From contig CBDANS010000007.1 of the NCBI GenBank assembly GCA_965197745.1, positions 1,052,306 through 1,116,305 on the forward strand: a DNA stretch of 64,000 nucleotides. The letters are read 5' to 3'. Source of the stretch: Opitutales bacterium. Lineage in GTDB: Bacteria > Verrucomicrobiota > Verrucomicrobiia > Opitutales > PNEW01. Under the pieces are notes generated by a model. That model ran no database searches. It was not told where the DNA came from and worked only from the letters and a program-made list of their open reading frames with translations. A program made the translations under genes and the position numbers. This document shows positions 1 to 64,000 of the stretch, in pieces. How positions within the stretch are numbered: position 1 is the stretch's first letter; every line of letters starts with the position of its first letter.

Positions 1-278
1 CTAAGGAAATTAGCGAAACTGAAATATTGTTAAAAGATATAGAATCACTTAATCACCGGCAATATTCAATTATAAGCCATGCTTTACGTCATCCACGTCA
101 CAGATATACTATATCTAGTCATCGAAAAAGTCATAATGTTGCTTATGATACAGCAAGGCATGATCTTTTGAAGTTATCTAATTTAGGGTTTCTTAATCAG
201 AAAAAAATGGGTAAGAAAATATTATTTGATGTTAAAGATAATTTATTAGACGTCATCAGAGATACGTCATCAGAGTGA
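1..278 (+). CDS. Fic/DOC-family protein, C-terminal winged-helix part (5' end lies outside the window)
   Basis: The frame is open back to position 3. The C-terminal pattern HRQYSIISHAL...VAYDTARHDLLKLSNLGFLNQKKMGKK is typical of Fic protein C-termini. The stop codon TGA (276-278) coincides with the first bases of the IS3 terminus. Confidence 0.5.
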   Translation, partial: KEISETEILLKDIESLNHRQYSIISHALRHPRHRYTISSHRKSHNVAYDTARHDLLKLSNLGFLNQKKMGKKILFDVKDNLLDVIRDTSSE

Positions 279-884
279 TCGGACCCCGTTATTCGTACCA
301 GTTTAAGTGAGAAAGTTACCGGGTGTTAATGATTTTAGGATTGATGTGTTGGAGAGGTCTTGGCGAAGTGAGGGCGTAGCCCGAACGCGGCCAAGATCTG
401 AAAGGAATCAGACAAACTCTAGTGAGCTTCTAAAGCCTAAAGGACTGTGGAGATGTTCATAGTTATAAGTCTGACGCCATTGTTCGATTACTACTTGCGC
501 TTCAGTCACGCTAAGCAACACTTCACGATTTAAATATCCATCGCGTATGCAGTTATGAAGCGACTCGATGAAACTGTTTGTTATTCTCGATCTAGTTCGT
601 TGAAGTGTCGCTTAGCTCTGTAGCCAGGGACTGCCCGGATCGAAATATATCACCTTGATGTTTTGTCGGTCAACCACTGTTGCACTTGATGAGCGATGAA
701 TGGCTTCGCATGTCGTCGCTTCGCTCCTCGGAACACTGCCGTTGTCACTATGGATATAGCTGAGAGTTCACTCTCTTTCAATGGCCTCGCTATTGAACAG
801 AGAGAACATCGTTTGAGGTGGGCTGTCTAGCTACCCGGAGACGCAAACATCTACGTGTGTATTCATCGATTAGAGTCATCATCT

Positions 885-1202
885 TTAATGGACTGCCATT
901 ATCAGTTCGATCATGGACAAAGTCCCAGGACCAGACGTGATTGCGATCATTTGCTTTAGTGAGACACTCTGTTGAGACTCCTTGACGATGTCTACGTTTT
1001 TCGGTGGCTTAACCTGCAGACCCTCTGAACGTCGCACCGTATGAACAAACTTCCTGCTTGTTGTCCAGCCTTCCTTTACGAGCAAGGCACGGATACGCCG
1101 GTAACCGTAGCGGGGATGTTCCCAGGACAAGGGTACAATCCACTCGGCCAACCGCTGAGCTTCCTGCTGCCCTGCTTGGGCTGGTATCTGTAAGTTAAAC
1201 AA
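885..1202 (-). pseudogene. IS3 transposase OrfB, N-terminal fragment
   Basis: The motif HPRYGYRRIRALLVKEGWTTSRKFVHTVRRSEGLQVK is typical of the IS3 OrfB HTH region. The DDE part downstream is broken. Confidence 0.65.
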
Positions 1203-1291
1203 GCTGAAGCTGAGATAAGCACAAGCCCTCTAAAACGAGCACAGTCCTTTCTCAGCCGCATCTTTTACTACTCGCTCCTTCTGCTTTGGGC

Positions 1292-1558
1292 TCACCCCTT
1301 TTTTGACCGCGTTTCTTCCATTACCTGACTCTTGAGCATTTGATCAGCAAGCAACTTCTTCAGCGCGGTGTTTTCTTTTCCCAACTCCTTAAATCGCTTC
1401 GCATCGGCCAGTTCTAAATTGCCATACTTTTTACCCCAGCGATAGAAAGTCAGTTCACTTACGTTGTTGCTACGGCAGATTTCCTGAACCTTTTTACCGG
1501 TAACGGCTTGCCGCAGTATTGCGATGATCTGTTCTGTTGTGTATCTTTTTCTTTTCAT
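1292..1558 (-). CDS. IS3 transposase OrfA (HTH)
   Basis: Sequence MKRKRYTTEQIIAILRQ...ELTFYRWGKKYG...LKKLLADQ. The start was moved to the internal Met at 1558. Confidence 0.7.
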   Translation of the reverse strand: MKRKRYTTEQIIAILRQAVTGKKVQEICRSNNVSELTFYRWGKKYGNLELADAKRFKELGKENTALKKLLADQMLKSQVMEETRSKKG

Positions 1559-1699
1559 TAAGCTTATCCGTTTATCCCCATAACCTCTCTCTGTTAATGA
1601 TTCGATTTTTTGGGTCACTCCACCTACATGCACACCTTTTCCAACTGAGCAGTCGAGAATTGGAGGCTGAGAGGAGAGATTGCCAAGGCCGTCCGGCAA

Positions 1700-2096
1700 T
1701 TGTGCTACCGGATGCGGGGCTATGATCGGAAAGCAGAGAAGTATGGGGTTATATTCGTATTCAGGACACCACTTGGGAGGGAATCTCCTTTACTTTCGCT
1801 ACCGAAGGGCTGACAAACCTGGATGATTATGTGCTGAAAGCCTGCCTGGAAATCGCTGAGCCGCTGCTTGCGCGGTTTTTGCAGAAGGGACATAGAATTC
1901 GTGGTATCGGGCTACATACGATTGAAATGGATGCGACCAACCAGCTTGAACTCTTTTTTCGCGAAGACGAAAAGTTAGCGCGGATGTACTTCGCGGTGGA
2001 CAAATCAACAACCGCTTTGGCCTCGACACCATCATGCAGGCTTCCATGAAGTACGCCGTTAAGGGAAAAACTCATTTTCTGGAACGGAATGTTTAA
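1700..2096 (+). pseudogene. Y-family DNA polymerase (DinB-like) C-terminal remnant, frameshifted and 5'-truncated by IS3
   Basis: GIGLHTIEMDATNQLELFF...KLARMYFAVDK continues after a frameshift as INNRFGLDTIMQAS. This matches the little-finger/C-terminal pattern of DinB. Confidence 0.45.
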
Positions 2097-2391
2097 AGCA
2101 ATGATCGTTCTTTTTTACTTCGATTGATTATTGAACTGATCGAAAATGTGGCATGATGGTTTTATTTCGCCAGATCGATGCTCTTGTCAGTATTACCCTA
2201 TTTCTTCAGCTTGTCGTTATCTCTCCCACTGGTTTGTAAGAAACGGGTTCTCACGTTAAAAAGCAGCAACATAAAAAAGAGAGGGAGTTTAAGTATTTTT
2301 TGGTATTTAATAGGCATGAATAATTTCAACTATAGCGCTCGTCTGTAATTTGATAATGGTTAGGTTGGAACTCTAACCTAACCGACAAGTA

Positions 2392-4776
2392 ATGCTTCGA
2401 AAGCTCATATTTTTTGCGGTGACTGCTATAATGTTAAGCAGTTTCCAATTTCTTTACGCACATAATGTGTCTTTTCCTTTACCCAGTGATAAGATCAATG
2501 AATACCCTTTTAACATGGTGGGAAAAGTTTCCTCGAGAGATTTCGTTGGTTCTGGCACAGCAATATCACAAAAGGTTGTTCTCTCCGCAGCACATGTTTT
2601 TTTTGATATTGAGAATCTAGATTGGCATCCAAGCCCTTTTAGGTGGAACTTACGCCATTCTCCATCCGATCGAATTTTTGATATAAGTGCGCGATCTTAC
2701 AATCATTTTAGCGACTTTGCTTTAGCCACACGCCGTTTTCAACCTGATGATCCGGCTTTCAACTCATATGAACAATTTAATCGCGATGTCATTACTCTTA
2801 TATTTTATGAAGATGTAGCTAATGGAGGCCATGCAGGACGGGGTAGCAACCGAATCACCGATAACTCTGATAAAATGATCGTCGGATATCCTAACCTGAA
2901 CTACCCCGATTATGATCAGAGAAGAGACACAATGCATTCGACTAGTCTTGATGGGAGTCCTGCCAAATATGAACTGATAGACTACTATGACCGACAGGGT
3001 TCTATAAGTCGACTTTATGAAACTTACGATTTGTCTACAGGTCCAGGTAATAGTGGGGGTCCGGTATACGGGTTAATTAGATTTGCGAATGGTACTGTTG
3101 ATTGGGGTGTAGTGGGTATAACTGTTGGTGGCCGTACAGGCGAGTCTTCCGTGGCGGTAGGTATTGACCAAGCTATTTCTGATTTAATCAAAGAGGCGGA
3201 ATCCACTTTTGATACTATCTCATCCGACGACCATGGATATACTCGCAGCACAGCGACCACGGTAGAACTTAATCGCTCTATTGCGGGCAACTTAGATACA
3301 GTTGGTGATATTGATTATTTTCGTTTTGTAATAAAGAGCGATGGAACGATAAATGCATATACAACAGGTGATACCGATACCCTTGGAACATTACAGAATA
3401 ATTCAGGAAACGTTATTACGACAAAAGACGGTAGTGGTTCAGGGGAGAATTTTTTAATTACACGGGTACTCAATCCGGGAACATATTACATCGCCGTCAG
3501 CAATTTCTCTTTTGAAAAAACAGGTAGATATTCTTTTCGCGTTGATTTTACTGAGACCATTAAATTACCAGACTTAGCGGTTGATTTTATTAGCGTAGAC
3601 AGAAGGTCAGTAGTAGCAGGTGAATCGGTTCGTGTTGGTTTCAATAGAAGTAACACGGGGGATAAAAATTCTGGTATATTCGCTCATGGGATCTATTTAT
3701 CGGGGGATAAAATTATTACAACCAGAGATACACGATTGTTAAATTTGAAAAATATAAGTATGAATGTGGGTGCTTCAGGAAGAATCTCTTTTAAAGTAAT
3801 TATACCAACGAATACAATTCCGGGTATTTATTACCTAAGTTATATTCTCGACTCTGATATGAAGATTAAAGAAACCGATGAGACTAACAACACAGGTTAT
3901 GCTGAAATTACGGTATCGGAACCTATTTCAGACGATGATGGAGACTTAGTGCTTGGTGGCTTTGGTGATATAGCTGGAAAGGATATTCAGCACCCTAATG
4001 GAAACGTCTTTGACCAAATTTTGCTCACTGGACCATTCATAAAGCTCAAGGCGAAGCCAGGTCAGATCACGAGGGCATCGTTTATGGATGAAAACGAAGA
4101 CATTGTCCAGGTAGAGTTCTCAGGCAGCGGTACCTTTACCGTGACATTAGACCCGACCACTTTTTTACCTCCCGCTTTACCCCCACGCTATAACCAGCAG
4201 GTGGAGTACGTCACCGGCAAGCCCAGCGTGGTGATCGAAGGAGCAGACTCCTCGACCTTCTTCAGTATCTTCACGGTGGGATCGATCAACGCGGTGAACC
4301 AGACGTTGTTCCCCGAGGGACAGGTCTATGATGCGCAAGCGGATGTGACTCTGGTGGAGGTAATTAACTCCACGGGTACCGGAGGGATGCAGTTGTCGAA
4401 CACGGTGTTCAGTGGAAGCACGGGCAACGTCGGGGTGATTGCAAGAGTGGTGCCGATTGCAGTACGCTTAACAGTTGGTGATATCGATGCTGATGGCGAT
4501 GCAGTGCCGCACCTCTTGTTCGGAGAAGGTTCGTTCACGGTGCCATCTGGCAATCCCGGGTTGCGCATCACCGGTGGAGACTTGAAGCAAACAAACAGTG
4601 CTTCAATCGTGATCGCGGAGAGCAGATCGACAACTCCCGGGTTTGAGATCCTGATCTCTCAGAATAACTTCAAGTCCGATGGAATCCCTCAGCCCGCTCA
4701 AAGTATAGATGCTACCTTTGTAAACGAGGACGGAACTGTGATCCCCGTAACTGTGGATAATTTAACAATCGAATAA
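2392..4776 (+). CDS. Secreted multidomain trypsin-like (S1/V8-type) serine protease with PPC-like, CARDB-like and a shared 276-aa C-terminal domain
   Basis: Signal peptide present. His motif SAAHV and Ser motif GPGNSGGPVYG. DIDYFRF...GTYYIAVS (pre-peptidase C-terminal type). PDLAV...ETDETNNTG (CARDB-like). The C-terminus is about 80% identical to that of 60004..61980. Confidence 0.8.
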   Translation: MLRKLIFFAVTAIMLSSFQFLYAHNVSFPLPSDKINEYPFNMVGKVSSRDFVGSGTAISQKVVLSAAHVFFDIENLDWHPSPFRWNLRHSPSDRIFDISARSYNHFSDFALATRRFQPDDPAFNSYEQFNRDVITLIFYEDVANGGHAGRGSNRITDNSDKMIVGYPNLNYPDYDQRRDTMHSTSLDGSPAKYELIDYYDRQGSISRLYETYDLSTGPGNSGGPVYGLIRFANGTVDWGVVGITVGGRTGESSVAVGIDQAISDLIKEAESTFDTISSDDHGYTRSTATTVELNRSIAGNLDTVGDIDYFRFVIKSDGTINAYTTGDTDTLGTLQNNSGNVITTKDGSGSGENFLITRVLNPGTYYIAVSNFSFEKTGRYSFRVDFTETIKLPDLAVDFISVDRRSVVAGESVRVGFNRSNTGDKNSGIFAHGIYLSGDKIITTRDTRLLNLKNISMNVGASGRISFKVIIPTNTIPGIYYLSYILDSDMKIKETDETNNTGYAEITVSEPISDDDGDLVLGGFGDIAGKDIQHPNGNVFDQILLTGPFIKLKAKPGQITRASFMDENEDIVQVEFSGSGTFTVTLDPTTFLPPALPPRYNQQVEYVTGKPSVVIEGADSSTFFSIFTVGSINAVNQTLFPEGQVYDAQADVTLVEVINSTGTGGMQLSNTVFSGSTGNVGVIARVVPIAVRLTVGDIDADGDAVPHLLFGEGSFTVPSGNPGLRITGGDLKQTNSASIVIAESRSTTPGFEILISQNNFKSDGIPQPAQSIDATFVNEDGTVIPVTVDNLTIE

Positions 4777-5027
4777 GATCGGTATTAATTAACGTAATTC
4801 ATGGCTTTGTAAGGTCTTACCAGGTATTCGAAAATTCCTTCTGATTTCTTTGCTTTACTATTTTTAATCATCCCATTCCTTGATAGATTATATTCGAGTA
4901 TGGAAAGTCTTAGAATGGCTTGGGATCGCCTTGAATTAAAAACCGGTAGGACCCCTTTATCGCCCTAGCCTGTACTTTGCGTTACCCCGGCCGTTGCAGG
5001 TGTCTAGCTATTGATATTTATTCCCTC

Positions 5028-5267
5028 CTATAAATAGCTACTCTCACTTGCCATACGGGAGAGCCCAACATCGTCGCATAGTTCAAGCTGCGATTTGTCC
5101 CGGAAGGTAAAAGTATCTTCTTGATAGGTGATATTTTCGCGACAACTCTGCGCCTCCCTCCGGTTGTGTTTGTCGATGACGTCTTGTCTGGTGCCACGGT
5201 GTTGCCAGAGCAAGGACAAGCCAATCAAAGTAAAGACCAGAAGAAAGCAAATAAGAACGATAACCAT
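5028..5267 (-). CDS. Small hypothetical membrane-anchored protein
   Basis: 79-aa ORF with an N-terminal hydrophobic helix (VIVLICFLLVFTLIGLSLLW). No clear RBS. Confidence 0.25.
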   Translation of the reverse strand: MVIVLICFLLVFTLIGLSLLWQHRGTRQDVIDKHNRREAQSCRENITYQEDTFTFRDKSQLELCDDVGLSRMASESSYL

Positions 5268-6123
5268 GAGAGTAACTTTATACGTGGTTCTCTGGTTGTG
5301 ACTAGTTCAAAAATCTCATATCTTAACATTAGAAGCAAGACGCACGTCGTTTGGATAGGTCCTGGACAAATGCATTTTACAGTTTCTTATGACAGATTTC
5401 TATTTCGAGACAGGGACAGGGAAATCTCGAGCTTCCTGAATCTAAGAGCGGGACAGAGGGGGGCGGTTTTTTTTGCGTTAGGTTGACGCCGTCATGATGC
5501 CTTCAATATATAAATTTATAACTTTTCTTTTGTTTGTTGTTTTGCGCGCGCAAGTTGTAAAAACAGGACTTCAATCTTATCTGTAGACACACTTAAAAAA
5601 GAGAGGGAGGATCGACACGATTCTCTCTTATCAAGCTGTCCATTAATTAATGGATATTTTAGGTTGTCCGCAATGAAGACCAACCTGTGGACACACTAAA
5701 AAAGTGATCTATCGTTTCTGGGTTGCTTGAGCAGACCGTTATTGGCGGTAGTGTGCGCGGACCAAAAGGGGATACCCTAAAAGGAGATCTTAGAAGGAGA
5801 CCCGCACAATCGTTATTATGTCCAGTTGATTTGTAAATAATTGATATTCAACATATTAAATTTATACATAAAATTCCTAACGGTCTTAGAACGACGCTAA
5901 TTAAGGGGTAAGCCCCAGTTTAAAACCCTAATTAAGCCGGGGTTGACATACTATTGTTACACGCACTGCGCCCCATAATTCAGAGTATCCCTATCAAGAA
6001 AACGTTCGCCGTCTGACATCGCCGGTGTCCGCTAATTTGGGAATAAACCAATCTGGGAGCAAATCAGGTTACAGAGGGGCGGGGGGGTGCGATCGGAAGA
6101 CCGACCCTTAGTCCATATATCGA

Positions 6124-6500
6124 TTTACTCACCGGAAAATATTTTTACAAAGGGCAAAGTTTGGGAGCAAAATAATTTAAAAAGACCCTGCTTAAATTGG
6201 CTTTTAAATGTACGATTCCCCTCCGTTATGAAACCCCCTTTCTCGAGGCTCTCAGACCCCTTCACGGGCAAATCAAATCAAGCTTCCAGGCTTCAAAAAA
6301 TCCCCTCGGACACAAACCCATTCAAGCGAGCGTACGAAAGCACGCATTATCTTTTAGAATATTTCCCCGCAGTAAAATCTGTTCCTTAAAGATATTGTCT
6401 GTGTCTGCTTGGGACAGCTCATTTCAAATATTAAAATGTCCATTGATAAAAAACATGTAGGTAACCAAATTAAATCTTGGTTGCTTTCGAGGTTTTATTA
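6124..6500 (+). ncRNA. Candidate non-coding transcription unit U1 (promoter-like TTTACT-N16-TACAAA to hairpin plus U-tract)
   Basis: Paralogous to U2. It ends in GGTAACCAA-N8-TTGGTTGC followed by TTTCGAGGTTTTATTATTA. The G-T pair in the stem only works on the + strand. ORFs here are not conserved in U2. Confidence 0.35.
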
Positions 6501-6543
6501 TTACGGTTTTAATCAGCAGATCGACCGGGGGTCCCCCAATTAA

Positions 6544-6945
6544 TTTACTCACCGTAAAATATATTTACAAAGAGGGATGTAAGGGACCCAAAAAATAAAG
6601 CCACAAGCATTAAATTGGCTCTAAAAGGTACGATCACCCTTCGTCATGATATACATTATGCCTTAAGATACAACCGCCCTTTCTCGAGGTATTCAGCCCT
6701 CTTGAAGAGCAAATCAAATTAAGCTTAGAAGCTTTAAATATTCCCCCAGCCTTGAAAACATTCAATCGAGCGTACGAAAGCACACATTTTTATAACTTAA
6801 ACTATATTCCCCAGACAATGTCACCGTACTAAAATAGTATAGAAGAGAATTTGCCTACATTGCTCGTTTATTTATAAATGCATTAACAAAAAAACATAAC
6901 GGGTAACCAAATTAAACTTTGGTTACCCCAATGTTCTTTAATATC
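6544..6945 (+). ncRNA. Candidate non-coding transcription unit U2
   Basis: Starts with the same motif TTTACTCACCGTAAAATATATTTACAAAG. Shares the internal blocks CCCTTTCTCGAGG and GAGCGTACGAAAGCAC. Ends in the hairpin GGGTAACCAA-N8-TTGGTTACCC. No ORF of 60 aa or more. Confidence 0.35.
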
Positions 6946-7085
6946 TATGTTCTTATCAACCTTGTTCTTCGTACAAGTCTGCACCCTGTGCTGGTTTTAT
7001 CACAATAAAGATGTCCAGGGTGCATGTATAAGATCGATAAGGTGTCCAGTATGCATATTTATTAAACCTGTGCATAAAACTATTT

Positions 7086-7241
7086 CTGATCGATCAGGAT
7101 TTGCATTTTGGCATCATTTTCGTGATTTTTCGTAATCCTGATCGATCAGAACTTGTGTTTTTGTGTCATTTTCGCGATTTTTCGTAATCCTGATCGATCA
7201 GAACTTGTGTTTTAGCATTATTTTTGTGATTTAGCCTTTTT
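7086..7241. repeat. 52-bp tandem repeats, each carrying the 12-bp palindrome CTGATCGATCAG (iteron-like)
   Basis: Palindromes at 7086-7097, 7138-7149 and 7190-7201, spaced exactly 52 bp. Degenerate ATTTTCGYGATTTTTCG units continue to about 7330. Confidence 0.8.
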
Positions 7242-7520
7242 CGTTTTAGCAAGACTTACGTTTCAGGGCCATTTTGTGATTTTTCATGATTCGCTTTTGC
7301 GAGATTTGCATTTTTCCCCACGCCCGCACCTCGTAAAGAGGTTAATGATGCGGCGATAGCTACAGAGCCGACGCTACTCCAGGCAAACTTACTAGCATGT
7401 TTTTATTGATGACCTAAGTAATGGTTTTACTTAAGTAGAAGATGAACCCCGACCTGAATGACCCGGGGAATCCAAAAGAGTGGAAATAGTATTTTTTTTG
7501 CATGGATCATCTTTTTAAAA

Positions 7521-7668
7521 CGACCGGTAAATATATTTACAACTCAGACCCTTATCCCTCAGACAATATTTTCGTACTTAAATACCATACAAAAGAATTT
7601 GTCCGCAATGCCCGTTAATAAAAAAGCTGATGCTTGAGGGAAGGGGGTGTTACCAAGCACCCCCTTTT
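7521..7668 (+). ncRNA. Candidate short unit U3 (promoter-like start fused to the 3' part of the U2-type unit)
   Basis: CCGGTAAATATATTTACAAC start, then a 3' part homologous to U2 (CCCTCAGACAATATTTTCGTACTTAAATA). Ends in a strong terminator. Confidence 0.3.
7642..7668 (+). terminator. Intrinsic terminator hairpin
   Basis: GGGGGTG-TTACCAAG-CACCCCC followed by TTTTT. It abuts the stop of the convergent gene 7668..8273. Confidence 0.7.
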
Positions 7669-8273
7669 TATCTTGTTTTTGGAAAGTATTCCTTTCCAGC
7701 CAACCATAAATAAGTATCAATCTCTCTAAGCGAAAAACCGGTTAGCTTATAAAACATCTGAAATTTCTTAATAACATCTGAAAATATCTTGTAAGTCTTT
7801 AATTCATATCTTTTAAACTCAGCAAATTGATACATATTTCTAAAGTGCCATAGCATTTCACTTACGTGATGATCATAAATCGAATAAACATTTGGTTTAT
7901 GATAACTGTAGTATTTTGTCGCGAAAGAATAATTATTCCGGGATTTACCACCTATCTCGACTGAAGCAATTTCGTTTATTAAATCTCCTTTCCCGCTGTT
8001 CAAGTCTTCATCTATATCTGAAACATAGATATGGTTCGATACTGAATAAATATCAAATATATTGGTTCCGGAGAGTCGGTTTAATGCTGTAGTCTTCAAT
8101 AGAACAAATCTTAAATCGTTGTTTTCTGGACATAGTTTAGTAAATAAGACTTTCAATGCATCTTCTTGATCATTGTATTGTTTCATATATCTCCATTTCT
8201 TGAGATAAGATTTAACAATTCTTTTACTTGGTTTCTCAACTGATCTTTTCATTGTTCTCCTGGTCGTGACCAT
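7668..8273 (-). CDS. Hypothetical protein (201 aa)
   Basis: Clean AT-rich ORF with no recognisable catalytic motif. Confidence 0.55.
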   Translation of the reverse strand: MVTTRRTMKRSVEKPSKRIVKSYLKKWRYMKQYNDQEDALKVLFTKLCPENNDLRFVLLKTTALNRLSGTNIFDIYSVSNHIYVSDIDEDLNSGKGDLINEIASVEIGGKSRNNYSFATKYYSYHKPNVYSIYDHHVSEMLWHFRNMYQFAEFKRYELKTYKIFSDVIKKFQMFYKLTGFSLREIDTYLWLAGKEYFPKTR

Positions 8274-8306
8274 CCAAACCTAAATGACTATGGTCGGGTG
8301 ATCGGG

Positions 8307-8881
8307 TTACGTAAACTGGTCCACCGAGAGAGTTAGTCTGGAGAGGTTAATGTTGAAGTTAAGTTGGTAGAGGAAGTCAAGGCTTGGGCGCAATGAGGGC
8401 GTAGCCCGAATGGAGCACGAGCCTTGTTTATAGGCGTCCAAAGCGAAGCGTCTCGGTGTAATGTTGCCGAGACTGCGGTGTGGGCGAACGTTGTTATAAA
8501 GCCAGCGCCAGTCTTCGATAACGACACGCGCTTCGGTCAATGTCCATAATTGCTCGCGATTTAAGCACTCCTCGCGAAACCGGGCGTGGAAGGATTCAAT
8601 GTATCCGTTGTTATTCTCGCTATCGCTCGTTGAGGTGTCGCTTCGCTCGGTAGCCAGGGACTTCCCGGTTCGATGTAGATGGTTCTGATATTCATGGCAG
8701 CAAGCCAGGTCCGCAACTGCGTTTCTATTAAATGGCTTCGCATGTCGTCGCTTCGCTCCTCGGAACCGAACCGTTGTCGCTGCGGATATATGGTGGAGGT
8801 CCCTATTGCTTGATCAGCTTCTGCATGACAGCCCGTGCGCTCTGTGCATTGATAAGACGATCGACAGGGATGAACAGGCAC
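8307..8881 (-). pseudogene. IS3 OrfB (DDE) remnants
   Basis: Fragments TEARVVIEDWRWLYNNVRPHRSLG and IYIEPGSPW lie in different frames. Confidence 0.75.
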
Positions 8882-9260
8882 TCGCGCGTATAGGTCTTCG
8901 CTTCACTTGAGTGTCGTCGCTTTCAGCTCCTCGGTACATCGAGTATCGTCAGCATCTTGAGACGGCCACCGCGGATCGTCTTATCGTGGATAAAATCCCA
9001 GCTGAAAACGTGGTCAGGATATTCGGCGGCAGTCAGCAAGCCGGTGGAGACACCCCGTCGCCGGCGTTTCGGCCTTGCGCGGGGCAATGGCCAAACCTAA
9101 CTCGCGACGCAAGCGTTGCACCAAGCGTTTACCTACCTCCCATCTTTCGTCCTTCAACAACTTCGTGATCCTGGTATAGCCCCCAGCTGGCATATTGCCG
9201 GGATAACCGCCGTATCGCCGCTTTCAGCTTCATTAACCACACGCATCAGATTGCCTCGTC

Positions 9261-9659
9261 TCATAGACATACGTGGGACGGTGGAGGAGAAAATATCGGC
9301 ACGCTCCACGCATCGAACATCGGCCCCGAGCTGCATATCTTTCCGCCACCTGAGGTTTGTGCCCAGGGCTTACTACCGAGCGTATGCGACATCTCCCATT
9401 TTTTTTCGAGGGTCTCCTGCAGGATCTCTATCCCTAGCAGCTTGTCCGCCAGCATCCGCTTTAACCGCGTGTTTTCCTTCTCCAGTTCCTTCATCCGCTT
9501 GGCCTGATTCACATCAATCATCACAAACTCCCGTTTCCAACGGTGGAAGGTCTGTTCGCTGAGGTTATTCTCACGGCACACTTCCTGGGTCGACTTGCCT
9601 CTGTCTGCTTGCCGCAATATCCGTATCTTCTCTTCGGTTGTATATCTTTTGCCTTTCAT
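9261..9659 (-). CDS. IS3 OrfA (HTH), copy 2
   Basis: MKGKRYTTEEKIRILRQADRGKSTQEVCRENNLSEQTFHRWKREF...LKRMLADKLLGIEILQETLEKK. Confidence 0.7.
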   Translation of the reverse strand: MKGKRYTTEEKIRILRQADRGKSTQEVCRENNLSEQTFHRWKREFVMIDVNQAKRMKELEKENTRLKRMLADKLLGIEILQETLEKKWEMSHTLGSKPWAQTSGGGKICSSGPMFDAWSVPIFSPPPSHVCL

Positions 9660-10031
9660 TGTCTGAGTCCTTTCCAGGTTACCCAGAATAACTTTTCAAG
9701 GGGCTCAGTTTCCGTGGTCTCGACCAACTACTACCTTCTTGAAATAGAAGCAAAGCCTCGTGGATATGAGAATACTGTAGTCCATGCTTATTCGATTCCA
9801 AAACAACAGCTTTATGAAGTTTATCAATCGCTAACAAAGCATTTTCAGCCAAAATAGTTATATCACATTCTTCTTTAGTTAATGAGGGTTTATCACAAGT
9901 TTATATTAGTGTTTCCATAGTTGTATCTTTATATAAGTCAGTGTTTATTATTATTTTTTAGTTAAGATCTAATTCTAGGAAATTCCGTTAATAAATTCAT
10001 AAACACATCATTAAGTGTCTCATGTGTCTTT

Positions 10032-10613
10032 TTAATTATGACTTATGTTTTCGATGTCATCTTCCACTTTCTCATCGAACTTAATTAAAGACTTTTTCCA
10101 GTCAAATAACGCTTCCCATTGGCCAGTCGAGGGATTTTCTCTTTTCCAGTTATTTTTCTCTTGTAGTTCCCAAAATGAGTCAGCAGCTCTTTCGTCAATA
10201 CCCATAGCATCGCAAATATCGATGAACTCATCGTAATTTTTCGGAAGAGGACGGGGTGAAGGAAGGGCTCTTTGCCTCTCCTGCGCTGCGGGGGTCAATA
10301 AGGTGTAAGTATTATATACTCTCCTGCCTCGACCTGATTCTATTTTCAGCAACGTTATAGCGCTTAATATTTTAAGCACAGCGGAGGTTTTACTTTTCGA
10401 TAAACCCGCGCGGTAAGCGATCAATCCGATCGAAGCAGAGAAGGGACGAAATTGATCTCCATGATCATTAGCAATCCAGTTCAGGGCACTGTAAACAGAA
10501 ATTGTAAATGAAGCGTTGGTCCCCAGTACTTCCTGTAAAATAATTATATGCGCATCCTTATAATTTCGGTAATAGGAGAGCTCTTTACTTTGACCTGCTG
10601 GATTTTCAGGCAT
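10032..10613 (-). CDS. Winged-helix DNA-binding protein, possible replication/primosome organiser of the integrated element
   Basis: The N-terminal half looks like an HTH_36-type wHTH (LSKSKTSAVLKILSAITLLKIESGRG). The Trp-rich C-terminus is DnaD-like. It overlaps the upstream HTH gene by 8 nt. Family assignment is from memory. Confidence 0.45.
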   Translation of the reverse strand: MPENPAGQSKELSYYRNYKDAHIIILQEVLGTNASFTISVYSALNWIANDHGDQFRPFSASIGLIAYRAGLSKSKTSAVLKILSAITLLKIESGRGRRVYNTYTLLTPAAQERQRALPSPRPLPKNYDEFIDICDAMGIDERAADSFWELQEKNNWKRENPSTGQWEALFDWKKSLIKFDEKVEDDIENISHN

Positions 10614-10875
10614 GTCTCTTCCTGTGCTTGCGGGCTGCTGTCTGCTGATTCTCCAACTTTTCCAAAGTCGTTAAGAGCGTCTCCCGGCGGTATAACTTTC
10701 TGCCTCCTATGCGAATCGGTTTAAGCAGTCCGCGCCTGTCGTAATTTCGTACTGTGCGAATGGAGACCCCGAGTATTACTGCGGTCTCTGACTCCCTCAG
10801 CAACAGGGGCGGGTCGATACGAACTGAATTGAGTGTAGATGGGGTATCCATGGTGCCTTGTAATTTAAGGCACAC
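10606..10875 (-). CDS. Excisionase/AlpA-type (MerR-like HTH_17) DNA-binding protein
   Basis: LRESETAVILGVSIRTVRNYDRRGLLKPIRIGGRKLYRRETL. The likely true start is Met at 10851. Confidence 0.7.
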   Translation of the reverse strand: MCLKLQGTMDTPSTLNSVRIDPPLLLRESETAVILGVSIRTVRNYDRRGLLKPIRIGGRKLYRRETLLTTLEKLENQQTAARKHRKRHA

Positions 10876-10941
10876 ACTATACCATCACATTTCTCGATTT
10901 TTCCTGTAATCGCATACAGTAACTTTAGAAGATACTGTATG

Positions 10942-11253
10942 TTAATGGAGAACAGGTGAATTCCCTCTTTCAAGAGCGATTTTAATTATTTCTGTGACTG
11001 AAAAAACGTTTGGATAAACACGTTGTATCAACCCATTTTGATCGGGACAATCTTCGTTGCTATTATCTATCGCATCGGCTTGTCCCTCAATACGGGAATA
11101 GTATCGCCTTTTTCGAAGAACCGGGTTAAGGTTTTTACCAAATCCCCGCTCAACAATCGCTTTCTCAATTGCATCAGCCCGTGGTAGAGATTCAGATGTG
11201 CGAAAGTGCTCAACAGCCAGAAAGGATTTCCACTGCGCCTCTGTCCCAAACAA
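10942..11253 (-). CDS. Hypothetical protein (103 aa)
   Basis: The ORF starts where the DUF6499-like homology to module 2 ends. No homologue is recognised. Confidence 0.3.
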   Translation of the reverse strand: MFGTEAQWKSFLAVEHFRTSESLPRADAIEKAIVERGFGKNLNPVLRKRRYYSRIEGQADAIDNSNEDCPDQNGLIQRVYPNVFSVTEIIKIALERGNSPVLH

Positions 11254-11941
11254 CTGGACTTTTGTGGCGGGGAATCCTCTTCCAGTTTTTCGGTAATAAG
11301 CTTGATGATTTTATCACGGGAACTTTTGTCTCTCATAGAGACACGAGGGACGGCAAATAAACGATAAGTATTAACTGTCCAGTGCCAATACAGTGCCGTA
11401 TCCGAAAAACAGCTCTCAAGAGCTGCTTGCGAATGGTCTTCGTGGGGCAGCGCAGGGGCTATTTCTATATCAGGAGGTATTGCATCTTCGTTGGGATATA
11501 ATCCTGAAGGGACGATCTCGCAAATATCCGCCGTATAGTCCGCCCAATAATCTCTGTACGCCTTCTGAAATCCTCGCGGGGTATTGAGCCAGGTTGAATC
11601 AAGCTTTAAAGGGGCACGCCCTTTTTTCTTATCCTCTTTGTATTCTTCTAAAAACTCAACCTGGTCCTCTTCTATCCTCGGACCTACTACCTGACGATGT
11701 CCTTCTTTGGGCCCAAGCCCACGTGGGATTATTACTGGTTCATGCATCCAGTTCCAGGCCGCTCCCGCAAAATAATTACGGTCATCTTGAACGAACCTGA
11801 ATTTTTCCCATCTTCCCTCTTTGCCCTGAAGACTATGCTAAGCTCCTTTGTTTTTTCTTGAAACGCTTTATTGCGTCGAAGTAATTCCCATATCTTCGCC
11901 GGTATGCCGTCCTCACAGGGATTGTAGATTGATAAGCTCAT
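11067..11941 (-). pseudogene. DUF6499-like protein (WELLRRN motif), frameshifted copy; homology to the intact copy ends near 11240
   Basis: The gene is split into 11732..11941 and 11067..11747. Relative to 33766..34476 there are 2 extra nt near 11850, which breaks the frame. The N-terminal motif is IPAKIWELLRRNKAF. Confidence 0.6.
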
Positions 11942-12735
11942 GCACGCTAACGGTCTAATGGTTTAAATGTGACCACCCTTGGAATTCCATCCTTCACTCC
12001 TTGAAATGGACACAGCCCAGCGCTTCAATTGCTGGAGATGATCCCTGTTTATTTGCAATAACGTTAGCCCTCACAACTTCGCGAACGCAAGGTGCAATTT
12101 GAGATTTACCCGGTATCGTTCTCCCCGCCATGTTTGAAATTCGACTGGAAGCACGCTGGCTAATGTATCTCCCGCGACTCTCCCACTTCCTGCACCGACA
12201 GATCCTCTGGGGTGTTTCTATCCCTGTCCCTTAGCTGTCATGAGCGCTGTCCCGTGCGTGAGTTTCCCTGCCCCCGAACTGCGATGAAAAATTTCCTTGC
12301 CCACGAGGTTCCGTCCTTCCGCTCTAACTTATGCACTGGCGCAACCTTATGGCTGATTTCCCGCTCGCCCGTATCCAACACTACGACGCACGTAACAGGC
12401 TGCTTGCCATCGCGGGAATGTTTTGCTCTCTCCTTCACGATGAAAAATTATGACACAAAATCGGCGCGGTGCAAACGCAATATTTTTCAAACTGACCCAC
12501 TAACGGTAACCGTTAATCTGGCCAACCCCCTCGCTGGTGAGGCTGAAGATGTCACCCAAAGTAATCATGGAAAACTTTAAAACCCCTCTCAAATCTATAA
12601 GCGAAAATAGGATCGATAAGTTGGACTGCTGTTCGGCAATCAGGGCACAGATAGCGGTTGAAGGTTTGGAATCGAGTTGTTTTACAGCTAAATTCGCTGC
12701 TTAAGGGTATCATGAACCCGGATGGCAATACCCCA
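11942..12735. other. Conserved non-coding spacer of integrase module 1
   Basis: Long identical blocks with 34477-35177, but two non-triplet indels. Contains the palindrome TAACGGTAACCGTTA. Flanked by a 24-nt direct repeat. Confidence 0.6.
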
Positions 12736-14022
12736 TCAATCTAATGGTTTAAATGCGACAACCGATTGCTCTGCATTTGCCGGGAGAATTGAGAAATATT
12801 TTTCCCCCTCTGTTCTGCTAGCAAGACTCCGGTAATGATCAAACAGTACCTGGTCACTCGAACGATGGCCCAGCATCGCTGCTGTCTTGCTTGAATCACT
12901 GGTCAGGGCATAATAGTAGCTGCCGAAGCTGTGGCGCATCGCATTGCTGTAGTTTCCCCCCCAATGGGGAAAGCCCGCTTGTTTGGTTAACTTAGCAAAG
13001 TTTATGTATGAATTTGCGGGTGCAACTTTACCCTTTTTATTATGACATAGCTGCAACCATGCCACACAATTGTCCATAAGATCCATGACTCTTAACTGGC
13101 GCTTTTTAGCTATCTGTGGGCCAACCGTCAGTAACTTGCGCTCCAGATCAATAACCGACCAGTCAAGCCGGTAAATCTCAGTGCTCCTTAACCCTGCGAA
13201 CAGCCCTAGTGCCACCAATGGGAGCAGCCCCATATCTTCATCTGTCTTTGCCGCATGCAAAACCAAATCTTCTGCTTGAGTGACTTTGAGAATGACAGGG
13301 GGCTTCCAGTCTATTTTTGGGATTGGAATTTTCTTCACGGGGTTATCGACCCGAAATCCCTTGTTCACCGCATAGTTAAAAAAGCTGCTTAAGCATAAGC
13401 GGTAGTTTATAATGCTTCTCACAGAGAGATCGGTAAAGTTATTGAGCCACTCCTCTATTTCCGTTTGAGAAATCTCCTTGACCACTCGGCTCCCAAAGTT
13501 TCTAGAGAAGATTCCCAGCCGGGAGCGGATATCATTTATGGAGCGCGAGCGCAGATTCCGGTTTTCTTTTTCCTCAATCAATGTTGCCGTTAATTCCAGA
13601 ACCGTAATATCACCGGCAGGGGGATTCAAATGCAGCTTGGCAAACTCCGCTGCCTGCAAGAGGGTAATGTCGAAACCTTCCAGTATTTCGAATGCGTTGA
13701 AAGCGTCCTTGGACTGGTACCCGGTCAGGTTATAATGATGCTGCCCGTGTTGAAGCAATTGTTCGTGTTGTTCTTTTGCCCAGGCAAAAGCGACCTCTTT
13801 ATCCTTGAACTGTCTTCTCATTCGCTTGCCCGCGAACTTCGCGGGAATCAAAACCTGGTAGGAAAATCCGTAATCATCGCCAGCGGTTCGATTGATAACT
13901 TCCCTGATTGTGATAGCACTTTTTTTAGGGTGCTCCCAGCTATTAAGGGGACTCGATTTTTTACGTTTTCCTTTAGTTGCCTCCATCAAGCAAACTAATG
14001 CCTCAATCAGGTTTACTTGCAA
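12736..14022 (-). CDS. Tyrosine recombinase/integrase (module 1)
   Basis: 428 aa with catalytic-region motifs AGLRSTEI, MRHSFGSYY, LGHRSS and FDHYRS. About 88% identical to 35178..36464. Confidence 0.9.
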   Translation of the reverse strand: MQVNLIEALVCLMEATKGKRKKSSPLNSWEHPKKSAITIREVINRTAGDDYGFSYQVLIPAKFAGKRMRRQFKDKEVAFAWAKEQHEQLLQHGQHHYNLTGYQSKDAFNAFEILEGFDITLLQAAEFAKLHLNPPAGDITVLELTATLIEEKENRNLRSRSINDIRSRLGIFSRNFGSRVVKEISQTEIEEWLNNFTDLSVRSIINYRLCLSSFFNYAVNKGFRVDNPVKKIPIPKIDWKPPVILKVTQAEDLVLHAAKTDEDMGLLPLVALGLFAGLRSTEIYRLDWSVIDLERKLLTVGPQIAKKRQLRVMDLMDNCVAWLQLCHNKKGKVAPANSYINFAKLTKQAGFPHWGGNYSNAMRHSFGSYYYALTSDSSKTAAMLGHRSSDQVLFDHYRSLASRTEGEKYFSILPANAEQSVVAFKPLD

Positions 14023-14079
14023 GCTTTATTGACAATAATAATACAGGAACATTACAAGTCATTGATATATTTATATATA

Positions 14080-15107
14080 AACGATTCGATGATCCGTTCT
14101 GCCAAGGGCTTGCTGGTTCGATATAGAGGGTATTGATTTTCATCGCAGTTAGCCAGGCTCTCAATTCACTTCCAATAAATGGCTTCGCATGTCGTCGCTT
14201 CGCTCCTCGGAACCGATCCATTGTCGCTGCGAATATATTGTGGCGGCCCATGACGGTCGAGCAGTTTTTGCATGACCCCGCGCACCTTCTGCGCATTGAT
14301 ATGGCGATCGACATGGATCACCCGACACTCGCGGGTGTACTCGTCGAGGACGGTCAGCATTTTGAGATTCCCACCGCGAGCCGTCTTATCGTGGATAAAA
14401 TCCCAGGTCCAAACAGGGTCGGGATGTTCGGCCTTGGTCGGCAGCCCGGTGGAGATACCCCGGCGCCGACCTCTTGGCTTGCGTGGGGGGATCGCCAGAC
14501 CCAGTTCACGTCGCAGACCTTGCACGAGACGTTTACCCACCTGCCAGCCTTCGTCCTTCAACAGCTTCGTGATCTTCGGATAGCCCCACCTCGCCTATTG
14601 CCGTGATAACCGCCTTACTGCCGCCTTCAGTTTCGTTAGCCAGGCATCCGGATACTTCGCCCGATACGCATAGGTGGAGCGGTGCAGGTGAAAGTATCGG
14701 CACGCTCCACGCATCGAACACTGGCCCCGGGCCACAAGTCTCTCTGCCACTTGCCGCTTGTGCCCAGGGCTTACCGTTTTTTTTCGAGGGTCTCCTGCAC
14801 AATCTCTATCCCCAGCAGCTTGTCCGCCAGCATCCGCTTTAACCGCGCGTTCTCCTTCAAAGAGTTCCTTCATCCGCTTGGCCTGGTTGACATCGATCAT
14901 TCCAAACTCACCCTTCCAGTGGAGGAAGCTCAGTTCGCTTAGGTTGTTCTCACGGCATCCTCTTCCTGGGTCGATTTGCCTCTGTCTGCTTGCCGCAATA
15001 TACGTATCTTCTCTTCGGTTGTGTATCTTTTATCTTTCATTGTCTAAGTCCTTTTTAGGTGGCCCAGACCAACTTTTCAAGTGTCACAGTTTCCGTGGTC
15101 ACGACCA
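14080..15107 (-). mobile_element. IS3-family element, copy 3, truncated by about 420 bp at its orfB end
   Basis: Homology to copy 4 begins abruptly at AACGATTCGATG (14080), next to the integrase upstream region. The intact end is ...CCGTGGTCACGACCA at 15107. Confidence 0.8.
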
Positions 15108-15372
15108 ATAATATCCCTAGAACTAATATTATATGCATACTTAGAGGTAATATATTACCGATTACTTCTTTCACTTCCATTGTAATTTTCCTTTCTGTTA
15201 TTTGTTTATCTGAATTGTGACTTTTGTATATAATTCCCTAATTTAGCTTAATTTCTCGTTCTCATTGGATCATGGTCCAAACTCAACAAATTGGTTCAAC
15301 CGGACTTGTTTGACGAATGGAAGCAAGCTTCACGTTTGGTCTGGCTGAAATCGAAAGCGGATATAGGCGGAC

Positions 15373-17580
15373 TCACTGCTGGCGGGGCAGAGTTTCCGCG
15401 ATAGCTGGCGATGAGGTCGTGGGTAGCTCGATGATCATCTCGGTAAATGCAGCGGGTTCGGATTCCACTAGTATGCTTCCCCCGTGTTCGCGTACGATAT
15501 CATTGGAGAGGGCAAGGCCCAGCCCGGTGCCCTGATTCGTCGGCTTGGTCGTGAAGAACGGGGTAAATATCTTCTTGATGACATCGGGCTTTATTCCGTT
15601 TCCATTGTCGCGAATGCGGATTTGGATACAGTCCGTCATGCGCCGGGTGGTGAGCCGCAGAATGGGCTCGTAGTGCACGGTCTTTTTCCCTTCGGTGGCG
15701 GACGAATCGGGAGACTTGCCGTTACCCGCCTCGACGGCGCGCCGCTTCTCGTCAGTGGCATAACAGGCGTTGCTCGCCATGTTCAGGAACACCCGGCCCA
15801 GTTTCTGTTGAATGACGTCGAGTTCCCCCACCTCAGAGTCAAAGTCCTCTTCGATTTTCAGGCAGAATGTCGGGTCAGTGACCCGGGCGCTGTGGTAGGC
15901 AAACAGGGTGTGTTTGGAGAGCAGGGCGTTGATATCCGTCGGCTGCCGCTCGCCAGAGTGCCTACCCATCATAAGCATGCTTTGTACGATCTGGTTGGCC
16001 CGTTCGCCGTGCTCGTGGATGCGCTTGAGGTTGTCGGTAAGATCGCCACTGATCTCGTCGATCAGCTCGCGGCTTTCTTCACCGCCTTCACCAGTGGATT
16101 TTGGGATCTCCTCCAGTAGTTCTTCCAGTAGTTCCTCCGAAACCTCCGAAAAGTTCTTAATAAAATTCAGCGGGTTCTTGATCTCGTGGGCGACGCCAGC
16201 GGTCAATTCGCCGAGCGACGCTAGTTTTTCACGCATGATGAGTTGGTCCTGAGCCCGTTCCAGGTCGGCCAGTGCGCCCGCGAGTTGATCGTTCTTGCCC
16301 TTGAGCTCTTCGGCTAGCTTTTCCACCATATTCAGCCGTTGGACTTCCAATGCGTGGCGGCGAAAGACCTCAAGTGCCGCAGCCATATCCGCTATCTCAT
16401 CGTTCCCACTGATATCGACGGTTGCCTCCAAGTCACCCTTAGCCATGCGGCGCATTCGATCCGACAGCTGTCCAAGCCGACGTGACAGCACCCGGCCGAC
16501 ATACAGCCAAGCGATCAGTACCGCTCCGACGACGCTGATGACGCTCAACGCGAACAAGAGATTGCGTCCGGTAAGGATCGTTCGAGCGGATGTGAGGGAG
16601 GCATCCCGTACGCTTGCGTGAGCCGCACTTACCAGGCTTTCGACCTCGGACACGAGTTCTATGGCAAGAACACGATTATGGGTAAGCAAGTCTCTCTGGT
16701 ACTGGTCAAGCGCGAGTTCCCGTGAGCGGAGGTTGAAACCACCCTCCGGCCCAATGCCCAACTCAATCAACCGGGTGAAGAGAGGCGAGAGTTTCTGGCG
16801 CATCGCTGTTGATCCGAGTATGGACAGGCGCCGCTCGATACCGGAGGCGGTGGACTCGAAGCGCTCCCGCAGCGGTTCTAGCAGGGGGATGTCCGAGACA
16901 TTGAAGGCGGTTGCCAGAATCTGATCCCCAATGGTGGCATCAGCCTGTAACTCGGCAAGGTGGCGATAGCGATTGAACTCCGCTTGCGAGAAATGCTGTG
17001 CTCGGGGTGCGGGCATATCGTTAAGGTTGTCGTAGCCCGTCATTGCATAGAACAATTGATCGTCAATCGATGGAATCAGGATGTTGGTCAACTTGCTGCG
17101 CAGCGCCGCCAGTTCTCTGCGCAGCGCCTGTTGCAGGTTGGTCAGCGCGAAGTGTCCCTCCACCGAATCCTCAATGGCTTTGATGTTTGTAATCAGAGCA
17201 TCACCCCGCGCACGGATGCGCTTTGAGCGTTTCGCTTCCCCGCCTTTCCGTGTCAATGCGGCCAACTGCGTCTCGAAGGCCTTTCGATCCTCGTCGATTT
17301 TTCCAACGACGCGGGCCAAGTCCTCCGGCGACACAGCGGTAGTCAAGCGCAACGCGGCGTCTACGAGAGCGCCGCTTTGTTGCGCGGTACCAAAGGCGGC
17401 CGCCATCTTCGGGACACTATCCTCGTTCACGCGGCTCTGGACATCACCCACCCGGGCGAAGGATACCCAACCGACCAGACTGGCGACGATGGTGAGGGCA
17501 ACTCCGCCGCCGATACCTATATAGAGCTGCGTCGAGATTAGGAAACGGCTTTCAAATAGGCGTTTAAGTAGGTCTTTCAC
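15373..17580 (-). CDS. Sensor histidine kinase with two TM segments, a large periplasmic region and HAMP
   Basis: H-box AGVAHEIKNPLNFI, N-box NMASNACYA, G-boxes DNGNGI and GTGLGLALS. Confidence 0.9.
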   Translation of the reverse strand: MKDLLKRLFESRFLISTQLYIGIGGGVALTIVASLVGWVSFARVGDVQSRVNEDSVPKMAAAFGTAQQSGALVDAALRLTTAVSPEDLARVVGKIDEDRKAFETQLAALTRKGGEAKRSKRIRARGDALITNIKAIEDSVEGHFALTNLQQALRRELAALRSKLTNILIPSIDDQLFYAMTGYDNLNDMPAPRAQHFSQAEFNRYRHLAELQADATIGDQILATAFNVSDIPLLEPLRERFESTASGIERRLSILGSTAMRQKLSPLFTRLIELGIGPEGGFNLRSRELALDQYQRDLLTHNRVLAIELVSEVESLVSAAHASVRDASLTSARTILTGRNLLFALSVISVVGAVLIAWLYVGRVLSRRLGQLSDRMRRMAKGDLEATVDISGNDEIADMAAALEVFRRHALEVQRLNMVEKLAEELKGKNDQLAGALADLERAQDQLIMREKLASLGELTAGVAHEIKNPLNFIKNFSEVSEELLEELLEEIPKSTGEGGEESRELIDEISGDLTDNLKRIHEHGERANQIVQSMLMMGRHSGERQPTDINALLSKHTLFAYHSARVTDPTFCLKIEEDFDSEVGELDVIQQKLGRVFLNMASNACYATDEKRRAVEAGNGKSPDSSATEGKKTVHYEPILRLTTRRMTDCIQIRIRDNGNGIKPDVIKKIFTPFFTTKPTNQGTGLGLALSNDIVREHGGSILVESEPAAFTEMIIELPTTSSPAIAETLPRQQ

Positions 17581-18758
17581 GGGTGTGCCGAATCCCGGAG
17601 TGTCTTGATCGGGTAGTAGCGACCATCTGCGCCGATGACAGTGAGGAAAACCGCGTCCGAACCTTGGTTGTCGTTGTCGCTATAGTGGAGCTTGAACCCG
17701 TCGAGGTCAATGATATCGACGCGGCGCAGACTATCGAGAAAACATGCCCGGTCAGGCTCTCGTCCGCAGAGTTCAAGGGCGACAATAGCCAGACGGCCGG
17801 CCAAGTAGCCTTCGAAAGAGACAAAGCCGGGAAGTGCGCTGGGGGCATGAGTTTTTAGGGCCCGGCGGTAAGCCGCCGCGATGGAGGGTTCATCCGCTGT
17901 CGGGAAGGGCACCACCTGTGTGACAAAGACTCCAGTGCCGTCGGGGCCGAGTTCTCGGATCAACGCGTTGCTGCCTACGAAGGATATTGTTATAAAAGCC
18001 GGTTCGAACTTGATGTGTCGCGCCCAGGCGATCAGGGCCGCGACTGGCTGATAAGCCCCGACCAGAATCACTGCTTCAGGATCTCCGTCGCGCAGATCCA
18101 AGAGGGCCGTTTTTACGGCCGTGGTATTGCGCGGGTACACCCCGATTGCCGCCGGTTTCAGATCGCGCCTCCCGAGGGCGCGGCGAACGCCGCGGTAGCC
18201 TGCCCGACCAAAGGAGTCGTCCTGATACAACACTGCGATGCGGTAGATACCCAGGTCACTGATTATACGGGCTACCATTTCCTCGGTTTCTTGGAAGTAA
18301 GAGGCGCGCAGATTTATCACATTTCGCCACTTCGCTTCGCGAAGGAAAGCGGCTCCGGTAAATGGCGCGATATATGGAACGTCTGCAATCGCGGCGACCG
18401 GAGCAGCGGAGCGTGATGTCGGTGTTCCAACGGCTCCTATCAATGCAAAGACCTCTTCCTCCTCGATCAGCCGACGGGTGTTGGCGATAGCGGCTTCCGG
18501 TTCGTACGCATCGTCGAGGGAAAGAAGCTCAATCCGGCGCCCATGGACGCCACCCCGCCCATTTACCTCCCGGAAAGCCGCGTCGATACCGAGCCGCATG
18601 TTTTTGCCGAGATCCTGAGCGGGGCCGGTGAAGGCGGCGGACTGGCCGAAAAGGATACGTTGGGCGGAAACCCCGAACTCACCGGAGATCGGCGTGTTGC
18701 CCGCGCTGAGTACCGCGACAAGCAGAAAGGCTCCGTACCGCGGCAGCGACCCCTTCAT
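17577..18758 (-). CDS. Periplasmic Leu/Ile/Val-type (Peripla_BP_6-like) substrate-binding protein
   Basis: Signal peptide and the ABC branched-chain binding-protein architecture. Its stop overlaps the kinase start by 4 nt. Confidence 0.75.
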   Translation of the reverse strand: MKGSLPRYGAFLLVAVLSAGNTPISGEFGVSAQRILFGQSAAFTGPAQDLGKNMRLGIDAAFREVNGRGGVHGRRIELLSLDDAYEPEAAIANTRRLIEEEEVFALIGAVGTPTSRSAAPVAAIADVPYIAPFTGAAFLREAKWRNVINLRASYFQETEEMVARIISDLGIYRIAVLYQDDSFGRAGYRGVRRALGRRDLKPAAIGVYPRNTTAVKTALLDLRDGDPEAVILVGAYQPVAALIAWARHIKFEPAFITISFVGSNALIRELGPDGTGVFVTQVVPFPTADEPSIAAAYRRALKTHAPSALPGFVSFEGYLAGRLAIVALELCGREPDRACFLDSLRRVDIIDLDGFKLHYSDNDNQGSDAVFLTVIGADGRYYPIKTLRDSAHP

Positions 18759-19192
18759 CCGTTCCTCCGCTTAATTAAGGTTAGAAGGTTCTTGCCGCTC
18801 TCCCGCCGATAGTGCACCTCATCCATCAGGGTGCGCACCAGATGGATGCCGAGCCCGCCCACGGGGCGGTCTTCGAGAGACGCGTTGATATCGGGTGGGG
18901 GAGTATCGGTCAGTGGATTGAACGCACGGGCGTCGTCGGTGATCTCAACGGTGATTGTATCCATGTCCGAGACGATCTGGATTTCGACCTCGTGGGGGCC
19001 ATCGTCGCCGTGCCCATGATTCACGATGTTGATGCCTATCTCCTCGAACACGAGCTTAACCTGAAATTCGAGCTCGGGGGACCAGCTCTCCGTCCGCGCG
19101 AACTCTTCGATCGATTCGTCGATTCGTCGAAGCTCGTCGAGCGTCGTTTCCATGCGAAGTGATAACTTGGCGCTCATATGTCCCCTCCGCAT
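18755..19192 (-). CDS. Anti-sigma regulatory factor, Ser/Thr kinase (RsbW/SpoIIAB-like)
   Basis: GHKL ATPase core EIGINIVNHGH...GGLGIHLVRTLMDEV. About 140 aa. Confidence 0.75.
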   Translation of the reverse strand: MRRGHMSAKLSLRMETTLDELRRIDESIEEFARTESWSPELEFQVKLVFEEIGINIVNHGHGDDGPHEVEIQIVSDMDTITVEITDDARAFNPLTDTPPPDINASLEDRPVGGLGIHLVRTLMDEVHYRRESGKNLLTLIKRRNG

Positions 19193-20373
19193 CGGTGAAG
19201 CGTCAAACAGGTGATGTCGTCGAATTGGGGAGCGTCGTCGGCGAACGATTTCACCGCCTGGAAGACAGCAGTGGTGATGTCGTGGGCGTCCCCCGGCGGC
19301 AAACCGGCGAAGACCTCGCGCAGACGGTCGATCCCAAACTGCTCGCTCGCGTTGTTCTCCGCCTCGGTTACGCCGTCGGTATAGAGCACCACCGTGTCGC
19401 CCGGCGATAGACTCATGACACGCTTACCGTAGGGAAGATCCGGAGCGACCCCGAGGGCAATCCCGCCGGTCAACGGCAACAGCGTCGAGGTTCCAGCGGC
19501 GTTAAAGATGATTGGAGGATTATGTCCTCCGTTGACGTAAACTAGTTCATCACTCGCGGGATCGAAAACCGCCAGGAAGACGGTGACGAACATCAAGGAG
19601 TCGTTGTTCTCACAGAGCAAATGATTGGCCTGGCGTAGTATTTCGCTCGGATCTGAATGGCTAACGGCGGCCCCTTTGATCAGCGTGCAGATGGACATCA
19701 TGAAAAGGGCGGCGGGGACGCCCTTGCCCGAGACGTCAGCCACAACGAGGCCGATACGCCCGTCAGGCAAGCGCAAAACGTCGAAAAAGTCGCCGCCCAC
19801 ATCGCGAGCTGGCTCCATGCTCGCGAATACCTGATAGTCTGTGGCCTCGGGAAATTTAGTTGGCAGAATCGACTGCTGCATTCTGTTGGCTATGTCGAGC
19901 TCGTTCTCCAGTGCGACCAGTTTGTCTCGAGCCTCAAGGGCCGCACGCCACTGGGCGAGGTGTTCAAGGGTCCGTCTGATGGTTAACTGCAGATCTTCGA
20001 AGTCGATCGGCTTGATGACGAAGTCGAAGGCACCCCGGTTCATCGCCATGCGGATGTTCTCCATATCGCCATAAGCCGAGACCACCACTGCATGGATATC
20101 GGGGTTGACGGTCGGGATTTGCTCGAGAAGTGTGAGCCCGTCCATTTCGGGCATGTTGATGTCGGAGAGGACCATACCGATATTCTGGTCCTTATTCAGC
20201 CGATCAAGCGCCTCTACACCATTTCGGGCGAACACGAACTCATACAAGCCTCTACGAATCTCGCGGCGCATACGCTGGCGCACGAGTTGTTCCAGATCTG
20301 GCTCGTCGTCGACTACCAAAATCTTGTGGGGCTCTTGCATTATCACTTCTTCTGATTTTCCCTCACACCGCAT
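19174..20373 (-). CDS. Response-regulator receiver fused to a PP2C (SpoIIE/RsbU-type) phosphatase
   Basis: KILVVDDEPD...SDINMPEMDG receiver domain. C-terminal GGDFFD...DGVTE PP2C motifs. The likely start is Met at 20340. Confidence 0.85.
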   Translation of the reverse strand: MRCEGKSEEVIMQEPHKILVVDDEPDLEQLVRQRMRREIRRGLYEFVFARNGVEALDRLNKDQNIGMVLSDINMPEMDGLTLLEQIPTVNPDIHAVVVSAYGDMENIRMAMNRGAFDFVIKPIDFEDLQLTIRRTLEHLAQWRAALEARDKLVALENELDIANRMQQSILPTKFPEATDYQVFASMEPARDVGGDFFDVLRLPDGRIGLVVADVSGKGVPAALFMMSICTLIKGAAVSHSDPSEILRQANHLLCENNDSLMFVTVFLAVFDPASDELVYVNGGHNPPIIFNAAGTSTLLPLTGGIALGVAPDLPYGKRVMSLSPGDTVVLYTDGVTEAENNASEQFGIDRLREVFAGLPPGDAHDITTAVFQAVKSFADDAPQFDDITCLTLHRCGGDI

Positions 20374-20423
20374 ATAGTATACTATCCGGTCTCAATCGAC
20401 AAAAGCAGCCCCCTCGATTCACG

Positions 20424-20801
20424 TCAAACGCTGGGAGGCGGTTTTGTAATAGATTTCTGATCAAGGGAGGCGAGCACCTTGGCTCGGGATTCAAAGATTG
20501 CAATGATCTGGTCGAACCCGCTGATCTCAAAAATTTCCTTGATCGAATCCGACAGAGAATAGAGAGCAAACTTGATGTTCTGTTTCCCAAAAGTCTTGGC
20601 AATCAAGAGGACCGCCCGAAGGCCTGCGCTGCTGATGTAGGTAATCTTTTCAAAGTCGATTATCACGGTATAATCATTTTCCGTAATTGAGGTTCTGACC
20701 GCCTCCTCGAACTCACGTGCATTGGCGCCATCAATGCGCCCCTCCACCCTGATGGTCAAGATGGTGTCTTGTCGTTCAGATTTCAACTGCATCGCTGTCA
20801 T
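20424..20801 (-). CDS. STAS-domain anti-sigma-factor antagonist
   Basis: VIIDFEKITYISSAGLRAVLL contains the conserved phospho-Ser context. Confidence 0.8.
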   Translation of the reverse strand: MTAMQLKSERQDTILTIRVEGRIDGANAREFEEAVRTSITENDYTVIIDFEKITYISSAGLRAVLLIAKTFGKQNIKFALYSLSDSIKEIFEISGFDQIIAIFESRAKVLASLDQKSITKPPPSV

Positions 20802-20971
20802 CTCCTAAGTTTGTTCATGCCCCCAACTATATTTCCACTTGCACGGTGATTATACTTTGAAACACACTTCTATAATGTAGGGTAGAATATAATTTGCAAC
20901 TATAGTGGTAATGTTGCCTATATCAAGGTTTTTTGACAGCGCCCGCTATCTGAAAAGATCATATTAAATGC

Positions 20972-22357
20972 TTATTTGTCCTCCTCCGGCATCAGAACGA
21001 ATTCAGGGTAGGCTTCTATACCCAGTTCCCCCACGTCTTGGCCAAGGCCCTCGATAGACGGTGCGATCCGGGCTCCCAGAGTTTTATCGATGATTAGCCA
21101 GACAAGTAACGAAGTGAAAAATGTAAAGGCCCCGATGGCTGCGATGCCGACAATCTGCACTAGGAAATTACCACCGGCCGCAATACAGGTCGCAAGCGTT
21201 CCCCAGATGCCTGTAAAAAGATGGGCTGGAACCGCACCGACCACGTCATCAATCTTTAAGCTCTCCATCACTTTTATCCCGATGAAGCAAATCGCTCCGC
21301 CCACTGCCCGAATGATAACAGCCCAGTAGTGCACGACAATGTCGGGGGCTGCGGTGATCGCGACAAGACCGGCGATTACACCGTTCAGGCCCGCGAACAG
21401 GTCGACGCGTCCTAAAATGGGCCGCGACAAGCAGATCGCGGTCATAACCCCCGCTGCCGCCGCGAGATTGTTGTTGGCAAAAATATTGCTTATAGCCACG
21501 GCATCTGCCGCGCCGCTCATGGCAAGTTGCGAGCCTCCATTGAAACCAAACCAGCCCATCCAGAGGATGAAGACGCCGAGCATCACGATGGGCACATTCG
21601 AGGGCGGTGTCATCTTCACGGTGCCATCGGCGCGAAATTTGCCTTTCCGTGCCCCAATAACGATGGTCCCTGCGAGCGCCGCCCAACCACCGGTAGAGTG
21701 TACGATTGTCGATCCGGCAAAATCCTTGAATCCCATTTCGGAGAACCATCCGCCGCCCCATGTCCAGGCACCAACGACCGGGTAAATGATTGTCGTCAAC
21801 AATGTGATGAAGATGAAAAAAGACCATAGCTTCACTCGTTCGGCCAGGGTCCCGGACACGATCGACGCGGTCGTCGCTACGAACACCATCTGGAAAAACC
21901 AGTTCGCCATTGTGGATTTACCGCTCCTTAAGACGGCCTCAGCGGCGGCATCGTTTCCAGACAGCAACGCAATCTCCTCTCCTGTCGGCCCATACAGGAA
22001 CTTGAACGACCCGAACCAGTCGTCGACATACATGATATTGTAGCCAACTAGGTAGAAGGTAAGTCCCGCGATGGAATAGAGCCCGACATTCTTCAGACAG
22101 ATCATTGATGCGTTCTTGGTGCGCACGGAACCCGCTTCGAGCATGGTGAAGCCCGCGCACATCCACATTATCAGAACCCCCCATACTAGGAGCATGAAGC
22201 TGTTCAGAACGAATTGCGTTTCGCGATCAACGGCTGCGTACGCGTCCGTTGGGGAAATCAACAGAAAGAGAATGGCTGCAACGGCGACGAATCTGGCCGT
22301 ATGCCAGCAGTGCGCACCAAGACAGGCACCAAATAATCCGGTTTCGTTTCTACTCAC
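20972..22357 (-). CDS. amt: Ammonium transporter
   Basis: About 11 TM segments. Amt signatures FAGSTIVHSTGGWAAL and WGTLA. Confidence 0.9.
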   Translation of the reverse strand: MSRNETGLFGACLGAHCWHTARFVAVAAILFLLISPTDAYAAVDRETQFVLNSFMLLVWGVLIMWMCAGFTMLEAGSVRTKNASMICLKNVGLYSIAGLTFYLVGYNIMYVDDWFGSFKFLYGPTGEEIALLSGNDAAAEAVLRSGKSTMANWFFQMVFVATTASIVSGTLAERVKLWSFFIFITLLTTIIYPVVGAWTWGGGWFSEMGFKDFAGSTIVHSTGGWAALAGTIVIGARKGKFRADGTVKMTPPSNVPIVMLGVFILWMGWFGFNGGSQLAMSGAADAVAISNIFANNNLAAAAGVMTAICLSRPILGRVDLFAGLNGVIAGLVAITAAPDIVVHYWAVIIRAVGGAICFIGIKVMESLKIDDVVGAVPAHLFTGIWGTLATCIAAGGNFLVQIVGIAAIGAFTFFTSLLVWLIIDKTLGARIAPSIEGLGQDVGELGIEAYPEFVLMPEEDK

Positions 22358-22723
22358 TTCCCTCTTACCTCCCAGGTATCTTTTGATCCAAGGGTTTCAC
22401 GAAAGACTGAAACCACCAAAGAGCATACCACCCTGCTCCAAACAGGTGATCTAGGCTCATTTTCAGGTGTTGTTAAGGTGATCATGCAAGGCTTCTGCAT
22501 CAATCCATTTATAAAATAATATTAACTGGATTTATGCTATTATTACATGCACATCCCAGCTATAAGTCAATGTCATTCTTGATCCGTTTATTGGTTCGAA
22601 AAATCTGGCGATCGTCCATCCCGGACGCGTCAGCAACGGCGACAAGGGTACCATTCGGGCATGTGGTCCTGGGTATCCTTCGGCCGCTTATCTAGTCAGC
22701 AAACACCGACGGGCCGAGCGCAT

Positions 22724-25220
22724 TCAGAATAGCTTGCGCAATGTCACGCCGAAGGTCCGTGGTTCGCCCAGGAAGGCGTTAAAGGTCTGAGTCGAGTCCG
22801 GCCCCAGTTCCCCTACCTTGTAGCGGCGCGTCAAAGGCAATTTGAATGTAGTTTTTGGCGAACAGGTTCTTGGCCCACAGCTCCAAGCTCCAATCCCCGT
22901 TGATGCTCCCTATGCCAATGCGCCCATTTACCAAGGCAAAACTATCTTGAAGTTTCTCAACATCCAAGTCTGAACCGGTGTTATAGCTACTCATGTATCG
23001 CAGATTCAGATGCAGGAAACCGAGTAAGGCCCCGTTGAGATCGCGTTCATAGGTGGCAGCACCGGTAACAGTCCATTCAGGCGCGTTGGTGAGCTGTTGT
23101 CCCGCCAAGGATGCATTGGAAATGTTCGCGCCGTACTTCGTATCGGCGTAGGTTAGACCTCCACGCACCGTCAGACCCTCTGATAGCAGGGCTGTCGTTT
23201 CCAGTTCAAGCCCCCGAGAGGTCACCTCATCCAGATTCTCGACTATAAACTGGATTCCATTGAAGGTGTTAAGCTGGAAGTCTTCGAAGTCCATGTAAAA
23301 CATCGTCGCATTGACAGTCACACGCTGGTCGAAGAGGCCAAACTTGCCGCCAACCTCGAAGGAGTCCACTGTCTCCGGCTCGAATTAGAGATCCGCGATC
23401 GAAGGAATGGCGCCCAAGAGTGGATTGGACAGACCGGAACGGTCAAGATTGAAGCCGCCTCCCTTGTAGCCGTGCGCATAGTTGGCGAAGATCAAATCGT
23501 CATCACCGAAGTTATAGGCTATACTGAAGGTGCTGGACCATTCTGTCTCCTCGCGGTCGCCAGTGTATGCACCATCATTGAACGGATTGGTAGATGGCAG
23601 ACACACAAGCCCTATAATGGTGGGTGCCATTTCCGCTGGAATTAGTCCCGAAGCGACCGCCTGTTGCACATTAGTGACGAAAGAAGGGGTACAGGCACGG
23701 TTATTGCTTAGCAAGCTTGCATCGAGATCTTTGGTCTCTTTGGTGTAGCGCAATCCCACAGTGAACTCAAAGTCATCCGCGAAGGTCAAGGTATTATGAG
23801 TGAATATGGCCGAGCTCCTCGACTGCTGAAAAAATTCGTCCTGAACTACACCGTCACCTTCCAAGAACACGGTGCCAGGCGCCAAACCCGTGAACTGAGA
23901 GTAAAAACCACTGAATGGATCTCCGGAAACAAGGCCGTTGATGTAATTCTCATAGTGGGCCCCCGTACGGATGGCGTCTCGAAAAGCAAGGTCCTCCTTA
24001 CTGTAGAAAAACCCCACCAGCCAGTCCACCATTCCGATTTCGCCCTGGGCCCGAAGTTCCTGGGTAAATGTCTCGAACCCTTGGATAAAACTATCCTCGT
24101 CTCTGTACAGAATATCCACGTTGGTAAAGTCGACATCCTGGCTACGAGCCACCTGCCAATCGCGGTAGACTGTAATTGGGGTAACCGTGGCAAACTTTGC
24201 ATCCCAGTTGATCTCAGCTGACAGTCCCCATTCTTTCACATCCTGTTGATAGCCGCGATCAGCATCGACAGCGCTCTTGCGCTCGAACGGATCGCCAAGC
24301 AGTGTGCCGCCGAGGGCCTGTATGAGGCCAAGCGTCGGTCCAGGCACCCAAGTGACAGCACCGCAACACTGTTCATTGCGGTCGGCGTAGTCGCCGATCA
24401 TGCGGACGCTGATAAAGTCGTCCGGTTCCCAAAGCAACTGGCCACGGAATAGCACACGGTCCCGATCGTTGTAATCTCGTTCCAACTCAATATCTTCCAG
24501 AAATCCGTCCCGTTCACTGAACACGGCATCAATGCGCGCTGCCAAGACGTCTTTAATTAAGCTCCCCGTAGCGCCACCTGTCACCCGAATATTGCTATAA
24601 TCGCCGTAACCGACTTCAGCGTACCCGTTGCCTTGGTACTCTGGTGCCTTGGTAATGACATTGATCAGTCCTGCCGAGGTGTTGCGCCCAAACAGGGTTC
24701 CTTGCGGGCCGCGCAGGATTTCGATGCGCTCGACCTCGCCGAGTTCGGTCAAACCGACGTTGTTGCGGTTCCGGTAGACGCCGTCGACAAAAATGCCAAC
24801 TGCGGATTCGAGGCCAGGGTTGTCGCCCGTGGTACCGACACCGCGGATGCGCGCTACTGCGCCCGCGGATTCCGACCCGGAGCTAGATAAAAACAAGCTC
24901 GGCGAGATGGCCATGAGTTCGCGGATATCCTGAACACCGGCAAACTCAATCTGTGTCTCCGAGTAGGGCGTAACGGCAATGGGCACTTCTTGGGATAAGC
25001 GTTCCCGCTTTGTGGACGTCACCACAAATTCCTCCATATCTATCACCAGGATCGATTGTTCTTCCTGTGCCTCAATCTCCTTCCCTTGTCCGTTATCTCC
25101 ATCAAGGGGCTCATGGATCCTTGCAACAAAGAAAAGGCAGATTACAAAATACCTACCCTTATTGTTAAATGTCATATATTCTTCCCTCTCGCCTGATTTG
25201 GAGCCCGCACAGAGGTCCAA
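22724..25220 (-). pseudogene. TonB-dependent receptor with an in-frame TAA and a C-terminal frameshift
   Basis: Plug motifs IEILRGPQGTLFGRN. A TAA stop sits between ...IADL and FEPETVDSFEVGGK (23370-23384). The canonical end PRTFGVTLRKLF* is in another frame and stops at 22724. Confidence 0.8.
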
Positions 25221-25376
25221 TTAGAACAGTCTACTTTTAAGTAGACTCACATATTCCAGTGGAAATCAAGCAGGATAAGTGGTCTAGTCCACAAAATTCA
25301 TAATTTTGCGATTGCCTGGGTAGTTGAATTACATTAAGATATTTTCTGTCAACAAGATATCGTATAATCTCACCAT
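25077..25376. repeat. 300-bp direct repeat, copy 1 (5' end and leader of the TonB-receptor gene)
   Basis: Nearly identical to 27051-27350. Confidence 0.9.
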
Positions 25377-25525
25377 CCTACACACAATTATATGCGGTGT
25401 AATAACCCTATTGGAATTTCAAGCTTTAGCGAGGCGAGAGGGTTGCCGTTAAGAGAATTTGGAAATAAAAAGGCGATTGAGCTAGTGTTTCATAGATTCT
25501 CGTGGACAAGGGTTTGTTGAATCAA

Positions 25526-25687
25526 CCTGCAACTCGGCGAGGTGGCGATAGCGATTGAACTCCGCTTGCGAGAAATGCTGTGCTCGGGGTGCGGGCACAG
25601 CGTTAAGGTTGTCGTAGCCCGTCATTGCATAGAACAATTGATCGTCAATCGATGGAATCAGGATGTTGGTCAACTCGCTGCGCACCT
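25526..25687 (-). pseudogene. Fragment duplicated from the histidine-kinase gene (equivalent to 16945-17107)
   Basis: About 95% nucleotide identity. Encodes LTNILIPSIDDQLFYAMTGYDNLN... Confidence 0.85.
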
Positions 25688-25712
25688 TGACCAATGACCA
25701 CGATCCGACTGG

Positions 25713-26966
25713 CTAGAAATTGTAAATCAGGTTTAACTCGATGAAGCTGTCGCGTCGTAACTCATAGTCGAGAGCTGCTCTGTCGATACCGAGAAGAGCG
25801 ATTACCTCCAGGTGTAGAAACCACTGTTCAGAGATACGCCGGTTCAATTCGACAGCCATTACACGTGAAGTCATGTCCAAGTCTTTCAGGAAACTGGTGA
25901 GAATCTCTGTGCTTTGGGGATCGTTAAACGAAACGCGCGTGCCAAAGAATAGATCATTCTGGAAGATATTGGTCGCATTTCGGTCACGCTCATCGTAAGT
26001 CCATTCGCCGAGCAGGCTGATATCGGTAGTCGAACCCCATACGGAATAAAACGTATATTCACCGCCAAAAGCGGTAGCAACGTAATCCTCTTCCAGGCCG
26101 AGCCGGTTTCGAGTGCCGGAGCGCTGAATAGCCTCAAGCTTGAACAACCAGGAGCCGATAGTTAGCTGGGTGTCCAGCCCAAACTGGCGGATCTGCTCGT
26201 AGTGCGGAGCGAAGACCAGCGCGCCACTGCGGTCTCTGCTCGGCAGTAGTAAAGGCTCCCGGCTGGTACCATCGAATACGCTCAGACCAATATCCAAGGG
26301 TCCTAAACTGTGGCTGTAGCGGGCAGCGAGATCCAGATGCCACTTCTCGGCATCGCTCTCATAAGAGGTCTGCTCAGTGTCCACGACTAGTGGAAAGCGC
26401 AGACGGCCAAATCTGCTCGGAAAGGTGCGCGCGCGGTGGTAGGTCAGACCAAATATTTCTGCCACACCCCAATCTCCGGACCAAGTGAGATGGGCCATGG
26501 GTTGACCTAGCTTAGGTTCTTTGTATGGGTGTTCCACCAAGTCGATCTGGTTGATGATATTTACTAGGTGGCGGGATTCGGTAACTCCCCAGAATACCCG
26601 GTCAACGCCCAGGCGCAGTTCCCATTCATCATTGCCGATTTCGCCGAATAGCAAAAGGTAGGCTTCACGCAGATCGGCATGCGTGCGGTGTGGATCCCAG
26701 GCGTCGTAACGAAATAACGGCGCCAGAGTGAGGCTTCTACCCTCGACGTCCTCAAGATAGAGTTTTAGCTCCGCAACAAAACCGCTGGCATGCGAGCGCT
26801 GGTCGGAATGAGCGGCGGCTTGGGGATGCCACCGGCTTCCAACACTCAAGCGTCCAGAAAACTCGCGGTTAACGATCTCAGCACGTACTTCGACGGGTAA
26901 GACCAAGGCCAAAATCCAGACGGTGCTGAGAACCGTGCTTTGAAGAATAACACGAATCAGCATCAA
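25713..26966 (-). CDS. Putative outer-membrane beta-barrel protein
   Basis: Signal peptide, alternating beta-strand pattern and a terminal ...LIYNF. Confidence 0.55.
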   Translation of the reverse strand: MMLIRVILQSTVLSTVWILALVLPVEVRAEIVNREFSGRLSVGSRWHPQAAAHSDQRSHASGFVAELKLYLEDVEGRSLTLAPLFRYDAWDPHRTHADLREAYLLLFGEIGNDEWELRLGVDRVFWGVTESRHLVNIINQIDLVEHPYKEPKLGQPMAHLTWSGDWGVAEIFGLTYHRARTFPSRFGRLRFPLVVDTEQTSYESDAEKWHLDLAARYSHSLGPLDIGLSVFDGTSREPLLLPSRDRSGALVFAPHYEQIRQFGLDTQLTIGSWLFKLEAIQRSGTRNRLGLEEDYVATAFGGEYTFYSVWGSTTDISLLGEWTYDERDRNATNIFQNDLFFGTRVSFNDPQSTEILTSFLKDLDMTSRVMAVELNRRISEQWFLHLEVIALLGIDRAALDYELRRDSFIELNLIYNF

Positions 26967-27050
26967 CTTACTCGTCTCAGCCCTGTTTGGGTGAAATCGC
27001 AGTCATTGAGTTCAGTTCGGAACTGATAATCCGTCCAGGTCAACACGGTG

Positions 27051-27350
27051 CTCCTTCCCTTGTCCGTTCGCTCCATCAAGGGGCTCATGGATCCTTGCAA
27101 CAAAGAAGAGGCAGATTACAAAATACCTACCCCTATTGTTAAATGTCATATATTCTTCCCTCTCGCCTGATTTGGAGCCCGCACAGAGGTCCAATTAGAA
27201 CAGTCTACTTTTAAGTAGACTCACATATTCCAGTGGAAATCAAGCAGGATAAGTGGTCTAGTCCACAAAATTCATAATTTTGCGATTGCCTGGGTAGTTG
27301 AATTACATTAAGATATTTTCTGTCAACAAGATATCGTATAATTTCACCAT
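27051..27350. repeat. 300-bp direct repeat, copy 2
   Basis: Includes the orphan ORF 27012..27194, which repeats the TonB-receptor N-terminus. Confidence 0.9.
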
Positions 27351-27906
27351 AAAGGTGTCTTCCAGAATCTTAAGTGCAATCTCAAGGCTTACCAGAAGCG
27401 GTCCAATCTGGGGCTAGAGTGGCCATTCGGGGACCGCAGGCCATACGTTTTCCACACTGACTGTTTCGATGTAACCGTTGTACTCTCGCCGATCATCGCC
27501 AGCTGCGGACGCTGAACGTGAAAAGTCTGGATTGTGGTCCATTGGATAGGAAAGAGAAGTGTATACTTAATTAACAAACCTCCTCTTTTTTCGCATAGCG
27601 CTGACAATCTCGTTGGCTGAAAAGTGCCTGTCAAGATCCGATGACACTAAATTGACTGGTTTCTTGGTAATGTAGCACCCTGCACCGTGGCCCTGTTACA
27701 TTGCAATTTGGCACTTGTCGATCATTGCATCCAGAACTGGCTTCATTTGCTAGGGGACAAGACTCTGGATATTACGGTTGAGCCCTTCACCATGGATGGG
27801 AAGCGAACGCCCGACAAGCAGCCGCCGTTCAAAGGCGTGAGGCTCAGCCCCTGATACATATTACTATTGACACGCCAAAGAAATATCGACAAATTGAAAA
27901 TTTGAG

Positions 27907-29061
27907 ATGGTTAAAATACCAACGGCATATACGGAAAGTTATGCGAAGGCCTGTCTCGTCGACCCTACGGCGGCTGATAACTATATCAAGCACACCCTGA
28001 TTGGGGATCCTGAACTTGACCCGGTGATGGAGGAACTCTCCTCGTTGCCTCCTGGGGACCTGCACCGGTTCATCGAGGCTGGCATAGAGCAGCAGGATGA
28101 TGTCCTGCCCACTGCGCCGCGGGTACTGCGCGATTACTTCGAAAATTTTAAAGATCCTCCCTGGCTCGACTACGAAGCCTTTCGTCCAGGGATTCGCGCC
28201 TTCCACGCAAACGTAAACCTCATGCTCGTTGCATTCGTTACGGGGGTGCTAGTGGAAGGCTTTTCGACGCTTATCGCGAAGTCTTTCAATATTACCGGGC
28301 GGGTGGCCTCGACGAAAAGACGACTCCAGCAGAATAACCGCCACATGATGGATATTTTTTTCCCCGGTGGATTGCTAAGAAATGGCGATGGATGGAAGCT
28401 GTCCACGCGCATTCGCTTCATTCATACTCGGATAAGGAACCTGTTGGCGAAATCCGACGATTGGAATCACGAAGCTTTGGGCATGCCGGTAAGTGCTGCG
28501 CACTTGGGATTTGCCATATCCGTATTTTCCCAGCGCTTGGTAGAATACTCGTTGTTGGTGGGCGCGTTACTTAACAAGGAAGAACAAGAGAGTGTTATTA
28601 ATGTTTGGCGCTACACCGGTTATCTCATGGGGATACCTGAAACAATCCTGTATACCAGTCGCGCGGACGCGGTAAAAATGTACAAAATCGGGTATCTGTG
28701 CGAGCCGCCGCCGGACTCCGATTCGGTGACTGTGGCGAATATGTTGATTCAGTCCATTCCTTCAGTTGCGGATATAAACGATCCCGTTGAAAAGAAAAAC
28801 CTAGTAAAATTGGCCTACCGTCTTTCACGAGCCCTCATAGGAAACCGAATCGCCGACCAGTTTCAGTTCCCCAAGACCTCTACCCTAGGAACCCTGTGGA
28901 TTTACCGGATGAAACAACGCTTCCAGCGATTCCTGAAGAGCAATCAGATCCTTAGGTCGGAGAATTTTTCTCAACTTCTGAAAATCTCGGTGTACGACGA
29001 TCAAGGACTAAGTTACAGGATGCCCAACCACGTCCACACAGCAAAATCAATCGACTGGTGA
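27907..29061 (+). CDS. DUF2236/MpaB-family oxygenase-like protein
   Basis: Size and the motif STRIRFIHTRIRNLL resemble the MpaB/rubber-oxygenase fold family (from memory). Confidence 0.55.
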   Translation: MVKIPTAYTESYAKACLVDPTAADNYIKHTLIGDPELDPVMEELSSLPPGDLHRFIEAGIEQQDDVLPTAPRVLRDYFENFKDPPWLDYEAFRPGIRAFHANVNLMLVAFVTGVLVEGFSTLIAKSFNITGRVASTKRRLQQNNRHMMDIFFPGGLLRNGDGWKLSTRIRFIHTRIRNLLAKSDDWNHEALGMPVSAAHLGFAISVFSQRLVEYSLLVGALLNKEEQESVINVWRYTGYLMGIPETILYTSRADAVKMYKIGYLCEPPPDSDSVTVANMLIQSIPSVADINDPVEKKNLVKLAYRLSRALIGNRIADQFQFPKTSTLGTLWIYRMKQRFQRFLKSNQILRSENFSQLLKISVYDDQGLSYRMPNHVHTAKSIDW

Positions 29062-29214
29062 AGATGCTTAAGGCTGTTGTACAACCAACTTCGAATGGCA
29101 CCCGTTTCCGTCTGGTAACAGGAAACAGGGATTTGGCCATTAGAGGGAACAAAGGTATCTGTAGTCGGCAGTGTCGATAGCACTACGCAATCGAGTCGGC
29201 GATTCAGTCGCAGC

Positions 29215-31530
29215 TTGCAGCCCAGGAGCGTCGAGGCTATGAATCCTTTGCAATTGGACCGCTACATTGCGACCATTGTGAGCCACCGGTGGCTGGTCGC
29301 TGCTCTGGCCGTGTTGGTCATGGTGGTGATGGCGGCGGGCGTACGCTTTATTTCCGTGACAAACGATTACCGAATCATGCTGGGTGAAGACAATCCGCAA
29401 CTCGCGGCTTTTGACGCCCTGGAGAACACCTATTCGGTATCGAACAAGGCCCTGATTGCCGTCGCCCCTCAGGAGGGCTTGGTGTTCACTCGCGAGGCGC
29501 TTGGGGCGATTGAGGAGCTGACCGAAACCGCGTGGCGTGCCCCTTATTCCAATCGGGTCGACTCCCTGAGCAACTACTCCCATAGCGAGGCCTCCGGGGA
29601 TGATTTGATTGTCGAACCGCTCGTCGATAACGCGCAATCGCTGAGTGATGCTGACGTGGCGCGGATCGAGACGATCGCGCTGAACGCAATCGAGATTGCG
29701 GGGCGTCTGGTCTCCCATGACGGACGTGTGGGCGGGTTGGTGATCAATTTCGTACTGCCCGAAAATCCGGATGCCGCGGTGGTCGAGATAACCGATTATC
29801 TTGATGCCCAGCTGGAAAAGGCGCGCGCGCGCCATCCGGATGTCGCTTTTTACCTGACCGGCGATGTTATCATGAACCGCGCTTTCGCCGACGCCACCCA
29901 AGATGATTTGAAGACCCTCGTACCGGTCGTGTTTGTGATCATCACAGCCGCTGCAGCCTTTCTGCTGCGTTCGGTATGGGGCACTCTGGCCATCGTTGTC
30001 GTGCTGGTGTTCGTGGTCAACACCACTATGGGGTTCGCCGGCTGGCTCGGCACGGTGTTCAACCCCGCCAATTCTGGCGTACCGCTCATCGTCATGGCAG
30101 TCGCCGTCGCGCATTCGGTGCATATCGTCTTAACCACTTTACAGCGCATGAGCCATGGTCTGGACAGGAATGCGGCGATTGCGCAATCGCTTCGTAGCAA
30201 TGCCTATCCGGTGTTTCTTACCACCCTCACGACGGCGATCGGGTTTCTCAGCCTGAATGCATCGGATTCGCCACCTTTTCACGACTTAGGCAATTACGTG
30301 GCCTTTGGCGTGTTATGTGCCTTCGTCTACTCCATGACTCTCCTGCCAGCGATGCTTTCGCTCCTGCCATTGCGTGCGCCTCCTGTCCGCCCTGAACGGC
30401 CTGTCTTCTTCGACCGCTTCGGCGCCTTTGTCGTCGAATACCGCAGATTCTTGCTTTGGTTCGTCGTCCTTCTGGCCGTGTTGCTGGCCATGGGCATTCC
30501 CCGCAATGAACTGAGCGACAACTGGACGCGGTATTTCGATGATCGTTATGAGTTTCGGCGCCACACAGACTTCGTCATCGAAAACCTGACGGGTTTGGAA
30601 ACGCTGGAATACTCGCTGAACACGGGGTGCGAAGGCGGTATCACCGATCCCGAATACCTACAGACAATTAATGGTTTCGCCGAATGGTACCGGGGGCAAC
30701 CCGAAGTGGTCCATGTCCAGGCCTTTCCGGACATCATGAAGCGTCTCAACAAGAACATGCACGGCGACGACCCGGCCTTCTATCGGTTACCTGACAATCC
30801 GTCGCTCGCTGCGCAATATCTGTTGCTCTACGAGCTTTCACTTCCGTTCGGCAGTGATCTCAACGACCGTATTGACGTCGCCAAATCCGCAACGCGCATG
30901 ACCGTCGTGGTCCGCGGTTCGTCGGCTAGGGAGCAGCGCGAGCTTGATGCGCGTGCGCAGGTTTGGCTCCGCGACCATGCGCCCGACCTTACGACCGCAG
31001 CATCGGGCATCAGTATGGTCTTCGCTCACCTTTCCAAACGAAACATCGACAGCATGCTACGTGGCACGATCATGGCCATGGCCCTCATTTCGCTCATCCT
31101 GATCTGGGTTTTCAAAAGCGTGCGCCTGGGCCTCGTCAGCCTGATCCCAAATTTCCTTCCCGCAGTCATGAGCTTCGGTCTGTGGGGCTATCTCGTCGGC
31201 CGTGTGGGCATTGCCTCCTCAGTCGTCACCGCCGTCGCCTTCGGCATTATCGTGGACGATACCATTCATTTTCTGACCAAATACCTAAAAGCTCGCCGCG
31301 AGGGCCTCCAAGCGTCCGAAGCGGTGCGCTCGGCCTTTCGCACTGTAGGTCAGGCGTTATGGACCACGACCGCGGTCTTGTCGGCGGGCTTCCTGGTGTT
31401 CGCTTCATCGGGATTCGAAGTCAGTTGGGCGCTTGGTCTTCTGGTCACGATCACCGTCATCTTCGCGCTCCTCACCGATTTCTTTCTTCTGTCCACTCTG
31501 CTGATAGCCATCGACCGGGAGAAACCATGA
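29215..31530 (+). CDS. RND-superfamily (MMPL/HpnN-like) exporter
   Basis: Two six-helix bundles, each preceded by a soluble loop. The likely start is Met at 29239. Confidence 0.85.
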   Translation: MQPRSVEAMNPLQLDRYIATIVSHRWLVAALAVLVMVVMAAGVRFISVTNDYRIMLGEDNPQLAAFDALENTYSVSNKALIAVAPQEGLVFTREALGAIEELTETAWRAPYSNRVDSLSNYSHSEASGDDLIVEPLVDNAQSLSDADVARIETIALNAIEIAGRLVSHDGRVGGLVINFVLPENPDAAVVEITDYLDAQLEKARARHPDVAFYLTGDVIMNRAFADATQDDLKTLVPVVFVIITAAAAFLLRSVWGTLAIVVVLVFVVNTTMGFAGWLGTVFNPANSGVPLIVMAVAVAHSVHIVLTTLQRMSHGLDRNAAIAQSLRSNAYPVFLTTLTTAIGFLSLNASDSPPFHDLGNYVAFGVLCAFVYSMTLLPAMLSLLPLRAPPVRPERPVFFDRFGAFVVEYRRFLLWFVVLLAVLLAMGIPRNELSDNWTRYFDDRYEFRRHTDFVIENLTGLETLEYSLNTGCEGGITDPEYLQTINGFAEWYRGQPEVVHVQAFPDIMKRLNKNMHGDDPAFYRLPDNPSLAAQYLLLYELSLPFGSDLNDRIDVAKSATRMTVVVRGSSAREQRELDARAQVWLRDHAPDLTTAASGISMVFAHLSKRNIDSMLRGTIMAMALISLILIWVFKSVRLGLVSLIPNFLPAVMSFGLWGYLVGRVGIASSVVTAVAFGIIVDDTIHFLTKYLKARREGLQASEAVRSAFRTVGQALWTTTAVLSAGFLVFASSGFEVSWALGLLVTITVIFALLTDFFLLSTLLIAIDREKP

Positions 31531-32342
31531 TCCACGTCTATCTCACTCGATCGGCATGCTTGTTTCTCGTCCCCTGCCTGGCTTATCTGGGTACGCCCTC
31601 CCTCGCCCGTTCAGACGACGCCACTGCCGAGGAAGCTGGGCTGAAAATCGCGGTTGAAGCACGCGATCGTGCAAAGGGTTTTGGCAATTTTACGGCTCGC
31701 CAGACCATGGTGCTGCGCAACAGGCAGGGACAGGAGAGTCAGCGCGAACTGCGCGTAAAGGTTCTGGAGGTTGACGGTGACGCCGACATGAGCATGTTCG
31801 TGTTCGATCATCCGCGCGACATCAAGGGGACCGCACTTCTCATCCACGCCCACCGGAAAGGGGCGGACGACCAATGGCTCTATCTGCCCGCCCTGAAACG
31901 GGTCAAGCGCATCAGTTCCTCGAATCGTTCCGGTTCCTTCATGGGCAGCGAATTTGCCTATGAGGACATGAGCGCCCCGGAGGTGGAGAAGTTTACCTAC
32001 CGCTACCTGCGCGACGAGCCTTACGGCGAGTTGACATGCACGGTCTCCGAACGCGTCCCCGTCGATAATAAATCGGGCTACACTCGCCAACTCGTCTGGC
32101 GCGACAAGGACGAGCTTCGCGTCTTGAAAGTGTATTACTTCGACCGCAAGAATGAACACCTGAAGACTCTCACCATGAGCAACTACGCGCAGTATCTGGA
32201 TCGTTACTGGCAGGCGGGCACGATGACAATGGTCAATCATCTCACCGGTAAAAGCACCGTTATGACTTGGTCCGATTATCAGTTTCGTACCCAACTCGAT
32301 GCCTCCGACTTCTCCCAAACCGGCCTCAGACGCACGCGTTGA
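31527..32342 (+). CDS. Outer-membrane lipoprotein-sorting (LolA-like) protein partner of the RND exporter
   Basis: ATGA start/stop overlap with the exporter. Contains WLYLPALKRVKRISSSNRSGSFMGSEFAYEDM. The long upstream part of ORF 30963..32342 is a shadow. Confidence 0.75.
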   Translation: MIHVYLTRSACLFLVPCLAYLGTPSLARSDDATAEEAGLKIAVEARDRAKGFGNFTARQTMVLRNRQGQESQRELRVKVLEVDGDADMSMFVFDHPRDIKGTALLIHAHRKGADDQWLYLPALKRVKRISSSNRSGSFMGSEFAYEDMSAPEVEKFTYRYLRDEPYGELTCTVSERVPVDNKSGYTRQLVWRDKDELRVLKVYYFDRKNEHLKTLTMSNYAQYLDRYWQAGTMTMVNHLTGKSTVMTWSDYQFRTQLDASDFSQTGLRRTR

Positions 32343-32417
32343 TCCCTACCCCTCCTCATCACGCGCGCACCTTTTCTTGGCCGTCTGCGTTTCCGGCAAG
32401 ATAAAAATTAAGGGGAC

Positions 32418-32438
32418 AATATACAATGCTAGCCAAAA
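32418..32438. repeat. Left arm of a perfect 21-bp inverted repeat
   Basis: AATATACAATGCTAGCCAAAA is the exact reverse complement of 33770-33790. Confidence 0.95.
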
Positions 32439-32444
32439 GTAAGA

Positions 32445-32801
32445 TTAAAGAGATTTCTTCTCAAGAAGAGACAGAATCTGATCAAGTTTCTCGTCTATCG
32501 GTTTTAATCGATCAAAAATCTGATCTTGAGAAGCTGGCTTTAAATGCTTTGTTATCGATTGAAGAACTTGATATAGCTCTACAGCGTGAATCTGACAGGT
32601 TAAAGTCACAGGGGTATCCACCTGAGGATTGTAAAACGTTCTCCATGTTGCTTCGATCACTAGAGCGTAGGAACCATCTAGATCCGGATGGGGATGACAT
32701 GATATGTCAATTACGCGAAACGAATAGTCGTGTCTCCTTAATAACTCTCGCAACGAATCTGGTTGCATGGTATCGTCGTGGTTCTCCTTTGAATCGTTCA
32801 T
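32445..32801 (-). CDS. Hypothetical protein (118 aa)
   Basis: A C-terminal-like fragment (LYEVYQSLTKHFQP) recurs at 9770-9857 beside IS3 copy 2. This gene shares an upstream motif with 32920..33222. The fully overlapping + strand ORF is judged a shadow. Confidence 0.45.
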   Translation of the reverse strand: MNDSKENHDDTMQPDSLRELLRRHDYSFRVIDISCHPHPDLDGSYALVIEATWRTFYNPQVDTPVTLTCQIHAVELYQVLQSITKHLKPASQDQIFDRLKPIDEKLDQILSLLEKKSL

Positions 32802-32919
32802 AAGTTTTATATCTTTCGTTTGTTGTTAATCATTAAATAGTTAAAATATGATATTTATGTTTATACTCTTACAGGTAGTGTTTTATCTAGGGATCTCGGC
32901 TTTGTTTTTTATACATCCT

Positions 32920-33222
32920 CTAAGAAGCCCCCCTCCCTCTTCCAGCGAACCAGAAAGCAATTATACTGCTAGCTATCGGGAGAATTGTTGTGAACAGGTT
33001 CTTAGCATCATCGAGCTTATCGATATAAACAAGGAAACCAATAAAGAGGGGTCCTCCAAAAAAGAGAAACAAAGTTGCGGCCAAGCTAATAATGATACGA
33101 ACCCAACTTCTACGAATCTCCAATAATTCTAATCGTTGATTAACAGATAGCGGTTCTGTCTCACATAATCTTTCCCACCAACGCAATCTGATAGGTTTTT
33201 CTAGTAGTTCGTCGTTTCCCAT
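32920..33222 (-). CDS. Hypothetical two-TM membrane protein (100 aa)
   Basis: Hydrophobic segments IIISLAATLFLFFGGPLFIGFLVY and ILPIASSIIAFWF. Confidence 0.45.
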   Translation of the reverse strand: MGNDELLEKPIRLRWWERLCETEPLSVNQRLELLEIRRSWVRIIISLAATLFLFFGGPLFIGFLVYIDKLDDAKNLFTTILPIASSIIAFWFAGRGRGAS

Positions 33223-33765
33223 GTTTATACTTTCGTTTATTGTTGATTATTAAATAGTTAAATAAGAAAAAAATGAAATGTGTATTAAGTCAGCCTCGTA
33301 CAGGGGGAGCAGGCGGTGGAAATTATCTAACGATCAATGGATATTCACCAGCAGGCGGTGGAAATTATCTAAGAGAACTTAAACGTGATAACGGAAGCAC
33401 CCTTCGGAATGTTGAATTCTTTAATGTCTTGGATAATCCCAAGATCGCGAGCACGTTTAGGGAGCAAGATATCACTTTTACTGAATAATCTATTCGCTTG
33501 GTTCTTGGTGACTTTAGTCCTTTCGACCAGTATTGATTCTGCAAAGTTTTGGCCGGCGTTGAGCTGATTAACCATCTCGATAAGTTCATTCTGTCTATAG
33601 TTAAGGGGATGCTCGATAAGAGATTGACCTACAAAGGATTGGTATCTTAAAGGGGCTTATACCAAAAAAACCAAAACTTATTGAACCAGTAAAAGGAACT
33701 TTGAAACAAGTAGTTAAGTCTATCTTTATAAAAGACTTAAAGCCTAAGAGGGTTAAGAAAAAGAA

Positions 33766-34476
33766 TTAATTTTGGCTAGCATTGTATATTAGCCCCACTT
33801 TTGGTTCCGGTGAGCCCTCTTTCAGTTTTTCGGTAATAAACTCGATAACTTTATCGCGGGAACTTTTTTCTCTCAAAGAGACACGAGGGACGGCAAATAA
33901 ACGATTAGTTTTAACTGTCCAGTGCCAATACAGTGCCATATTCGAAAAGCAGCTCTCAAGAGCTGCTTGCGAATGGTCTTTGTGGGGTAGTGCAGGGGCT
34001 GTTTCTATCCCAGGGGGTATTTCATTTTCGTTGGGATATAATTCTGAAGGGACGATCTCATGGACATCCGTATAATCCGCCCATTTCGCCTTGAATGCAT
34101 TCTGGAATCCCCGGGGAGTATTGGGCCAGGTTGAATCAAGTTTTAATGGGGCACGATCTTTTCTCTTATCCTCTTCGTATGCTTCTAAAAACTCAACCTG
34201 GTCCTCTCCTATCCTCAGACCCAATCTTTGAGGCTGTCCTCTTTTGGGCCCAAGCCCACGTGGGATTATTACTGGTTCATGCATCCAGTTCCAGGCCACT
34301 CCCGCAAAATAATTATTTTCTTCTTTAACGGACAGGAATTTTTCCCTTCTTCCCTCTATGTCCTGAAAACTATTAAGCTCCTCTGACTTTTCTTTAAACG
34401 CTTTATTGCGTCGAAGCAATTCCCATACCTTTGCCGGTATGCCATGATTACAGGGATTGCAGTCTGATAAGTTCAT
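33766..34476 (-). CDS. DUF6499-like protein (WELLRRN motif), intact copy
   Basis: Start set at MNLSDCNP to match module 1. IPAKVWELLRRNKAF resembles the WEFLRRN signature of regulators found on integrative elements (from memory). Confidence 0.65.
   Translation of the reverse strand: MNLSDCNPCNHGIPAKVWELLRRNKAFKEKSEELNSFQDIEGRREKFLSVKEENNYFAGVAWNWMHEPVIIPRGLGPKRGQPQRLGLRIGEDQVEFLEAYEEDKRKDRAPLKLDSTWPNTPRGFQNAFKAKWADYTDVHEIVPSELYPNENEIPPGIETAPALPHKDHSQAALESCFSNMALYWHWTVKTNRLFAVPRVSLREKSSRDKVIEFITEKLKEGSPEPKVGLIYNASQN
33770..33790. repeat. Right arm of the perfect 21-bp inverted repeat
   Basis: It overlaps the last codons (IYNASQN*) of 33766..34476. Confidence 0.95.
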
Positions 34477-35177
34477 GCGCACTATTGCTTCTTCTAGTGG
34501 TATTAAATTTAACAAACGTTTGGACTCATCCTCCAATACTTAAAGTAGGCACTTTAGCCAGCGCTTCAATTGCTGGAGATGATTCCTGTTTATCTGCAAT
34601 AATGTTAGCCCATACAACTTAGCGATCGCAAGGTGCAATTTGAGATAACCCTGTATCGTTCTCCCCGCCATGTTAGAAATGCGACAGGAAACACGCTGGC
34701 TATTGTATCTCCCGTGACTCTCCCATTTCCTGCACCGACAGATCCTCTGGGGTGTTTCTATCCCTGTCCCTTAGCTGTCATGAGCGCTGTCCCGTGCGTG
34801 AGTTTTCCTGCCCCTGAAGCTTCGCCCTTCTGCCCGAACTTATGCACTGGCGCAACCTTATGGCTGAAATACCGCTCGCCCTTATCCAACACTACGAGGC
34901 ACTCGACAGGCTGTTTGCCATCGCGGGAACGTTTTGCTCTCTCTTTCACGACGAAAGACTATGACACAAAATCGGCACGGTGCAAACGCAATATTTTTCA
35001 AACTGACCCACTAACGGTAACCGTTAATCTGGCCACCCCCCTCGCTGCTGAGGCTGAAGATGTCACCCAAAGTAATCATGAAAAAAGGCACAGATAGCGG
35101 TTGAAGGTTTGGAATCGAGTTGTTTTACAGCTAAATTCGCTGCTTAAGGGTATCATGAACCCCGATGGCAATACCCA
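34477..35177. other. Conserved non-coding spacer of integrase module 2
   Basis: See 11942-12735. Confidence 0.6.
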
Positions 35178-36464
35178 TCAATCTAATGGGTTAAATGCGA
35201 CAACCGATTGCTCTGCATTTGCCGGGAGGATTGAGAAATATTTTCCCCCCTCTGATTTACGCGCAAGACTCCGGTAATGATCAAAGAGCACCTGGTCGCT
35301 TGATTTATGCCCGAGCATGGCTGCCGTTTTACTCGCATCGCTGGACAGGGCATAATAGTAACTGCCGAAACTGTGACGCATCGCATTGCTGTAGTTTTCT
35401 TTCCACTTGGGAAAGCCCGCTTCTCTGGTAAGTTCTGCAAAGCTTTTGAATAAATTGGTTGGTGCAATACGCCCTGTCTTTTTAAAGCATAACTGTAACC
35501 AAGCTACACAATTGTCCATAAGATCAACAACCCTTAATTGGCGCTTTTTAGCTATCTGCGGTCCAACCGTCAGTAACTTGCGCTCCAAGTCGATCGCAGA
35601 CCAGTCAAGCCTGGATATTTCAGTGCTCCTTAACCCTGCGAACAGTCCTAATGCCACCAATGGGAGCAGCCCTATATCTTCATCTGTCTTTGCCGCATGG
35701 AAGACTAAATCTTCCGCCTGATTGACTTTGAGAATGACAGGGGGCTTCCAGTCTATTTTTGGTATTGGAATTTTCTTCACAGGATTATCGACCCGAAATC
35801 CCTTGTTCACCGCATAGTTAAAAAAAGTGCTTAAGCATAAGCGGTAGTTTATAATGCTTCTCACAGAGAGAGAGGTAAAGTTATTGAGCCAGTCTTCTAT
35901 TTCCATTTGAGAAATCTCCTTGACCAGTCGGCTCCCAAAGTTTCTTGAGAAGATTCCCAGCCGGGAGCGGATATCATTTATAGAGCGCGAGCGAAGATTC
36001 TGACTTTCTTTTTCTTCAATCAATGTTGCCGTTAACTCCAACACTGAGATATCACCGGCCGGGGGATTCAAATGCAGCTTGGCAAACTCTGCTGCCTGCG
36101 ATAGAGTAATGTCGAAACCTTCCAGTATTTCGAGAGCATTGAATGCATCCTTGGATTGGTAACCGGTCATGTTATAATGATGCTGCCCGTGTTGGAGCAA
36201 TCGTTCGTGTTGCTCTTTTGCCCAGGCAAAAGCCACCTCTTTTTCCTTGAACTGTCTTCTCATTCGCTTGCCCGCGAACTTCGAGGGAATGAGTACCTGG
36301 TAGGAAAATCCGTAATCATCGCCAGCGGTTCGATTGATAACTTCCCTGATTGTGATAGCACTTTTCTTAGGGTGCTCCCAGCTATTAAGGGGACTCGACT
36401 TTTTACGTTTTCCTTTAATTGCCTCCATCAAGTAAGACAATGCCTCAATCAGGTTTACTTGCAA
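35178..36464 (-). CDS. Tyrosine recombinase/integrase (module 2)
   Basis: 428 aa, paralogue of 12736..14022. Confidence 0.9.
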   Translation of the reverse strand: MQVNLIEALSYLMEAIKGKRKKSSPLNSWEHPKKSAITIREVINRTAGDDYGFSYQVLIPSKFAGKRMRRQFKEKEVAFAWAKEQHERLLQHGQHHYNMTGYQSKDAFNALEILEGFDITLSQAAEFAKLHLNPPAGDISVLELTATLIEEKESQNLRSRSINDIRSRLGIFSRNFGSRLVKEISQMEIEDWLNNFTSLSVRSIINYRLCLSTFFNYAVNKGFRVDNPVKKIPIPKIDWKPPVILKVNQAEDLVFHAAKTDEDIGLLPLVALGLFAGLRSTEISRLDWSAIDLERKLLTVGPQIAKKRQLRVVDLMDNCVAWLQLCFKKTGRIAPTNLFKSFAELTREAGFPKWKENYSNAMRHSFGSYYYALSSDASKTAAMLGHKSSDQVLFDHYRSLARKSEGGKYFSILPANAEQSVVAFNPLD

Positions 36465-36519
36465 GCCTTATTGACAATAATAATACAGGAATATTATAAG
36501 TTATTGATATATTCTTTAA

Positions 36520-36543
36520 AAGACGGGGAGGAAGACCCGTCTT
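36520..36543 (-). terminator. Hairpin terminator candidate after hemY
   Basis: AAGACGGG-N8-CCCGTCTT. The homology between modules 1 and 2 stops just before it (about 36511). Confidence 0.5.
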
Positions 36544-36609
36544 CTTCTCGCGATCGCGGGACTACGCCGTGGCAAGCGAAGACGAAGCTTATTATAACAT
36601 TCAAAATCA

Positions 36610-37971
36610 CTATAGCTCCTCCATTATCTCTTCCGCTGTTTTGAGTCCGGCAAGCAAGCATTTCCCGACGGCGACACCGGTGTGGTAACTTCCCGTGATA
36701 TGAAGGGTGGGATTATTTTTTTCCACCTTATCAATAATTTCCAAAAACCGCCCATAACCTATGTTAAATTGAGGTATCGCATTAAGCCAATGAAACTGCT
36801 TGAGGTAAACCGGGTCGCCTTTTAATCCGAGCAGTTGGTCAAGTTCGTTTAAGACTAAAGACTGCTGTTTTTGTAAAGGCAATGTCGCTATTTCCGGCTG
36901 TCGAGTGCCGCCGATAAAAGTGGCTAAGGCGGCATGGCCTTCCGGAGTGTGAGAGGGAAAGACGGATGAGTTAAACAGTGTTCCCAGGATATTCATCTTT
37001 TCCTTTTCCGGAACGAGTAAACCAAAGCCATCTAAAGAATGCCTGATGTGCTCACGCTTAAATCCCAGGACAAGAATAGTTACGGGCGTATAAGGTATGG
37101 AAGCAAGCTGCTCGAGACTCGACGAGAGAGCATCCTCAAAGGGGAGAGAGGTCAGAGAGAATGCCGGTGTCGTAATAACGAGCGCGTCAAATTTAGTTTC
37201 TTCGCTCTTCCCGTTTCGTTTCCAGATAATATTCCAAGTGTCATTCCTGCTTATGGAAGTAATTTCAACATCGGTTTGAACAGGATCAGCCAATTTTAAA
37301 ACTATCGCTTGTGCCAGAGTGCTCATTCCCTTTTTAAAGGAGACAACACGTTTTTTAAATGGAGTATGGCCTTTCCTGCTTTTCAGGCGCGACTTTACGC
37401 CCCCTACAATCAATGAGCCGTACTCCTGTTCGAGATTATAGAAGAGGGGAAAGGCATAACGCGCAGAAAGTTTTTCGGGATCCCCAGCATACACGCCGGC
37501 GGCCAATGGGTTGATGGCATAGTCAAGTACCTCTTTTCCCAACCGGCGAAGCGCAAATGCGGCTAGACTTTCCTCACCATTTAATGGCCTTTTTTTAATG
37601 AAGGGCTCTTGCAGGAGCCGGAGTTTCGCGCGTGTTGAAAAAAGCGGTGTCGTGATCAGTGGAATAGGTGAAAGGGGCAGGGTAACCGGTTTCCCTTTTT
37701 TTACGACGAAGCGTTGTTTTATCCTGGGGTCGGGTTCAATAATTTCATTGTCCAGATTTAATTCATTAAGAAAGTTATCGAGGTCTTGATCCATTATCCG
37801 CATTGTATTGGGTCCAGACTCAGAAATAAATCCGTCCTCGATCGTTGTTTGAATAACGCCACCGACGTGATTTTTCTTTTCAAAGACAGTCACTTGAATC
37901 CCCAATTGATTCAAGCGATAGGCAGTTGCTAAACCGGTGATTCCGGATCCTATAATCGCTACCGATTTCAT
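36610..37971 (-). CDS. hemY: Protoporphyrinogen oxidase (FAD-dependent, HemY type)
   Basis: N-terminal IIGSGITGLATAY dinucleotide fold, 453 aa, in a cluster with hemE and hemF. Confidence 0.85.
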   Translation of the reverse strand: MKSVAIIGSGITGLATAYRLNQLGIQVTVFEKKNHVGGVIQTTIEDGFISESGPNTMRIMDQDLDNFLNELNLDNEIIEPDPRIKQRFVVKKGKPVTLPLSPIPLITTPLFSTRAKLRLLQEPFIKKRPLNGEESLAAFALRRLGKEVLDYAINPLAAGVYAGDPEKLSARYAFPLFYNLEQEYGSLIVGGVKSRLKSRKGHTPFKKRVVSFKKGMSTLAQAIVLKLADPVQTDVEITSISRNDTWNIIWKRNGKSEETKFDALVITTPAFSLTSLPFEDALSSSLEQLASIPYTPVTILVLGFKREHIRHSLDGFGLLVPEKEKMNILGTLFNSSVFPSHTPEGHAALATFIGGTRQPEIATLPLQKQQSLVLNELDQLLGLKGDPVYLKQFHWLNAIPQFNIGYGRFLEIIDKVEKNNPTLHITGSYHTGVAVGKCLLAGLKTAEEIMEEL

Positions 37972-38012
37972 CTCAACCAGGTGTTTATAATGGGATGGTT
38001 GTTCATGATCGC

Positions 38013-39035
38013 TTATGAGAATCGATGAACAGTTTCGACCAGGGCTTCCACATTTTCAATTTTAGCGTTGGGAAGAATGCCATGTCCCAGGTTAAAGATA
38101 TGGCCCTTTTTCCCTCGCATACCACTTAATATTTTTTCCGCTTCATCACGCACCGTTTCCGGTGTCGTGGAAAGGATGGCGGGGTCAAGGTTTCCCTGCA
38201 GGGCAATGGAAGATGAAAGTTTCAGACGTAATTCGTGTAATGGCACACTGCTGTCGACACTCAATACACGGGCACCGGCTCTGCAGAGACTTGAATGATG
38301 GTGGGCCATTCCCTTAGCAAATAGAATGATAGTCACATCATCGGGCAGGGCATCGATAATATCTTTAATCCAGCGTAAAGAGGCATCCCAGTAATCTTCG
38401 TCAGAACATAGACAGCCCCAACTGTCGAATATTTGCAGGGCATCGACACCCGCGTGAATTTTCATTTTGAAGTAATCGATCAGAGCAGAAGTCAGTTTTT
38501 CCATCAGGGCATTAAAAGCCGCACGATTATTCTGAAAGAGATCATTCACTTTAGGGAAAGATTTTGAGGCTCCACCTTCAGCCATGTATGCGGCCAGGGT
38601 CCATGGAGAACCGCCGAACCCGAGCAGCGCAGTTTCCGTGCCGAGTTCTTTTCTTAATAGGGCCAAAGCTTCTCCGACATAACTGAGCTTGTCTTCGATT
38701 CCAATACTATCGAGATCATCGATCTGCTCTTTCGACTCGAGCGCATAATCCATGGATATGCCTCTGTCATTAAACCGGTAACCCTGACCCAGCGCTTCAG
38801 GAATGACGAGAATATCACTGAAGAGAATCGCGGCGTCAAAGTCGAATCGTCGAAGCGGTTGTAATGAAATTTCTGCCGCAAGCTCCGGGGTTCGAACTAA
38901 ATCCAGAAAAGAATGGCTCTCCTTCAGTTTTCGATACTCGGGTAAATAACGCCCGGCCTGGCGCATGATCCAAATGGGAGTGCAGTCCACGGTTTGGGAA
39001 TGACATGCGGCAAGAAATCTTTCGCGACGGGTCAT
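38013..39035 (-). CDS. hemE: Uroporphyrinogen decarboxylase
   Basis: PIWIMRQAGRYLPEY signature. 340 aa. Confidence 0.95.
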   Translation of the reverse strand: MTRRERFLAACHSQTVDCTPIWIMRQAGRYLPEYRKLKESHSFLDLVRTPELAAEISLQPLRRFDFDAAILFSDILVIPEALGQGYRFNDRGISMDYALESKEQIDDLDSIGIEDKLSYVGEALALLRKELGTETALLGFGGSPWTLAAYMAEGGASKSFPKVNDLFQNNRAAFNALMEKLTSALIDYFKMKIHAGVDALQIFDSWGCLCSDEDYWDASLRWIKDIIDALPDDVTIILFAKGMAHHHSSLCRAGARVLSVDSSVPLHELRLKLSSSIALQGNLDPAILSTTPETVRDEAEKILSGMRGKKGHIFNLGHGILPNAKIENVEALVETVHRFS

Positions 39036-39059
39036 TGATAGCGATGGTAAATATAAGCT

Positions 39060-39971
39060 TTAACTTCCCAACCAGTCGCGGGGTTTAAGGAATTTTTCAT
39101 GCAGTTCCGCTTCTTTACTGCCCTTATCCGGTTGCCAATTATAATCCCAGCGGACAAGGGGAGGGAGGGACATTAAAATAGATTCCGTGCGCCCTCCCGA
39201 TTGTAATCCGAAAAGTGTACCTCGGTCATAAACGAGATTAAATTCAACATACCTGCCACGACGATAGAGTTGAAATCGACGTTCAGCTTCACCGTAAGGG
39301 TGGTCCTTTCGTCGAAGGACAATAGGATGGTATGCGGGCATAAAATGATCGCCCACACTTTTAATAAAAGCAAAGGAACGGTCGAAATCCAGTTCATTGA
39401 AGTCATCAAAAAAAAGACCTCCAACGCCCCGTGTCTCCTGACGATGTTCAAGGTAAAAGTAGCGATCGCAATTCTCTTTAAACTTCTGATAGTATTCGTT
39501 TCCGATGGGCTCACAGGCTTTGCGCGCCATGCGGTGCCATTCAATTGCATCTTCTTCAAAACCGTAATAAGGGGTGAGATCAAAACCGCCTCCGAACCAC
39601 CAGACCGGGGATGGGGTGTCATTTTTTATAATGACGAGGCGGATATTCATATGGGTGGTTGGGACAAAGGGATTTATGGGGTGGAAGACTAATGATACCC
39701 CCATCGCTCGAAATCCCATTCCTTTTAATTCCGATCGCGTTGCCGTTGCCGAAGGCGGGAGATGATCACCTTCCACGTCAGAAAAATTAATGCCCCCTTT
39801 TTCAATGACATCACCTTCTTCAAATATACGGGAGAGGCCACCGCCCACCTTGTAGTTCCACTTGTCCTCACGGAATCGCCCCCCGGGATCCAGGGTTTCT
39901 AAATCGGTGCAGAGGGAATGCTGCAGGTTTTTTAAATAGCTGCTTACCTCCTCGATATTGATCTTATCCAT
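39060..39971 (-). CDS. hemF: Oxygen-dependent coproporphyrinogen-III oxidase
   Basis: [13 protein letters not shown] and [22 protein letters not shown] motifs. Confidence 0.95.
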
Positions 39972-40077
39972 ACGTTATGAGGACTGTTGAAAAATGAAGG
40001 AAAAGTCTTTTAAATTTTTGTCCTTGTCGAGTGTAAAGAAGGTATAGTCATGTCACGATATATTTACTTGTCAAAAA

Positions 40078-41001
40078 ATGATTGAGAAAAAAGGGTTAAC
40101 ATTAACTATTTTCGGGTGCGGTTACATTGGCTCAGCCTTTGCACGTAGAGCAATCGAAGAGGGAATGTGCGTGGCCGCACTGACACGAAATCATGATACC
40201 GCAAATAAACTGCGTGACTTCGGAGTAAGTCCGGTTGTCGAAGCTGAACTGAATTCTTCAGACTGGTACCGAGAATTAAATCCTCAACAGGACTTTGTTC
40301 TCAATTGCGTCGGATCGGCAGGTGACGGCTTGAAGGGTTACATAAAATCATATTTTCAAGGCCAGGCCTCAATTCTTGCCTGGGCAAGCGGGGGAAGGAT
40401 AGGCACTTTTGTTTACACCAGCAGCACCTCAGTCTATCCACAATCTGACGGTAATTGGATCAGTGAATCGAATCCTCATAATGAAGTTTCTCCATACGGA
40501 AGGATTTTATTGGATGCAGAACAATTGCTCTTAAATAATCCCCGGGGTATCACCCGCTATTTCATTCTTCGCCTGGCCGGAATTTACGGTCCGGAACGCC
40601 ATCGTTTTCTAGATCAGCTTCGACAGGGTGAATCAATATTTGAGGGGTCAGGCAAGTATCATCTTAATCTTGCACACCGGGATGATATCTGTTCAGCCAT
40701 TCACGCCTGTCTCTTTGCTTCTTCCGAAATCAGTGACCAGATTTTTAACATTGCCGATGATAAACCCAGTCCGAAAAAAGAACTGGTCTACCATCTTGCA
40801 GATGAGTTGGGAACGGACCGACCCCTATTTCAATCAACCCATTCCAATCATAAGCTATCACAATCCAGGGGCAGAAGAAGTGGCACCGTGGATCGCAAGA
40901 TCAGTAATAAAAAAATAAAGTCAATGTTAGGATGGCATCCTGAATATTCTTCCTATAAAGAGGGCTATCAAAGTATTCTGGAAAAAATGCACGCGCCGTG
41001 A
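40078..41001 (+). CDS. NAD(P)-dependent SDR/epimerase-family protein
   Basis: N-terminal Rossmann motif IFGCGYIGSAF. 307 aa. Confidence 0.7.
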   Translation: MIEKKGLTLTIFGCGYIGSAFARRAIEEGMCVAALTRNHDTANKLRDFGVSPVVEAELNSSDWYRELNPQQDFVLNCVGSAGDGLKGYIKSYFQGQASILAWASGGRIGTFVYTSSTSVYPQSDGNWISESNPHNEVSPYGRILLDAEQLLLNNPRGITRYFILRLAGIYGPERHRFLDQLRQGESIFEGSGKYHLNLAHRDDICSAIHACLFASSEISDQIFNIADDKPSPKKELVYHLADELGTDRPLFQSTHSNHKLSQSRGRRSGTVDRKISNKKIKSMLGWHPEYSSYKEGYQSILEKMHAP

Positions 41002-41106
41002 TCATCTCTCTTAACCGGTTGTGGGTATCCCCTTGACTCATGAGCGCCACTTTATGATAGTCACTTTCTCACTGCTGAATTTATTCCCTCATAACATAGG
41101 ATAAAA

Positions 41107-41415
41107 ATGCCCGGTGTCGGAAAATTATTAAAGCAAGCGCAAAAAATGCAGAAGAAGATGGAAGCTTTGCAGGCGGAGCTTGCGCAGCGAGAAATTGAAG
41201 TTTCCAGTGGAGGTGGTGCCGTAAAATTGAAAGTAAATGGTCAGCAGGAAGTGATAGCATTGACGCTTGATGATGAATTTTTAAAAGAGGACAGGGAATT
41301 CATTGAAGAGACACTGCTTAACGCCATTCAGGAAGCGATAGCCAAAGCCAAAGAAATGAATGAAGAAGAGATGGGTAAAATTACTTCCGGTTTAAATCTC
41401 CCCGGCCTGGGGTAA
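41107..41415 (+). CDS. ybaB: Nucleoid-associated protein YbaB/EbfC
   Basis: LLKQAQKMQKKMEALQAEL...SGGGAVKLKVNG. Located directly upstream of recR. Confidence 0.9.
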   Translation: MPGVGKLLKQAQKMQKKMEALQAELAQREIEVSSGGGAVKLKVNGQQEVIALTLDDEFLKEDREFIEETLLNAIQEAIAKAKEMNEEEMGKITSGLNLPGLG

Positions 41416-41469
41416 GCTGACTGTTTTCTCTCAAATTGCTAACCGGTATCATTGATTCCGCCACCGTGA

Positions 41470-42066
41470 ATGACACCTGTTTTTGAAAAACTTCAGAAGA
41501 TACTTAAGCAATTACCCGGCCTGGGATACCGCTCGGCGGAACGTGTAGCATTACACCTCACCGTGGAAAAACCGGATTTGCTTCCACAGCTTGTAGATTG
41601 TCTGCAAGAGGCAGCACAAAAAATTAATCGATGCAGCATTTGTGGCAATCTCTGCGAAGATGAGAACTGTGAAATTTGTCTACATCCAAAACGTAACCAC
41701 GCGGAAATTTGCATCGTTGAGCAGGTGCCCGATCTCATTGCCATTGAGCGAAGCGCAGCCTATCGTGGATGCTATCACGTCCTGCATGGAAAACTCTCTC
41801 CTATTCATGATGTCGGACCGGACGATCTCAATTTCCAATCGCTTAAAGAGCGGTTGGACTCCGGAGAGGTAGAGGAAATAATCCTCGCTTTATCCAATGA
41901 TATCGAAGGTGAAGCGACCTGTCACTATATTCAGGAGACGATCATTGGTAATCAACCCCTTAAAGTAACCCGTATCGGATTCGGTTTGCCTAGCGGGGGG
42001 GGCATTGTCTATGCCGATGCTGTAACTTTGAAAAGCGCGCTTGAAGGGCGACGCAGCTATCACTAA
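41470..42066 (+). CDS. recR: Recombination protein RecR
   Basis: LPGLGYRSAERVALHL HhH motif, C4 zinc finger CSICGNLCEDENCEIC, and a Toprim domain. Confidence 0.95.
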   Translation: MTPVFEKLQKILKQLPGLGYRSAERVALHLTVEKPDLLPQLVDCLQEAAQKINRCSICGNLCEDENCEICLHPKRNHAEICIVEQVPDLIAIERSAAYRGCYHVLHGKLSPIHDVGPDDLNFQSLKERLDSGEVEEIILALSNDIEGEATCHYIQETIIGNQPLKVTRIGFGLPSGGGIVYADAVTLKSALEGRRSYH

Positions 42067-42113
42067 ATTATTTATTGTTCATTACCGAGCTGGTCTATTC
42101 AAGAGAAGTACAT

Positions 42114-42187
42114 GCGGACGTAGTATAGAGGTAATACGTGAGCTTCCCAAGCTTGAATCGAGGGTTCGATTCCCTCCGTCCGCACCA
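42114..42187 (+). tRNA. tRNA-Gly (anticodon CCC), CCA encoded
   Basis: Manual cloverleaf: acceptor GCGGACG/CGTCCGC, D stem GTAT/ATAC, anticodon loop TTCCCAA, T arm GAGGG-TTCGATT-CCCTC. Confidence 0.9.
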
Positions 42188-42451
42188 GGTATCAGTATTC
42201 GGAACCCCAACAATACTTTAATCGCTCTATTGCCTGGCGAAGGCTGCGCGCTGTAGTCCCGCAAACGCGGGACGAAGACGGGCATTTCGTGTACGTCAGC
42301 CGTTTACGCAATAAATTACGCCTTAATCTTGACGAAGGGCTATCTTCGTCGCATTGCCCGTGTTCAGGGGAGGGGGCCCTCAAACACCCCCCCTAAATCA
42401 TCCAATTGAAAAACCCATACACGGAATATACCCCTTCCTACCCCAAGGGGA

Positions 42452-42533
42452 TTCAACACTAGCGCAGTGCTGGTGAGTGCTGTGAAGCCGTGAAGGGGTT
42501 TTGATAGGTGGGGGTATTACCTGGATACCCCTC
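42452..42533 (+). repeat. Oriented repeat (OR) copy E, long variant
   Basis: ...GTGCTGGTGAGTGC...GGTTTTGATAGGTGGGGGTAT-TACCTGG-ATACCCC. Confidence 0.8.
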
Positions 42534-43656
42534 TCAATTATTTCCTCACTAATCCAACCCTAGAATCTGCTTTCGTTTTCGCTCAAGTACAATAAAACGC
42601 GGCTCTTTCCGGAGGAAGTCAAAATGTAGCAAATAGAGAGGATAATATTTCTCCTCCTCATAGGCTTGTTCAAGCGCTTCTAAGGTCTTTTCCTTCTGGC
42701 CTAAATTGGCGTAAAGGAAACGTGTCCAATTCAATTTTGCAAAAATAATTTCCAACTCTGGTGTAGCAGACACGGGCTTACCTGTACGCTTATGCTCTTC
42801 TACGAGCGAAACATAGTGCTGCATAGCTTCTTTATTTTCACCTGTAAGCTCAGCCCAGTGAACATACTCGCGTGTGGCATCCTCATACTTTTTTGCATGA
42901 AGATACGCAGCCCCTAAATGTAACCATGTAGTAGCGTTGTTTGAGTCCAGCTCAAGCGATCTCTGCAACTGATTAATAGCCACGTCGTATTGCCGCGATA
43001 CTAAGAGCGTTATTCCTAGCATAAATGAGTAATGGGCTGAAAAGGGATCAAGTTCATAAGCCTTTCTCCTTTCATTAAGAGATTCGTCTAAGCGATCCGT
43101 CAGATATAGCACACTCGCATAGAAGTGGTACGTCGGCGCATACTTTGGATTGAGTTCAATCGCACGCTGAAACTCCCTTTCAGCGCCTTTAAAGTCTTTC
43201 AGAAAATAGTCCTTATAACGCCCCATAGAAGCATGGGCTTCAGCAAGGTTCGGGTCGAGCGCTAGTGCCTTCTTCGCCACTTCTTCGGCTTGTGCTTTTA
43301 CATCGCTTTTTTTAACACTAGCTATTTTCATAGGAAGAAAATTATAAACATCCGCGAGCCCAGAGTATGCTAGGGCGTAGTTGGGATCCAAGGCAATGGC
43401 TTCTTTGAAGTGTTTCATCGCGGCCATTAAATCTTCATCAGTCTGCTGGAAATTTTCACCCCGTTTGTTCCAACGATAACGCCCTAATAGGTATGCGTTG
43501 TAGGCTTCGGTGTTCTCAGTATAGTGCTTTACCAGAGGCGCACCCGCTTCACCCATAAGCTCAACATGAAGAGATTTGGCAATCGCCTGAGAGATTTCAT
43601 CCTGGATGGCGAAGACATTTTTCAGCTCCCTGTTGTAGGTTTCTGACCAAAGATGA

Positions 43657-44974
43657 TGATCGGGTTACGTAAACTGGTCCACCGAGAGAGTTAGTCTGGA
43701 GAGGTTAATGTTGAAGTTAAGTTGGTAGAGGAAGTCAAGGCTTGGGCGCAATGAGGGCGTAGCCCGAATGGAGCCCAAGCCTTCGGTATTAATGTCTTCA
43801 GCGAAGCACCGTGGGGTGATATTGCCGAGGCTGCGGTGGGGTCGGACATTATTGTAAAGCCAGCGCCAGTCCTCGATCACCACGCGGGCTTCGGTCAAAG
43901 TCCATAGCTGTTCACGGTTTAAACACTCCTCGCGAAAACGGGCATGCAACGATTCGATGTATCCGTTCTGCCAAGGGCTTCCTGGTTCGATATAGAGGGT
44001 TTTGATTTTCATCGCAGTTAGCCAGGCTCTCAATTCCTTTTCAATGAATGGCTTCGCATGTCGTCGCTTCGCTCCTCGGAACGGAACCGTTGTCACTGCG
44101 AATATATTGTGGCGGCCCATGACGGGCAAGCAGTTTTTGCATGATACCGCGCACCGTTTCCGCATTGATATGGCGATCAACATGGATCACTCGACACTCG
44201 CGGGTGTACTCATCGAGCACGGTCAACATTTTTAAACTGCCACCGCGGACCGTCTTATCGTGGATAAAATCCCAGGTCCAAACATGGCCGGGATGTTCGG
44301 CCTTGGTCGGCAGCCCGGTGGAAACACCCCTGCCCCGACGTCTTGGCTTGCGTTGGGGGATCGCCAAGCCCAGTTCGCGTCGTAGACCTTGCACGAGACG
44401 TTTACCCACCTCCCAGCCTTCGTCTTTCAACAGCTTCGTGATCTTCGGATAGCCCCACCTGGCATATTGCCGTGATAACCGCCTTACTGCCGCCTTCAGT
44501 TTCATTAACCAAGCATCCGGATGCTTCGCCTTATACGCATAGGTGGAACGGTGCAGCCGAAAGTACCGGCACCCCGCTCGCATCGAACACTGGCCCCGAG
44601 CCACAAGTCTCTCTGCCACTTGCCGCTTGTGCCCAGGGCTTACAGTTTTTTTTCGAGGGTCTCCTGCAGGATCTCTATCCCCAGCATCTTGTCCGCCAGC
44701 ATCCGTTTTAACCGCGCGTTCTCCTTCAAAGAGTTCCTTCATCCGCTTGGCCTGGTCGACATCAATCATCCCAAACTCACGCTTCCAGCGGTGGAAAGTC
44801 TGTTCGCTAATGTTGTTCTCGCGGCATGCTTCCAGGATCGTTTTCCCTTTGTCCGCCTGCCGCAGCATCCGTATTTTCTCTTCAGTTGTGTATCTTTTGC
44901 CTTTCATTGTCTGAGTCCTTTCTAGGTTACCCAGACTAACTTTTCAAGTGTACCAGTTTTCGTGGTCACGACCA
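43657..44974 (-). mobile_element. IS3-family element, copy 4, complete ends (1318 bp) with a 4-bp target duplication ATGA
   Basis: TG...CA termini. TSD at 43653-43656 and 44975-44978. A8 slippery run at 44646-44653. Confidence 0.9.
44041..44907 (-). pseudogene. IS3 OrfA-OrfB fusion reading frame, terminated inside the DDE domain by a 33-bp insert
   Basis: An indel near KEL/FEG joins the orfA and orfB frames. ...YIRSDNG is followed by SVPRSEATTCEAIH*, which is encoded by the insert at 44047-44079. The rest of the DDE domain is in ORF 43665..44183. Confidence 0.8.
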
Positions 44975-45773
44975 ATGAAAACCATCAGCAACATTTATAA
45001 GCTGTGTCGTGATGCGGAGGTCGTTTCCTGATTTACGCACACTCCCTTCAAGCACCGTTGCAACTTTGAGTTGTTCACCGATTGATGGGATGTCTAAATT
45101 TTCTTCCTTGAATCTGAAGGATGAAGTTCGCGCAGCTACGTGCATACCTGCAATCTTGGTAAATGCATTAATGAGCTCCTCCGCCATCCCCTCACAGAAG
45201 TATTCCTGATCTTTATTCGGACTCATGTCGTGGAAGGGAAGGACAGCGATGGACTTTATTACAGACTCAGGCTCAGGTGCTTTTCTTAATATTAAATAAC
45301 CGATGACAGTTACCGCTAATAGCAATAAAGGGATCAGTCCCCCCAGGGCTACGTTCCGCCATGTGAAAATCTTATGTCGATGAACCTTTTCCTCTGTGCC
45401 CCCTTCTGTTGCAGCGTCATCAGGATCTGTCTCCTTGGGCTTCGCCCTTTCCTGGACAAACGCGGTAGCCACAACCATTGGGAAGCCGACAAGGAGCAAC
45501 ACTATTGCCATAGTTGGTGACCACTCGGGCAAACCGAGACTGGTCGTTAGATGCTGAACGACCTGCAAGACGATCCAGCTGCCAACAAGGTAGATTAATA
45601 TCACCTGCCAAAGTGAACGTCGATGAATCTCGTGTATAAGCTGGGTTAAGCTAGGCATGGCTATTGCAGCAAAAGATGGCGAATGCTTGAGAGGAACTGG
45701 GTCGTTAGTCTGAAGCCATTGCCTTAAACTGTAAAGGATGAAGCAAACGGCTATGTGAAGGGGCTATCTCACA

Positions 45774-45830
45774 GCTAACCATTCTCGAGCTTTGAAGAGC
45801 AATGAGCGCAAGAATGAATTTTTTGATCTT
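45774..45830 (+). repeat. OR copy H (degenerate, no hairpin), attached to the TPR-gene leader
   Basis: CTAACCATTCTCGAGCTTTGAAGAGCAATGAGCGC...TTTTGATC. Confidence 0.55.
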
Positions 45831-45928
45831 AATAAAACCTTGAAACCAACATCAAATGTTATATTTCTAGGAGGAAGCAGACGTTAGACTGCGGGGAGAC
45901 TGAAAGTCACACTTGTGGAAGACATAAA

Positions 45929-46931
45929 ATGACTGAAACTGATGGGTTAATTTGTGCCTATATATTAGACGGCAAGGGCGGTGGTCACCGTATAGAGTCT
46001 TTGCAGCGTCTCACACAGCCGCAGGAGGGCTTTCTCTGGGTTCATCTGCAAAGAACTGGCAAGGAAGCACGGGCGATGGCTATTGGAGAAAAGCGGTCTA
46101 GATTTAGTCATGTGCAACGCTCTGATCGGAACCACAGAAATGTCCACGGAACAATGGATCAAGGAAGGGCATCCCCATAGTATATTTTATAAGAGCGGTG
46201 TCTCGATAATCCTGCGAGGGGTTAACCTCAATCCAGGTGCTGACGTGAACGATATGGTCTCGATCCGTGCCTGGTTTGACTCGGATAAAGTCATTACAGT
46301 AAGGGAACGCCATATCAAAGCGATCGACGACATCCGGGATCGCATTGCCGAATCGAAGGGTCCGATAGGGCCTGCGGATTTCATGGGTTTACTCGCTGGA
46401 CGACTTGGCGATCGAATATCCGAAGCGCTCACAAGTCTACGGGAGGAGATAGACGACTTGGAAGAGGCCGTCATCATCGAACGAGCACCAGCGGTGGGCA
46501 AAAAACTCGGTTCATTGAGGCGGCGAGCCATCGCAAAGCGGCGGCACCTTCTCCCGCAACGCTATGCTTTGTTACAGCTTGCGCAGGAGAAGTTATCTTG
46601 GATTGAAGATCACCATCGAGCACAGCTCCAAGACATCGCAGACCGCACAGCCCGGCAGGTAGATGATCTTGACGCACTGAGGGAGAGAGCTGCCGTTATC
46701 CAAGACGAGATCATGAACCAACTCTCCGCACGGCTCAACCGCACCATGTATTTGCTGTCTGCCATCGCGGCGATCTTCCTCCCGTTGAGTTTACTTACGG
46801 GACTGTTCGGCATTAATCTCGGGGGTATCCCTGGACGCGACTGGACATGGGCGTTCCCAATCGCTTGTATCGTCTTAGCTCTCACAGCGATTATCGAAGT
46901 GTGGCTTTTCCGGCGTTGGAAGTTGTTCTGA
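45929..46931 (+). pseudogene. CorA/ZntB-family divalent-metal transporter with a frameshift near 46075-46085
   Basis: N-terminal part in 45929..46180 (GLICAYILDGKGGG). The remainder is in 46083..46931 and ends with two TM helices. A sequencing error cannot be excluded. Confidence 0.7.
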
Positions 46932-47000
46932 ACTTCCCTCAGGCTACAACACAGGGCATTATAGGAGACAGACGGAGGGGTTCAATAAACCTCTTACAGT

Positions 47001-47070
47001 TTAATGTTCTCGAGCGCTGAAGAGTGATGAGAGCGTTTTGATGGGCTGGGGTATACCTGGGATACCCCTT
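47001..47070 (+). repeat. OR copy A (reference full copy)
   Basis: TTCTCGAGCGCTGAAGAGTGATGAGAGCGTTTTGATGGGCTGGGGTAT-ACCTGGG-ATACCCCTT. Confidence 0.85.
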
Positions 47071-47142
47071 GGACGATTTAACAGTTCAGATTGCTACCAA
47101 ATTTTAAGAAATCTTAAACTTATATGAGAGGGTGTGCACTCT

Positions 47143-47436
47143 TCAAACTACTTTATTGATAATATTCCCTATCTCATCAGCCGAAAAGGCCCGCAGTGTT
47201 TGCGTCCGAACATTCCCCAACGATCCGACGCTTAGTCCAAGAGCAGTTATCGACTCATCGTCAGGTGCATCCATGGTTATAACTAAATCGTATTGGCCCA
47301 GAGTCCAGAATATATCTTTAACGGTAACACCAGCATCCTTCGCCATTGACTTGAAAGCTTCAGCTCGTTTTTCCGTTTCCTTAACATTGCGTATTCCCTG
47401 GTCGGTGAAATTTCCAAGCACTATATAATTTGCCAT
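47143..47436 (-). CDS. GYD-domain protein
   Basis: 97 aa. Contains GQYDLVITMDAPDDES and the typical GYD-family length and profile. Confidence 0.8.
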   Translation of the reverse strand: MANYIVLGNFTDQGIRNVKETEKRAEAFKSMAKDAGVTVKDIFWTLGQYDLVITMDAPDDESITALGLSVGSLGNVRTQTLRAFSADEIGNIINKVV

Positions 47437-47564
47437 TTTGAACCCCCTTTATTGATGTTATATTGATTACCAGTCACAGTTAAATATTACCCTTTAAATG
47501 TGAAAATCAAGTAATGGGGAAAGGAATATAATTGTCACCCCCCACAAATCCCCCAAGCCCTACC

Positions 47565-47607
47565 TTCATGTTCTCAAGCCACAGCTAGCGGTGAGAGCGT
47601 TTTGATG
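47565..47607 (+). repeat. OR copy D, truncated after TTTTGATG
   Basis: TTCTCAAGCCACAGCTAGCGGTGAGAGCGTTTTGATG is fused to a gene fragment. Confidence 0.7.
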
Positions 47608-47672
47608 CCACTTTCGCTAATGAGGATGGCATTGACATCAGTGTTACAGTGGAAGAGATGGTGATTGAGTAA
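47604..47672 (+). pseudogene. Last 22 codons of a third member of the shared C-terminal-domain family
   Basis: DATFANEDGIDISVTVEEMVIE*, compared with DATFANEDGDEITVAIDEITIE* (60004..) and DATFVNEDGTVIPVTVDNLTIE* (..4776). Confidence 0.75.
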
Positions 47673-47675
47673 TCC

Positions 47676-47737
47676 TAGCTTTAATTTCCACTGCTTTCAG
47701 GACGCAGAGTTTCCCCTTTACCTATGCGGGTTTCAGG
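47676..47737 (+). repeat. Inverted-repeat arm Y (degenerate tRNA-like part plus conserved 37-nt core)
   Basis: GACGCAGAGTTTCCCCTTTACCTATGCGGGTTTCAGG is the reverse complement of 59393-59428, with 2 mismatches. Confidence 0.8.
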
Positions 47738-47815
47738 GGCAGTTGCCAGAAAACAGAATATTTGGCAACTATTGTGAATTTTCAACTACTCGCGATAGGT
47801 TCTGAGATCAAAATG

Positions 47816-48205
47816 TTAATTTATATTTTTGCTTTGGGAAAGCATTATTTTGATTACTTTCTTAACATCATTCGATGATAGAATGGAATGAAGAGATCTA
47901 ATAAATTCTTCTTCATTTTCGACTTTATATTCTTCATTTGATATTTCGTTAAAAATTTTTAGAGGATAAAGAAAAAGTGGCTGTTCAATACGGAGCACGG
48001 TTACACTATAGTCGTCTAAATTTTGTGCTAAGATATCAAGTCTGATAGTGATTGTATTTGCAGATATGATGGGCCAAACTTGTCCTCTAAGAGTTCCATT
48101 TGTCTGTGTTCCTAAAATTTCTGCTTGCTTTTTGAGTATTGTAAATGGCGGTGTTATGTCATCACCAGTTGGCAGATCACCCCATAAATTTTCATCTTTA
48201 TTCAT
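47816..48205 (-). CDS. Hypothetical protein (129 aa)
   Basis: Clean AT-rich ORF with no recognisable motif. Confidence 0.55.
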   Translation of the reverse strand: MNKDENLWGDLPTGDDITPPFTILKKQAEILGTQTNGTLRGQVWPIISANTITIRLDILAQNLDDYSVTVLRIEQPLFLYPLKIFNEISNEEYKVENEEEFIRSLHSILSSNDVKKVIKIMLSQSKNIN

Positions 48206-48297
48206 GATAGCACCATCCTTTCTATCTCAATTTCAAAATCAAGGGGAAAATGGTCATCGCCAATGTCATAATGCGTATGATCGAGGTCAAACGTAAA

Positions 48298-48484
48298 GGG
48301 TCAGACTGCGAATTCTTTGATTTTATTCAAAGTTCTGTAGGCTTTACTTCTGTTCTTCTGCTCACGCCGAAAGATACTAACATAGAGTTCGTCGTTACTT
48401 TCAATCCTTGGCTTTCGAGCCATTCTCTCGCAATTCCAGTTCTCCCATAGTTTCTTATAAATCAAAGAATTCGCAGTCTGACCC
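48298..48484. repeat. Palindromic mini-element with 25-26 bp perfect terminal inverted repeats; its right tip is split by the IS4 insertion
   Basis: AGGGTCAGACTGCGAATTCTTTGAT (48298-48322) pairs with ATCAAAGAATTCGCAGTCTGACCC(T) (48460-48484, plus T at 50069). It encloses a 40-codon minus-strand ORF, MARKPRIESNDELYVSIF... Confidence 0.7.
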
Positions 48485-50057
48485 GAATGGCGTTAAGATA
48501 AGGGATAGAATGAGTGCAATAGATGCTTGTACAGGGACCGTTGGAGAGCTACCCTAACGAGCATGCAAAAACAAAACTTAACTCGTTATTTTCCAGGATT
48601 TAATCAGGTCCTGTTCGGTCGTGCTCCCCGAACAGCCCTTGCACAGATGGAGGGTAAGCTGGTAGAAATACGGCGGTCAAGTCTTTCCGAGCTATCGGAT
48701 ATCTTCGGGCAGTGGGTGCCGCAAAAGTATTTACACCGGAAGCCTCGAGGGGCTAACAGCCGGCGGAGATTGTTCAGCCAAAACGTGACCTTCTGGGCAT
48801 TTTTGTTCCAAGTGCTCTCACCACGGACTGCCTGCCGGGAAGTGGTGCGCAAGCTCCAGAGCTATTGCAGCATGAAGGGGCTGAAGTTGGCTAAAGGAAC
48901 GGCCTCGGCCTACTGTCAGGCGAGGCAACGGCTGTTGGTGCAAGACCTGCACGGGATCCATGAAGCGATCAGTGAAGAGGTGGCCGGGAGAGTGACCGAC
49001 GATCAACGGTGGAAAGGTCACGAGGTAAAAGTGGTCGACGGCACGGGTATCGCCACCGCCGATACGCCGTGCTTGCAGAGGTGTTACCCACAGCCTTCGC
49101 AGCAACGAAGCGGCTGCGGCTTTCCGGTGGTGAAGCTGGTGGGCTGTTTTTCTTTAGCCAGTGGGGCGCTTTTACACTGGATGGAGTCCTCACTAAGGCA
49201 TCATGACAGTGTGCTGTTGCGGGGCATGATCGGATTTTTTCAAAAGGGTGATGTGGTCCTTGCCGACCGGGGATTTTGCTCTTACCTCAATATTGCCCTG
49301 CTTAAAGGCCGCGGTGCTGAAGCGGTCATGCGTTTGCATCAGCAACGAAGAAGCGACTTTCGTCAGGGCAGGTCCTTGGGTAGGTATGACCGGCTGATCA
49401 TGTGGAAGAAGCCGCAAAATGTCTTCGGCTTCAGTCGCGAGCAGTGGCGGCAAATCCCTGATGAGATCCCCGTACGGCTGGTGAAGATTTTCATTTTCAT
49501 CAAAGGTTTCCGCGCCCATAGCGTAGACCTCGTGACTACCTTGAGCGATCCTCACCAATACTCCCACCACGATCTCGGAGAATTATACTATCGGCGCTGG
49601 GCAGTGGAGCTTTACTTTCGCCACATCAAAACCACCATGGGGATGGAGATCCTGCGCTCTCGCTCGGTCGCTCTCGTGCGCAAAGAGATTGCGATGTTTG
49701 CCATCGCCTACAATCTCTCATCCGCGCTCTTTTGCAGCAAGCTGCCAGTGCCTTCCACCGCGACCTCTCCCGGCTAAGCTTCAAGGGGGCTGTTGACACC
49801 CTCCGCCAATATCAAAGTGCGCTCGCGGCCACCCGGTTTAATCCCAGAGCCCAACGATCTGTCATTGACGAGATGATACACCTCATTGCCCTCGAATCGG
49901 TCCCCCTACGTCCCTTCCGATACGAACCAAGAGTCCTCAAACGTAGACCTATACCTTTCCAACGATTGACTCATCCACGAGCCATGATGACCGTCTCTGC
50001 TTCACGAAAAAACAAAGGCTTTTATCATCCTAAACCACCCTTATCTTAACGCCATTC
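48485..50057 (+). mobile_element. IS4-family insertion sequence (1573 bp) with an 11-bp target duplication
   Basis: Inverted termini GAATGGCGTTAAGATAAGGG. TSD CAGTCTGACCC at 48474-48484 and 50058-50068. Confidence 0.85.
48527..50049 (+). pseudogene. IS4-family DDE transposase with a frameshift near 49730
   Basis: YRRWAVELYFRHIKTTMGME (YREK region) lies in 48527..49777. The C-terminal LSFKGAVDTLRQY lies in 49732..50049. Confidence 0.75.
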
Positions 50058-50080
50058 CAGTCTGACCCTATTTCTTCTGC

Positions 50081-50162
50081 CCAGCCACAGCACAGTGCTG
50101 GTGAGTGCATATCAAGGCGTGAGGACGTTTTGATTGGGAAGGTATACGCCTAGATACCCCTT
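50081..50162 (+). repeat. OR copy F, long variant
   Basis: CCAGCCACAGCACAGTGCTGGTGAGTGC...GACGTTTTGATTGGGAAGGTAT-ACGCCTAG-ATACCCCTT. Confidence 0.75.
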
Positions 50163-50238
50163 GATCTAAAAAAATGCTCAATATATTTTAGTTCTAAGAG
50201 AAGCAAATTAAGATAGATACAGAAGGAGGTGAACGACC

Positions 50239-50637
50239 ATGAGGAAAGAAGAAAATGTAAACATAGTGCGGGAAATTTACGCGAACTTTGGTCGGGGGAA
50301 CATCCCTAGCATACTGAATGTCCTAGCGGATGATATTGTGTTTAAGCAGCCGACAGCAGGTCCATCACCGCTTGCTGGCACTTATCATGGACCTGAGCAA
50401 GTCGGAGAATGGTTTGGCAAGTTGGATGAAGTGGCAGAATCTCAGAACTTCGAGCCTCGAGAGTTCATCGCTCAGGGAAACAAGGTAATCGTCCTAGGTT
50501 ACTACAAGTTTCTGGCAAAACCCACAAATAAAACATGGGAAGCTGAGTGGGTGATGGTATGGACTTTCAAAGAGAGCAAGGTAGTAGGGTTCCAGTTCTT
50601 CGGTGATACTGCTGCTGAAACCGCAGCTTTCTCATGA
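50239..50637 (+). CDS. SnoaL-like/NTF2-fold protein
   Basis: 132 aa. N-terminal NVNIVREIYANFGRGNI and an overall pattern typical of ketosteroid-isomerase-like proteins. GGAGG RBS. Confidence 0.8.
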   Translation: MRKEENVNIVREIYANFGRGNIPSILNVLADDIVFKQPTAGPSPLAGTYHGPEQVGEWFGKLDEVAESQNFEPREFIAQGNKVIVLGYYKFLAKPTNKTWEAEWVMVWTFKESKVVGFQFFGDTAAETAAFS

Positions 50638-50654
50638 AGCTAGTTTCTCCCAGT

Positions 50655-50732
50655 CTTAACTTAGTATTCTCGAGTACTGAAGAGCGATGACGACGTTTTT
50701 ATGAGTGGGGGTATACCTAGGGGATCCCCCTT
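50655..50732 (+). repeat. OR copy B
   Basis: CTTAACTTAGTATTCTCGAGTACTGAAGAGCGATGACGACGTTTTTATGAGTGGGGGTATACCTAGGGGATCCCCCTT. Confidence 0.8.
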
Positions 50733-52065
50733 AAAATCCAAGGACACGAAAAGCTAATCCTGGCCGCATGAGGCTTTCTGGTGGTTTAACCAAGGACAAT
50801 GTATCCAGCAACGCCCGTCGGACTTCTAACCTTTTTTCGGCTTTGGCAAACAGACGTTTAACATACCAATTGATAAAATTCAGTTTCAAAGGTCTTCTGC
50901 CACGGGTCTGTGGATAAGCAAGATCAGACCCAGAAGTCAGTTCCCACGCCCAGTTTGCGCCAACGTTACCCATCTGGCTCCGAAATCTATCTGAAAATCC
51001 ATTCAGGGTGCTGCCTTTTTCGGCGAGAGCTGAGAGACTATTCCACAGGAACACACCCTCTTTAGCAGCCTTTGTCATGCCTTGGCCATAAATTGGATTA
51101 AGTTTACATACTGCATCACCCATGACTAATAATCTATCAGGAAAAGTCTTCAGGCGATCGAAACGTTGTAAGTGGCACGATGGGATCCGGTAGCTTCTGA
51201 ACTCCGAAACTGGTGTGGCATTTTGAAGGAATTCTGAAATATCGGGTGCATCCAATTTTTGAGCGAAAGCTTGGAAACCAGCGTCGTCTGAAGGGGCATT
51301 CTCACCGAAGTATCCCCAAAGAGTTACAATCCATTGATTGTCTTCAACTCTCTCCATTACACCCCCGAGCCATCCCTTAGGCGCATTCGGATTGAGTAAA
51401 AGCAAATTCCAATCAGGTGAAAATTCTGGAGCTTTGAAAAGGCGACTGGTGTAAGAAATGTCAACCTCTACAATTTCTGTTTCAGGTGCATCAAAACCCA
51501 AGCCAAGCAACTCTTTCGGTAGTGTGGATGCACTACCACGAGCATCAACTGTGAGATCGGAGTCGAGTTGAATTTCTTTATCTGGACCCCTGGCAACAAT
51601 GCCCATGACGCTTTTTCCTGATGGATCGGTTATCCACTCTGAGAATCTATAACCCTGCATGAACTCGACATTATTAAGACCTGCTACATATTGCCTAAGG
51701 TAGTATTCGTAAAACGGTCGGGTCGATCCGATAAAAGTTTGGTTGGTTTCTCCTCGTGCCAACCATTTGCCGAAATGTCTCCACTTCAATTCACTTCCTC
51801 CATCAAAGATGTGTGCCCCATTAGAAACCAGTTGCTCAATTACCTCTGGCATTAACTGCTTTAAAGCTTCGTAAGAGGGTGGTAATATTCCGTGAATGTG
51901 ATTCCCTTGTGGCACTCCCTTTCGTGGACTAAAATGTGTCTCCAAGTTGTCCCTCTCGACAACAACAACTCTCTCGAAGAAGTCAGCCAATGCACGAGCC
52001 GCGAAAAGTCCAGCGACACTTGCGCCAACAACTACAGCTTGACTGGAAAGCAAATGTTTAGCCAT
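50731..52065 (-). CDS. FAD-dependent monooxygenase/oxidoreductase
   Basis: VVVGASVAGLFAARAL...VVVVERD dinucleotide-binding motif. 444 aa. Confidence 0.8.
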   Translation of the reverse strand: MAKHLLSSQAVVVGASVAGLFAARALADFFERVVVVERDNLETHFSPRKGVPQGNHIHGILPPSYEALKQLMPEVIEQLVSNGAHIFDGGSELKWRHFGKWLARGETNQTFIGSTRPFYEYYLRQYVAGLNNVEFMQGYRFSEWITDPSGKSVMGIVARGPDKEIQLDSDLTVDARGSASTLPKELLGLGFDAPETEIVEVDISYTSRLFKAPEFSPDWNLLLLNPNAPKGWLGGVMERVEDNQWIVTLWGYFGENAPSDDAGFQAFAQKLDAPDISEFLQNATPVSEFRSYRIPSCHLQRFDRLKTFPDRLLVMGDAVCKLNPIYGQGMTKAAKEGVFLWNSLSALAEKGSTLNGFSDRFRSQMGNVGANWAWELTSGSDLAYPQTRGRRPLKLNFINWYVKRLFAKAEKRLEVRRALLDTLSLVKPPESLMRPGLAFRVLGF

Positions 52066-52093
52066 AACCTAACATACCCCTCTCAAATATAAC

Positions 52094-54112
52094 TTACTCC
52101 TCCAACCCCACCTTCCTCACAAGCTCTATGAAACGGGGATCTGATCGAAGAAAGTCAAATGCTGGCGTTATCTTTAAGAATCTAAGAATAACACCTCGGT
52201 GCTCGTAGACTTGCTCAAGAAACTCCAAGGTTTGTTCCTTTTCGTTTAACTCAGCATATAGCAAAGCGAATGCATAATAGGGTGGAAATCCATGCCTCGC
52301 AATAATAGCTTTTTTCTGCGCTTGCTCGAGTGATTCTAAAGCTTTTTCCTTCTGCCCCATTTTGACATAGAAGTGAGCAAGATAATAATCAGGGTCCTTA
52401 TTTTTCTCGGAGTATATGAAGTTTCTATAGTCTAGACCATTGAATTCAAGAAAACATACACCGATTTTAGGATCAGCCTCGAGTTTGGGTGGAAGAGACA
52501 TTGGGATTCCTGTCCGTTTATACTTGATCACATTTTTACAGAAAAGCCACAACGTTTCCTCATCTATAGAGATAGCCTTCTGCTCAGACCACCGACTGAA
52601 CGCATCGACAGCCTCGTCAATCCTTTCAGCCTTAAGATGTAATACCCCTATATTATTCAAATACCATTGTACTGCCTGGCGTTCCGGGTAAAGCATGATT
52701 GTCTTTTCATACTGCTGAATAGCTGCATCGTCCTGTCCTGCAATTTCAAGCAACATTGCGAGCGCACCATTGTAGGTGTGAGATATAGGATCCAACTCCA
52801 AGGCCTTATTTCCTCCCATCAAAGCCTCATCAAAACGACCCATGCTCGCCAGCATCATCGAATACCAATGGTGTGTGTCCGCATATTCCGGGTTTGAATC
52901 AATGGCCAGCAGAAATTCCTTTTCGGCACCACGCATGTCGTAGCTGTTACGCTTCATAAAACCAAGGAGGGCATGAGCTTCGGCAAGGTTCGGGTCAAGA
53001 GTGAGAGCATTCTCCAATGCTTCTTGGCTTTGTGTGATGTAGTCCTTTCTAAATGCAATTCTTTCAGCTACTGATATGTTTTCTGGAGGACGGTTTTGCG
53101 AAAAGAGAATAGCACTAGCAAGACCAGAGTATGCGAGCGCATAGTTTGGATCCAAGGCAATGGCCTCCTTGAAGTGTTTAATTGCAGTTTTTAAATATTC
53201 CGTTGTCTGCTCATCCGTGACGATTCGTTTGTTCCAAAGATAAAGACCTTGAAGGTAATGGTCGTAAGCTTCGATATTTGTAGTCGAGAGTTTAATTAAA
53301 GGAGCACCTGCTTTACCTATGAGTTTAACATGAAGTGCATTGGCAATTGCCTGTGAGATTTCATCTTGGATGGCGAAGACGCTCTTTAACTCTCGTTCAT
53401 AAGTCTTCGACCAGAGATGAAAGTTATCAGCAGCATTGTTAAGTTGAGCTGTGATCCGGATGGAGTTTCCCTCCTTTCGCACGCTCCCTTCGAGCACGGT
53501 TGTGACGTTGAGTTGCTCGCCAATCGTGGATATGGCCTCATTTCTGAGACGAAACGAAGAGGTTCGAGCAGCTACACGCAACCCTTCGACCTGAGCGAGA
53601 GCGTTCAGGATTTCCTCTGCCATACCCTCGCCGAAGTATTCCTGATCTTTATTCGGGCTCATGTCGCGGAAGGGGAGGACGGCGATGGACTTAATCACAG
53701 ACTCCGGTTCAGGCTCGGGCTCCGGTGCAGGTGCATTTCTCATTATTAAATACCCAATGACAGTTACCGCTAACAGCAATAATGGGATCAGACCGCCCAG
53801 GGCTGTGTTCCGCCATGTGAAAATCTTATGCCGATGAACCTTTTCCTCAGTGCCCCCTGTCGTTGAAGTGTCATCATCACCTGTCTGTTGGGGCTTTACC
53901 CTTTCCTGGACAAAGGCTGTTGCCACAACCATCGGGAAGCCGACAAGGAGCAACACTATTGCCATTGTTGGAGACCACTCAGGTAAACCGAGACTGGTCG
54001 TTAAATGCTGAACGACCTGCAAGACAATCCAACTGCCAACAAGGTAGATTAATATCACCTGCCATAGTGAACGTCGATGAATCTCGTGGATAAGCTTGGT
54101 TAAGCTGGGCAT
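52094..54112 (-). CDS. Membrane-anchored TolB-N-like/TPR repeat protein (intact paralogue)
   Basis: N-terminal TM pair. [25 protein letters not shown]...[19 protein letters not shown]. Multiple TPR units follow. Confidence 0.85.
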   Translation of the reverse strand: MPSLTKLIHEIHRRSLWQVILIYLVGSWIVLQVVQHLTTSLGLPEWSPTMAIVLLLVGFPMVVATAFVQERVKPQQTGDDDTSTTGGTEEKVHRHKIFTWRNTALGGLIPLLLLAVTVIGYLIMRNAPAPEPEPEPESVIKSIAVLPFRDMSPNKDQEYFGEGMAEEILNALAQVEGLRVAARTSSFRLRNEAISTIGEQLNVTTVLEGSVRKEGNSIRITAQLNNAADNFHLWSKTYERELKSVFAIQDEISQAIANALHVKLIGKAGAPLIKLSTTNIEAYDHYLQGLYLWNKRIVTDEQTTEYLKTAIKHFKEAIALDPNYALAYSGLASAILFSQNRPPENISVAERIAFRKDYITQSQEALENALTLDPNLAEAHALLGFMKRNSYDMRGAEKEFLLAIDSNPEYADTHHWYSMMLASMGRFDEALMGGNKALELDPISHTYNGALAMLLEIAGQDDAAIQQYEKTIMLYPERQAVQWYLNNIGVLHLKAERIDEAVDAFSRWSEQKAISIDEETLWLFCKNVIKYKRTGIPMSLPPKLEADPKIGVCFLEFNGLDYRNFIYSEKNKDPDYYLAHFYVKMGQKEKALESLEQAQKKAIIARHGFPPYYAFALLYAELNEKEQTLEFLEQVYEHRGVILRFLKITPAFDFLRSDPRFIELVRKVGLEE

Positions 54113-54227
54113 GGCTATTACAGCAAAGATGATGAATGCTCGTTAGGGAACTGGACCTTCAGCTTGAAGTTTTTGGATAAAACTGTAAAGGATGAAGCAA
54201 TTGACTGTGAGATGGGCTCTTTCTTAT

Positions 54228-54275
54228 ATTAACCATTCTCAAGCTTCAGCAAGAGAGTTTACAGAATTGCTTGAT
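54228..54275 (+). repeat. OR copy I (degenerate), attached to the TPR-gene leader
   Basis: TTAACCATTCTCAAGCTTCAGCAAGAGAG... Confidence 0.45.
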
Positions 54276-54375
54276 CCTATCGCTTCTATGAATAGGATGC
54301 CCAGTTAGCAGATGCGAAGAAGATAACTACAATATTTTAGGCCCCTTTACCCATCTCAACAATCAGGAGATTATA

Positions 54376-54717
54376 ATGATCTTTGAGATACGAAACTATC
54401 ATTTCAATCCAGCTCTTTTTGAATCCTACAAACAATGGGCAAAGAGCGAGGCGACTCCATATTTATTTAGCAAACTCGACATTGTTGGCTTCTGGGTAAA
54501 TACCAGTGACGAACCTGAAGTAAGGGGCCAGCCGCAAGACGATCTCGGATCAGCTAATATCACGTGGATTATCCGATGGAATGATATGGAACATCGGAAT
54601 AGAGTTCTCCCTGATGTTCTTTCAAGCCCTGAATGGCAGACAATTTTCACCAGAGTTCCTGGTGGTAGAGCAAGCTATCTGCGCATAGAGTCCAAATTTG
54701 CAGAGTCTCTTCAGTGA
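54376..54717 (+). CDS. NIPSNAP-family protein
   Basis: MIFEIRNYHFNP...; 113 aa with a dimeric alpha-beta-barrel profile. Confidence 0.75.
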   Translation: MIFEIRNYHFNPALFESYKQWAKSEATPYLFSKLDIVGFWVNTSDEPEVRGQPQDDLGSANITWIIRWNDMEHRNRVLPDVLSSPEWQTIFTRVPGGRASYLRIESKFAESLQ

Positions 54718-54725
54718 CAGCACTT

Positions 54726-54808
54726 CCTAACGTCTTGTGTCAAGCTACAGCGAGCGGTGAGAGCGTTTTGATGGGCTGGGGTATAGCTGAATACCCCTTG
54801 GGCTAACC
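54726..54808 (+). repeat. OR copy C
   Basis: CCTAACGTCTTGTGTCAAGCTACAGCGAGCGGTGAGAGCGTTTTGATGGGCTGGGGTAT-AGCTGA-ATACCCCTTGGGCTAACC. Confidence 0.85.
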
Positions 54809-54858
54809 AGCATTTTAAAATATTGTGGTCCCTACGAGAATAGGTTATTACGGATTGT

Positions 54859-55545
54859 ATGCAATCTAAGGTTGGAGCTGTTTCTGCAATTGCAGGAGCT
54901 ATTATTCTGCTCGTTGGAACTTCCCTACATCCTATGGAGGAAGATCCAAACGATCCAGTTGCCGCATTTACAGAATACGCAGATGACTCACTGTGGGTAG
55001 GCAGTCATTTAACTCAGTTACTAGGCATCGTTTTAATTGTAGCAGCACTTCTTACACTAACCCACCTATTGACTAATGATAAAGGTGGCGGGTGGTCACA
55101 GTTTGGCTCAGCGTTTGCTATTTCTAGTTTGGCCATTGCAGCGGCTCTTCAAGCTGTAGATGGTATTGCGCTAAAGGTGATGGTAGACAATTGGGTGGCT
55201 GCACCAGAATCAGAGAAGATGGCTATTTTTCATGCTACAATTGGCGTCAGGCAAGTTGATGTAGGACTGGCCAGCATGTTCAGTATGTTTATCGGTTTAA
55301 CTGTGGTGCTGTATGGTGTATCTATTGTGATGACCGATCGGTTTCCGAGCTGGCTAGGGTTGATCGCAATCTTTGGTGGCGGTGCGACAGTAACAGCTGG
55401 TGTAATGTATGCGTATACGGGGTTTTCAAAAGTAGCAATGTCTGTAAGCATGCCAGCAAGCTTGTTACTATTGCTTTGGTTGATTGTTCTTGGGGTAAGA
55501 ATGTGGCGAGTAAGTAACAAATGTAATATTACACCCCATTCATAG
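54859..55545 (+). CDS. Integral membrane protein (about 6 TM helices by eye)
   Basis: Hydrophobic repeat pattern. Family not securely recognised. Confidence 0.6.
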   Translation: MQSKVGAVSAIAGAIILLVGTSLHPMEEDPNDPVAAFTEYADDSLWVGSHLTQLLGIVLIVAALLTLTHLLTNDKGGGWSQFGSAFAISSLAIAAALQAVDGIALKVMVDNWVAAPESEKMAIFHATIGVRQVDVGLASMFSMFIGLTVVLYGVSIVMTDRFPSWLGLIAIFGGGATVTAGVMYAYTGFSKVAMSVSMPASLLLLLWLIVLGVRMWRVSNKCNITPHS

Positions 55546-55615
55546 CTTACCATTCTCGAGCGCTGAAGAGTGATGAGAGCGTTTAGTTAGCAGAGGGTAT
55601 AGCTTATTTACCTTC
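55546..55615 (+). repeat. OR copy G (intact 5' half, degenerate hairpin)
   Basis: CTTACCATTCTCGAGCGCTGAAGAGTGATGAGAGCGTTTAGTTAGCAGAGGGTATAGCTTATTTACC. Confidence 0.75.
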
Positions 55616-55745
55616 AGTGACAAAACGCTGTGGTTACTCGCTGTCGCTGTTCAGAGGTAAAATAAATGCTATATCTATGACCCCTTTTAGCCTTTCTTTG
55701 TTCAGGGGTAAAATTGATTCTGCATCTTTGACCCCTTACAACTCC

Positions 55746-55803
55746 TCAACATTGACATCATTATCCGCATACGCGAATATACAGAACTTTAGAACCACTT
55801 GTT
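55746..55803 (+). promoter_or_regulatory. Conserved 58-bp upstream module, copy 1 (TTGACA ... TATACA)
   Basis: About 90% identical to 57793-57850. It ends 18 nt before the 55822 start. Confidence 0.4.
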
Positions 55804-55821
55804 ATCCCACGAGAGCCGACG

Positions 55822-56754
55822 ATGGTTATTGACTGCGAAACACACATATTCCCACGGTGCTTTGATTATCGTCGCTGTCACGTTGAGGACCAGCTCGAGG
55901 ATATGAATCGCTGCGGCGTGGATCGGACCTTCCTCACGTTCTACTGTGACAGTACGCTCACCTCGCCATGCGGGGAGATCACGGATCCCAGTATCAAGCG
56001 GTTCGGTGACAGTGATGCGGAAGTCTGGGACTACTTCAAGGAATCATGGCTCGCGCATCAAGATAGATTCTTCTTCTTCAGTGTTCCCGATCCTCGTGAG
56101 CCGGACTGTATCGAACGACTCGAGGAGCAGTGCGAACTTGGGCTCCACGGCATCGGAGAAACCCAGCCGGCAACGCAGAACATTTTTCCGAATGGTCCCG
56201 AGTTCATGCGTGTATATCGGTTCGCGGCTGACAGAGGATTGCCGGTTGTGCTGACCATGGAACGATGGGAGGAGTGCCTGTGCTTTCGCGGCAGATACTT
56301 CGATGAGTTCTTCGACATGTTTGAGCAAGTGATCCGGGAGTTTGAGGATGTCCGGTTCATGATCGGCCACAGCGGCGATTGCGGCAGTGTCCGTTCAAAG
56401 GATTGGGATACCTACCTGGAAAGCAACCTGCGGTGCTACGAATTGGCTGCAAAGCTGGACAATGTGTGGGTCTGCTCATGCATGCCATGGTGGTTTGCCG
56501 ACAACAAGGTCAATCCTCTCCTGGAACGACAGGTCAGGTTCCTTAGAGACCACGTGGGCTTCTCGAAGGTGACATGGGGCAGTGACTGGCCGTACAACGG
56601 TAGTGGTACGAGCTTCTCCTTCAGGAGTGACTACGGGACGGTGGTCGATTACTACCGTAACCTGCCATTCTGCAGTGAGGAGGAACTGGAGAGCCTCCTT
56701 GGCGGAGCGGCTTATGAGTTTGTCACCGGCCACAAGATCGACTCCGACAGCTAG
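55822..56754 (+). CDS. Amidohydrolase-2 (TIM-barrel metal-dependent hydrolase) family protein
   Basis: VIDCETHIFP N-terminal metal motif, HSGD, and WGSDWPY. Confidence 0.75.
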   Translation: MVIDCETHIFPRCFDYRRCHVEDQLEDMNRCGVDRTFLTFYCDSTLTSPCGEITDPSIKRFGDSDAEVWDYFKESWLAHQDRFFFFSVPDPREPDCIERLEEQCELGLHGIGETQPATQNIFPNGPEFMRVYRFAADRGLPVVLTMERWEECLCFRGRYFDEFFDMFEQVIREFEDVRFMIGHSGDCGSVRSKDWDTYLESNLRCYELAAKLDNVWVCSCMPWWFADNKVNPLLERQVRFLRDHVGFSKVTWGSDWPYNGSGTSFSFRSDYGTVVDYYRNLPFCSEEELESLLGGAAYEFVTGHKIDSDS

Positions 56755-56913
56755 GAAGACCCGCGTGGGTCAACCGATGCATAGTGCACCGGTTGTCCCA
56801 AATTACTAGATCGTCCGGCTGCCATCTGTGTCGGTAGACAAATTGGGGTTGTACTGCTAACGCAGTAAGCTCTCTCAGAATACGCCTGCTCCCCCGATCA
56901 AATTCAAGCGGCC

Positions 56914-57687
56914 TTAACCTTTAGGACTCACCGCTTTCTTCTCCAGTACTGCCTGGTAGCGATCCGTTTTAAATACGGCCTGATTGAGAGTTTCGTTTTT
57001 GCAGGTAACCTCACCCGTTACCCAATGGGTGACGTAGGCGCGACGCCAGCGATCTGAATAATTGCGGTGTGAACTGTGCAGCGTTTGAATTTGATGAAAT
57101 ACAACACCCCCTTTATGGACAGGAGCCAGTCCTTCATTCTTCATTTTAATATCCTCTTCTCTCGGTAAGAAGCTGTGCGGCTCAGCGGCTGATTTTTGGT
57201 AGTGAGGTATAATTCCTACTTTGTGTGACCCACTGATATAGCGCAGGCATCCGTTTTCTTCGTTTACATCGTCGAGCGCGATCCACGCGGTAATAACATG
57301 ATCTGCGGGAAAGCACTGGTAATGAAAGTTATCCTGGTGATAAGGTACGGGGCCTCCGTGATGAGGGGGTTTCAAGAATACCTGATCCTTTAACAACAAT
57401 GGAGTGTCACCTAAGAACTCCTCAATTACACTATTAAAACAGTCGTCTAAAACAAATTCTTGAAATGAAGGATGCTTGAAATATGGATTTGTAATTTTAC
57501 GGGGAATGACCTCCCCGCTTTCCAGTCGTTCCCCGGCTATGGCAGCTACATCGGGGCTTTTTATTTCTTCTTCAATTATCGTCGTCGCTGTCTTCGCTAT
57601 ACCGTCCACAACGGCATGATCAAATACCCCTTCGATCACGACCCATCCTTTTTCCAAATAGTGATCCATCTGTTCTTGAGTAACCAT
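56914..57687 (-). CDS. Phytanoyl-CoA dioxygenase (PhyH) family Fe(II)/2OG oxygenase
   Basis: YHQDNFHY (HxD), ISGSHK, and a distal His. Confidence 0.8.
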   Translation of the reverse strand: MVTQEQMDHYLEKGWVVIEGVFDHAVVDGIAKTATTIIEEEIKSPDVAAIAGERLESGEVIPRKITNPYFKHPSFQEFVLDDCFNSVIEEFLGDTPLLLKDQVFLKPPHHGGPVPYHQDNFHYQCFPADHVITAWIALDDVNEENGCLRYISGSHKVGIIPHYQKSAAEPHSFLPREEDIKMKNEGLAPVHKGGVVFHQIQTLHSSHRNYSDRWRRAYVTHWVTGEVTCKNETLNQAVFKTDRYQAVLEKKAVSPKG

Positions 57688-57792
57688 TTCTGAGCCCTTT
57701 TTCGTTTTATAAAAAATTTATCTTTTAATAGTGAGACTTCAATAATTAAAATCCAGATCGCTTTTATTCTCGGGGAAGGGGAGGAAAAGGGG

Positions 57793-57850
57793 TCAACATT
57801 GACAACATTACCAGCATACGCAAATATACAGAACTTTAGAACCACTTGTT
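57793..57850 (+). promoter_or_regulatory. Conserved 58-bp upstream module, copy 2
   Basis: See 55746-55803. Lies about 138 nt upstream of 57989. Confidence 0.4.
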
Positions 57851-57988
57851 GAGCGAAGGAAGATCAGAGCTAACACACAACAGCAAAAAGGAGGACAGAT
57901 GATGCAAGATTCAAATAGCGTCGTCGAGCCGCCGCACTCCATGGAACAGCCGCTTGCCGGGCCCGATCCCCGAGAGTAAATAACCACC

Positions 57989-59206
57989 ATGAACCTGACT
58001 TTGGAGCAAGGACAATTTTACGACGAAAACTGTTATCTCGTCGTAAAGGGGGCGTTTACGGATGAAGAGTTGGAGCGCCTGGATCGTGGAGTGTACGGGG
58101 CGGTCACATCCGGCAATTGCAGCAGCTGCGGAAAAGTCTATCCGGCGCCAGAGACTTTGTATATTGTTGAAGGACAGTACCAGGACGATCCGGACTTGTT
58201 GTTGATTGGCGAGCATCCGGCCGTTACCGGTCCGGTCGAATCGCTTCTTGGCGGTCACGCCTGTCTATCGGCCTTCGTTTCTTACTTGAAAACGCCCGGA
58301 GCCGTCGGCACCAGTGGCGATTACCAGGGGAGTCACCCCACCGGGCACTGCGACTACAAAACCTACCAGCAGGCGGGTTCGTCGTTCAACTGGCTATTTG
58401 CGATTATTCCGCTCACCGATCTCGATGAAGAGACCGGGTCGCTACTCGTTTCCCCCGGCTCGCACAGGGAGTCGAAGATCGTGCCGGTCACCGACAAGGT
58501 TAGCGAGGTCCATCGCGCGCAGGCGTCCGACATCGCGCCGTTGATCGATGCGGAACTGAAGCGGGGCGACCTTTGCTTTATGCACGAGTTCACCTGGCAC
58601 GAGGGCAAGGGCAACAGTTCCAATCACGACAGGTACGGGATCTACCTCAAGTACCGGGCCGTCAATGCACCGCCGGGATGCGGCCCGCAGTTGTTTCGCG
58701 AGAGAGCTTTCTCGGCGTTCAGCGAGGCGGGCAAGCGATTTGTGCCGCATCACGGGGGCCGGTCTTTTGCGGAGGCGCGGTTGATTATCGATCATGGGGG
58801 AAATTTCCTGCTCGTGGAAGGCGATGCCAGGGATTGGAAACTGCCGGGTGTGGCTCCGCTGGAAAAGCTAGTGAAGGAGTCGGTGACGGCCGATGTAATC
58901 AGGCAGCTGGATATGTTGCTACAGAAGAAATACGGTCTCGAGATCCCGTGGATGACTTACATTGCCGATTATCGCAACGGGGACGGCGTCCGCCGGGTAT
59001 ATGCCTACCAGGACAGCGGAGGGGCAACGGCCGCTCGCACACCCGGGCTGGAGTTCCGGTGGTGCAGCGGTGAGGAAATTCGGGCTCTCGCCGACAGTGG
59101 AAAACTGGAGTCCGAAGACGCGGTTGCGATTCACCGATGGGAAACCGAGGGTTGCGTGCGCGGAGTCGGCGAATCGATGGAGCGCGCGAAGAAGTTCGCT
59201 CAGTAG
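57989..59206 (+). CDS. PhyH-family dioxygenase with an extra C-terminal domain of about 150 aa
   Basis: HCD (HxD) and SPGSHRES motifs. The C-terminal extension is of unknown fold. Confidence 0.75.
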   Translation: MNLTLEQGQFYDENCYLVVKGAFTDEELERLDRGVYGAVTSGNCSSCGKVYPAPETLYIVEGQYQDDPDLLLIGEHPAVTGPVESLLGGHACLSAFVSYLKTPGAVGTSGDYQGSHPTGHCDYKTYQQAGSSFNWLFAIIPLTDLDEETGSLLVSPGSHRESKIVPVTDKVSEVHRAQASDIAPLIDAELKRGDLCFMHEFTWHEGKGNSSNHDRYGIYLKYRAVNAPPGCGPQLFRERAFSAFSEAGKRFVPHHGGRSFAEARLIIDHGGNFLLVEGDARDWKLPGVAPLEKLVKESVTADVIRQLDMLLQKKYGLEIPWMTYIADYRNGDGVRRVYAYQDSGGATAARTPGLEFRWCSGEEIRALADSGKLESEDAVAIHRWETEGCVRGVGESMERAKKFAQ

Positions 59207-59235
59207 CAACAGCCAACGGCGAAATCTATGCTATC

Positions 59236-59393
59236 GGGGGAGGTAGAGGAGATTACCCTCGCCTTATCCAATGATATAGAAGGTGAAGTAACCTGTCACT
59301 ATATCCAGGAGACGATCATTGGTAAACAACCGCTTAAAGTAACCCGTATAGGATTCGGTTTGCCCAGCGGTGGGGGCATTGTCTATGCCGACC
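59236..59393 (+). pseudogene. Diverged duplicate of the recR 3' region (equivalent to about 41862-42018)
   Basis: Encodes EEITLALSNDIEGEVTCHYIQETIIGKQPLKVTRIGFGLPSGGGIVYAD. About 85-90% nucleotide identity to recR. Confidence 0.85.
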
Positions 59394-59428
59394 CGAAACC
59401 CGCATAGGTAAAGGGGAAATTCTGCGTC
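59393..59428 (-). repeat. Inverted-repeat arm X core
   Basis: Reverse complement of 47701-47737. Confidence 0.8.
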
Positions 59429-59466
59429 CCGAACGCAGCGCTTTACCGGGCTGAGCTACACCTCGC
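59422..59466 (-). pseudogene. 5' half of a tRNA-Pro(CGG)-like gene (acceptor 5' strand, D arm, anticodon arm) without T arm
   Basis: GCGAGGT-GT-AGCTCAGCCCGGTAAAGC-G-CTGCG-TTCGGGA-CGCAG. The downstream sequence is not tRNA-like. Confidence 0.5.
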
Positions 59467-59631
59467 TTAATACAGGGTAATACTTATATTACTTTTTAAA
59501 GTGTCAACGAAAGTAAATATTTACGGGGTGCTCGTATAATTCATTGATTGCCATTTACCATAGCGACCATGATCAGCCTTCGTCCCGCGGTAGTTTGACT
59601 AATGTAAGGCAGGGTATAGATTTATCCCTAT

Positions 59632-59768
59632 GTCATTGCGAGGATCCCGCAGCTGCGGGAGACGCGGCTACCGATGGCAAAGTCCGACATCTTCCATTCC
59701 AGGCGAATGAATGTACGCAACCGACATCCCCCTGGATCGCCACGGCTGACAAGCAGCCTCGCGATGAC
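59632..59768. repeat. 137-bp element with 12-nt terminal inverted repeats and an internal 16-nt palindrome
   Basis: GTCATTGCGAGG ... CCTCGCGATGAC (one G-T position). Internal TCCCGCAGCTGCGGGA. Confidence 0.6.
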
Positions 59769-60003
59769 AAATAGGATGCAAACTAGATCTGCTTTAATTT
59801 CGCTACAGTAGGACTACGGCTGTCAGGTAGTCTGCTCCACCTAATGTTAATTAATAATGTAAAGAGGTGGAACGCGGTGTCCCTACCGCGTTATATATTT
59901 AAATTGTAGTGATAAAATAAGTGTGCTGGGACAGCCCGCTCCACCTCACTTAATTGCGTAACACTTTAAACTTAATACTTAAAACTGATCGATAGATCAC
60001 ACA

Positions 60004-61980
60004 TCACTCGATCGTGATCTCATCAATAGCCACGGTAATCTCGTCACCGTCCTCGTTGGCGAAAGTGGCGTCGATACTCTGTGTCGGCTGAGGTGTTTCG
60101 TCGGACTTGAAGTTGTTCTGGGTGATCAGGGTGTCAAACCCGGTCGTTGTTGAACCACTCTCCGCGACCACGACCGCGACGCCGTTTGTCTGCAAGAGGT
60201 CGCCACCGGTGATCCGCAACCCAGGGTTGCCCGCCGGTATCGTGAAGGACCCATCAGCGAATAAGATGTGGGGCACCGCATCGCCATCAGCATCAATGTC
60301 GCCGATGGTTAAGCGTACCGCGATCGGTACGCCCCGTGCATCGAAGCCCACCTTGCCCGTGCTTCCACTGAACACGGCATTCGATAACTGTACCCCTCCC
60401 AGTCCCGTGGAGTTGACTACTTCCACGAGGGCCACATCGGCCTGGGCGTCATAAACCTGTCCTTCGGGGAACAGCGCCTGGTTAAAGGCGTTGATCCTGC
60501 CCACCGTGAAGATGCTGAAAAAGGTGTTGGCGTCCGCTCCGTCGATGACTACGCTCGGCTTACCCGTCACATACTCAACCTGCTGGTTGTAGCGTGGGGG
60601 AATGGCCGGGGGCAGGAAGGTGGCCGGGTCGAGGGTTACGGTAAAGGTACCGTTGCCTGAGAATTCTACCTGTACAATGTCCTCGTTTTCATCCATGAAG
60701 GAAACGCGGGTGATCTGTCCCGTTTTGACCTGCAGTTGGACGGACTCACCGGTGAGTAAAATCTGGTCGAAGACATTACCGTTGGCATGCTGGATATCTT
60801 CTCCGGCAATATCACCTGAGCCGTCGAGGACGAGGGGCACGGAGGGAGCGGCCACGGTGATGACCGCGGTATCGCTGTCGGGTGCGCCGATAGGGGTAAA
60901 CCCAAAATCATCGATAGAAATAAGTTGAAAACTGCCGCTCGTATCGGTTTCTGCACTATTAGTATAAGTAACTTTACCAATTCCACCTGGGGCCCCTAAT
61001 TCAGCGGCATTGAAATCAAAAAAAGTGAAAGGGACAATAGATGCAATATTGATACTTTGCGGGATTTCATCTGTCGAGGTAAGCAAAATGTCTTCGGTGT
61101 CAAAAACATTGATCTCTCCGTCACCCGAAATAAAGGAGGCGGCGTAAAACTGAACTTGAGCAGCCGGTGTTTCAAAGGTGATCGTCCCTGTCGTGTCGTT
61201 GAGTACCGCCCAGACTGCCCGACCGTCATTTCTAGAGAAATCAATGGGTAAAGAGTGATTGAATGCTGGTATATCAAAAACAACTTGCGCTATCCCGCCC
61301 GTAAAAGTGACAGTAGCGGGAGACTGACCGAGGGTAAAATTAACTCGGGCGGTGAAGTCACTCAGGACAGGATGAATGTTTAATCCCTCAAAATCTTCGA
61401 AAAGAGTATTGTTCGGCGGTCCTACCACATAAGTGAATCCAAGATCATCGAGGGAAAATTGCCCCGTTACGTTAGTGACCTTTAGTTCTATAACGCCGTT
61501 CACAAAATTGAGATCCGAAGTGTCCTGGGCATCTCCACTAAAGGCGGTGAAACTTTGAAATGCGGGACTAACGTCAGGGTTAATATTAGTCGGTAGTCCC
61601 TCAGCTATACCTTGCTCGGTTATAACTTGAAGACCCCTTTCTCTTAACTCGATCCTTCCCGCGCCATCTGTTTCAGCCGCATAGAACTGGAGGTGATTGA
61701 CCCCTCGTTCAAAAATAATTTTTCCCTCCTGTGCGCCTGGGACAAGGACCAATGCCTGGGTACCCGAATGGGCGAGATTCGGGTTGTCTACGGTTTCCAG
61801 GGTAAAGTTAATTACCCGGATAGTGAAGGGGGATTCGCCAATGACAAATTCAGTTCCCTCCACGGTTACTCCTTCAAAATCGATGAAGGTTTCAAGGTCT
61901 TGGGGTAGGGCATAGAGACACACCGGTAAATAGAGCAAAAGAATCAGAAGCGGAATTATTTTTATGGGTTTTATTTTCAT
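60004..61980 (-). CDS. Secreted protein with the shared 276-aa C-terminal domain
   Basis: Signal peptide MKIKPIKIIPLLILLLYLPVCLYA. The C-terminal domain (60007-60834) is about 80% identical to 3946-4773. Confidence 0.8.
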   Translation of the reverse strand: MKIKPIKIIPLLILLLYLPVCLYALPQDLETFIDFEGVTVEGTEFVIGESPFTIRVINFTLETVDNPNLAHSGTQALVLVPGAQEGKIIFERGVNHLQFYAAETDGAGRIELRERGLQVITEQGIAEGLPTNINPDVSPAFQSFTAFSGDAQDTSDLNFVNGVIELKVTNVTGQFSLDDLGFTYVVGPPNNTLFEDFEGLNIHPVLSDFTARVNFTLGQSPATVTFTGGIAQVVFDIPAFNHSLPIDFSRNDGRAVWAVLNDTTGTITFETPAAQVQFYAASFISGDGEINVFDTEDILLTSTDEIPQSINIASIVPFTFFDFNAAELGAPGGIGKVTYTNSAETDTSGSFQLISIDDFGFTPIGAPDSDTAVITVAAPSVPLVLDGSGDIAGEDIQHANGNVFDQILLTGESVQLQVKTGQITRVSFMDENEDIVQVEFSGNGTFTVTLDPATFLPPAIPPRYNQQVEYVTGKPSVVIDGADANTFFSIFTVGRINAFNQALFPEGQVYDAQADVALVEVVNSTGLGGVQLSNAVFSGSTGKVGFDARGVPIAVRLTIGDIDADGDAVPHILFADGSFTIPAGNPGLRITGGDLLQTNGVAVVVAESGSTTTGFDTLITQNNFKSDETPQPTQSIDATFANEDGDEITVAIDEITIE

Positions 61981-62153
61981 GCTGTTATAACGATTAAATC
62001 GAGGCCAGAGATGTGGCGAGGAAATTGCGCTTTCGGAAAACTCGATGGCCTTTCTTGAAGCAGTTAAACTTTACTTTTCCTCTCGATTGCCACAATAATT
62101 GTAATAGTATGCAACAGTTTTTTAGCCGGTTAGAAAAATCCATTATGGAGTGA

Positions 62154-62969
62154 TTGATTATGACGCCTGAAGAAAGATATTTATTCGACCTCCAAGGTTA
62201 CCTTTTCATCCCACAGGCGATACCGAGTGATTTGGTGCAGCGAATGAATGATGAAATTGACAAGCTGGAATCTCTTAATGATGAGGAGGCAGCCGATCTG
62301 GGAATAAGTCGGAAGTATCACGATGATCTCAAGTCCGGATGGAATGAGATATCAAAAAAGAATCAATCACGCGATTACGATTGCAATTTATTGCGCTGGG
62401 GAGGTCCTTTTGAGGAGATAATCGATTGTCCTCGGACTCTTCCCTACATCGACGCGATGATTAATGAGCCTCTGCGCCTCGATGGATATATGTTTATGAC
62501 ACGCAATCAGGGGCACTGCACCAAATTACATCACGGTTATGCTGAGCTTTTATCTTACAGTGAATATGCCATTGATGAAGGGCAGTTTAAATGTGTGAGT
62601 GTAAAAATTTCCTACGCACTCAGGGATGTTTCTACCGAGGAGGGTTCATTCGCCGTTATTCCGGGAAGTCACAAAAGCAATTTTAAAAATCCATTTGAAA
62701 GAGAGATACCCGATGAAAATCACCCTTTAATTGTAGCCTGTCCCTGCAAAGCGGGTGATGCGGTCATTTTCTCTGAAGATCTCACTCATGGATCATTAGT
62801 CAATAAAAGCAATAGGGCTCGCCGCACCCTCTTCATCTCTTACGCCCCGGCATTTCAAAGCCCCTGGGGTAAACTGGTGGATACCGCGGACGGTTTCGAA
62901 GATAGAGCTACTCCCAAGCGATTGGAATTGATTAAAGGCCCTGCACCATTTGCCATCGCGGGGACTTAA
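62154..62969 (+). CDS. PhyH-family dioxygenase
   Basis: IPGSHKSNF motif, with family-typical length and layout. Confidence 0.7.
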   Translation: MIMTPEERYLFDLQGYLFIPQAIPSDLVQRMNDEIDKLESLNDEEAADLGISRKYHDDLKSGWNEISKKNQSRDYDCNLLRWGGPFEEIIDCPRTLPYIDAMINEPLRLDGYMFMTRNQGHCTKLHHGYAELLSYSEYAIDEGQFKCVSVKISYALRDVSTEEGSFAVIPGSHKSNFKNPFEREIPDENHPLIVACPCKAGDAVIFSEDLTHGSLVNKSNRARRTLFISYAPAFQSPWGKLVDTADGFEDRATPKRLELIKGPAPFAIAGT

Positions 62970-62970
62970 C

Positions 62971-63073
62971 CGACGACCTGCAGAACTACCCAACTGCCAA
63001 TAAGGTAGATTACTATCACCTGCCAATGTGAACGTCGATGGATCTCGTGGATAAGCTGGGTTAATCTGGGCAT
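62971..63073 (-). pseudogene. 5' stub (about 34 codons) of a third TolB-like/TPR paralogue with its leader
   Basis: Encodes [34 protein letters not shown]. The upstream 120 nt matches the leaders at 45659 and 54113. Confidence 0.75.
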
Positions 63074-63192
63074 GGTAAATGCAGCAAAAGATGGCGAATG
63101 CTTGGGAGGAACCAGGTCGTTAGGCTGAAACCATTAGCTTAAACTGTAAAGGATGAAGCAATCGACTGAGTAAGGGGGGCATTTTGACCCAA

Positions 63193-63245
63193 TCGTTTTC
63201 AAGCCGTAGTAAGAGGAAACTCTATGGGGTCGGGGTGTAGTCTTA
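63193..63245 (+). repeat. OR copy J (degenerate)
   Basis: TTTTCAAGCCGTAGTAAGAGGAAACTCTATGGGGTCGGGGTGTAG. Confidence 0.45.
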
Positions 63246-63255
63246 ACTTTTATTA

Positions 63256-64000
63256 TTAATTATTCATCGCTTCGATAAAGCCCCAATCATCTAACCATTT
63301 TATCCAGCGTGCTCGCTTCTCACTGCCATCGGGATTTTCCAACCACCACGGATGATAGTATGGCGAATCGTGCAAATCCATTCTCGAACTGATGGATTTG
63401 GCATTTTCCGCCAGCGCGCGCAGTTCCTCTTCTTCTTGAGCCGTCTTTGGATTGCTGTAAAAAGCTAGTGAACAGTTCCTGCGGTCTTCATAACCCCCAA
63501 AAGCCGCGTGCCATAATCTCTGGTTAAAAGTGATGACATCACCCGGCTGCGAACAGAATATATAAGCGGGGATATCTTCACCACGCATGCCCGACTCATT
63601 TCGAAATGTTTCTTCGTTATCATCAGATATACTCAACCCTATGCGAATCAGTTCATCGAATAAGGGACTAATATGCGAACCCGGAATTAAACGCAATGAT
63701 CCGTGGTCACCGGAGGTGGGTTGCAGATAGGTGAGGTTTTTGAGACCGCGAATATGCCGCTGTATCATATCCGGGTGCCAGAGGGTGTCATGTCTATAGC
63801 TGTGGGCATTGGAATACACGGGGACCGTGTCTTCTCCTTGTAATTGCTCCGTTGGCACACAAATGCGCGGATCTTCCAAAAGACCCGCCATTAATGGTGT
63901 TTCTGGAATGAGGTTAGACCAATTAGGCCATTTACGGGTACGGAGATCTATCTTTTTATCAAAATCATCTTTAATCGTGTCGAGATGCTGATCGAACTCC
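63256..64000 (-). CDS. PhyH-like dioxygenase, 5' end outside the window
   Basis: The frame stays open upstream of the called Met through to position 64000. WHPD (HxD) and IPGSHISP motifs. Confidence 0.7.
   Translation of the reverse strand, partial: EFDQHLDTIKDDFDKKIDLRTRKWPNWSNLIPETPLMAGLLEDPRICVPTEQLQGEDTVPVYSNAHSYRHDTLWHPDMIQRHIRGLKNLTYLQPTSGDHGSLRLIPGSHISPLFDELIRIGLSISDDNEETFRNESGMRGEDIPAYIFCSQPGDVITFNQRLWHAAFGGYEDRRNCSLAFYSNPKTAQEEEELRALAENAKSISSRMDLHDSPYYHPWWLENPDGSEKRARWIKWLDDWGFIEAMNN

What the first reader, a model, noticed from the sequence alone, without database searches (positions are those of the whole stretch)
11942..12735. Long conserved non-coding spacer between the integrase and the DUF6499-like gene, present in both integrase modules
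Seen:
- 11942-12735 and 34477-35177 share long identical blocks. One example is the 73-nt run CTGCACCGACAGATCCTCTGGGGTGTTTCTATCCCTGTCCCTTAGCTGTCATGAGCGCTGTCCCGTGCGTGAG.
- They differ by a 29-nt indel (about 12270-12330) and a 68-nt indel (about 12570-12645). These break every long reading frame, so the ORFs called here are not colinear between the copies.
- Both copies keep the near-palindrome TAACGGTAACCGTTA (12501-12515; 35012-35026).
- Both keep a hairpin GGGTAT-N17-ATACCCC next to the integrase stop.
- In module 1 the spacer is bracketed by a 24-nt direct repeat (22/24 matches), TCTAATGGTTTAAATGYGACMACC, at 11954-11977 and 12740-12763. The second copy is the integrase 3' end. Module 2 retains a degraded version.

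Inference:
- The region is too long and too conserved for a plain intergenic gap.
- Candidates are a structured RNA, an extended attP/arm-site region, an oriT, or a small non-autonomous insertion that duplicated the integrase 3' end.
- I do not recognise it as a known RNA family.
Basis: partly seen in the sequence, partly recalled or inferred. Interest (0 to 1): 0.7.

Follow-up and report, generated by a model that had tools for sequence, protein, structure and literature searches.

The report
Mosaic insertion splitting integrase–partner gene junction
The long "spacer" is a patchwork of inserted DNA that split an integrase gene from the partner gene it directly abuts in a close relative, leaving a decaying copy of the old junction behind; it shows no sign of being a structured RNA and is confined to one small family of genomic islands in Opitutales bacteria.

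Summary
The window comes from an Opitutales (Verrucomicrobiota) genome. Related islands yielded about 16 further copies of the integrase-to-dn interval. One close relative (L040, integrase 83% identical) has no spacer: the integrase stop and the dn start codon are 5 nt apart. In spacer-bearing copies, the 24-nt "direct repeat" next to dn is the displaced original integrase 3' end (34-44 nt plus stop plus 5-nt linker). In the older spacer type, a decayed copy of the first 47 nt of dn follows the integrase stop. The body of the spacer is mosaic: blocks come and go, and IS3, MITE-like, 1.8-kb and about 7-kb segments occupy the same interval in relatives. I found no support for a structured RNA from Rfam, covariation or folding energy. 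The only part shared by all copies is a promoter-like block followed by a 63-86-codon ORF. That ORF stays open with in-frame indels, yet dN/dS is about 1. Most likely reading: an insertion that brought an internal promoter and leader for the dn operon. This is a modest finding, a new variant of a known kind.

The parts
12736..14022 (-). Tyrosine integrase gene (428 aa), intact. Its last 24 nt (12740-12763) are the left copy of the repeat (DR1).
   Evidence: Pfam Phage_integrase. Intact in all copies, with dN/dS 0.15-0.33. Repeat match.
12644..12735 (-). Block A: about 91 nt directly after the integrase stop, containing the GGGTAT-N17-ATACCC hairpin (12705-12733) and a second small hairpin. Found only in 'A-type' copies, where it replaces the pseudo-dn fragment seen in L004-type copies.
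   Evidence: K <= 0.023 among five copies against integrase dS 0.06-0.39 for the same pairs. Copies in L046 and L047 are 83-89% identical. Fold z = -0.55, not better than shuffles. No terminator called on the minus strand.
12575..12643 (-). The 68-nt segment missing from module 2. It is also present in L047 (86%) and partly in L046, so its absence from W2, L001-L003 and L052 is most simply a deletion.
12501..12515 (.). Near-palindrome TAACGGTAACCGTTA. Kept only in the closely related copies.
   Evidence: Not conserved in L004, L041, L046, L047 or L058.
12447..12503 (-). Promoter-like block. The most conserved stretch is GTGGGTCAGTTTGAAAAATATTG, followed by a -35-like TTTGCA(C), a 16-17-nt spacer and a TG-extended -10 CATAAT (12475..12447), reading towards dn.
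   Evidence: 9/12 match with TG. An 11-copy alignment shows TCATA[AG]T invariant and TTTGCAC nearly invariant. Caveat: the module-2 version (CATAGT) falls below the scan threshold, and the scan count is not above shuffles.
12238..12438 (-). Small ORF (66 codons here, 63-86 elsewhere) starting at a GTG 8 nt after the -10 hexamer. Module-2 copy at 34758-34949. The 29-nt deletion in W2 (equivalent to W1 12279-12307) changes its C-terminus.
   Evidence: Open in the same frame in all lineages. All four internal indels are multiples of 3, and P(all lineages open) is about 0.0006 under a star-tree simulation. Against: dN/dS about 0.8-4, flat codon-position variation, only 4 database relatives, no family match, AlphaFold2 pLDDT 55.
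12030..12250 (-). Non-coding. Present in W1, W2, L002, L004, L052/L053 and L056-L060. Absent from L001, L003, L047, L049 and L051. Its roughly 180-nt core is bracketed by a 9-11-nt direct repeat (G/A)ACAGGGAT.
   Evidence: stops in all six frames, 1-nt indels. K 0.02-0.16 against integrase dS 0.13-0.59. Fold z +1.14 and +1.20. No covariation.
11942..11990 (-). Displaced, decaying copy of the integrase 3' end: DR2 at 11954-11977, a pseudo-stop TAG at 11947-11949, and the 5-nt linker CGTGC at 11942-11946. It would read VVTFKPLDR*. The dn start codon follows directly.
   Evidence: It aligns with the real integrase end, stop, linker and ATG of the empty site L040. nhmmer with an integrase-3' profile scores 9.8-21 in seven copies against a shuffled maximum of 2.6.
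10942..11941 (-). dn gene (WELLRRN motif). Here it is split over three frames (69-, 226- and 103-aa ORFs) by two frameshifts. It is intact at 331-335 aa in L001, L002, L004, L040, L047 and L049. An HTH_17/MerR-type excisionase-like gene (10606-10875) and a 193-aa winged-helix-like gene (10032-10613) follow it.
34477..35177 (-). Module-2 copy of the spacer (A-type). It lacks the 68-nt and 29-nt segments, and its DR2 is degraded.

Best explanation
The region is not an ancestral intergenic spacer, and I found no evidence that it is a single RNA gene. It is a lineage-restricted, mosaic insertion that split an integrase-dn gene pair. In a close relative that pair is separated by only 5 nt.

The insertion happened at or near the integrase stop codon and duplicated the junction. 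The left copy now supplies the working integrase C-terminus. The right copy is a non-functional relic (last 34-44 nt of the integrase, its stop codon and the 5-nt linker) sitting directly in front of dn. In the older form of the spacer (L004-type), a decayed copy of the first 47 nt of dn also follows the integrase stop, so about 95-100 nt of junction was duplicated.

The two window copies are a derived 'A-type'. In them the pseudo-dn piece has been replaced by a hairpin-containing block. The interval then went on accumulating deletions, a roughly 180-nt block, and, in relatives, IS3, MITE-like and kilobase-sized segments.

The only part kept in every copy is a promoter-like block pointing at dn, followed at once by a short ORF that stays open.

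Inferred function: the insert uncouples dn and the genes after it (excisionase-like HTH_17, winged-helix protein) from integrase transcription. It does this by providing an internal promoter plus a translated or leader-like 5' region.

Shown: the insertion and duplication anatomy, the mosaicism, and the absence of any RNA-structure signal. Inferred: promoter activity, read-through into dn, and the mechanism of insertion. For the mechanism, a roughly 100-nt diverged duplication fits recombination with a circular DNA carrying a homologous junction, or site-specific recombination, better than it fits a transposase.
For: 1. Empty site. In L040 the integrase (83% identical) ends ...GATAAGTAG, followed by CGCGC and then the ATG of a dn orthologue (71% identical to L004's intact dn).

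2. Junction alignment. The right junctions of 12 copies align with the integrase end, stop, linker and ATG. The left junctions of L004, L041, L049 and L050 carry a GTG-initiated decayed dn start. The same is seen in L056-L059.

3. Profile scans. The pseudo-int copy scores 9.8-21 and the pseudo-dn copy 21-25, against shuffled maxima of 2.6 and 0.7.

4. Compact gene order in relatives. In 13 more distant integrase loci the next ORF starts 4-8 nt before the end of the integrase stop codon.

5. Mosaicism and repeated use of the interval. Block presence and absence vary between copies. IS3 copies interrupt L041. L047 has a 1.8-kb segment flanked by repeats 79% identical over 28 nt. On the L048/L055 contig, about 7 kb of cargo separates the integrase from dn, with a decayed copy of that integrase's own 3' end in front of dn. 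L056-L060 carry a MITE-like 276-nt element.

6. The spacer body occurs nowhere except in this interval.

7. The promoter block is conserved across 11 copies.

8. The small ORF stays open with in-frame indels.

9. The integrase is under purifying selection, while most spacer blocks diverge at rates between those of integrase non-synonymous and synonymous sites.
Against: Polarity is not proven. On an integrase tree L040 nests within the spacer-bearing copies, so it could be a secondary precise loss between the roughly 100-nt repeats rather than the ancestral state. The integrase genes are themselves mosaic, so the tree is weak either way.

No donor for the spacer body was found. It has no detectable homology to int, dn, other island parts, plasmids or phages.

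The junction has no dyad symmetry of 7 nt or more, as a recombinase core site might.

Promoter evidence is consensus plus conservation only. The scan count is not above shuffles. Four of the 11 aligned copies, including module 2, have the weaker CATAGT, and module 2's version fails the scan. Verrucomicrobial promoter rules are not established.

Blocks A and D are much less diverged than integrase synonymous sites. I attribute this to recent spread by recombination, but it could reflect constraint.

Several source contigs are low-coverage long-read assemblies (2x-8x), so some frameshifts and single-base differences may be errors.
Confidence: 0.62

Rival explanations
1. Moron-like unit with a real small gene. 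The insert is an autonomous transcription unit whose product, a basic protein of 63-86 aa with one hydrophobic or amphipathic helix, is the selected function. The rest is scaffold. This overlaps with the best explanation and differs only in what is under selection.
For: The ORF is open in the same frame in all lineages. All four internal indels are multiples of 3. L049 has an ATG start. Simulated P(all open) is about 0.0006, although the star-tree assumption overstates independence. The long form has a recurrent conserved C-terminus (...GLIGWILAGKKTYTGKTPQDQAKEPQEH) in P0121-P0123, L001 and L047. A promoter-like block lies directly upstream. The unit sits between genes that abut in a relative. 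The spacer core has slightly higher GC, 0.54-0.56 against 0.44-0.50.
Against: dN/dS is about 0.8-4 and variation is flat across codon positions. The start is GTG, there is no Shine-Dalgarno sequence, and the start lies 8 nt after the -10 hexamer. C-termini differ between copies, L003 has a premature stop and L051 a frameshift. Only 4 relatives exist among 5.8 billion proteins. There are no family matches. AlphaFold2 gives pLDDT 55 and pTM 0.25. No terminator follows it.
Confidence: 0.3
2. Site-specific accretion. The integrase 3' end and junction act as an att-like site. Integrase-less DNA modules, comparable to cis-mobilizable elements, integron cassettes or pdif modules, are inserted and excised there by this or a related tyrosine recombinase.
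For: [quoted passage not shown] At least three unrelated fillings lie within a roughly 70-nt zone of the same junction, each with a displaced junction copy: the L004-type spacer, the A-type replacement, and the L048/L055 7-kb cargo. L047 has a nested insertion flanked by diverged repeats. An empty site nests among occupied ones, which is compatible with excision.
Against: The junction has no dyad-symmetric core. Breakpoints are not at a single nucleotide. The repeats are only 75-92% identical. No circular or alternative junction forms were observed. L046's 'cargo' is a rearrangement of nearby DNA, and IS elements are abundant here, so ordinary illegitimate or IS-mediated events could account for some cases.
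Confidence: 0.15
3. Structured non-coding RNA: a long leader, riboswitch-like element or sRNA encoded by the spacer.
For: Some blocks are far less diverged than integrase synonymous sites (A: K <= 0.023; D: K 0.02-0.16). A promoter-like block would start a leader of about 500 nt before dn. In L052 the hairpin stem shows a matched double deletion (GGGTAT/ATACCC becomes GGGAT/ATCCC).
Against: Rfam finds nothing at gathering threshold and only E of about 6 noise in the permissive search. RNAalifold covariation terms are unfavourable, +0.94 and +1.06, with 2 compensatory pairs out of 67 and out of 36. Folding z-scores are +1.14, +1.20, -0.55, +0.42 and -0.83. The best-conserved blocks are missing altogether from copies with intact integrase and dn genes. 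One relative lacks the whole region.
Confidence: 0.04
4. attP or arm-site region of the island, or an oriT.
For: It lies next to an integrase gene. It contains direct repeats and a near-palindrome.
Against: Homology between copies ends about 50-150 nt upstream of the integrase start, next to unrelated chromosomal genes (purS/ftsZ, amine oxidase, HSP90 and others). The island end is therefore on the other side of the integrase. The region is dispensable in L040. The palindrome is not conserved. There is no third copy of the repeat that could mark the far end. No relaxase or transfer genes were seen in the island genes examined.
Confidence: 0.05
5. The whole spacer is a decayed tandem duplication spanning the int-dn junction (a pseudo-dn 5' part plus a pseudo-int 3' part), with no foreign DNA involved.
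For: The two ends of the L004-type spacer are exactly such pieces. There are weak protein-level hints further in, for example DGKQPVECHVVLDK against the integrase's DKEQPVVAFQPLDK.
Against: Profile scans detect only 47 nt of dn and 34-44 nt of int. Nothing in the remaining 400-600 nt scores above shuffled controls. The blastx hits inside the body have E > 1.
Confidence: 0.08

Closest known systems
Phage or island 'morons': extra DNA with its own promoter inserted between two genes that are adjacent in relatives (definition as quoted in PMC4378225)
   Same: It is inserted between two genes that abut in a close relative. It carries a conserved promoter-like block and one short ORF. Its composition differs mildly from the flanks. 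The mechanism of acquisition is unknown.
   Different: No terminator was found. Whether the ORF codes for a protein is doubtful (dN/dS about 1). The insert is flanked by a roughly 35-100-nt duplication of the junction, which is not a feature of morons. The host is a small integrative island in Verrucomicrobiota, not a phage.
Tandem accretion and cis-mobilizable elements (CIMEs) at att sites of integrative elements (PMC5704250)
   Same: An integrase-less segment is bracketed by direct repeats that include the 3' end of the target gene. The target gene is reconstituted and the original end is displaced. Nested and tandem events occur at the same place. The segment decays by deletion.
   Different: The 'target gene' is the island's own integrase, and the site is internal to the island rather than at its chromosomal att site. 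No att core, excision product or parent ICE/IME is known. The repeats are diverged and the breakpoints are spread over about 70 nt.
Campbell-type (single-crossover) insertion of a circular DNA that carries a homologous segment
   Same: It produces direct repeats as long as the shared segment (tens to about 100 nt), with chimeric, non-identical copies, and leaves both flanking genes intact.
   Different: No donor circle is known. The source of a circle carrying an int-dn junction together with unrelated DNA is unexplained.
FseA/QseM-type DUF6499-DUF2285 regulators of proteobacterial ICEs (PMC10359603)
   Same: The downstream gene dn has a W-E-L-L-R-R-N motif that gives a weak match to PF20109 (Trans_reg_dom, formerly DUF6499). 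It sits in a mobile element beside an excisionase-like gene.
   Different: The match is below threshold (E 0.06-0.11; 13-14 bits against a 23.8-bit cutoff). There is no DUF2285 match. dn is a family of only 30 proteins confined to these MAGs. This comparison concerns the neighbouring gene, not the spacer.

Membership tests
Any Rfam RNA family / structured ncRNA | Match to a curated covariance model at its gathering score | tested here: not met
   No hit in either spacer at gathering threshold. The permissive scan gives only snoRNA and U6atac noise at E of about 6.
Any Rfam RNA family / structured ncRNA | Conserved secondary structure supported by compensatory changes and by stability beyond shuffled controls | tested here: not met
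   Covariation terms +0.94 and +1.06, with 2/67 and 2/36 compensatory pairs. z-scores +1.14, +1.20, -0.55, +0.42 and -0.83. Power is limited: 4-9 sequences.
Moron-type insertion | Lies between two genes that are adjacent in related elements | tested here: met
   In L040 the integrase stop and the dn ATG are 5 nt apart.
Moron-type insertion | Own promoter and own terminator flanking a single coding region | tested here: inconclusive
   A promoter-like block is conserved in 11 copies, but no terminator follows it. Evidence that the ORF is coding is contradictory.
Moron-type insertion | Nucleotide composition different from neighbouring genes | tested here: inconclusive
   The spacer core is 0.54-0.56 GC against 0.44-0.50 in the flanks, a small difference.
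CIME / site-specific accretion | [quoted passage not shown] | tested here: met
   DR1 is the real integrase end and DR2 is a displaced copy with stop and linker. This is a description of the anatomy only; it is not shown that these are att sites.
CIME / site-specific accretion | Repeats are functional recombination sites (core with recombinase-binding dyad; excision to a circle plus an empty site) | not testable with these tools
   No dyad of 7 nt or more in the junction. An empty site exists in a different genome. No circle junctions can be searched for here.
CIME / site-specific accretion | Derived from a decayed ICE/IME (remnants of integration or transfer genes) | tested here: not met
   The spacer body has no detectable similarity to int, dn, other island DNA, plasmids or phages.
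IS or MITE insertion (transposase-made) | Short target-site duplication (2-15 bp), terminal inverted repeats, multiple dispersed copies | tested here: not met
   For the spacer as a whole, the duplication is about 35-100 nt, there are no terminal inverted repeats, and there are no copies outside this interval. Sub-parts may qualify: the block D core has 9-11-nt flanking repeats, and the 276-nt element in L056-L060 has 29-nt inverted ends.
attP / arm-site region of this island | Located at the junction formed by the island ends, and conserved with the integrase | tested here: not met
   The island boundary is upstream of the integrase. The region is absent in L040 and in all loci with integrases at or below 51% identity.
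Integron | IntI-type integrase with attI and Pc, plus an array of attC-bounded cassettes | not tested
   No attC-like imperfect inverted repeats were noticed. The inserted DNA lies at the 3' end of the integrase gene and on the same strand, unlike attI. The comparison is one of mechanism only.
PF20109 Trans_reg_dom (DUF6499), for the neighbouring gene dn | Score at or above the Pfam gathering cutoff (23.8 bits) | tested here: not met
   13.3-14.1 bits, E 0.06-0.11, over residues 18-38 only. No hit at E <= 0.01 for the window's own fragments.

The most novel reading that the evidence does not exclude
The 3' end of this tyrosine integrase gene, together with its junction with dn, is a genuine secondary recombination site. 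At that site the integrase, or a relative acting in trans, repeatedly captures and releases integrase-less DNA modules ranging from a 0.5-kb promoter/small-ORF unit to about 7 kb of metabolic genes. That would make these Opitutales islands a capture platform that works like an integron or a pdif-module system but is built differently: the site lies inside the recombinase's own coding end, and each capture rebuilds the gene.
Probability: 0.1. Interest if true: 0.7.

Novelty: new variant of a known kind. Interest (0 to 1): 0.3.

Why it matters
It shows that a long, apparently conserved non-coding spacer repeated within one genome can simply be young, mosaic inserted DNA. The 'direct repeat' bracketing it is a relic of the junction it split.

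For annotation, the useful points are these. The integrase and dn form a tightly coupled pair in the empty-site relative. The spacer probably supplies an internal promoter for the dn, excisionase-like and winged-helix genes. One 63-86-codon ORF deserves a translation test.

The more interesting possibility is that the junction is a recurrent capture site. At least three unrelated fillings, each with a displaced junction copy, occur within about 70 nt. If this is recombinase-mediated, it would be a new way for a tyrosine recombinase to acquire cargo. The present evidence does not establish that.

Tried and rejected
- Rfam at gathering and permissive thresholds found nothing.
- BLASTN of the spacer against plasmid and phage collections gave no match.
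- A metagenome scan for the invariant promoter core returned only one unrelated locus sharing about 45 nt (L038 = L039). The viral scan returned nothing.
- RNA covariation on block D (4 sequences) and block C (9 sequences) gave no support.
- Single-sequence folding of blocks A, B and D, including the opposite strand for A and D, was no better than shuffles.
- Pfam on all spacer ORFs found nothing.
- The idea that the ORFs coupled to distant integrases are dn homologues was rejected.
- The idea that the whole spacer is a decayed tandem duplication of int and dn was rejected beyond the terminal 34-47 nt.
- The idea that the N-terminus of the small ORF is a third integrase-end copy is not significant.
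- The near-palindrome as a conserved operator was rejected, because it is not conserved in divergent copies.
- A dyad-symmetric recombinase core in the junction was not found.
- Copies of the spacer body elsewhere in the islands, as remnants of a tandem island, were not found.
- AlphaFold2 on the small ORF gave low confidence, so no fold search was attempted.
- The integrase tree does not resolve gain versus loss.
Full report
CHECKING THE OBSERVATION

The layout is on the minus strand: a 428-aa tyrosine integrase gene (12736-14022), then 794 nt without a long ORF, then a 69-aa ORF (11732-11941) that overlaps a 226-aa ORF. A second module has the same layout at 35178-36464 and 34477-35177. The two spacers align at 89% mean column identity, with one 68-nt gap and one 29-nt gap. 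The 73-nt identical run, the near-palindrome, the hairpin and the 24-nt repeat (22/24) are all at the stated coordinates, and none is expected by chance.

The duplication, however, covers the whole 2.8-kb module. The integrase gene is 89.7% identical between modules and the downstream gene 84.7%. Similarity between two copies therefore says nothing about constraint.

ORIGIN AND RELATIVES

A protein-guided scan of one genome per species returned 37 loci, nearly all from Opitutales and other Verrucomicrobiota MAGs. The spacer is detectable by BLASTN only next to the four closest integrases (80-96% identity).

Integrase relatives from the large protein collection, and the contigs encoding them, added further copies: L040-L053. 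Searching with the intact dn protein added L054-L060.

Both the small ORF in the spacer (4 relatives) and dn (30 relatives) are confined to these assemblies, out of 5.8 billion proteins searched. Plasmid, phage and viral collections hold nothing similar. The metagenome scan found one unrelated locus sharing only about 45 nt.

THE KEY RESULT: AN EMPTY SITE AND A DUPLICATED JUNCTION

In L040 the integrase is 83% identical to the window's. Its gene ends ...GTTGTCACATTTAAAACTTTAGATAAGTAG, followed by CGCGC and then the ATG of a 331-aa protein that is 71% identical to the intact 335-aa dn of L004. There is no spacer and only one copy of the repeat sequence.

I aligned all left and right junctions against this empty site. 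It would read VVTFKPLDR*.

In L004, L041, L049 and L050 (and in L056-L059), the real integrase stop is followed by the linker and a decayed copy of the first 47 or so nt of dn. There the ATG has become GTG, and the piece reads VSLLINNPCKYGIPA against dn's MSLSIYNPCEDGIPA.

A DNA profile of real integrase 3' ends finds the displaced copy in seven spacers, with scores of 9.8-21 against a shuffled maximum of 2.6. A dn 5' profile finds the pseudo-dn copy with scores of 21-25 against a shuffled maximum of 0.7.

So about 95-100 nt of junction was duplicated around DNA of other origin. Nothing else in the spacer body resembles int or dn, and the body occurs nowhere else in any locus or in the window.

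In 13 more distant integrase loci the next ORF starts 4-8 nt before the end of the integrase stop codon. That shows compact gene order is common in the wider family, although those ORFs are not dn homologues.

THE SPACER IS A MOSAIC

The window's two copies belong to an 'A-type'. Directly after ...TTAGAT, the pseudo-dn piece is replaced by a 91-nt hairpin-containing block A, followed in W1, L047 and partly L046 by the 68-nt segment.

Block D holds most of the 73-nt run. It is present in W1, W2, L002, L004, L052/L053 and L056-L060, and absent from L001, L003, L047, L049 and L051. It has stop codons in all six frames and 1-nt indels. Its roughly 180-nt core is bracketed by a 9-11-nt direct repeat.

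The same interval has other contents in relatives:
- Two IS3 copies in L041.
- A 1.8-kb segment with a 312-aa ORF in L047, flanked by repeats that are 79% identical over 28 nt.
- A rearranged 2.5-kb segment in L046.
- A 276-nt element with 29-nt inverted ends in L056-L060.
- About 7 kb of opposite-strand metabolic genes on the L048/L055 contig. There a decayed copy of that lineage's own integrase end again sits directly before dn.

CONSERVATION AGAINST A NEUTRAL BASELINE

The integrase is under purifying selection (dN/dS 0.15-0.33), with dS of 0.06-0.61 between copies.

Block A has K <= 0.023 among the five copies that share it. Block D has K of 0.02-0.16. Both are far below dS. The small-ORF block (K 0.16-0.29) and the DR2 block (K 0.10-0.51) are closer to neutral, setting aside the near-identical L002/L003 and L001/L003 pairs.

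Blocks A and D are exactly the ones that are variably present, and more diverged versions of block A exist in L046 and L047 (83-89%). The module as a whole is a recombinant mosaic. I therefore read their low divergence as recent spread by recombination rather than constraint. That is an inference.

IS IT AN RNA?

Rfam gives nothing. RNAalifold on block D (4 sequences) and block C (9 sequences) gives unfavourable covariation terms and almost no compensatory pairs. Folding energies of blocks A, B and D are not better than those of dinucleotide shuffles. Copies with intact integrase and dn genes lack one or another block, and L040 lacks the whole region. The structured-RNA reading is not supported.

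IS THERE A GENE?

One frame on the integrase strand is open for 63-86 codons from the same GTG in every lineage. L049 has ATG instead.

For coding:
- All four internal indels are multiples of three.
- A star-tree simulation gives about 0.0006 for all eight lineages staying open. This overstates independence, so it should be treated as a lower bound.
- The long form has a recurrent C-terminus.

Against coding:
- Pairwise dN/dS is about 0.8-4 and variable sites are spread evenly over codon positions.
- There is no Shine-Dalgarno sequence, and the GTG lies 8 nt after the -10 hexamer.
- C-termini differ. L003 has an early stop and L051 a frameshift, though L051's contig has only 2x coverage.
- There is no family match.
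- AlphaFold2 gives pLDDT 55 with a single helix.

The frame appears to be maintained while the peptide is barely constrained. Whether the ORF is translated remains open.

WHAT IS SHARED BY ALL COPIES

An 11-copy alignment shows an invariant TCATA[AG]T, a nearly invariant TTTGCAC 16-17 nt upstream of it, and a still better conserved GTGGGTCAGTTTGAAAAATATTG before that. In W1 this scores as a TG-extended sigma-70-like promoter at 12475..12447 on the minus strand, pointing at dn. The module-2 version has CATAGT and falls below the scan threshold.

No terminator is predicted between this block and dn. A transcript starting here would therefore run through the small ORF into dn, then into the HTH_17/MerR-type excisionase-like gene (10606-10875) and the 193-aa winged-helix-like gene.

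MOST LIKELY MECHANISM

Shown: an insertion split a tightly coupled int-dn pair and duplicated the junction; later events remodelled the insert; the interval is a hot spot for further insertions.

Inferred: the retained core acts as an internal promoter plus leader, so that dn and the genes after it no longer depend on integrase transcription.

The way the insertion arose is unknown. A diverged duplication of roughly 100 nt is too long for a transposase target duplication. It fits a single crossover with a circular DNA carrying a homologous junction, or site-specific recombination. The junction shows no dyad of 7 nt or more, and the breakpoints are spread over about 70 nt. That favours homology-driven or illegitimate events, without excluding a recombinase.

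Polarity is also unresolved. L040 nests among spacer-bearing integrases on a tree built from mosaic genes, so it may be a revertant. Even so, the repeats themselves still require an original insertion.

COMPARISON WITH KNOWN KINDS

The closest descriptions are a moron-type insertion (PMC4378225) and accretion with cis-mobilizable elements (PMC5704250).

It shares with morons the position between genes that abut in a relative, and the presence of its own promoter-like block. It lacks a terminator and a convincing gene.

It shares with CIMEs the flanking repeats that include, and rebuild, a gene end. But the site is inside the island, in the integrase's own gene, and no att function or parent element is shown.

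The neighbouring gene's 'DUF6499-like' label rests on a sub-threshold motif match only.

VERDICT

This is a real feature, correctly observed. For the most part it is explained as young, mosaic inserted DNA with a probable promoter function. It shows no sign of being a structured RNA, and it is not an att region. Interest is modest. The one reading that would raise it, recombinase-mediated capture of modules at the integrase's own 3' end, is not excluded, but it has no positive support beyond the anatomy.

Noticed in passing
window 43657-44976, 14080-15109, 8299-9727: Three copies of an IS3-family element (HTH_Tnp_1 + rve + rve_3). The copy at 43657-44976 looks complete (ORFs 44041-44907 and 43665-44183). 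The other two are 76-90% identical and partly degraded. One abuts the integrase-proximal end of module 1, and one interrupts the island relative to L003.
   Followed up: partly
window 10942-11941 (minus strand): The dn gene of module 1 is split over three reading frames (two frameshifts), while orthologues in L001, L002, L004, L040, L047 and L049 are intact at 331-335 aa. This is either a decaying island copy or long-read assembly errors. Module 2's dn matches only to about residue 283 before homology ends.
   Followed up: partly
L058 3215-3490 (also L056, L057, L059, L060): An AT-rich 276-nt element with 29-nt terminal inverted repeats (93% identical) inserted just upstream of dn. It looks like a MITE.
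   Followed up: no
L038 6270-6305 (= L039 598-633): The most conserved part of the spacer's promoter block (TAGTGGGTCAGTTTGAA...TTTGCACCGCG) occurs once in an unrelated metagenome contig. It sits exactly at the stop codon of a 1682-aa GC-rich ORF, where the sequence turns AT-rich. This could be chance, a shared regulatory motif or an island boundary.
   Followed up: no
L048 1308 onwards and L055 1-3500 (one contig, ERZ25072670 ctg190962): About 7 kb of opposite-strand genes (PQQ_2, zinc alcohol dehydrogenase, several GNAT acetyltransferases) lies between a related integrase (77%) and a dn homologue (49%). A decayed copy of that integrase's own 3' end sits directly before the dn start codon. 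This is an independent case of the same junction being split.
   Followed up: partly
L046 6534-7567 versus L003 11154-12193 and L001 12172-13175: Part of the DNA that replaces block D in L046, including a dCache-domain gene, is homologous, in inverted orientation, to DNA lying 4-5 kb downstream in L001 and L003. L046 therefore carries a rearrangement with one breakpoint inside the spacer.
   Followed up: no
L052 about 533-575: In this copy the post-integrase hairpin has GGGAT...ATCCC where the others have GGGTAT...ATACCC. One base is lost from each arm and pairing is kept. It is a single instance from a short-read scaffold.
   Followed up: no
window 25077-25376 / 27051-27350 and 16939-17102 / 25521-25684: Two pairs of near-identical short direct repeats (300 nt at 98%, 164 nt at 96%) unrelated to the integrase modules.
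   Followed up: no
window 2392-4776 (+) and 60004-61980 (-): A 794-aa CARDB and trypsin-like protein gene has a partial paralogue (76% nt identity over about 780 nt) at the other end of the window. Related sequence also flanks L002 and L004.
   Followed up: no
window 42114-42187 (+): tRNA-Gly(CCC) lies about 1.5 kb from the complete IS3 copy and about 5.6 kb from the module-2 integrase. It was not examined as a possible island attachment site.
   Followed up: no

What the first reader, a model, noticed from the sequence alone, without database searches (positions are those of the whole stretch)
15300..32345. Sharp compositional island: a 17-kb high-GC block inside AT-leaning DNA
Seen:
- From about 15300 to 32345 the sequence is visibly GC-rich with GC-rich third codon positions.
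- Both flanks (15108-15300 and 32346 onward) are AT-rich.
- The left edge abuts IS3 copy 3. The right edge abuts the 21-bp inverted repeat at 32418.
- The block holds an environmental-sensing and transport gene set, several decayed genes and internal duplications.

Inference: the block was acquired horizontally from a higher-GC donor, possibly as cargo of integrase module 2. A chimeric assembly join is the trivial alternative.
Basis: partly seen in the sequence, partly recalled or inferred. Interest (0 to 1): 0.5.

Follow-up and report, generated by a model that had tools for sequence, protein, structure and literature searches.

The report
Plasmid fragment captured in a chromosome
The 17-kb GC-rich block is real: it is a piece of a roughly 44-kb plasmid that became fixed in the chromosome of a low-GC sponge-associated bacterium, an ordinary kind of gene transfer in which the donor molecule can be identified.

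Summary
The compositional island is real. The block has GC 0.54 against 0.44-0.47 in the flanks. Gene GC3 is 0.59-0.73 against 0.36-0.49 in other non-mobile window genes (0.44-0.46 in hemY/E/F and recR). Exact limits are 15239 and 32411.

It is not an assembly chimera. Both junctions recur in a second sample and the right one in a third.

The block is collinear, at 97.5-98.6% nucleotide identity, with one continuous arc of a 43-44 kb circular contig. That circle was assembled in three samples, including one that also holds this chromosome. It encodes RepA, an RHH protein and ParA, so it is a plasmid.

Related chromosomes carry other arcs of it, one set with a truncated repA. A same-species relative has an intact integrase island next to hemY and no block within the 10 kb recovered.

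Integrase module 2 is truncated at 33797, so the block is not its regular cargo. A 1,385-bp element with 31-nt terminal inverted repeats forms the right junction. A matching 15-nt terminus abuts the left edge.

The host looks verrucomicrobial (Opitutales-like). The cargo is a sensor module, Amt and an MpaB-MMPL-LolA-like cluster. Its MpaB-MMPL core recurs at 70-80% protein identity in MAGs labelled with more than ten taxa, most apparently sponge-associated.

This is a new member of a known kind.

The parts
15239..32411 (.). Plasmid-derived block: one continuous 17.2-kb arc of the ~44-kb plasmid
   Evidence: Collinear at 97.5-98.3% over long BLAST spans with circular contigs of 43,937 bp, 43,137 bp and 43,593 bp. 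Only small indels separate it from the 43,937-bp circle.
15373..17580 (-). HAMP histidine kinase
   Evidence: Pfam HAMP, HisKA, HATPase_c
17577..18758 (-). Periplasmic binding protein (Peripla_BP_6)
   Evidence: Pfam E 2e-54
18755..19192 (-). RsbW-like kinase (HATPase_c_2)
   Evidence: Pfam E 2e-27
19174..20340 (-). Response regulator fused to a PP2C/SpoIIE phosphatase
   Evidence: Pfam Response_reg plus SpoIIE
20424..20801 (-). STAS-domain partner-switching protein
   Evidence: Pfam STAS
20972..22357 (-). Ammonium transporter (Amt)
   Evidence: Pfam Ammonium_transp, E 2e-92. The 461-aa form also occurs on other copies, including the 43,137-bp circle.
22779..25220 (-). TonB-dependent receptor, pseudogene (ORFs of 196 and 611 aa)
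   Evidence: Intact at 816 aa on the plasmid. Split in the window, with a 1-bp indel at 22798.
25713..26963 (-). 416-aa predicted outer-membrane protein (weak DUF1302 match), in a cassette between 300-bp direct repeats
   Evidence: The cassette is missing or replaced in some copies. The gene follows the LolA-like gene in other phyla.
27907..29061 (+). MpaB/Lcp-family oxygenase-like protein
   Evidence: Pfam MPAB_Lcp_cat
29239..31530 (+). MMPL / sterol-sensing-domain RND transporter
   Evidence: Pfam MMPL. 70-80% aa identity in MAGs labelled with many different taxa.
31527..32342 (+). LolA-like periplasmic protein
   Evidence: Pfam LolA_like, E 1e-58
15108..15238 (+). 131-bp AT-rich spacer; its last 15 nt (15224-15238) resemble the terminus of the inverted-repeat element and face the block
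14080..15119 (-). IS3-family remnant ('copy 3'), lacking about 290 bp at one end
32412..33796 (.). 1,385-bp AT-rich element with 31-nt terminal inverted repeats (21 nt exact) and no recognisable transposase; it forms the right junction
33797..36513 (-). Integrase module 2, truncated (integrase at 35178-36464; the 344-aa gene is cut at 33797)
10595..14071 (-). Integrase module 1 (integrase at 12736-14022, 344-aa-type gene, HTH_17; the adjoining 193-aa gene at 10032-10613 reaches just beyond this range)
36610..42187 (.). Native low-GC core flank: hemY, hemE, hemF, an epimerase, ybaB, recR, tRNA-Gly

Best explanation
The block is a 17.2-kb continuous arc of a roughly 44-kb circular plasmid with RepA_C, RHH and ParA genes and no relaxase or integrase. 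That plasmid circulates in the same microbial communities, apparently sponge-associated. The arc became fixed in the chromosome of a low-GC (about 0.45) Verrucomicrobiota (Opitutales-like) bacterium. It sits in a mobile-element hotspot next to hemY.

Shown:
- The block and the plasmid share recent ancestry.
- The junctions are real.
- The integrase island backbone is truncated exactly where a 1,385-bp inverted-repeat element begins.
- Other arcs of the plasmid lie in related chromosomes.

Inferred:
- The direction was plasmid to chromosome.
- Capture involved the inverted-repeat element. Either it formed a composite-transposon-like unit, or a plasmid-chromosome cointegrate formed and adjacent deletions then removed the replication module and the other 27 kb.
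- IS3 activity later eroded the left side.
- The cargo reached the plasmid from higher-GC members of the community.

Likely function, from domain families only:
- A periplasmic-ligand sensor kinase feeds an RsbU/V/W-type partner switch.
- An ammonium channel and a TonB-dependent receptor (now dead) serve uptake.
- An envelope-spanning hydrophobe transport set combines an MpaB-like oxygenase, an MMPL-type RND pump, a LolA-like protein and an outer-membrane barrel.
For: Plasmid identity:
- Circular-flagged contigs of 43,937 bp, 43,137 bp and 43,593 bp come from three samples.
- The record ends of the 43,937-bp circle are adjacent in collinear copies: record 43683 matches window 27582 and record 1 matches window 27851.
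- The circle carries RepA_C, RHH and ParA.
- Its RepA is 27-31% identical to annotated RepA proteins on 988 PLSDB plasmids.

Collinearity and identity:
- The block aligns to the circles from 15239 to 32407/32411 at 97.5-98.3%.
- Against the 43,937-bp circle there are two 1-bp indels, plus a 14-nt length difference at 27583 beside a 254-nt stretch of that circle that was not recovered.
- In two multi-gene test regions the window copy is the most diverged copy, at 98.0-98.7% to the circles (97.6-98.7% to all non-window-type copies). Non-window copies are 98.3-100% identical to each other.

Spread compared with core genes:
- 90%-identity clusters of block proteins hold 14-20 members on many contigs.
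- The RecR and HemF clusters each hold one member.

Recurrent chromosomal capture:
- The 2.07-Mb and 2.86-Mb contigs carry a 27-kb arc. They also carry a 9.5-kb arc with a 204-aa truncated RepA.
- A 4.98-Mb circular chromosome of GC about 0.45 carries a 7-kb arc, and the large-protein part of it is duplicated.

Polymorphism: relative L017 is 98.9% identical in the core. It has an intact island and no block within 10 kb.

Junctions:
- The element's termini coincide exactly with both breakpoints on the right.
- A terminus-like 15-mer ends exactly at 15238. The motif occurs three times in the window, always at a breakpoint. That motif was defined after seeing the sequences. Allowing three mismatches gives 4 matches against 1.27 expected.

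Composition:
- Plasmid genes have GC3 0.53-0.75, apart from two small ORFs.
- The tetranucleotide signature of the block correlates 0.57 with the window core and 0.86-0.88 with homologous Acidobacteriota and Versatilivoraceae loci.
- The non-block arc of the plasmid correlates 0.78 with the core.

Host: every organism-named HemE relative is verrucomicrobial or from Opitutaceae, at 58-63% identity.
Against: - No reads were available, so circularity and junctions rest on assemblies.
- The host of the plasmid was not shown. In the shared sample the circle has 10x coverage against 35x for the chromosome.
- The inverted-repeat element has no transposase and no other copy in anything searched.
- No target-site duplication was found.
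- The interior of the left spacer does not align significantly with the element.
- The plasmid backbone is itself GC-richer than the chromosome, so 'native plasmid of this lineage' is uncertain.
- The tetranucleotide match to Acidobacteriota loci is inflated, because those loci hold homologous genes.
Confidence: 0.75

Rival explanations
1. The block is regular cargo of the tyrosine-integrase element next to hemY (module 2). It arrived by site-specific integration.
For: An integrase lies 2.8 kb from the right edge, and a second related one lies 1.2 kb from the left. Such islands carry variable cargo: a relative has OLD- and UvrD-family genes, a Gabija-like pair, there.
Against: The element backbone is truncated at 33797, inside the 344-aa gene. 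An unrelated inverted-repeat element separates it from the block. No att-like repeats were found. No integrase was called on the fully recovered 43,937-bp circle. The same DNA sits in different contexts in other chromosomes.
Confidence: 0.08
2. The direction is reversed. The gene set is chromosomal in this lineage, and the plasmid picked it up from such chromosomes.
For: Several related chromosomes hold arcs of the same DNA. Exchange can run both ways.
Against: The arcs are GC-rich patches in chromosomes of GC about 0.45. The chromosomal copies are partial, differ in extent, and include a truncated repA and a dead receptor gene. The window copy is the most diverged.
Confidence: 0.1
3. Assembly chimera: plasmid reads were wrongly joined to chromosome reads.
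For: The plasmid co-occurs with the chromosome in at least one sample.
Against: The left junction recurs in a second sample. The right one recurs in two further samples. The chromosomal copy is 1.4-1.9% diverged from the co-resident circle and carries its own mutations.
Confidence: 0.02
4. Native compositional heterogeneity, with no transfer.
For: Other small GC-rich genes are scattered through the window.
Against: There is near-identity to a plasmid. Presence is polymorphic within the species. Cluster sizes differ strongly between block and core proteins.
Confidence: 0.02

Closest known systems
Plasmid-derived genomic islands formed by IS-mediated cointegration and later deletion
   Same: Plasmid DNA sits in a chromosome with element termini at both edges. 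The replication module has been lost, genes have started to decay, and presence is polymorphic between strains.
   Different: The flanking element has no recognisable transposase. Only a 15-nt terminus survives on the left. No target duplications are present.
RepA_C/ParA low-copy plasmids (PLSDB entries annotated 'replication protein RepA')
   Same: A RepA_C initiator lies next to RHH and ParA partition genes on a circular replicon.
   Different: Only 27-31% identity to known RepA proteins. No conjugation or mobilisation genes. The cargo is almost entirely transporters and a sensor module. The best-scoring relatives of the large protein sit mainly on contigs of 43-45 kb. The block has no near-identical DNA match in PLSDB.
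AmeABCD-type HAE3 RND systems (Castellaniella defragrans; PMC6394551)
   Same: An MMPL/HAE3-type RND pump is encoded beside periplasmic and outer-membrane partners, in a mobile island.
   Different: Here an MpaB-like oxygenase is added. The outer-membrane partner matches DUF1302 only weakly. No substrate is known and no sequence-level orthology was tested.
RsbU/RsbV/RsbW partner-switching modules
   Same: A STAS protein, an RsbW-like kinase and a PP2C phosphatase are encoded together.
   Different: The phosphatase is fused to a receiver domain. It is paired with a HAMP kinase and a periplasmic binding protein. No sigma factor is encoded in the block.

Membership tests
Horizontally acquired genomic island | Composition deviates from the host core | tested here: met
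Horizontally acquired genomic island | Presence is polymorphic among close relatives | tested here: met
   L017 is 98.9% identical in the core and lacks the block within 10 kb
Horizontally acquired genomic island | Insertion at a tRNA gene with flanking direct repeats | tested here: not met
   The only tRNA is at 42114-42187. No att-like repeats were found.
Plasmid (applies to the 44-kb circle) | Replication initiator and partition genes | tested here: met
   RepA_C, RHH, ParA; RepA homologs in PLSDB
Plasmid (applies to the 44-kb circle) | Closed circular molecule separate from the chromosome | tested here: inconclusive
   Three contigs are flagged circular and their start points are permuted. 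No reads could be checked. Reading the '_c' suffix as 'circular' is my inference.
Plasmid (applies to the 44-kb circle) | Relaxase or conjugation genes | tested here: not met
   None appear in the full gene list of the 43,937-bp circle
Composite transposon | Two copies of one element flank the cargo | tested here: inconclusive
   A full element lies on the right. Only a 15-nt terminus-like match lies on the left.
Composite transposon | Transposase gene and target-site duplication | tested here: not met
   No transposase domain; the flanks are unrelated
Cargo of a tyrosine-integrase integrative element | Intact element backbone with att sites enclosing the cargo | tested here: not met
   Backbone cut at 33797; no att repeats
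RsbU/V/W-type partner switch | STAS protein, RsbW-like kinase and PP2C phosphatase | tested here: met
   Pfam
RsbU/V/W-type partner switch | A controlled sigma factor or other output | tested here: not met
   None is encoded in the block
AmeABCD-like HAE3 RND system | HAE3-type RND pump with DUF1329/LolA-like and DUF1302 partners | tested here: inconclusive
   MMPL and LolA_like/DUF1329 matches are strong. The DUF1302 match has E 5e-4, below the family cut-off. The HAE3 phylogeny was not run.

The most novel reading that the evidence does not exclude
The cargo may be a niche-adaptation module for life in sponges. It comprises a ligand-sensing partner switch, Amt and an MpaB-MMPL-LolA-like-barrel set.

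Its MpaB-MMPL core recurs at 70-80% protein identity in MAGs labelled with more than ten taxa. Small non-conjugative plasmids of nearly constant size (43-45 kb) may be its vehicle. That size hints at a packaging limit, such as transfer in particles or vesicles.

On this reading the window would show one delivery into a chromosome.
Probability: 0.2. Interest if true: 0.65.

Novelty: new member of a known kind. Interest (0 to 1): 0.42.

Why it matters
Transfer between uncultivated symbionts is usually inferred from composition alone. Here the donor replicon, the recipient site, an apparently unoccupied site in a same-species relative and several stages of decay are all visible in public assemblies. 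That makes the route testable: plasmid, then chromosome, then erosion. The cargo's MpaB-MMPL core is also shared at unusually high identity across many taxa, most apparently sponge-associated. This makes the gene set a candidate for function in that habitat. The mechanism itself is ordinary.

Tried and rejected
- Rfam found nothing beyond tRNA-Gly, either at gathering thresholds on the whole window or at relaxed thresholds on 5300-7200 and 32300-36700.
- Near-identity (megablast) DNA search of the block against PLSDB gave no match.
- The exact 21-nt inverted repeat has no match in JGI metagenome contigs. Among fetched loci it occurs only in window-type copies.
- A search for att-like repeats of the integrase-module end found none.
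- Aligning the 131-bp left spacer to the interior of the inverted-repeat element was not significant: 19 of 300 and 59 of 300 shuffles scored as well. Only the terminal 15 nt match.
- The small ORFs of the inverted-repeat element have no domain match even at E = 1.
- The 1.1-kb shared noncoding module gave a consensus fold with a covariation term of about zero. I do not call it an RNA.
- The genome-collection scan did not return the window's own genome. Host taxonomy therefore rests on HemE relatives only.
- One contig look-up timed out.
Full report
**Observation**

The block is compositionally distinct. GC is 0.541 for 15300-32345, against 0.443 on the left and 0.471 on the right, and both edges step sharply in 200-bp windows. 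Block genes have GC3 0.59-0.73. The flanking housekeeping genes hemY, hemE, hemF and recR have GC3 0.44-0.46. Against 19 other non-mobile window genes (GC3 0.36-0.49), Mann-Whitney gives p = 3e-6. No other 17-kb window exceeds GC 0.488. The window is mosaic elsewhere too: CorA, an IS4 transposase, an amidohydrolase and PhyH genes are small GC-rich patches. This block is the dominant one.

**Gene content**

- The block encodes a HAMP histidine kinase and a Peripla_BP_6 binding protein. It also encodes an RsbW-like kinase, a receiver-PP2C phosphatase and a STAS protein.
- It carries Amt and a TonB-dependent receptor.
- It carries a 416-aa protein with a weak DUF1302 match, an MpaB/Lcp-like protein, an MMPL transporter and a LolA-like protein.
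- Two related 428-aa tyrosine integrases, each with accessory genes, bracket the region.
- An IS3 remnant lies near the left edge.

**Not a chimera**

A near-identical chromosome from another sample reproduces both junctions (L001 and L004 are 99.9-100% identical). A third sample reproduces the right junction (L005).

**What the block is**

Copies of the block at 97.5-98.6% identity occur on many contigs. Three of these are flagged circular and come from three samples. Their lengths are 43,937 bp, 43,137 bp and 43,593 bp. One comes from the same sample as the chromosome twin.

I recovered all but 254 bp of the 43,937-bp circle. It encodes RepA_C, an RHH protein and ParA. Its RepA is a distant homolog of annotated plasmid RepA proteins. 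No integrase or relaxase gene was called on it.

The rest of the circle encodes:
- three TonB-dependent receptors and SSF and SDF transporters;
- an outer-membrane protein, PNPOx and a nucleoside deoxyribosyltransferase;
- a 1,563-aa orphan protein.

The window block equals one continuous arc of this circle, from 137 bp past the kinase stop codon to the LolA-like/receptor intergenic region. The record ends of the circle are adjacent in collinear copies, which supports circularity.

**Direction and recurrence**

- 90%-identity clusters of block proteins have 14-20 members on many contigs. The RecR and HemF clusters have one each. The block is therefore shared more widely than the core genome.
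- The 2.07-Mb and 2.86-Mb contigs carry a 27-kb arc. About 15-20 kb away in the 2.07-Mb contig, by record coordinates, they carry a 9.5-kb arc with parA and a truncated 204-aa repA.
- A 4.98-Mb circular chromosome with background GC about 0.45 carries a 7-kb arc, and the large-protein part of it is duplicated.
- In two test regions the window copy is the most diverged of all copies.
- The window copy has one dead gene, the receptor. That gene is split into two ORFs and carries a 1-bp indel. The other genes are intact, with overall pN/pS of 0.35.

Partial, differently sized, decaying GC-rich arcs in chromosomes of GC about 0.45 argue for transfer from plasmid to chromosome.

**The locus**

A relative that is 98.9% identical in the core (L017) shows hemF-hemE-hemY, an integrase, a 344-aa gene, HTH_17, a 194-aa gene and an OLD-family plus UvrD-family gene pair (Gabija-like). 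It has no block within 10 kb. In the window this backbone stops at 33797, inside the 344-aa gene.

From 32412 to 33796 lies an AT-rich element with 31-nt terminal inverted repeats, 21 nt of them exact. Its two tips coincide exactly with the plasmid breakpoint and the island breakpoint. The flanks are unrelated.

On the left, 131 bp separate the IS3 remnant from the block. The last 15 nt of that spacer match the element terminus in 12 of 15 positions and face the block. The motif occurs three times in 64 kb, each time at a breakpoint. I defined the motif after seeing the sequences, so its significance is overstated. The positional coincidence is what counts.

The element has no transposase and no other copy in anything searched. 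I favour capture through this element, either as a composite unit or as a cointegrate followed by adjacent deletion. I hold that step at about 0.5.

**Host and deeper origin**

Every organism-named HemE relative is verrucomicrobial or from Opitutaceae.

An MMPL profile scan of species-representative genomes found no hit above 80% identity. It found 70-80% hits in MAGs labelled Latescibacterota, Binatia, Acidobacteriota, Bryobacterales, Rhodobacterales, Nitrospirales, Gammaproteobacteria, Opitutales and others. One is named Poriferihabitaceae.

The sponge context is my reading of the isolate names. Two papers are consistent with it but do not name these isolates. A sponge genome note used metaMDBG and lists similar phyla (PMC12648040). 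A demosponge MAG study sampled Rhopaloeides odorabile (PMC8163846).

MpaB, MMPL, the LolA-like gene and the 416-aa gene are syntenic in 62-79 of the 79 loci. In several Acidobacteriota, a Versatilivoraceae MAG and a Nitrospirales MAG the sensor module is adjacent as well. Amt is adjacent in four of them. Those loci have GC 0.57-0.62.

The tetranucleotide signature of the block matches those loci (0.86-0.88) better than it matches the window core (0.57). The non-block arc of the plasmid is closer to the core, at 0.78. Shared homologous genes inflate the first figure.

**Function**

This is inference from domain families only. A periplasmic ligand is sensed by the binding protein and kinase, and the receiver-PP2C phosphatase then drives a STAS/RsbW-type switch. 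The output is unknown, because no sigma factor is encoded in the block. The MMPL, LolA-like and barrel set resembles AmeABCD-type HAE3 systems that move hydrophobic compounds (PMC6394551). The added MpaB-like oxygenase suggests processing of a lipid or isoprenoid.

**Verdict**

The horizontal origin is confirmed and the donor replicon identified. The integrase-cargo idea and the chimera alternative are both rejected. This is a new example of a well-known process, with an unreported plasmid family and an unclassified inverted-repeat element.

Noticed in passing
window 5500-6706; also L011 17321-18437, L007 17897-19054, L017 16313-17186: A roughly 0.75-1.1 kb noncoding module is shared at 77-82% identity between the plasmids, the integrase islands and this window. 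Substitutions show no 3-base periodicity and no ORF is conserved. It has paired GTRGACACAC-plus-A-run motifs about 105 bp apart and an internal segment that exists in two alternative versions. There is no Rfam match and no covariation support.
   Followed up: partly
window 42461-42521, 46998-47058, 50658-50718, 54728-54788, 55544-55604: Five copies of a 60-80 nt repeat end in a GGGGTAT...ATACCCC hairpin. They lie downstream of tRNA-Gly, among genes that include small GC-rich ones (CorA, an IS4 transposase, an amidohydrolase).
   Followed up: partly
window 12108-12580 and 34648-35085: The noncoding stretch between each integrase and its neighbouring gene is 90-94% identical between the two modules. 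The flanking coding DNA is only 82-87% identical.
   Followed up: no
L016 10001-14692 (plasmid); L097/L098; one search hit list: A 1,500-1,570 aa orphan protein on the plasmid is only 57-86% identical among its closest relatives. Many of those sit on contigs of 43-45 kb, and the constant size is unexplained. Two identical copies lie 16 kb apart in a 4.98-Mb circular chromosome.
   Followed up: partly
L017 19374-21362: In a same-species relative the integrase island next to hemY carries an OLD-family ATPase/TOPRIM gene followed by a UvrD-family helicase gene. This is a Gabija-like defence pair.
   Followed up: no
window 3949-4772 and 60008-60831: An 824-nt inverted repeat at 75% identity joins the 3' part of the 794-aa CARDB/trypsin-like gene to the 658-aa gene, 55 kb away on the other strand.
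   Followed up: no
window 56914-63891: Four PhyH-family dioxygenase paralogs lie within 7 kb. Their GC3 values differ widely, from 0.44 to 0.70.
   Followed up: no
window 25377-27050: The 416-aa gene sits in a cassette between 300-bp direct repeats. Other copies of the block lack the cassette or carry a Trp_dioxygenase-like gene there instead.
   Followed up: partly

Follow-up and report, generated by a model that had tools for sequence, protein, structure and literature searches.

The locus examined here raises the question of what separates the genes of an accessory region in an Opitutales (Verrucomicrobiota) metagenome contig, where one short repeat recurs on a single strand between apparently unrelated genes. 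The initial annotation of the window, a stretch of 64,000 nucleotides, listed ten + strand copies of this repeat, and these prove to be real, local and strand-uniform: eight are robust and two degenerate (copy G is marginal, copy J degenerate), and all occupy the + strand within 42452-63245 (Table 1). A repeat search of the window recovers the family (repeat families D3, D7, D8 and D10), and the 17-mer core, with up to three mismatches, occurs four times in the window against 0.22 expected. An nhmmer profile detects copies A, B, C, D, E, F, H and I, all on the + strand (E-values from 1e-4 to 1e-23), with no comparable match in the rest of the window or on its - strand; motif scans likewise confine all element motifs to 42.4-55.6 kb and 63.2 kb, on the + strand each time. 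Two further copies lie past the window end on the source contig (L019; approximately 64200-64284 and 64867-64912). Twelve copies are thereby packed into 22.5 kb of the contig, and the other 50 kb contains none.

The repeat units measure 85-120 nt and have a linear, asymmetric anatomy. On the + strand, the element begins with a YAYAGCTAAC motif followed by a variable segment (TTCTCRAGC...) that in some copies folds into a short hairpin containing T.G wobbles. A near-invariant core, GAGAGCGTTTTGATG, comes next, then a short subtype-specific spacer, a 3' hairpin (GGGGTAT-N5-13-ATACCCC) whose arms are invariant and whose loop varies freely from 5 to 13 nt, and either the tail TTGGGCTAA or a longer extension. 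The hairpin, reported as intact in copies A, C and E, is also intact in the copy at 54726, and it is absent rather than weaker in the copies at 45774 and 54228. Three other details of the initial annotation were misplaced: the AGCGCT palindrome, attributed through inconsistent lettering to A and G, belongs to the 47001 and 55546 copies; it is the 54726 copy, not copy C, that precedes the second CTAACCA start; and the TPR leader is accompanied by the copies at 45774, 54228 and 63193, not by H, I and J.

Table 1. Repeat copies, cargo genes and insertions in the array region of the window
Feature	Position	Strand	Evidence and remarks
tRNA-Gly(CCC)	42114..42187	+	ARAGORN, Rfam
Hairpin 3'-arm-like remnant alone, TATACCCCTTCCTACCCCAA	42427..42447	+	Immediately 5' of copy A
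Copy A, full, divergent 5' subtype	42452..42545	+	nhmmer 42459-42542, E=2e-17; 3' part and extension linked to 3' end of TPR gene
TolB/TPR gene, paralogue in cyclase-TolB-TPR family	42549..45658	-	Pfam
IS3 element interrupting first TPR gene	43657-44975		
Copy B, 5' part only, similarity stops after TTGAT	45766..45827	+	nhmmer 45770-45809, E=1e-4; adjoins TPR leader
CorA/ZntB-like transporter	46083..46931	+	Pfam PF01544, E=1e-61
Copy C, full canonical	46995..47107	+	nhmmer 46997-47081, E=2e-23; 3' extension common to copies in L002 and L020
GYD-domain protein	47143..47436	-	Pfam PF08734
Copy D, 5' part, exact end at GTTTTGATG	47556..47607	+	nhmmer 47562-47607, E=1e-8, model positions 5-50
IS4-family transposase, secondary insertion into array	48527..49777	+	Pfam DDE_Tnp_1
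Copy E, full, 5' subtype as in A	50081..50172	+	nhmmer 50086-50171, E=2e-15
SnoaL-like protein	50239..50637	+	Pfam PF12680
Copy F, 5' part and core complete, 3' hairpin arm degenerate	50655..50736	+	nhmmer 50656-50736, E=1e-17; degenerate arm touches FAD gene stop codon
FAD-dependent oxidoreductase	50731..52065	-	Pfam
Internally deleted copy, AACCTAAC/ATACCCCTCTCAAATATAAC	52066..52093	+	TPR 3'-flank comparison, arm scan; between FAD start and TPR stop
Second TolB/TPR paralogue	52094..54112	-	91% nt identity to L020 orthologue
Copy G, 5' part only, end after TTGAT	54228..54275	+	Marginal alone, nhmmer E=3; supported by TTCTCAAGC and position beside duplicated TPR leader
Small NIPSNAP-like protein, weak match	54376..54717	+	Pfam E=0.003
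Copy H, full canonical	54724..54812	+	nhmmer 54731-54809, E=2e-19; followed by a second GCTAACCA
DUF4386 membrane protein	54859..55545	+	Pfam; stop codon overlaps 5' end of copy I
Copy I with 3' extension	55540..55681	+	nhmmer 55541-55623, E=1e-16; extension common to copies in L020 and L027
Copy J, degenerate, beside TPR-leader fragment	63186..63245	+	Repeat search (D1); undetected by nhmmer

The genes between the copies are functionally unrelated, as had been proposed, and comprise TolB/TPR, CorA/ZntB-like, GYD, SnoaL, FAD, DUF4386 and, on a weak match, NIPSNAP proteins; the IS3 and IS4 insertions had been overlooked. The element lies in sense orientation after the CorA, SnoaL, NIPSNAP and DUF4386 genes and in antisense after the TPR, FAD and GYD genes.

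Beyond the source contig, five or more Opitutales genomes or contigs carry same-strand arrays of the family, and Opitutales are the only bacteria in which the repeat was found. Across the loci, which total 270 kb, nhmmer yields 29 hits, which are clustered and strand-uniform within their own locus in every case (29/29); the source locus has 10 hits (12 with G and J), L020 has 6, L005 has 3, and L001, L002, L027 and L029 have 2 each. The orientation of the repeat is that of the nearest tRNA gene in five of five loci, and in four loci a gene for tRNA-Gly, -Met, -Ser or -Phe lies 0.14-1.1 kb upstream of the array start, an adjacency that the initial annotation had missed. In the source array the first copy lies 265 nt downstream of the co-oriented tRNA-Gly(CCC) gene, and upstream tRNA genes also precede the arrays in L005, L010 and L020. 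Isolated hairpin-arm remnants such as that 5' of copy A are found after tRNA-Met (L010) and tRNA-Phe (L020) as well. In L005, the 3' end of tRNA-Ser recurs beside the array in the form of classical repeats. L010 has a lone copy, in an intergenic spacer that is otherwise unremarkable and close to ATP synthase genes, L027 and L031 have one or two copies seemingly inherited with a TPR paralogue, and the strict 3'-half pattern is matched exactly only twice in a complete Opitutales chromosome of 4.49 Mb.

Comparisons between genomes reveal how the repeat behaves at gene boundaries. L001 and L029 share a block of approximately 960 nt at 97-98% identity that ends within a copy at TGAGAGCGTTTTGATGGG; left of this end, the 5' subtype differs and the flanks are unrelated. 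Positions 852-1393 of L002 match 9871-9318 of L020 at 83% over a repeat, an ORF of 85-90 aa and a second repeat, again with unrelated flanks, and between L020 and L021 homology downstream of the TPR stop ceases at the repeat edge. In none of the three inter-genome comparisons does homology resume past the repeat, and no filled-versus-empty site was found. Because homology blocks stop at or inside the repeat without resuming, the repeat is best seen as a junction and not as an inserted MITE.

The two sides of the element also assort independently. Spacer and extension subtypes track the right-hand neighbour gene and the 5' part does not: the TPR 3' end in four to five genomes carries one 3' part with three different 5' subtypes, and copy I and the copies at L020-9380 and L027-9870 combine a common extension with differing 5' subtypes. 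Three independent half copies break at TTGAT. Copy D ends in GTTTTGATG, B and G end in TTGAT, and the sequence at 8558-8595 of L020 begins with TTGATG; the break points of approximately six further truncated copies lie elsewhere, at model positions 53-74. These alignments show that gene content has been exchanged at the element, sequence 5' of the core going with the left module and sequence 3' of the core with the right one. Since related genomes swap gene content exactly at the repeat, it has the appearance of a joint between gene cassettes. The earlier proposal of a cassette array assembled by site-specific recombination is upheld in part, as regards junction behaviour and the independent assortment of 5' and 3' halves.

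These observations suggest, with about an even chance of being correct, that the repeat is a strand-specific cassette-junction or recombination site acted on in trans, and a lineage-specific (Opitutales) element of flexible regions, often beside tRNA genes. The site is probably acted on as folded single-stranded DNA; as ssDNA, the + strand folds more stably than the - strand in 15 of 19 full copies. No recombinase or transposase that might act as the array enzyme was found in or beside any array examined, in agreement with the initial annotation. The putative enzyme would be encoded elsewhere in the genome, would recognise one strand of the element as folded ssDNA and would join modules at or beside TTGAT within the core; candidates are a recombinase resembling integron integrases and an enzyme of the HUH/Y1 'peel and paste' type. 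If modules were inserted again and again at an existing joint, head-to-tail arrays would result; no circular or excised form of a module was seen. Precedents exist in ISDra2, whose hairpin-guided ssDNA transposition takes place on the lagging strand, 3' of TTGAT (PMC8612924), and in integron cassette arrays without an integrase (CALINs; PMC4889954).

An unlikely alternative is a conserved intergenic element with another DNA or RNA role (insulator, processing or stability element, sRNA), in which internal breakpoints would arise only from identical tracts through homologous recombination or gene conversion. Conservation across species is indeed high: L002 and L005 agree at every position over 50 nt, where adjoining homologous segments are only approximately 75-83% identical, and in five genomes TPR paralogues have kept the element at their 3' end. 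The crossover interval is, moreover, the longest identical tract, and RecA-dependent recombination would therefore also resolve in the core. However, the TTGAT half copies abut unrelated DNA and thus cannot derive from homologous exchange. The orientation of the element is fixed to the array and is independent of the flanking genes, the repeat matches no Rfam family, the covariation test found nothing significant, and promoter and terminator prediction made no call on any copy. The orientation, Rfam and covariation results also disfavour the 3'-UTR/sRNA module once considered.

Somewhat less probable again is a REP- or MITE-like selfish element (a PATE from IS200/IS605 or a RAYT-mobilised REP) that would insert as a whole unit of approximately 85 nt, with an orientation set by replication and with the cassette-like junctions as secondary by-products of homologous recombination among copies. 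REP/RAYT systems are strand-specific and rely on a trans-acting, hairpin-recognising enzyme. The repeat resembles these systems in its uniform strand and tRNA co-orientation, in hairpins with sequence-invariant arms, in the lack of target duplications and inverted terminal repeats and in a putative enzyme acting in trans, with none nearby; the lone L010 copy is also in keeping with such an element, and the TTGAT of the core, seen at the break points, is the ISDra2 target (PMC8612924). However, copies are few and strongly clustered rather than dispersed, as the empty 50 kb of the same contig and the two matches in the 4.49 Mb chromosome illustrate, and the picture of an ordinary REP scattered in both orientations is not what the sequence examined contains. 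Inverted pairs and the GTAG motif are absent, the two hairpins differ from each other, as those at the ends of IS200/IS605 elements do not, the flanks fail to resume, and the units hold ordinary cargo genes with no tnpA or tnpB.

A canonical CALIN with the repeats as attC sites is very improbable, despite several likenesses. CALINs (Cury et al. 2016, PMC4889954), like the present array, carry a same-strand conserved site between one or two unrelated accessory genes, highly similar within and between related genomes, with no integrase nearby, variable gene content at the sites and a site that probably acts as a folded single strand; integrons are also reported in Verrucomicrobia (PMC4889954). 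The spacing here is mostly below 4 kb, the cargo is of cassette type (glyoxalase, acetyltransferase, SnoaL, small proteins of unknown function), and the CTAAC 5' motif and a GTT bracket a short hairpin. However, as the initial annotation recognised, the repeat is not attC-like: it combines an invariant linear core with two hairpins that are unrelated to each other, lacks R''/R' or L''/L' symmetry, no single imperfect palindrome spans it, and a scan for R''/R' pairs found none at any copy. The AAC-to-GTT hairpin is only 38-45 nt long with an R box of merely three base pairs, the would-be R' (GTTTTGA) is inconsistent with GTTRRRY, and conservation continues for another 40 nt past this hairpin. 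The apparent crossover is mid-site, and each neighbouring module consequently retains a conserved part. Finally, the cargo points in both directions, the arrays lie downstream of tRNA genes, and no attI was found and no IntI in the window, whose integrases are generic tyrosine recombinases.

The initial annotation also noted hairpin arms beside these integrases, and GGGTAT-N17-ATACCC does abut the stop codon of both 428-aa tyrosine integrase genes (0.03 expected by chance), with ACAGCTAA upstream. However, the nhmmer profile fails to pick out the integrase flank as a copy, neither the 85% orthologous integrase of L023 nor the 51% homologue of L024 has the palindrome conserved beside it, and no close homologue on a contig as long as that of L020 (3,314,608 bp) or OY829953.1 (4,492,227 bp) is among the 120 matches listed. 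A tie between the repeat and the two integrases is not supported, and the integrases are taken to be unrelated to the repeat. The 51% homologue is located at tRNA-His. That the copies are att sites of these integrases, or remnants of tandem tRNA-targeting integrative elements, is scarcely credible despite the adjoining tRNA genes, as the repeat resembles no tRNA 3' end and does not change from one to another of four different adjoining tRNAs.

Two other systems bear comparison. In tRNA-proximal additive islands and tycheposon-type arrays, it is the tRNA's own 3' part that is repeated, and an integrase gene lies alongside; here too cargo accumulates downstream of tRNA genes with direct repeats between, but one tRNA-unrelated repeat recurs at four tRNA loci with no integrase. 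The pdif sites of Acinetobacter plasmids are 28-bp, dif-like and XerC/D-dependent, and flank modules in alternating inverted orientation without a variable-loop hairpin. They share with the repeat small gene modules, a short conserved recombination site, varied contexts and a recombinase elsewhere, whereas the repeat is chromosomal, beside tRNA genes, and not plasmid-borne. If the reading as a cassette-junction site acted on in trans is true, the array would represent a gene-cassette system distinct from the classical integron.

A repeat search of the window recovers the repeat family proposed in the initial annotation, and the family is real: its 17-nt core has four matches in the window at up to three mismatches against 0.22 expected, and an nhmmer profile made from the copies identifies eight of them, all on the + strand (42459-55623; E values of 1e-4 to 1e-23), and neither the rest of the 64 kb nor the opposite strand has a comparable match. 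Two copies named in that annotation, at 54228 and 63193, are partial or degenerate. Upstream of the array lie ybaB, recR and a tRNA-Gly(CCC) gene, and the cargo between copies comprises, from left to right, a TolB/TPR gene that an IS3 element interrupts, then CorA, GYD, an IS4 transposase, SnoaL and an FAD oxidoreductase, followed by another TolB/TPR paralogue, a gene with a weak match to NIPSNAP, and DUF4386. The original description of the array is essentially correct, but its letter labels are inconsistent and it overlooked the two IS elements and the tRNA. Past the window end, the next 9 kb of the ENA contig that contains the window (ERZ25072076 ctg245869, 2.29 Mb; RecR identical) carries two further + copies around a glyoxalase gene, and no copies occur in the following 8 kb of this source contig. 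The source array thus totals 12 copies in 22.5 kb, with 0 in the other 50 kb examined. Copies on this one strand are mostly spaced by 0.5-3.7 kb, the sole exception being a 7.6 kb gap between copies I and J, and about five cargo genes lie on the + strand and six on the - strand. A 28-nt remnant between the FAD and TPR genes (CCTAAC joined to ATACCCCTCTCAAATAT) is an internally deleted copy.

Positions of the repeat copies and of neighbouring features in the window, its continuation and the fetched loci of other genomes or contigs
Sequence	Feature	Position	Remark
Window	IS3-family element	8299-9727	related to the element at 43657
Window	Tyrosine-integrase module	11258-14071	
Window	IS3-family element	14080-15109	related to the element at 43657
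Window	Tyrosine-integrase module	33797-36513	
Window	recR internal fragment	41861-42018	158 nt
Window	tRNA-Gly(CCC)	42114-42187	265 nt to first copy
Window	TACCCC(N2-4)CCTACCCCAA motif	42428-42447	
Window	Copies A to E (starts)	42452, 45774, 47001, 47565, 50081	+ strand
Window	Copies F to J (starts)	50655, 54228, 54726, 55546, 63193	+ strand
Window	IS3-family element	43657-44975	splits first TolB/TPR gene
Window	IS4-family DDE transposase	48527-49777	between copies D and E
Window	28-nt remnant	52066-52093	
Window	Region of paralogous genes	52094-63891	
Window	CCTCAAC...GTTGAGG pair	55744-55888	145 nt apart
Window	58-nt repeat	55746-55803; 57793-57850	93% identical
Window	recR fragment, duplicate	59235-59392	91% identity
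Past window end	Further copies	~64200-64284; ~64867-64912	+ strand; window-equivalent positions
L005	tRNA-Ser		~985 nt to first copy
L005	Direct repeats of tRNA-Ser 3' end	3300-4400	
L010	tRNA-Met		~220 nt to first copy
L020	tRNA-Phe		~1.1 kb to first copy
L020	TACCCC(N2-4)CCTACCCCAA motif		~140 nt downstream of tRNA-Phe
L020	Half copy	8558-8595	
L020	Copies		6, all one strand
L022	tRNA-Met hotspot	10819-20666	no repeat copies
L027	Copies		2
L029	Copies		2, orthologous to those of L001
L031	Copies		1

The IS3-family element interrupting the first TolB/TPR gene encodes HTH_Tnp_1, rve and rve_3 domains and has two relatives upstream in the window. The close strain L017 departs from the window exactly at this element and not at a repeat; it is therefore uninformative on cassette variation. 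The duplicated recR fragment lies 17 kb downstream of recR, right after a PhyH ORF and with no adjacent tRNA fragment. The 58-nt repeat lies upstream of an amidohydrolase gene and of a PhyH gene, and the perfectly complementary CCTCAAC...GTTGAGG pair spans the first of its copies. Only three HIP1 sites occur in the window, and an origin from cyanobacteria was rejected on that count. Cyclase-TolB-TPR, Ig_7 (CHU_C-associated) and PhyH dioxygenase genes have many paralogues around the arrays (in the window and in loci L020, L021, L027 and L029), and in L021 TPR and Ig_7 genes alternate without any repeat copy.

An alignment of 26 copies defines an asymmetric element of 85-120 nt. It opens at the 5' end with the motif YAYAGCTAAC and a variable segment, of which three or more subtypes exist. 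Next come a core that hardly varies ((G/A)TGAGAGCGTTTTGATG) and a spacer of ~9 nt (subtypes GGGCTGGGG, GAGTGRGGG and GCAGAGGG). A hairpin with invariant arms (GGGGTAT and ATACCCC) and a loop of 5-13 nt follows, and the element closes with either the tail TTGGGCTAA or a longer, subtype-specific extension. A 5' hairpin (AGYRYT-CTCG-AGYRCT), unlike GGGGTAT...ATACCCC, is present in some copies only. Single-sequence folds yield two separate hairpins and no single long stem; across 14 full copies, RNAalifold and pair counting support the invariant-arm hairpin alone, and covariation is not above that of shuffled controls. Of 19 full copies, which are non-independent, 15 have a + strand that is more stable as single-stranded DNA than the - strand, and the mean difference is small (0.9 kcal/mol). 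Rfam matches at the gathering threshold are restricted to the tRNA, and a search at E<=5 adds four weak sub-threshold matches, none at a repeat copy.

A strict 3'-half pattern, run against 185,579 species representatives, matched a single genome, the Opitutales MAG OY829953.1, in two places; at both, another copy of greater divergence lies on the same strand. Of 13 matches in a 19-mer scan of metagenome contigs, 10 were due to chance; the scan added L005 (also L015), where three copies share a strand, and L010, which has a single copy, as real loci. Homologues of the TolB/TPR proteins, which form a cyclase-TolB-TPR paralogue family, led to L020, L027, L029 and L031. Viral contigs gave no match, plasmids showed no meaningful similarity, and an exact-protein look-up of the SnoaL cassette returned the source contig alone. 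The repeat is so far limited to Opitutales. The nhmmer search found 29 matches in 270 kb of fetched loci, in clusters only, and the strand is uniform in every locus; this uniformity is far beyond chance, roughly 2^-17 after discounting copies linked by paralogous duplication.

Genome comparisons place breaks in gene content at the repeat. The closely related genomes L001 and L029 have in common a block of ~960 nt (97-98% identity) that holds a membrane ORF of 225 aa and, besides one truncated copy, the 3' half of a full one; identity begins at TGAGAGCGTTTTGATGGG within the full copy, to the left of which lie another 5' subtype and unrelated flanks. A module in which two repeats enclose an ORF of 85-90 aa is 83% identical between L002 and L020, whose sequences on either side of it are unrelated. 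Downstream of the orthologous TPR genes of L020 and L021, homology stops at the outer edge of the repeat. In none of the three comparisons does homology resume past the repeat, which fits a junction between modules and not the insertion of a miniature element.

The subtype of the spacer, hairpin and extension goes with the right-hand neighbour. At the TPR 3' end, the source array, L020, L005, L027 and L031 all have the same 3' part, yet three 5' subtypes occur there; likewise, copy I and the copies at L020 position 9380 and L027 position 9870 have a common extension and differing 5' parts. Because the 3' part tracks the right neighbour while the 5' subtype varies, the point of exchange lies in the core. 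Breaks at TTGAT occur in three independent half copies: copy D ends in GTTTTGATG, copies B and G, which are mutually related, end in TTGAT, and the L020 half copy starts with TTGATG. About six other truncations fall elsewhere, at model positions 53-74, and decay or other processes therefore also act on copies. A crossover in the hairpin loop, prompted by the remnants at 42427 and 52066 and by the L010 copy, is less well supported than one in the core, and for the 52066 remnant an internal deletion is the simpler account. These data show the element to be a strand-locked junction of gene-module exchange, with the invariant core as the exchange interval.

The main rival explanation attributes the breaks to ordinary homologous recombination, which would resolve in the core because this is the longest identical tract; the conservation of the element would then need some other function. 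Half copies in which TTGAT is joined to unrelated DNA make this reading less likely. The most likely mechanism is site-specific joining, which would take place at TTGAT or beside it, 8-9 nt 5' of the hairpin, in trans and on one folded DNA strand; repeated insertion at an existing joint would then build head-to-tail arrays. Candidate enzymes would be an HUH/Y1 'peel and paste' transposase or an integron-integrase-like recombinase acting on folded single strands. The insertion of ISDra2 is guided by subterminal hairpins and targets the lagging-strand template 3' of TTGAT (PMC8612924), and cassette arrays without an integrase (CALINs) are common (PMC4889954). Neither enzyme class was found near any array, and the earlier view that no dedicated recombinase is adjacent extends to all eight arrays examined.

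The element fits none of the families it was tested against. It resembles an integron attC array or CALIN in its two or more same-strand sites at distances of up to ~4 kb (apart from the I-J gap) and in a gene content that differs between genomes with breaks at the repeat. However, an attC site is a single imperfect palindrome, ~57-141 nt long, that ends in R'' (RYYYAAC) and R' (GTTRRRY) and contains L''/L' boxes, whereas the AAC...GTT hairpin of the repeat spans 38-45 nt with a 3-bp R box, its R' would be GTTTTGA, and 40 more conserved nt lie beyond it. Complementary RYYYAAC/GTTRRRY pairs 50-150 nt apart are absent from every copy; with two hairpins in folds and no R''/R' pair, the repeat is not attC-like, as already noted in the initial annotation. 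ORFs of integron cassettes are mostly co-oriented, each with a site downstream, whereas the cargo here points both ways, and no IntI model is among the NCBIfam matches listed for the window's two tyrosine recombinases.

IS200/IS605-derived miniature elements have similar subterminal hairpins at both ends and insert, without duplication, 3' of a fixed 4-5 nt target. The breaks of D, B/G and L020-8595 at TTGAT would fit such a fixed target and the other truncations, about six, would not. The two hairpins of the repeat are dissimilar, and the three comparisons contain no filled and empty sites with resuming flanks. RAYT-associated REP/BIME elements are imperfect palindromes, 20-40 nt long, that carry a conserved GTAG at the 5' end and are often paired in inverted orientation; hundreds of copies are dispersed in extragenic space. 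The repeat, in contrast, is longer and asymmetric, lacks GTAG and is never in inverted pairs. As to dispersal, the copies in the 270 kb fetched are clustered, and the complete 4.49 Mb chromosome of OY829953.1 has two matches to the strict pattern. A gene-linked RNA element was rejected: the repeat runs in the sense direction of CorA, SnoaL, NIPSNAP and DUF4386 and in the antisense direction of TPR, FAD and GYD, and scans for promoter and terminator consensus sequences returned nothing on any copy. A coding reading, raised by apparent variation at every third base of the 5' half (peptide such as SQATASGESVLM), was also discarded (column-entropy permutation p=0.6; no ORF covers the 5' segment).

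The two integrase modules of the window are paralogous (85-90% identical), and their recombinases, of 428 aa each, are generic tyrosine integrases. A statistically unusual palindrome, GGGTAT-N17-ATACCC, abuts the stop codon of each integrase and had been taken as a possible link to the repeat. This link is unsupported: the palindrome is not detected as a repeat copy by nhmmer, and it is conserved neither beside an 85% orthologous integrase (L023) nor beside a 51% homologue at a tRNA-His (L024). The 120 matches listed include no close integrase homologue on a contig as long as the L020 or OY829953.1 genome; multiple homologues of 79-93% lie on a second large contig (3,106,837 bp).

At four loci (source contig, L010, L005 and L020) the array starts shortly downstream of a tRNA gene and in the same orientation, and at L027 a co-oriented tRNA-Arg lies 4 kb away on the other side of the copies. 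Copies are thus co-oriented with the tRNA in 5/5 loci, which is compatible with an orientation that depends on the replication strand; GC skew was uninformative on replication direction. Identity with att repeats of tRNA-targeting integrases, which equal the 3' part of the target tRNA and have an integrase beside them, is not supported: the repeat resembles no tRNA, no integrase adjoins it, and one and the same repeat lies next to tRNAs for Gly, Met, Ser and Phe. The spacers separating tRNA and first copy have nothing in common between loci by BLAST. The TACCCC(N2-4)CCTACCCCAA motif occurs in this interval at two tRNA loci. In L005, direct repeats of the tRNA-Ser 3' end (CCTCTCCGCCA) between the tRNA and the first copy suggest classical tandem att sites, and the same interval holds a gene for a 23S-rRNA-intervening-sequence protein. 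Homologues of the aldolase neighbouring the tRNA-Met locus yielded no close relative. L022, another contig of the same sample, has the same tRNA-Met hotspot downstream of ATP synthase genes and an HpcH aldolase; its genes, with TIR, pP_pnuc, DUF4145 and DUF4062 domains, look defence-related.

The cassette-array interpretation is thus supported in part: junction behaviour is shown, while site-specific recombination and a dedicated enzyme are inferred. It is possible, though on balance doubtful, that the repeat marks a previously undescribed gene-capture system of Opitutales, analogous to integrons, in which a trans-acting recombinase other than IntI, not encoded beside the array, would exchange cassettes at the core on single-stranded DNA and arrays would be seeded just downstream of tRNA genes. 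Its site would be bipartite and strand-specific, with a variable 5' part, the invariant core (GAGAGCGTTTTGAT followed by G) and the invariant-arm hairpin.

To our knowledge, no well-understood system besides integrons stores single-gene cassettes at a site of folded DNA, and questions in that field include the origin of cassettes and the large number of arrays without an integrase. If the repeat is merely an orientation-biased REP-like element, it would still be a useful marker family for the clade, but an ordinary one. As a cassette joint, its core and hairpin would provide a defined sequence for an enzyme search, and site and enzyme, if found, could be a compact, strand-specific DNA-joining tool. 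The repeat would then also help to delimit flexible regions in Verrucomicrobiota metagenome genomes, and a second cassette joint, of different structure and from another phylum, would mean that this organisation of accessory genes evolved more than once.

What the first reader, a model, noticed from the sequence alone, without database searches (positions are those of the whole stretch)
47676..59466. tRNA-Pro-like inverted repeats flank an 11.7-kb segment, mirrored by secreted-protein gene ends
Seen:
- A 37-nt core, GACGCAGAGTTTCCCCTTTACCTATGCGGGTTTCAGG (47701-47737), recurs inverted at 59393-59428.
- Outside each core lies tRNA-like sequence. The right copy (59422-59466, minus strand) folds as the 5' half of a tRNA-Pro(CGG) up to the anticodon arm and has no T arm. 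The left copy is more degraded.
- Beyond each arm lies the 3' end of a member of the shared-C-terminal-domain family, pointing toward the arm (47604-47672 on +, 60004.. on -).

Inference: this is an inverted duplication, or the product of a large inversion between copies of a tRNA-associated junction. The junction may be an old integration site in tRNA-Pro. A functional long-range invertible segment is less likely.
Basis: partly seen in the sequence, partly recalled or inferred. Interest (0 to 1): 0.5.

Follow-up and report, generated by a model that had tools for sequence, protein, structure and literature searches.

The report
Two facing truncated tRNA-Pro pseudogene copies
The two "inverted repeat" arms are old, decayed copies of the front half of a proline-tRNA gene. 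Each copy was carried along at the tail of a duplicated secreted-protein gene, so this is a scar of genome rearrangement in a very unstable region, not a DNA switch or a mobile element.

Summary
A 47-nt inverted repeat (47691-47737 / 59392-59438, 43 of 47 positions matching) occurs only twice in the window. ARAGORN and Rfam call neither arm a tRNA.

Relatives (Opitutales, Verrucomicrobiota) explain it. Two of them carry an intact tRNA-Pro(CGG). Its promoter and first ~45 nt match the right arm and the sequence upstream of it. After the variable loop, every pseudo-copy switches at the same point to the same ~30-nt non-tRNA "core".

This module runs: family-gene 3' domain, spacer, tRNA promoter, tRNA 5' half, core. 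One relative has four direct copies upstream of its intact tRNA-Pro. Two others have one copy each.

In this window a complete unit (right, minus strand) faces a deleted unit (left). The 11.7 kb between them is a patchwork:
- an IS4 element, which a sister strain lacks;
- a MITE-like element;
- unrelated genes;
- a 158-nt recR fragment of foreign origin, lying directly against the right core.

The segment holds no recombinase apart from the IS4 transposase. No alternative orientation turned up in three contigs, and I found no RNA covariation.

Verdict: paralogous tRNA-Pro pseudogene relics, ordinary in kind and low in interest. One point remains unexplained: the core plus 129-aa ORF module diverges unusually slowly and evenly.

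The parts
47574..47607 (+). Truncated copy of a ~75-nt intergenic repeat (the 'D-type' repeat), fused at ...GTTTTGATG| to the family-gene remnant. It marks the deletion that removed almost all of gene A.
   Evidence: Repeat families D2/D4/D6; pattern search; alignment. The same fusion is present in L001, L002 and L007.
47607..47675 (+). Remnant 'A': the last 22 codons plus stop (ATFANEDGIDISVTVEEMVIE*) of a secreted-protein family gene, pointing toward the left arm.
   Evidence: The positional counterpart in L006 is a full-length 768-aa gene.
47676..47709 (+). Left tRNA-Pro pseudogene remnant: traces of the D arm and a degraded anticodon arm (CTGCTTTCAGGACGCAG). The spacer, the promoter and tRNA nt 1-~8 are deleted relative to L001.
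   Evidence: Alignments; L001 sequence.
47710..47739 (+). Left 'core' C: the ~30-nt non-tRNA sequence that replaces the tRNA from the variable loop onward (TTTCCCCTTTACCTATGCGGGTTTCAGGGG).
47740..48283 (-). Inner flank of the left arm: a hairpin (about 47741-47772) and the convergent 129-aa ORF 'I' (47816-48205, minus strand) with its upstream region. It travels with the core in every relative.
   Evidence: No family hit for the ORF in Pfam, PHROGs, PADLOC or NCBIfam.
48298..50066 (+). MITE-like element (48298-48484, perfect 26-nt terminal inverted repeats) plus an IS4-family insertion sequence (48476-50066, 29-nt terminal inverted repeats, DDE transposase 48527-49777). The sister strain L003 lacks the IS.
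   Evidence: I2, I3; PF01609; L003 joins 48484 to 50054.
59234..59391 (+). 158-nt internal fragment of a recR gene (Toprim region). It is cut at both ends and lies directly against the right core. It is not a decaying local copy of the resident recR.
   Evidence: 90.5% identity to 41860-42017, 12 synonymous against 3 nonsynonymous differences, dN/dS 0.06. Relative L011 is collinear only up to 59233.
59392..59421 (-). Right 'core' C, identical to the left core over 25 nt.
59422..59466 (-). Right tRNA-Pro(CGG) pseudogene: acceptor 5' strand, D arm and anticodon arm (nt 1-45). 3 mismatches to the intact gene of relatives. No T arm and no 3' acceptor strand.
   Evidence: No tRNA called. The tRNA 3' half is absent from the whole window.
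59467..59585 (-). 'U': the upstream/promoter region of tRNA-Pro(CGG). TTGACACTTTAAAAAGTAATATAAG is identical to the sequence upstream of the intact tRNA-Pro in L008.
59586..60003 (-). Spacer between family gene S and U. It begins with the family-typical GTGATCTATCGATCA/TTAAGT motif, contains a palindromic hairpin (59871-59892) and holds an inserted repeat 'Z' (59663-59740).
60004..61980 (-). 'S': an intact 658-aa secreted-protein family gene whose 3' end points toward the right arm.
41470..42187 (+). Resident intact recR (41470-42066) followed by tRNA-Gly(CCC) (42114-42187), the only tRNA called in the window. Included for comparison with the recR fragment at the right arm.

Best explanation
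The two arms are the ends of two old paralogous copies of one composite module. The module runs: conserved 3' domain of a secreted-protein family gene, spacer, promoter of tRNA-Pro(CGG), nt 1-~47 of that tRNA, then a fixed ~30-nt non-tRNA 'core'.

The tRNA|core joint arose once, by an illegitimate join inside the variable loop of a tRNA-Pro(CGG) gene copy. The simplest origin is the novel joint of a segmental or tandem duplication that ended inside the tRNA gene; this step is inferred. The joint was then copied along with the neighbouring family genes.

In this genome a complete unit (right, minus strand) and a unit that has lost most of its gene, its spacer, its promoter and the first nucleotides of the tRNA (left, plus strand) lie convergently. 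Their shared 47 nt therefore read as an inverted repeat around 11.7 kb.

That 11.7 kb is not a discrete element. It is a hypervariable patch (IS4, MITE-like element, unrelated small metabolic genes, a foreign recR fragment) whose content differs between close relatives. The arms do nothing today beyond offering 25 nt of perfect homology. They are scars, not a switch, a transposon end or an att site.
For: 1. Identity of the tRNA part.
- Intact tRNA-Pro(CGG) genes in L006 (2251-2175) and L008 (8911-8835) match the right arm through nt 45 with 3 mismatches.
- Their upstream regions match region U. TTGACACTTTAAAAAGTAATATAAG is identical in L008.

2. A single shared joint.
- All 8 distinct pseudo-copies change from tRNA to core at the same place. 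These are window left and right, L001, L002, L007 and L006 c1-c4.
- Copy c1 keeps AGAGGT|TCC, which puts the joint in the variable loop.

3. The module travels with the family genes.
- L006 has four direct copies on the strand of, and upstream of, the intact tRNA-Pro. Copies c3 and c4 follow family genes; c1 and c2 follow I-ORF copies.
- The spacer motif after the stop codon is shared by window S, L001 A and the L006 768-aa gene.

4. The left arm is a deleted version. L001 has A, spacer, U, T, C, I at the orthologous place. Window-left, L002 and L007 lack about 290 nt of it.

5. The copies are old paralogs. L001 U-T-C against the right copy is 80-81% identical, while the orthologous flanks are 94-97% identical.

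6. The segment between the arms is not a unit.
- L002 joins I directly to the PhyH-257 gene and lacks 48284-56905.
- L001 has sulfatase genes instead.
- Sister strain L003 lacks the IS4.

7. The right inner boundary is an illegitimate junction.
- The recR fragment 59234-59391 has dN/dS 0.06 against the resident recR.
- L011 homology stops at 59233.

8. No machinery and no alternative state.
- The only recombinase-like gene in the segment is the IS4 transposase.
- Three contigs from two assemblies show the same orientation.

9. No RNA signal. There are 0 compensatory pairs in 22 predicted pairs, and the fold z-scores are unremarkable.
Against: - The claim that the joint is the end of a segmental duplication is inference. 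No genome with the pre-duplication state was found.
- The core-hairpin-I module is 89% identical between the window and L006, with pN/pS about 1. Neighbouring coding genes show dS 0.9-1.95, and the adjacent A gene end is about 71% identical by my own count on the sequences. Simple vertical decay does not predict this pattern. It may instead reflect recent exchange or nucleotide-level constraint. The calibration genes could be paralogs, so this is not conclusive.
- Within the arms the core is 25/25 identical while the tRNA part has 3 mismatches in 19 positions. Some recent copying between the arms, by conversion or template switching, is therefore possible.
- L006 is a short-read scaffold with an N gap next to copy c2, so its copy number is not fully secure.
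- I could not scan the rest of this genome for an intact tRNA-Pro(CGG).
Confidence: 0.7

Rival explanations
1. The arms are att-site remnants of serial site-specific integration into tRNA-Pro(CGG). On this view small modules (core, hairpin, 129-aa ORF, sometimes a family gene) carry their own tRNA promoter and 5' half. They integrate by crossover in the 5' part of the gene, the mirror image of classical 3'-end integration. Each event leaves a truncated promoter+5'-half|core copy upstream and rebuilds the intact gene downstream.
For: - L006 has an array of direct pseudo-copies upstream of, and on the same strand as, the intact tRNA-Pro.
- The joint is identical in all copies.
- The core-I module has anomalously low, codon-position-independent divergence (pN/pS about 1, dS 0.14, against 0.9-1.95 in neighbouring genes). 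There is also a sharp drop in identity at the boundary with the family gene end (sequences).
- tRNA-Pro(CGG) is a known phage target (phage 16-3 of Sinorhizobium; my own knowledge).
Against: - No integrase or other site-specific recombinase in the window region or in L001, L002, L006 or L007.
- The 129-aa ORF matches nothing in Pfam, PHROGs, PADLOC or NCBIfam.
- The module has no defined far end. Homology stops at three slightly different points upstream of the ORF in different genomes.
- There are no convincing terminal repeats. The best is 17/23, which is within chance.
- Homologous unequal crossing-over produces the same array without any integrase.
Confidence: 0.1
2. One reading: a recent inverted duplication, or a large inversion by recombination between the two arms. 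On this view the 11.7 kb has been, or can still be, flipped as a block.
For: - The inverted repeat is real and far beyond chance.
- The 25-nt perfect core is about the minimum length for RecA-dependent exchange (my own knowledge).
- Family gene ends are mirrored.
- The PhyH-257 gene is inverted relative to the tRNA/S side when compared with L006 and L008.
Against: - Similarity ends abruptly at both edges of the 47 nt. The inner flanks are unrelated: hairpin and I ORF on the left, recR fragment on the right.
- The orthologous left locus in L001 is only about 80% identical to the right copy.
- A and S are already convergent in L001, which has only one copy.
- No relative and no second assembly shows the flipped state.
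- recR is intact elsewhere, so the right junction is not one half of a reciprocal inversion.
Confidence: 0.1
3. The module is a functional small-RNA gene. The intact tRNA promoter drives a tRNA-5'-half-plus-core RNA that ends at the hairpin. The repeat then reflects two copies of that gene.
For: - The promoter of the right copy is identical over 25 nt to that of a genuine tRNA-Pro.
- The core is conserved, with 0-3 changes in 25 nt across 8 copies.
- The hairpin is kept, with some G-U-compatible changes on this strand.
Against: - No compensatory change in any of 22 predicted pairs.
- Fold energies are not better than shuffles (z = +0.64 and -1.61).
- Four of the eight copies (window-left, L002, L007 and L006 c3) lack the promoter and the tRNA 5' end; L006 c4 lacks the promoter only.
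- The right copy lacks the hairpin and runs into antisense recR.
- The tRNA part decays freely in L001, L002 and L007.
- No Rfam match at E<=10.
Confidence: 0.05

Closest known systems
Partial tRNA gene copies at the borders of genomic islands and prophages (att sites of tyrosine integrases, e.g. P4-like islands; phage 16-3 in tRNA-Pro(CGG) of Sinorhizobium meliloti). Cited from my own knowledge; the topic is covered in PMC11476347 and PMC4891358, which were listed but not read.
   Same: tRNA-derived fragments sit next to variable, horizontally influenced DNA. Several fragments can accumulate near one intact tRNA gene.
   Different: - Here the fragment is the promoter plus the 5' half, not the 3' part.
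- The break is in the variable loop.
- The copies lie upstream of the intact gene.
- No integrase is present.
- The fragments are tied to a paralogous gene family rather than to island ends.
Novel joints of tandem or segmental duplications, and the truncated (pseudo)genes they leave behind
   Same: One unique illegitimate joint (tRNA nt ~47 | core) is shared by all copies. The copies are direct and tandem in L006 and have been co-amplified with neighbouring genes. The tRNA part decays where no intact template is nearby.
   Different: The pre-duplication arrangement has not been seen. In this genome two copies are convergent, which needs at least one further rearrangement.
Invertible DNA segments (Hin/Gin/Cin systems, shufflons, Bacteroides invertons)
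   Same: Inverted repeats flank a DNA segment.
   Different: - No serine or tyrosine invertase inside or beside the segment.
- The arms lie 11.7 kb apart and differ at 4 of 47 positions.
- The segment contents differ between strains.
- No second orientation was observed.
Composite transposons and insertion sequences with terminal inverted repeats
   Same: Inverted terminal sequences lie around a block that contains a transposase gene.
   Different: - The IS4 inside has its own 29-nt inverted repeats and is absent from the sister strain.
- The arms carry no flanking target duplication.
- The arms are tRNA-derived.
- They occur as direct repeats in a relative.
Flexible (hypervariable) genomic islands of marine bacteria, often next to tRNA genes (my own knowledge)
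   Same: Closely related genomes (shared DNA 95-98% identical) carry different gene sets between the same conserved flanks, with IS elements and gene fragments.
   Different: This describes the setting rather than the repeat itself.

Membership tests
Functional tRNA-Pro(CGG) gene | A complete cloverleaf (acceptor, D, anticodon and T arms) detected by tRNA finders | tested here: not met
   ARAGORN and Rfam (gathering threshold and E<=10) call nothing at either arm. The T arm and 3' acceptor strand are absent from the whole window. The intact genes of L006 and L008 are detected by the same tool.
tRNA-Pro(CGG) pseudogene (derived from the gene) | Sequence homology to the genuine gene and to its upstream region in relatives | tested here: met
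   The right arm matches 42 of 45 nt of the gene, and about 120 nt of upstream region aligns, including an identical 25-nt promoter stretch.
Integrase att site in a tRNA gene (island or prophage border) | A tyrosine or serine integrase gene next to one border | tested here: not met
   No integrase among the ORFs of 44-64 kb, nor in L001, L002, L006 or L007. Only IS3 and IS4 transposases are present.
Integrase att site in a tRNA gene (island or prophage border) | The duplicated segment is the 3' part of the tRNA and forms direct repeats at both island ends | tested here: not met
   The retained part is the promoter plus the 5' half. The 3' half is not duplicated anywhere. The copies in this window are inverted.
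Site-specific invertible segment | A recombinase (invertase) gene within or beside the segment | tested here: not met
   Pfam scan of the ORFs in the segment, and precomputed Pfam hits in L004/L005, show IS4 DDE transposase, SnoaL, FAD-binding, TPR, NIPSNAP, DUF4386, amidohydrolase and PhyH x2.
Site-specific invertible segment | Both orientations present in a population or among strains | tested here: inconclusive
   Three contigs from two ENA assemblies show one orientation. Raw reads could not be inspected.
Transposon / IS terminal inverted repeats | Arms at the exact ends of a unit that is present or absent as a block, with target-site duplication | tested here: not met
   Relatives differ by pieces of the interior, not by the whole block. 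The arms are direct repeats in L006. The sequences just outside the arms show no direct repeat.
Structured non-coding RNA family | A conserved secondary structure supported by compensatory changes, or an Rfam match | tested here: not met
   0 of 22 predicted pairs show a double change. z-scores are +0.64 and -1.61. No Rfam hit.

The most novel reading that the evidence does not exclude
The roughly 0.6-0.75-kb module (tRNA-Pro promoter and 5' half, core, hairpin, 129-aa ORF) could be a discrete unit that is exchanged horizontally. It would recombine at the 5' part of tRNA-Pro(CGG), the mirror image of classical 3'-end integration, and so help duplicate and shuffle the neighbouring secreted-protein genes.

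The hints are:
- a direct array upstream of the intact tRNA-Pro in L006;
- the identical joint in all copies;
- the module's low, codon-position-independent divergence (about 0.13, against dS 0.9-1.95 in neighbours; pN/pS about 1).
Probability: 0.08. Interest if true: 0.6.

Novelty: new member of a known kind. Interest (0 to 1): 0.2.

Why it matters
Mostly as a caution. A long-range inverted repeat with tRNA-like sequence looks like a switch or an integration site, but here it is a by-product of duplicated gene tails in a recombination-prone region.

It also records two things about these marine Opitutales. First, the tRNA-Pro(CGG) locus is a growth zone for a family of secreted proteins with a highly conserved ~290-aa C-terminal domain. 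Second, in this lineage the locus that resembles the genuine tRNA-Pro locus of relatives L006/L008 (family gene and spacer upstream of the tRNA promoter) carries only a truncated gene. The genome may therefore have lost tRNA-Pro(CGG), or may keep it elsewhere.

Tried and rejected
- Search for the missing tRNA 3' half. I used generic T-loop patterns and then the lineage's own sequence GGTTCAAGTCC / GGTCGCTGGTTCAAGTCCAGTCACCCCGACCA. There is nothing in the window, or in any locus other than the two intact genes. This rules out a split or intron-containing tRNA.
- Rfam at permissive thresholds over 44-64 kb gave only chance-level snoRNA-type hits.
- The core in viral contigs: 0 hits. The core in 185,579 species-representative genomes: only 2 hits, one per genome. 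It is therefore not a generic genome-wide repeat.
- Consensus folding of 7 copies and single-sequence folds gave no covariation and no unusual stability.
- Terminal inverted or direct repeats bounding the core-I module. The best candidate is 17/23 with a 9-nt seed, it is not conserved in L006, and it is within chance.
- Family searches for the 129-aa ORF and gene S in Pfam, PHROGs, PADLOC and NCBIfam found nothing.
- A simple reciprocal inversion model between a left pseudo-copy and a genuine right tRNA predicts I next to the right arm and an intact tRNA on the left. Neither is seen (reasoning).
- A local duplicate of recR decaying in place is rejected by 12 synonymous against 3 nonsynonymous differences (binomial P about 0.001 under that model).
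- Two literature searches for precedents returned general tRNA-integration papers only. I read none in depth.

Full report

Yes. The repeat finder reports one long-range inverted pair, 47691-47737 and 59392-59438. It is 47 nt long, 91% complementary, with 11,654 nt between the arms. The mismatches are at positions 5, 9, 19 and 45, so the longest perfect run is 25 nt, TTTCCCCTTTACCTATGCGGGTTTC. That 25-mer, allowing 3 mismatches, occurs exactly twice in 64 kb, against 0 expected.

Read on the minus strand, the right copy is preceded by CGAGGTG-TA-GCTC-AGCCCGGTA-AAGC-G-CTGCG-TTCGGGA-CGCAG. This is the acceptor 5' strand, D arm and anticodon arm with anticodon CGG. It then continues with non-tRNA sequence. 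ARAGORN finds only tRNA-Gly(CCC) at 42114-42187. Rfam finds no tRNA at either arm, even at E<=10.

The left copy retains the anticodon arm in degraded form. The last 22 codons of a family gene (47607-47675, +) mirror the 3' end of the 658-aa gene at 60004-61980 (-).

**2. Where the sequence comes from**

An exact scan of species-representative genomes with a 21-mer of the core hit two Opitutales (Verrucomicrobiota) MAGs, one copy each: L001 and L002. Look-ups of window proteins retrieved the following:
- a contig 99.98% identical to the window (L005/L010, ENA ERZ25072076);
- a sister strain (L003/L004/L009, ERZ25072670) that is 99.9% identical and has both arms in the same orientation but lacks the IS4;
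- via homologs of the 129-aa ORF, two further relatives, L006 and L007.

One metagenome scan with a promoter-plus-D-arm pattern gave L008.

**3. What the arms are**

L006 and L008 each carry an intact tRNA-Pro(CGG). The gene is CGGGGTGTAGCTCAGCCTGGTAGAGCGCTGCGTTCGGGACGCAGAGGTCGCTGGTTCAAGTCCAGTCACCCCGACCA. The right arm matches its first 45 nt with 3 mismatches.

The roughly 120 nt upstream of the right arm (region U, 59467-59585) aligns with the region upstream of the genuine genes. TTGACACTTTAAAAAGTAATATAAG is identical in L008. So U plus T is the promoter and 5' half of a tRNA-Pro(CGG) gene.

In every pseudo-copy the sequence leaves the tRNA at the same place, inside the variable loop. Copy L006 c1 still reads AGAGGT|TCC. 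All copies continue with the same ~30-nt core. One shared illegitimate joint implies one founding event.

**4. The module and its gene family**

In L006 the intact tRNA-Pro follows a 569-aa family gene ending ...ATFTNEDGNDITVTTE*. Upstream of it, on the same strand, are four pseudo-copies (c1-c4). Copies c3 and c4 follow family genes; c2 and c3 are each followed by a copy of the 129-aa ORF region.

The spacer after the family gene's stop codon (GTGATCTATCGATCA, then TTAAGT-type repeats) is shared by window gene S, L001 remnant A and the L006 768-aa gene. The repeated unit is therefore: family-gene 3' domain, spacer, U, T, core.

The family's C-terminal ~290 aa is under strong purifying selection (dN about 0.05, dS about 0.9 between S and the L006 paralogs).

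In the window the right unit is complete: S, a spacer with an inserted repeat Z, then U, T and the core.

At the left, L001 still has A-remnant, spacer, U, T, core, hairpin and I. Window-left, L002 and L007 have lost about 290 nt, from just after the stop codon to about tRNA nt 8. Gene A itself had already been cut down to 69 nt by a deletion that fused it to an intergenic repeat. That fusion is shared by L001, L002, L007 and the window.

**5. Are the arms a recent inverted duplication or a flip-flop?**

No, for these reasons:
- L001's U-T-core, at the position orthologous to the left arm, is 80-81% identical to the right copy. The flanks are 94-97% identical.
- A and S are already convergent in L001, which has a single copy.
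- The inner flanks of the two arms are unrelated.
- The interior differs piecewise among close relatives. L002 joins the I region to the PhyH-257 gene, so 48284-56905 is absent. L001 has sulfatase genes. The sister strain lacks only the IS4.
- No invertase is present.
- All three contigs of this species have the same orientation.

**6. The right inner junction**

Directly inside the right core lies a 158-nt piece of recR (59234-59391, + strand; Toprim_4 hit). Its reading frame runs ...GGGIVYAD and then into the core. An intact recR sits at 41470-42066, next to tRNA-Gly.

The fragment is 90.5% identical to the resident recR, with 12 synonymous and 3 nonsynonymous differences (dN/dS 0.06, dS 0.43). 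A local copy decaying in place would give about 62% nonsynonymous changes (P about 0.001). The piece therefore spent most of its divergence time inside a functional recR of another lineage, and it is imported DNA.

A 94%-identical ortholog of the PhyH-405 gene (L011) is collinear with the window only up to 59233. After that point it continues into an intergenic repeat instead. The right arm is thus bounded by two illegitimate junctions.

**7. Function**

RNAalifold on seven copies predicts the anticodon hairpin, a weak core hairpin and the downstream hairpin. None of the 22 predicted pairs shows a compensatory change. Single-sequence folds are no more stable than shuffles. Four of the eight copies (window-left, L002, L007 and L006 c3) lack the promoter and the tRNA 5' end; L006 c4 lacks the promoter only. 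I infer that the arms have no present function. The right copy's promoter looks intact and may still fire, but this is untested.

**8. What remains odd**

The core-hairpin-I module is 89% identical between the window and L006, and 95-98% identical to closer relatives. Divergence is equal at synonymous and nonsynonymous sites of the 129-aa ORF (pN/pS 0.97). The neighbouring genes show dS 0.9-1.95 against L006 and 0.09 against L002. The adjacent A gene end is only about 71% identical to its L006 counterpart, by my own count on the sequences.

Three explanations are possible: the module has been exchanged recently between lineages; it is constrained at the nucleotide level; or my calibration genes are paralogs. 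I could not decide between these. This keeps a small probability on a mobile-module reading.

**9. Comparison with known systems, and verdict**

The closest known things are tRNA-fragment att scars at island borders and the truncated genes left at duplication joints. The membership tests for a functional tRNA, an integrase att site, an invertible segment, transposon ends and a structured RNA all fail on at least one defining feature tested here.

The finding is a genuine sequence feature of an ordinary kind: paralogous tRNA-Pro(CGG) pseudogene relics in a hypervariable, IS-rich region. Its interest is low.

Noticed in passing
window 42461-42532, 45769-45809, 46994-47068, 47574-47607, 50654-50728, 54731-54798, 55540-55614; also L011 2609-2665 and 3560-3620: A ~75-nt repeat, TTCTCGAGCGCTGAAGAGYGATGAGAGCGTTTTGATGGGCTGGGGTATACCnnGGATACCCC, ending in a GC-rich hairpin. 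All copies are on the + strand and most lie directly after the stop codons of small genes (CorA, SnoaL, NIPSNAP, DUF4386). Copies sit at two of the rearrangement breakpoints: the truncation of gene A, and downstream of PhyH-405 in L011. There is no Rfam hit. The layout is reminiscent of REP elements or cassette-boundary sites, but I did not assign it.
   Followed up: partly
window 59234-59391 vs 41860-42017: The recR fragment next to the right arm differs from the resident recR almost only at synonymous sites (dN/dS 0.06, dS 0.43). It was therefore imported from a diverged functional recR rather than copied locally.
   Followed up: yes
window 47816-48205 (-) and the core/hairpin downstream of it; L006 9049-9438: The 129-aa ORF has homologs in only two other protein clusters out of 5.8 billion. 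It is kept open at 129 codons in four genomes, yet it evolves with pN/pS about 1 and 4-7 times more slowly than the synonymous sites of neighbouring genes.
   Followed up: partly
window 48298-48484 and 48476-50066: An IS4-family element with 29-nt terminal inverted repeats is inserted at the end of a 187-nt MITE-like element that has perfect 26-nt inverted repeats and the same GGGTCAGAC terminus. The IS is missing from the 99.9%-identical sister strain, so the insertion is very recent.
   Followed up: partly
window 42549-43556, 43657-44975, 44966-45658; related copy 52094-54112; fragment 62973-63177: A TPR-protein paralog next to tRNA-Gly is split by an IS3-family element. An intact paralog lies inside the 11.7-kb segment, and a third 5'-end fragment lies at about 63.0 kb. 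Further IS3-like copies are at 8299-9727 and 14080-15109.
   Followed up: no
window 2392-4776 (+), 60004-61980 (-), 47607-47675; L006 genes of 569, 741, 768 and 593 aa: A secreted-protein family with variable N-terminal parts and a ~290-aa C-terminal domain that is very conserved at the protein level (89-93% aa identity with dS about 0.9-1.0) and ends ...ATFANEDGxxIxVxxExxxIE*. There is no Pfam or NCBIfam model for the domain. The third member in the window (2392-4776) has no tRNA-like tail.
   Followed up: partly
window 59663-59740; L001 2876-2917 and 7087-7159; L002 1194-1239: A short repeat 'Z' (contains CGCAATGACA / TGTCATTGCG) occurs in both orientations in relatives. It is inserted between gene S and the tRNA promoter in the window.
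   Followed up: no
window 11258-14071 vs 33797-36513; 25077-25376 vs 27051-27350; 16939-17102 vs 25521-25684: Further large direct repeats elsewhere in the window: two ~2.8-kb copies at 85-90% identity (probably another IS), a 300-nt pair at 98% flanking the gene at 25713-26966, and a 164-nt pair at 96%.
   Followed up: no
L006 about 8080-8280: A scaffold gap (run of N) flanked by a tandem 18-nt repeat, AGGCGGCGTTACATCAAC, lies next to pseudo-copy c2. The exact copy number of the L006 array should therefore be treated with caution.
   Followed up: no
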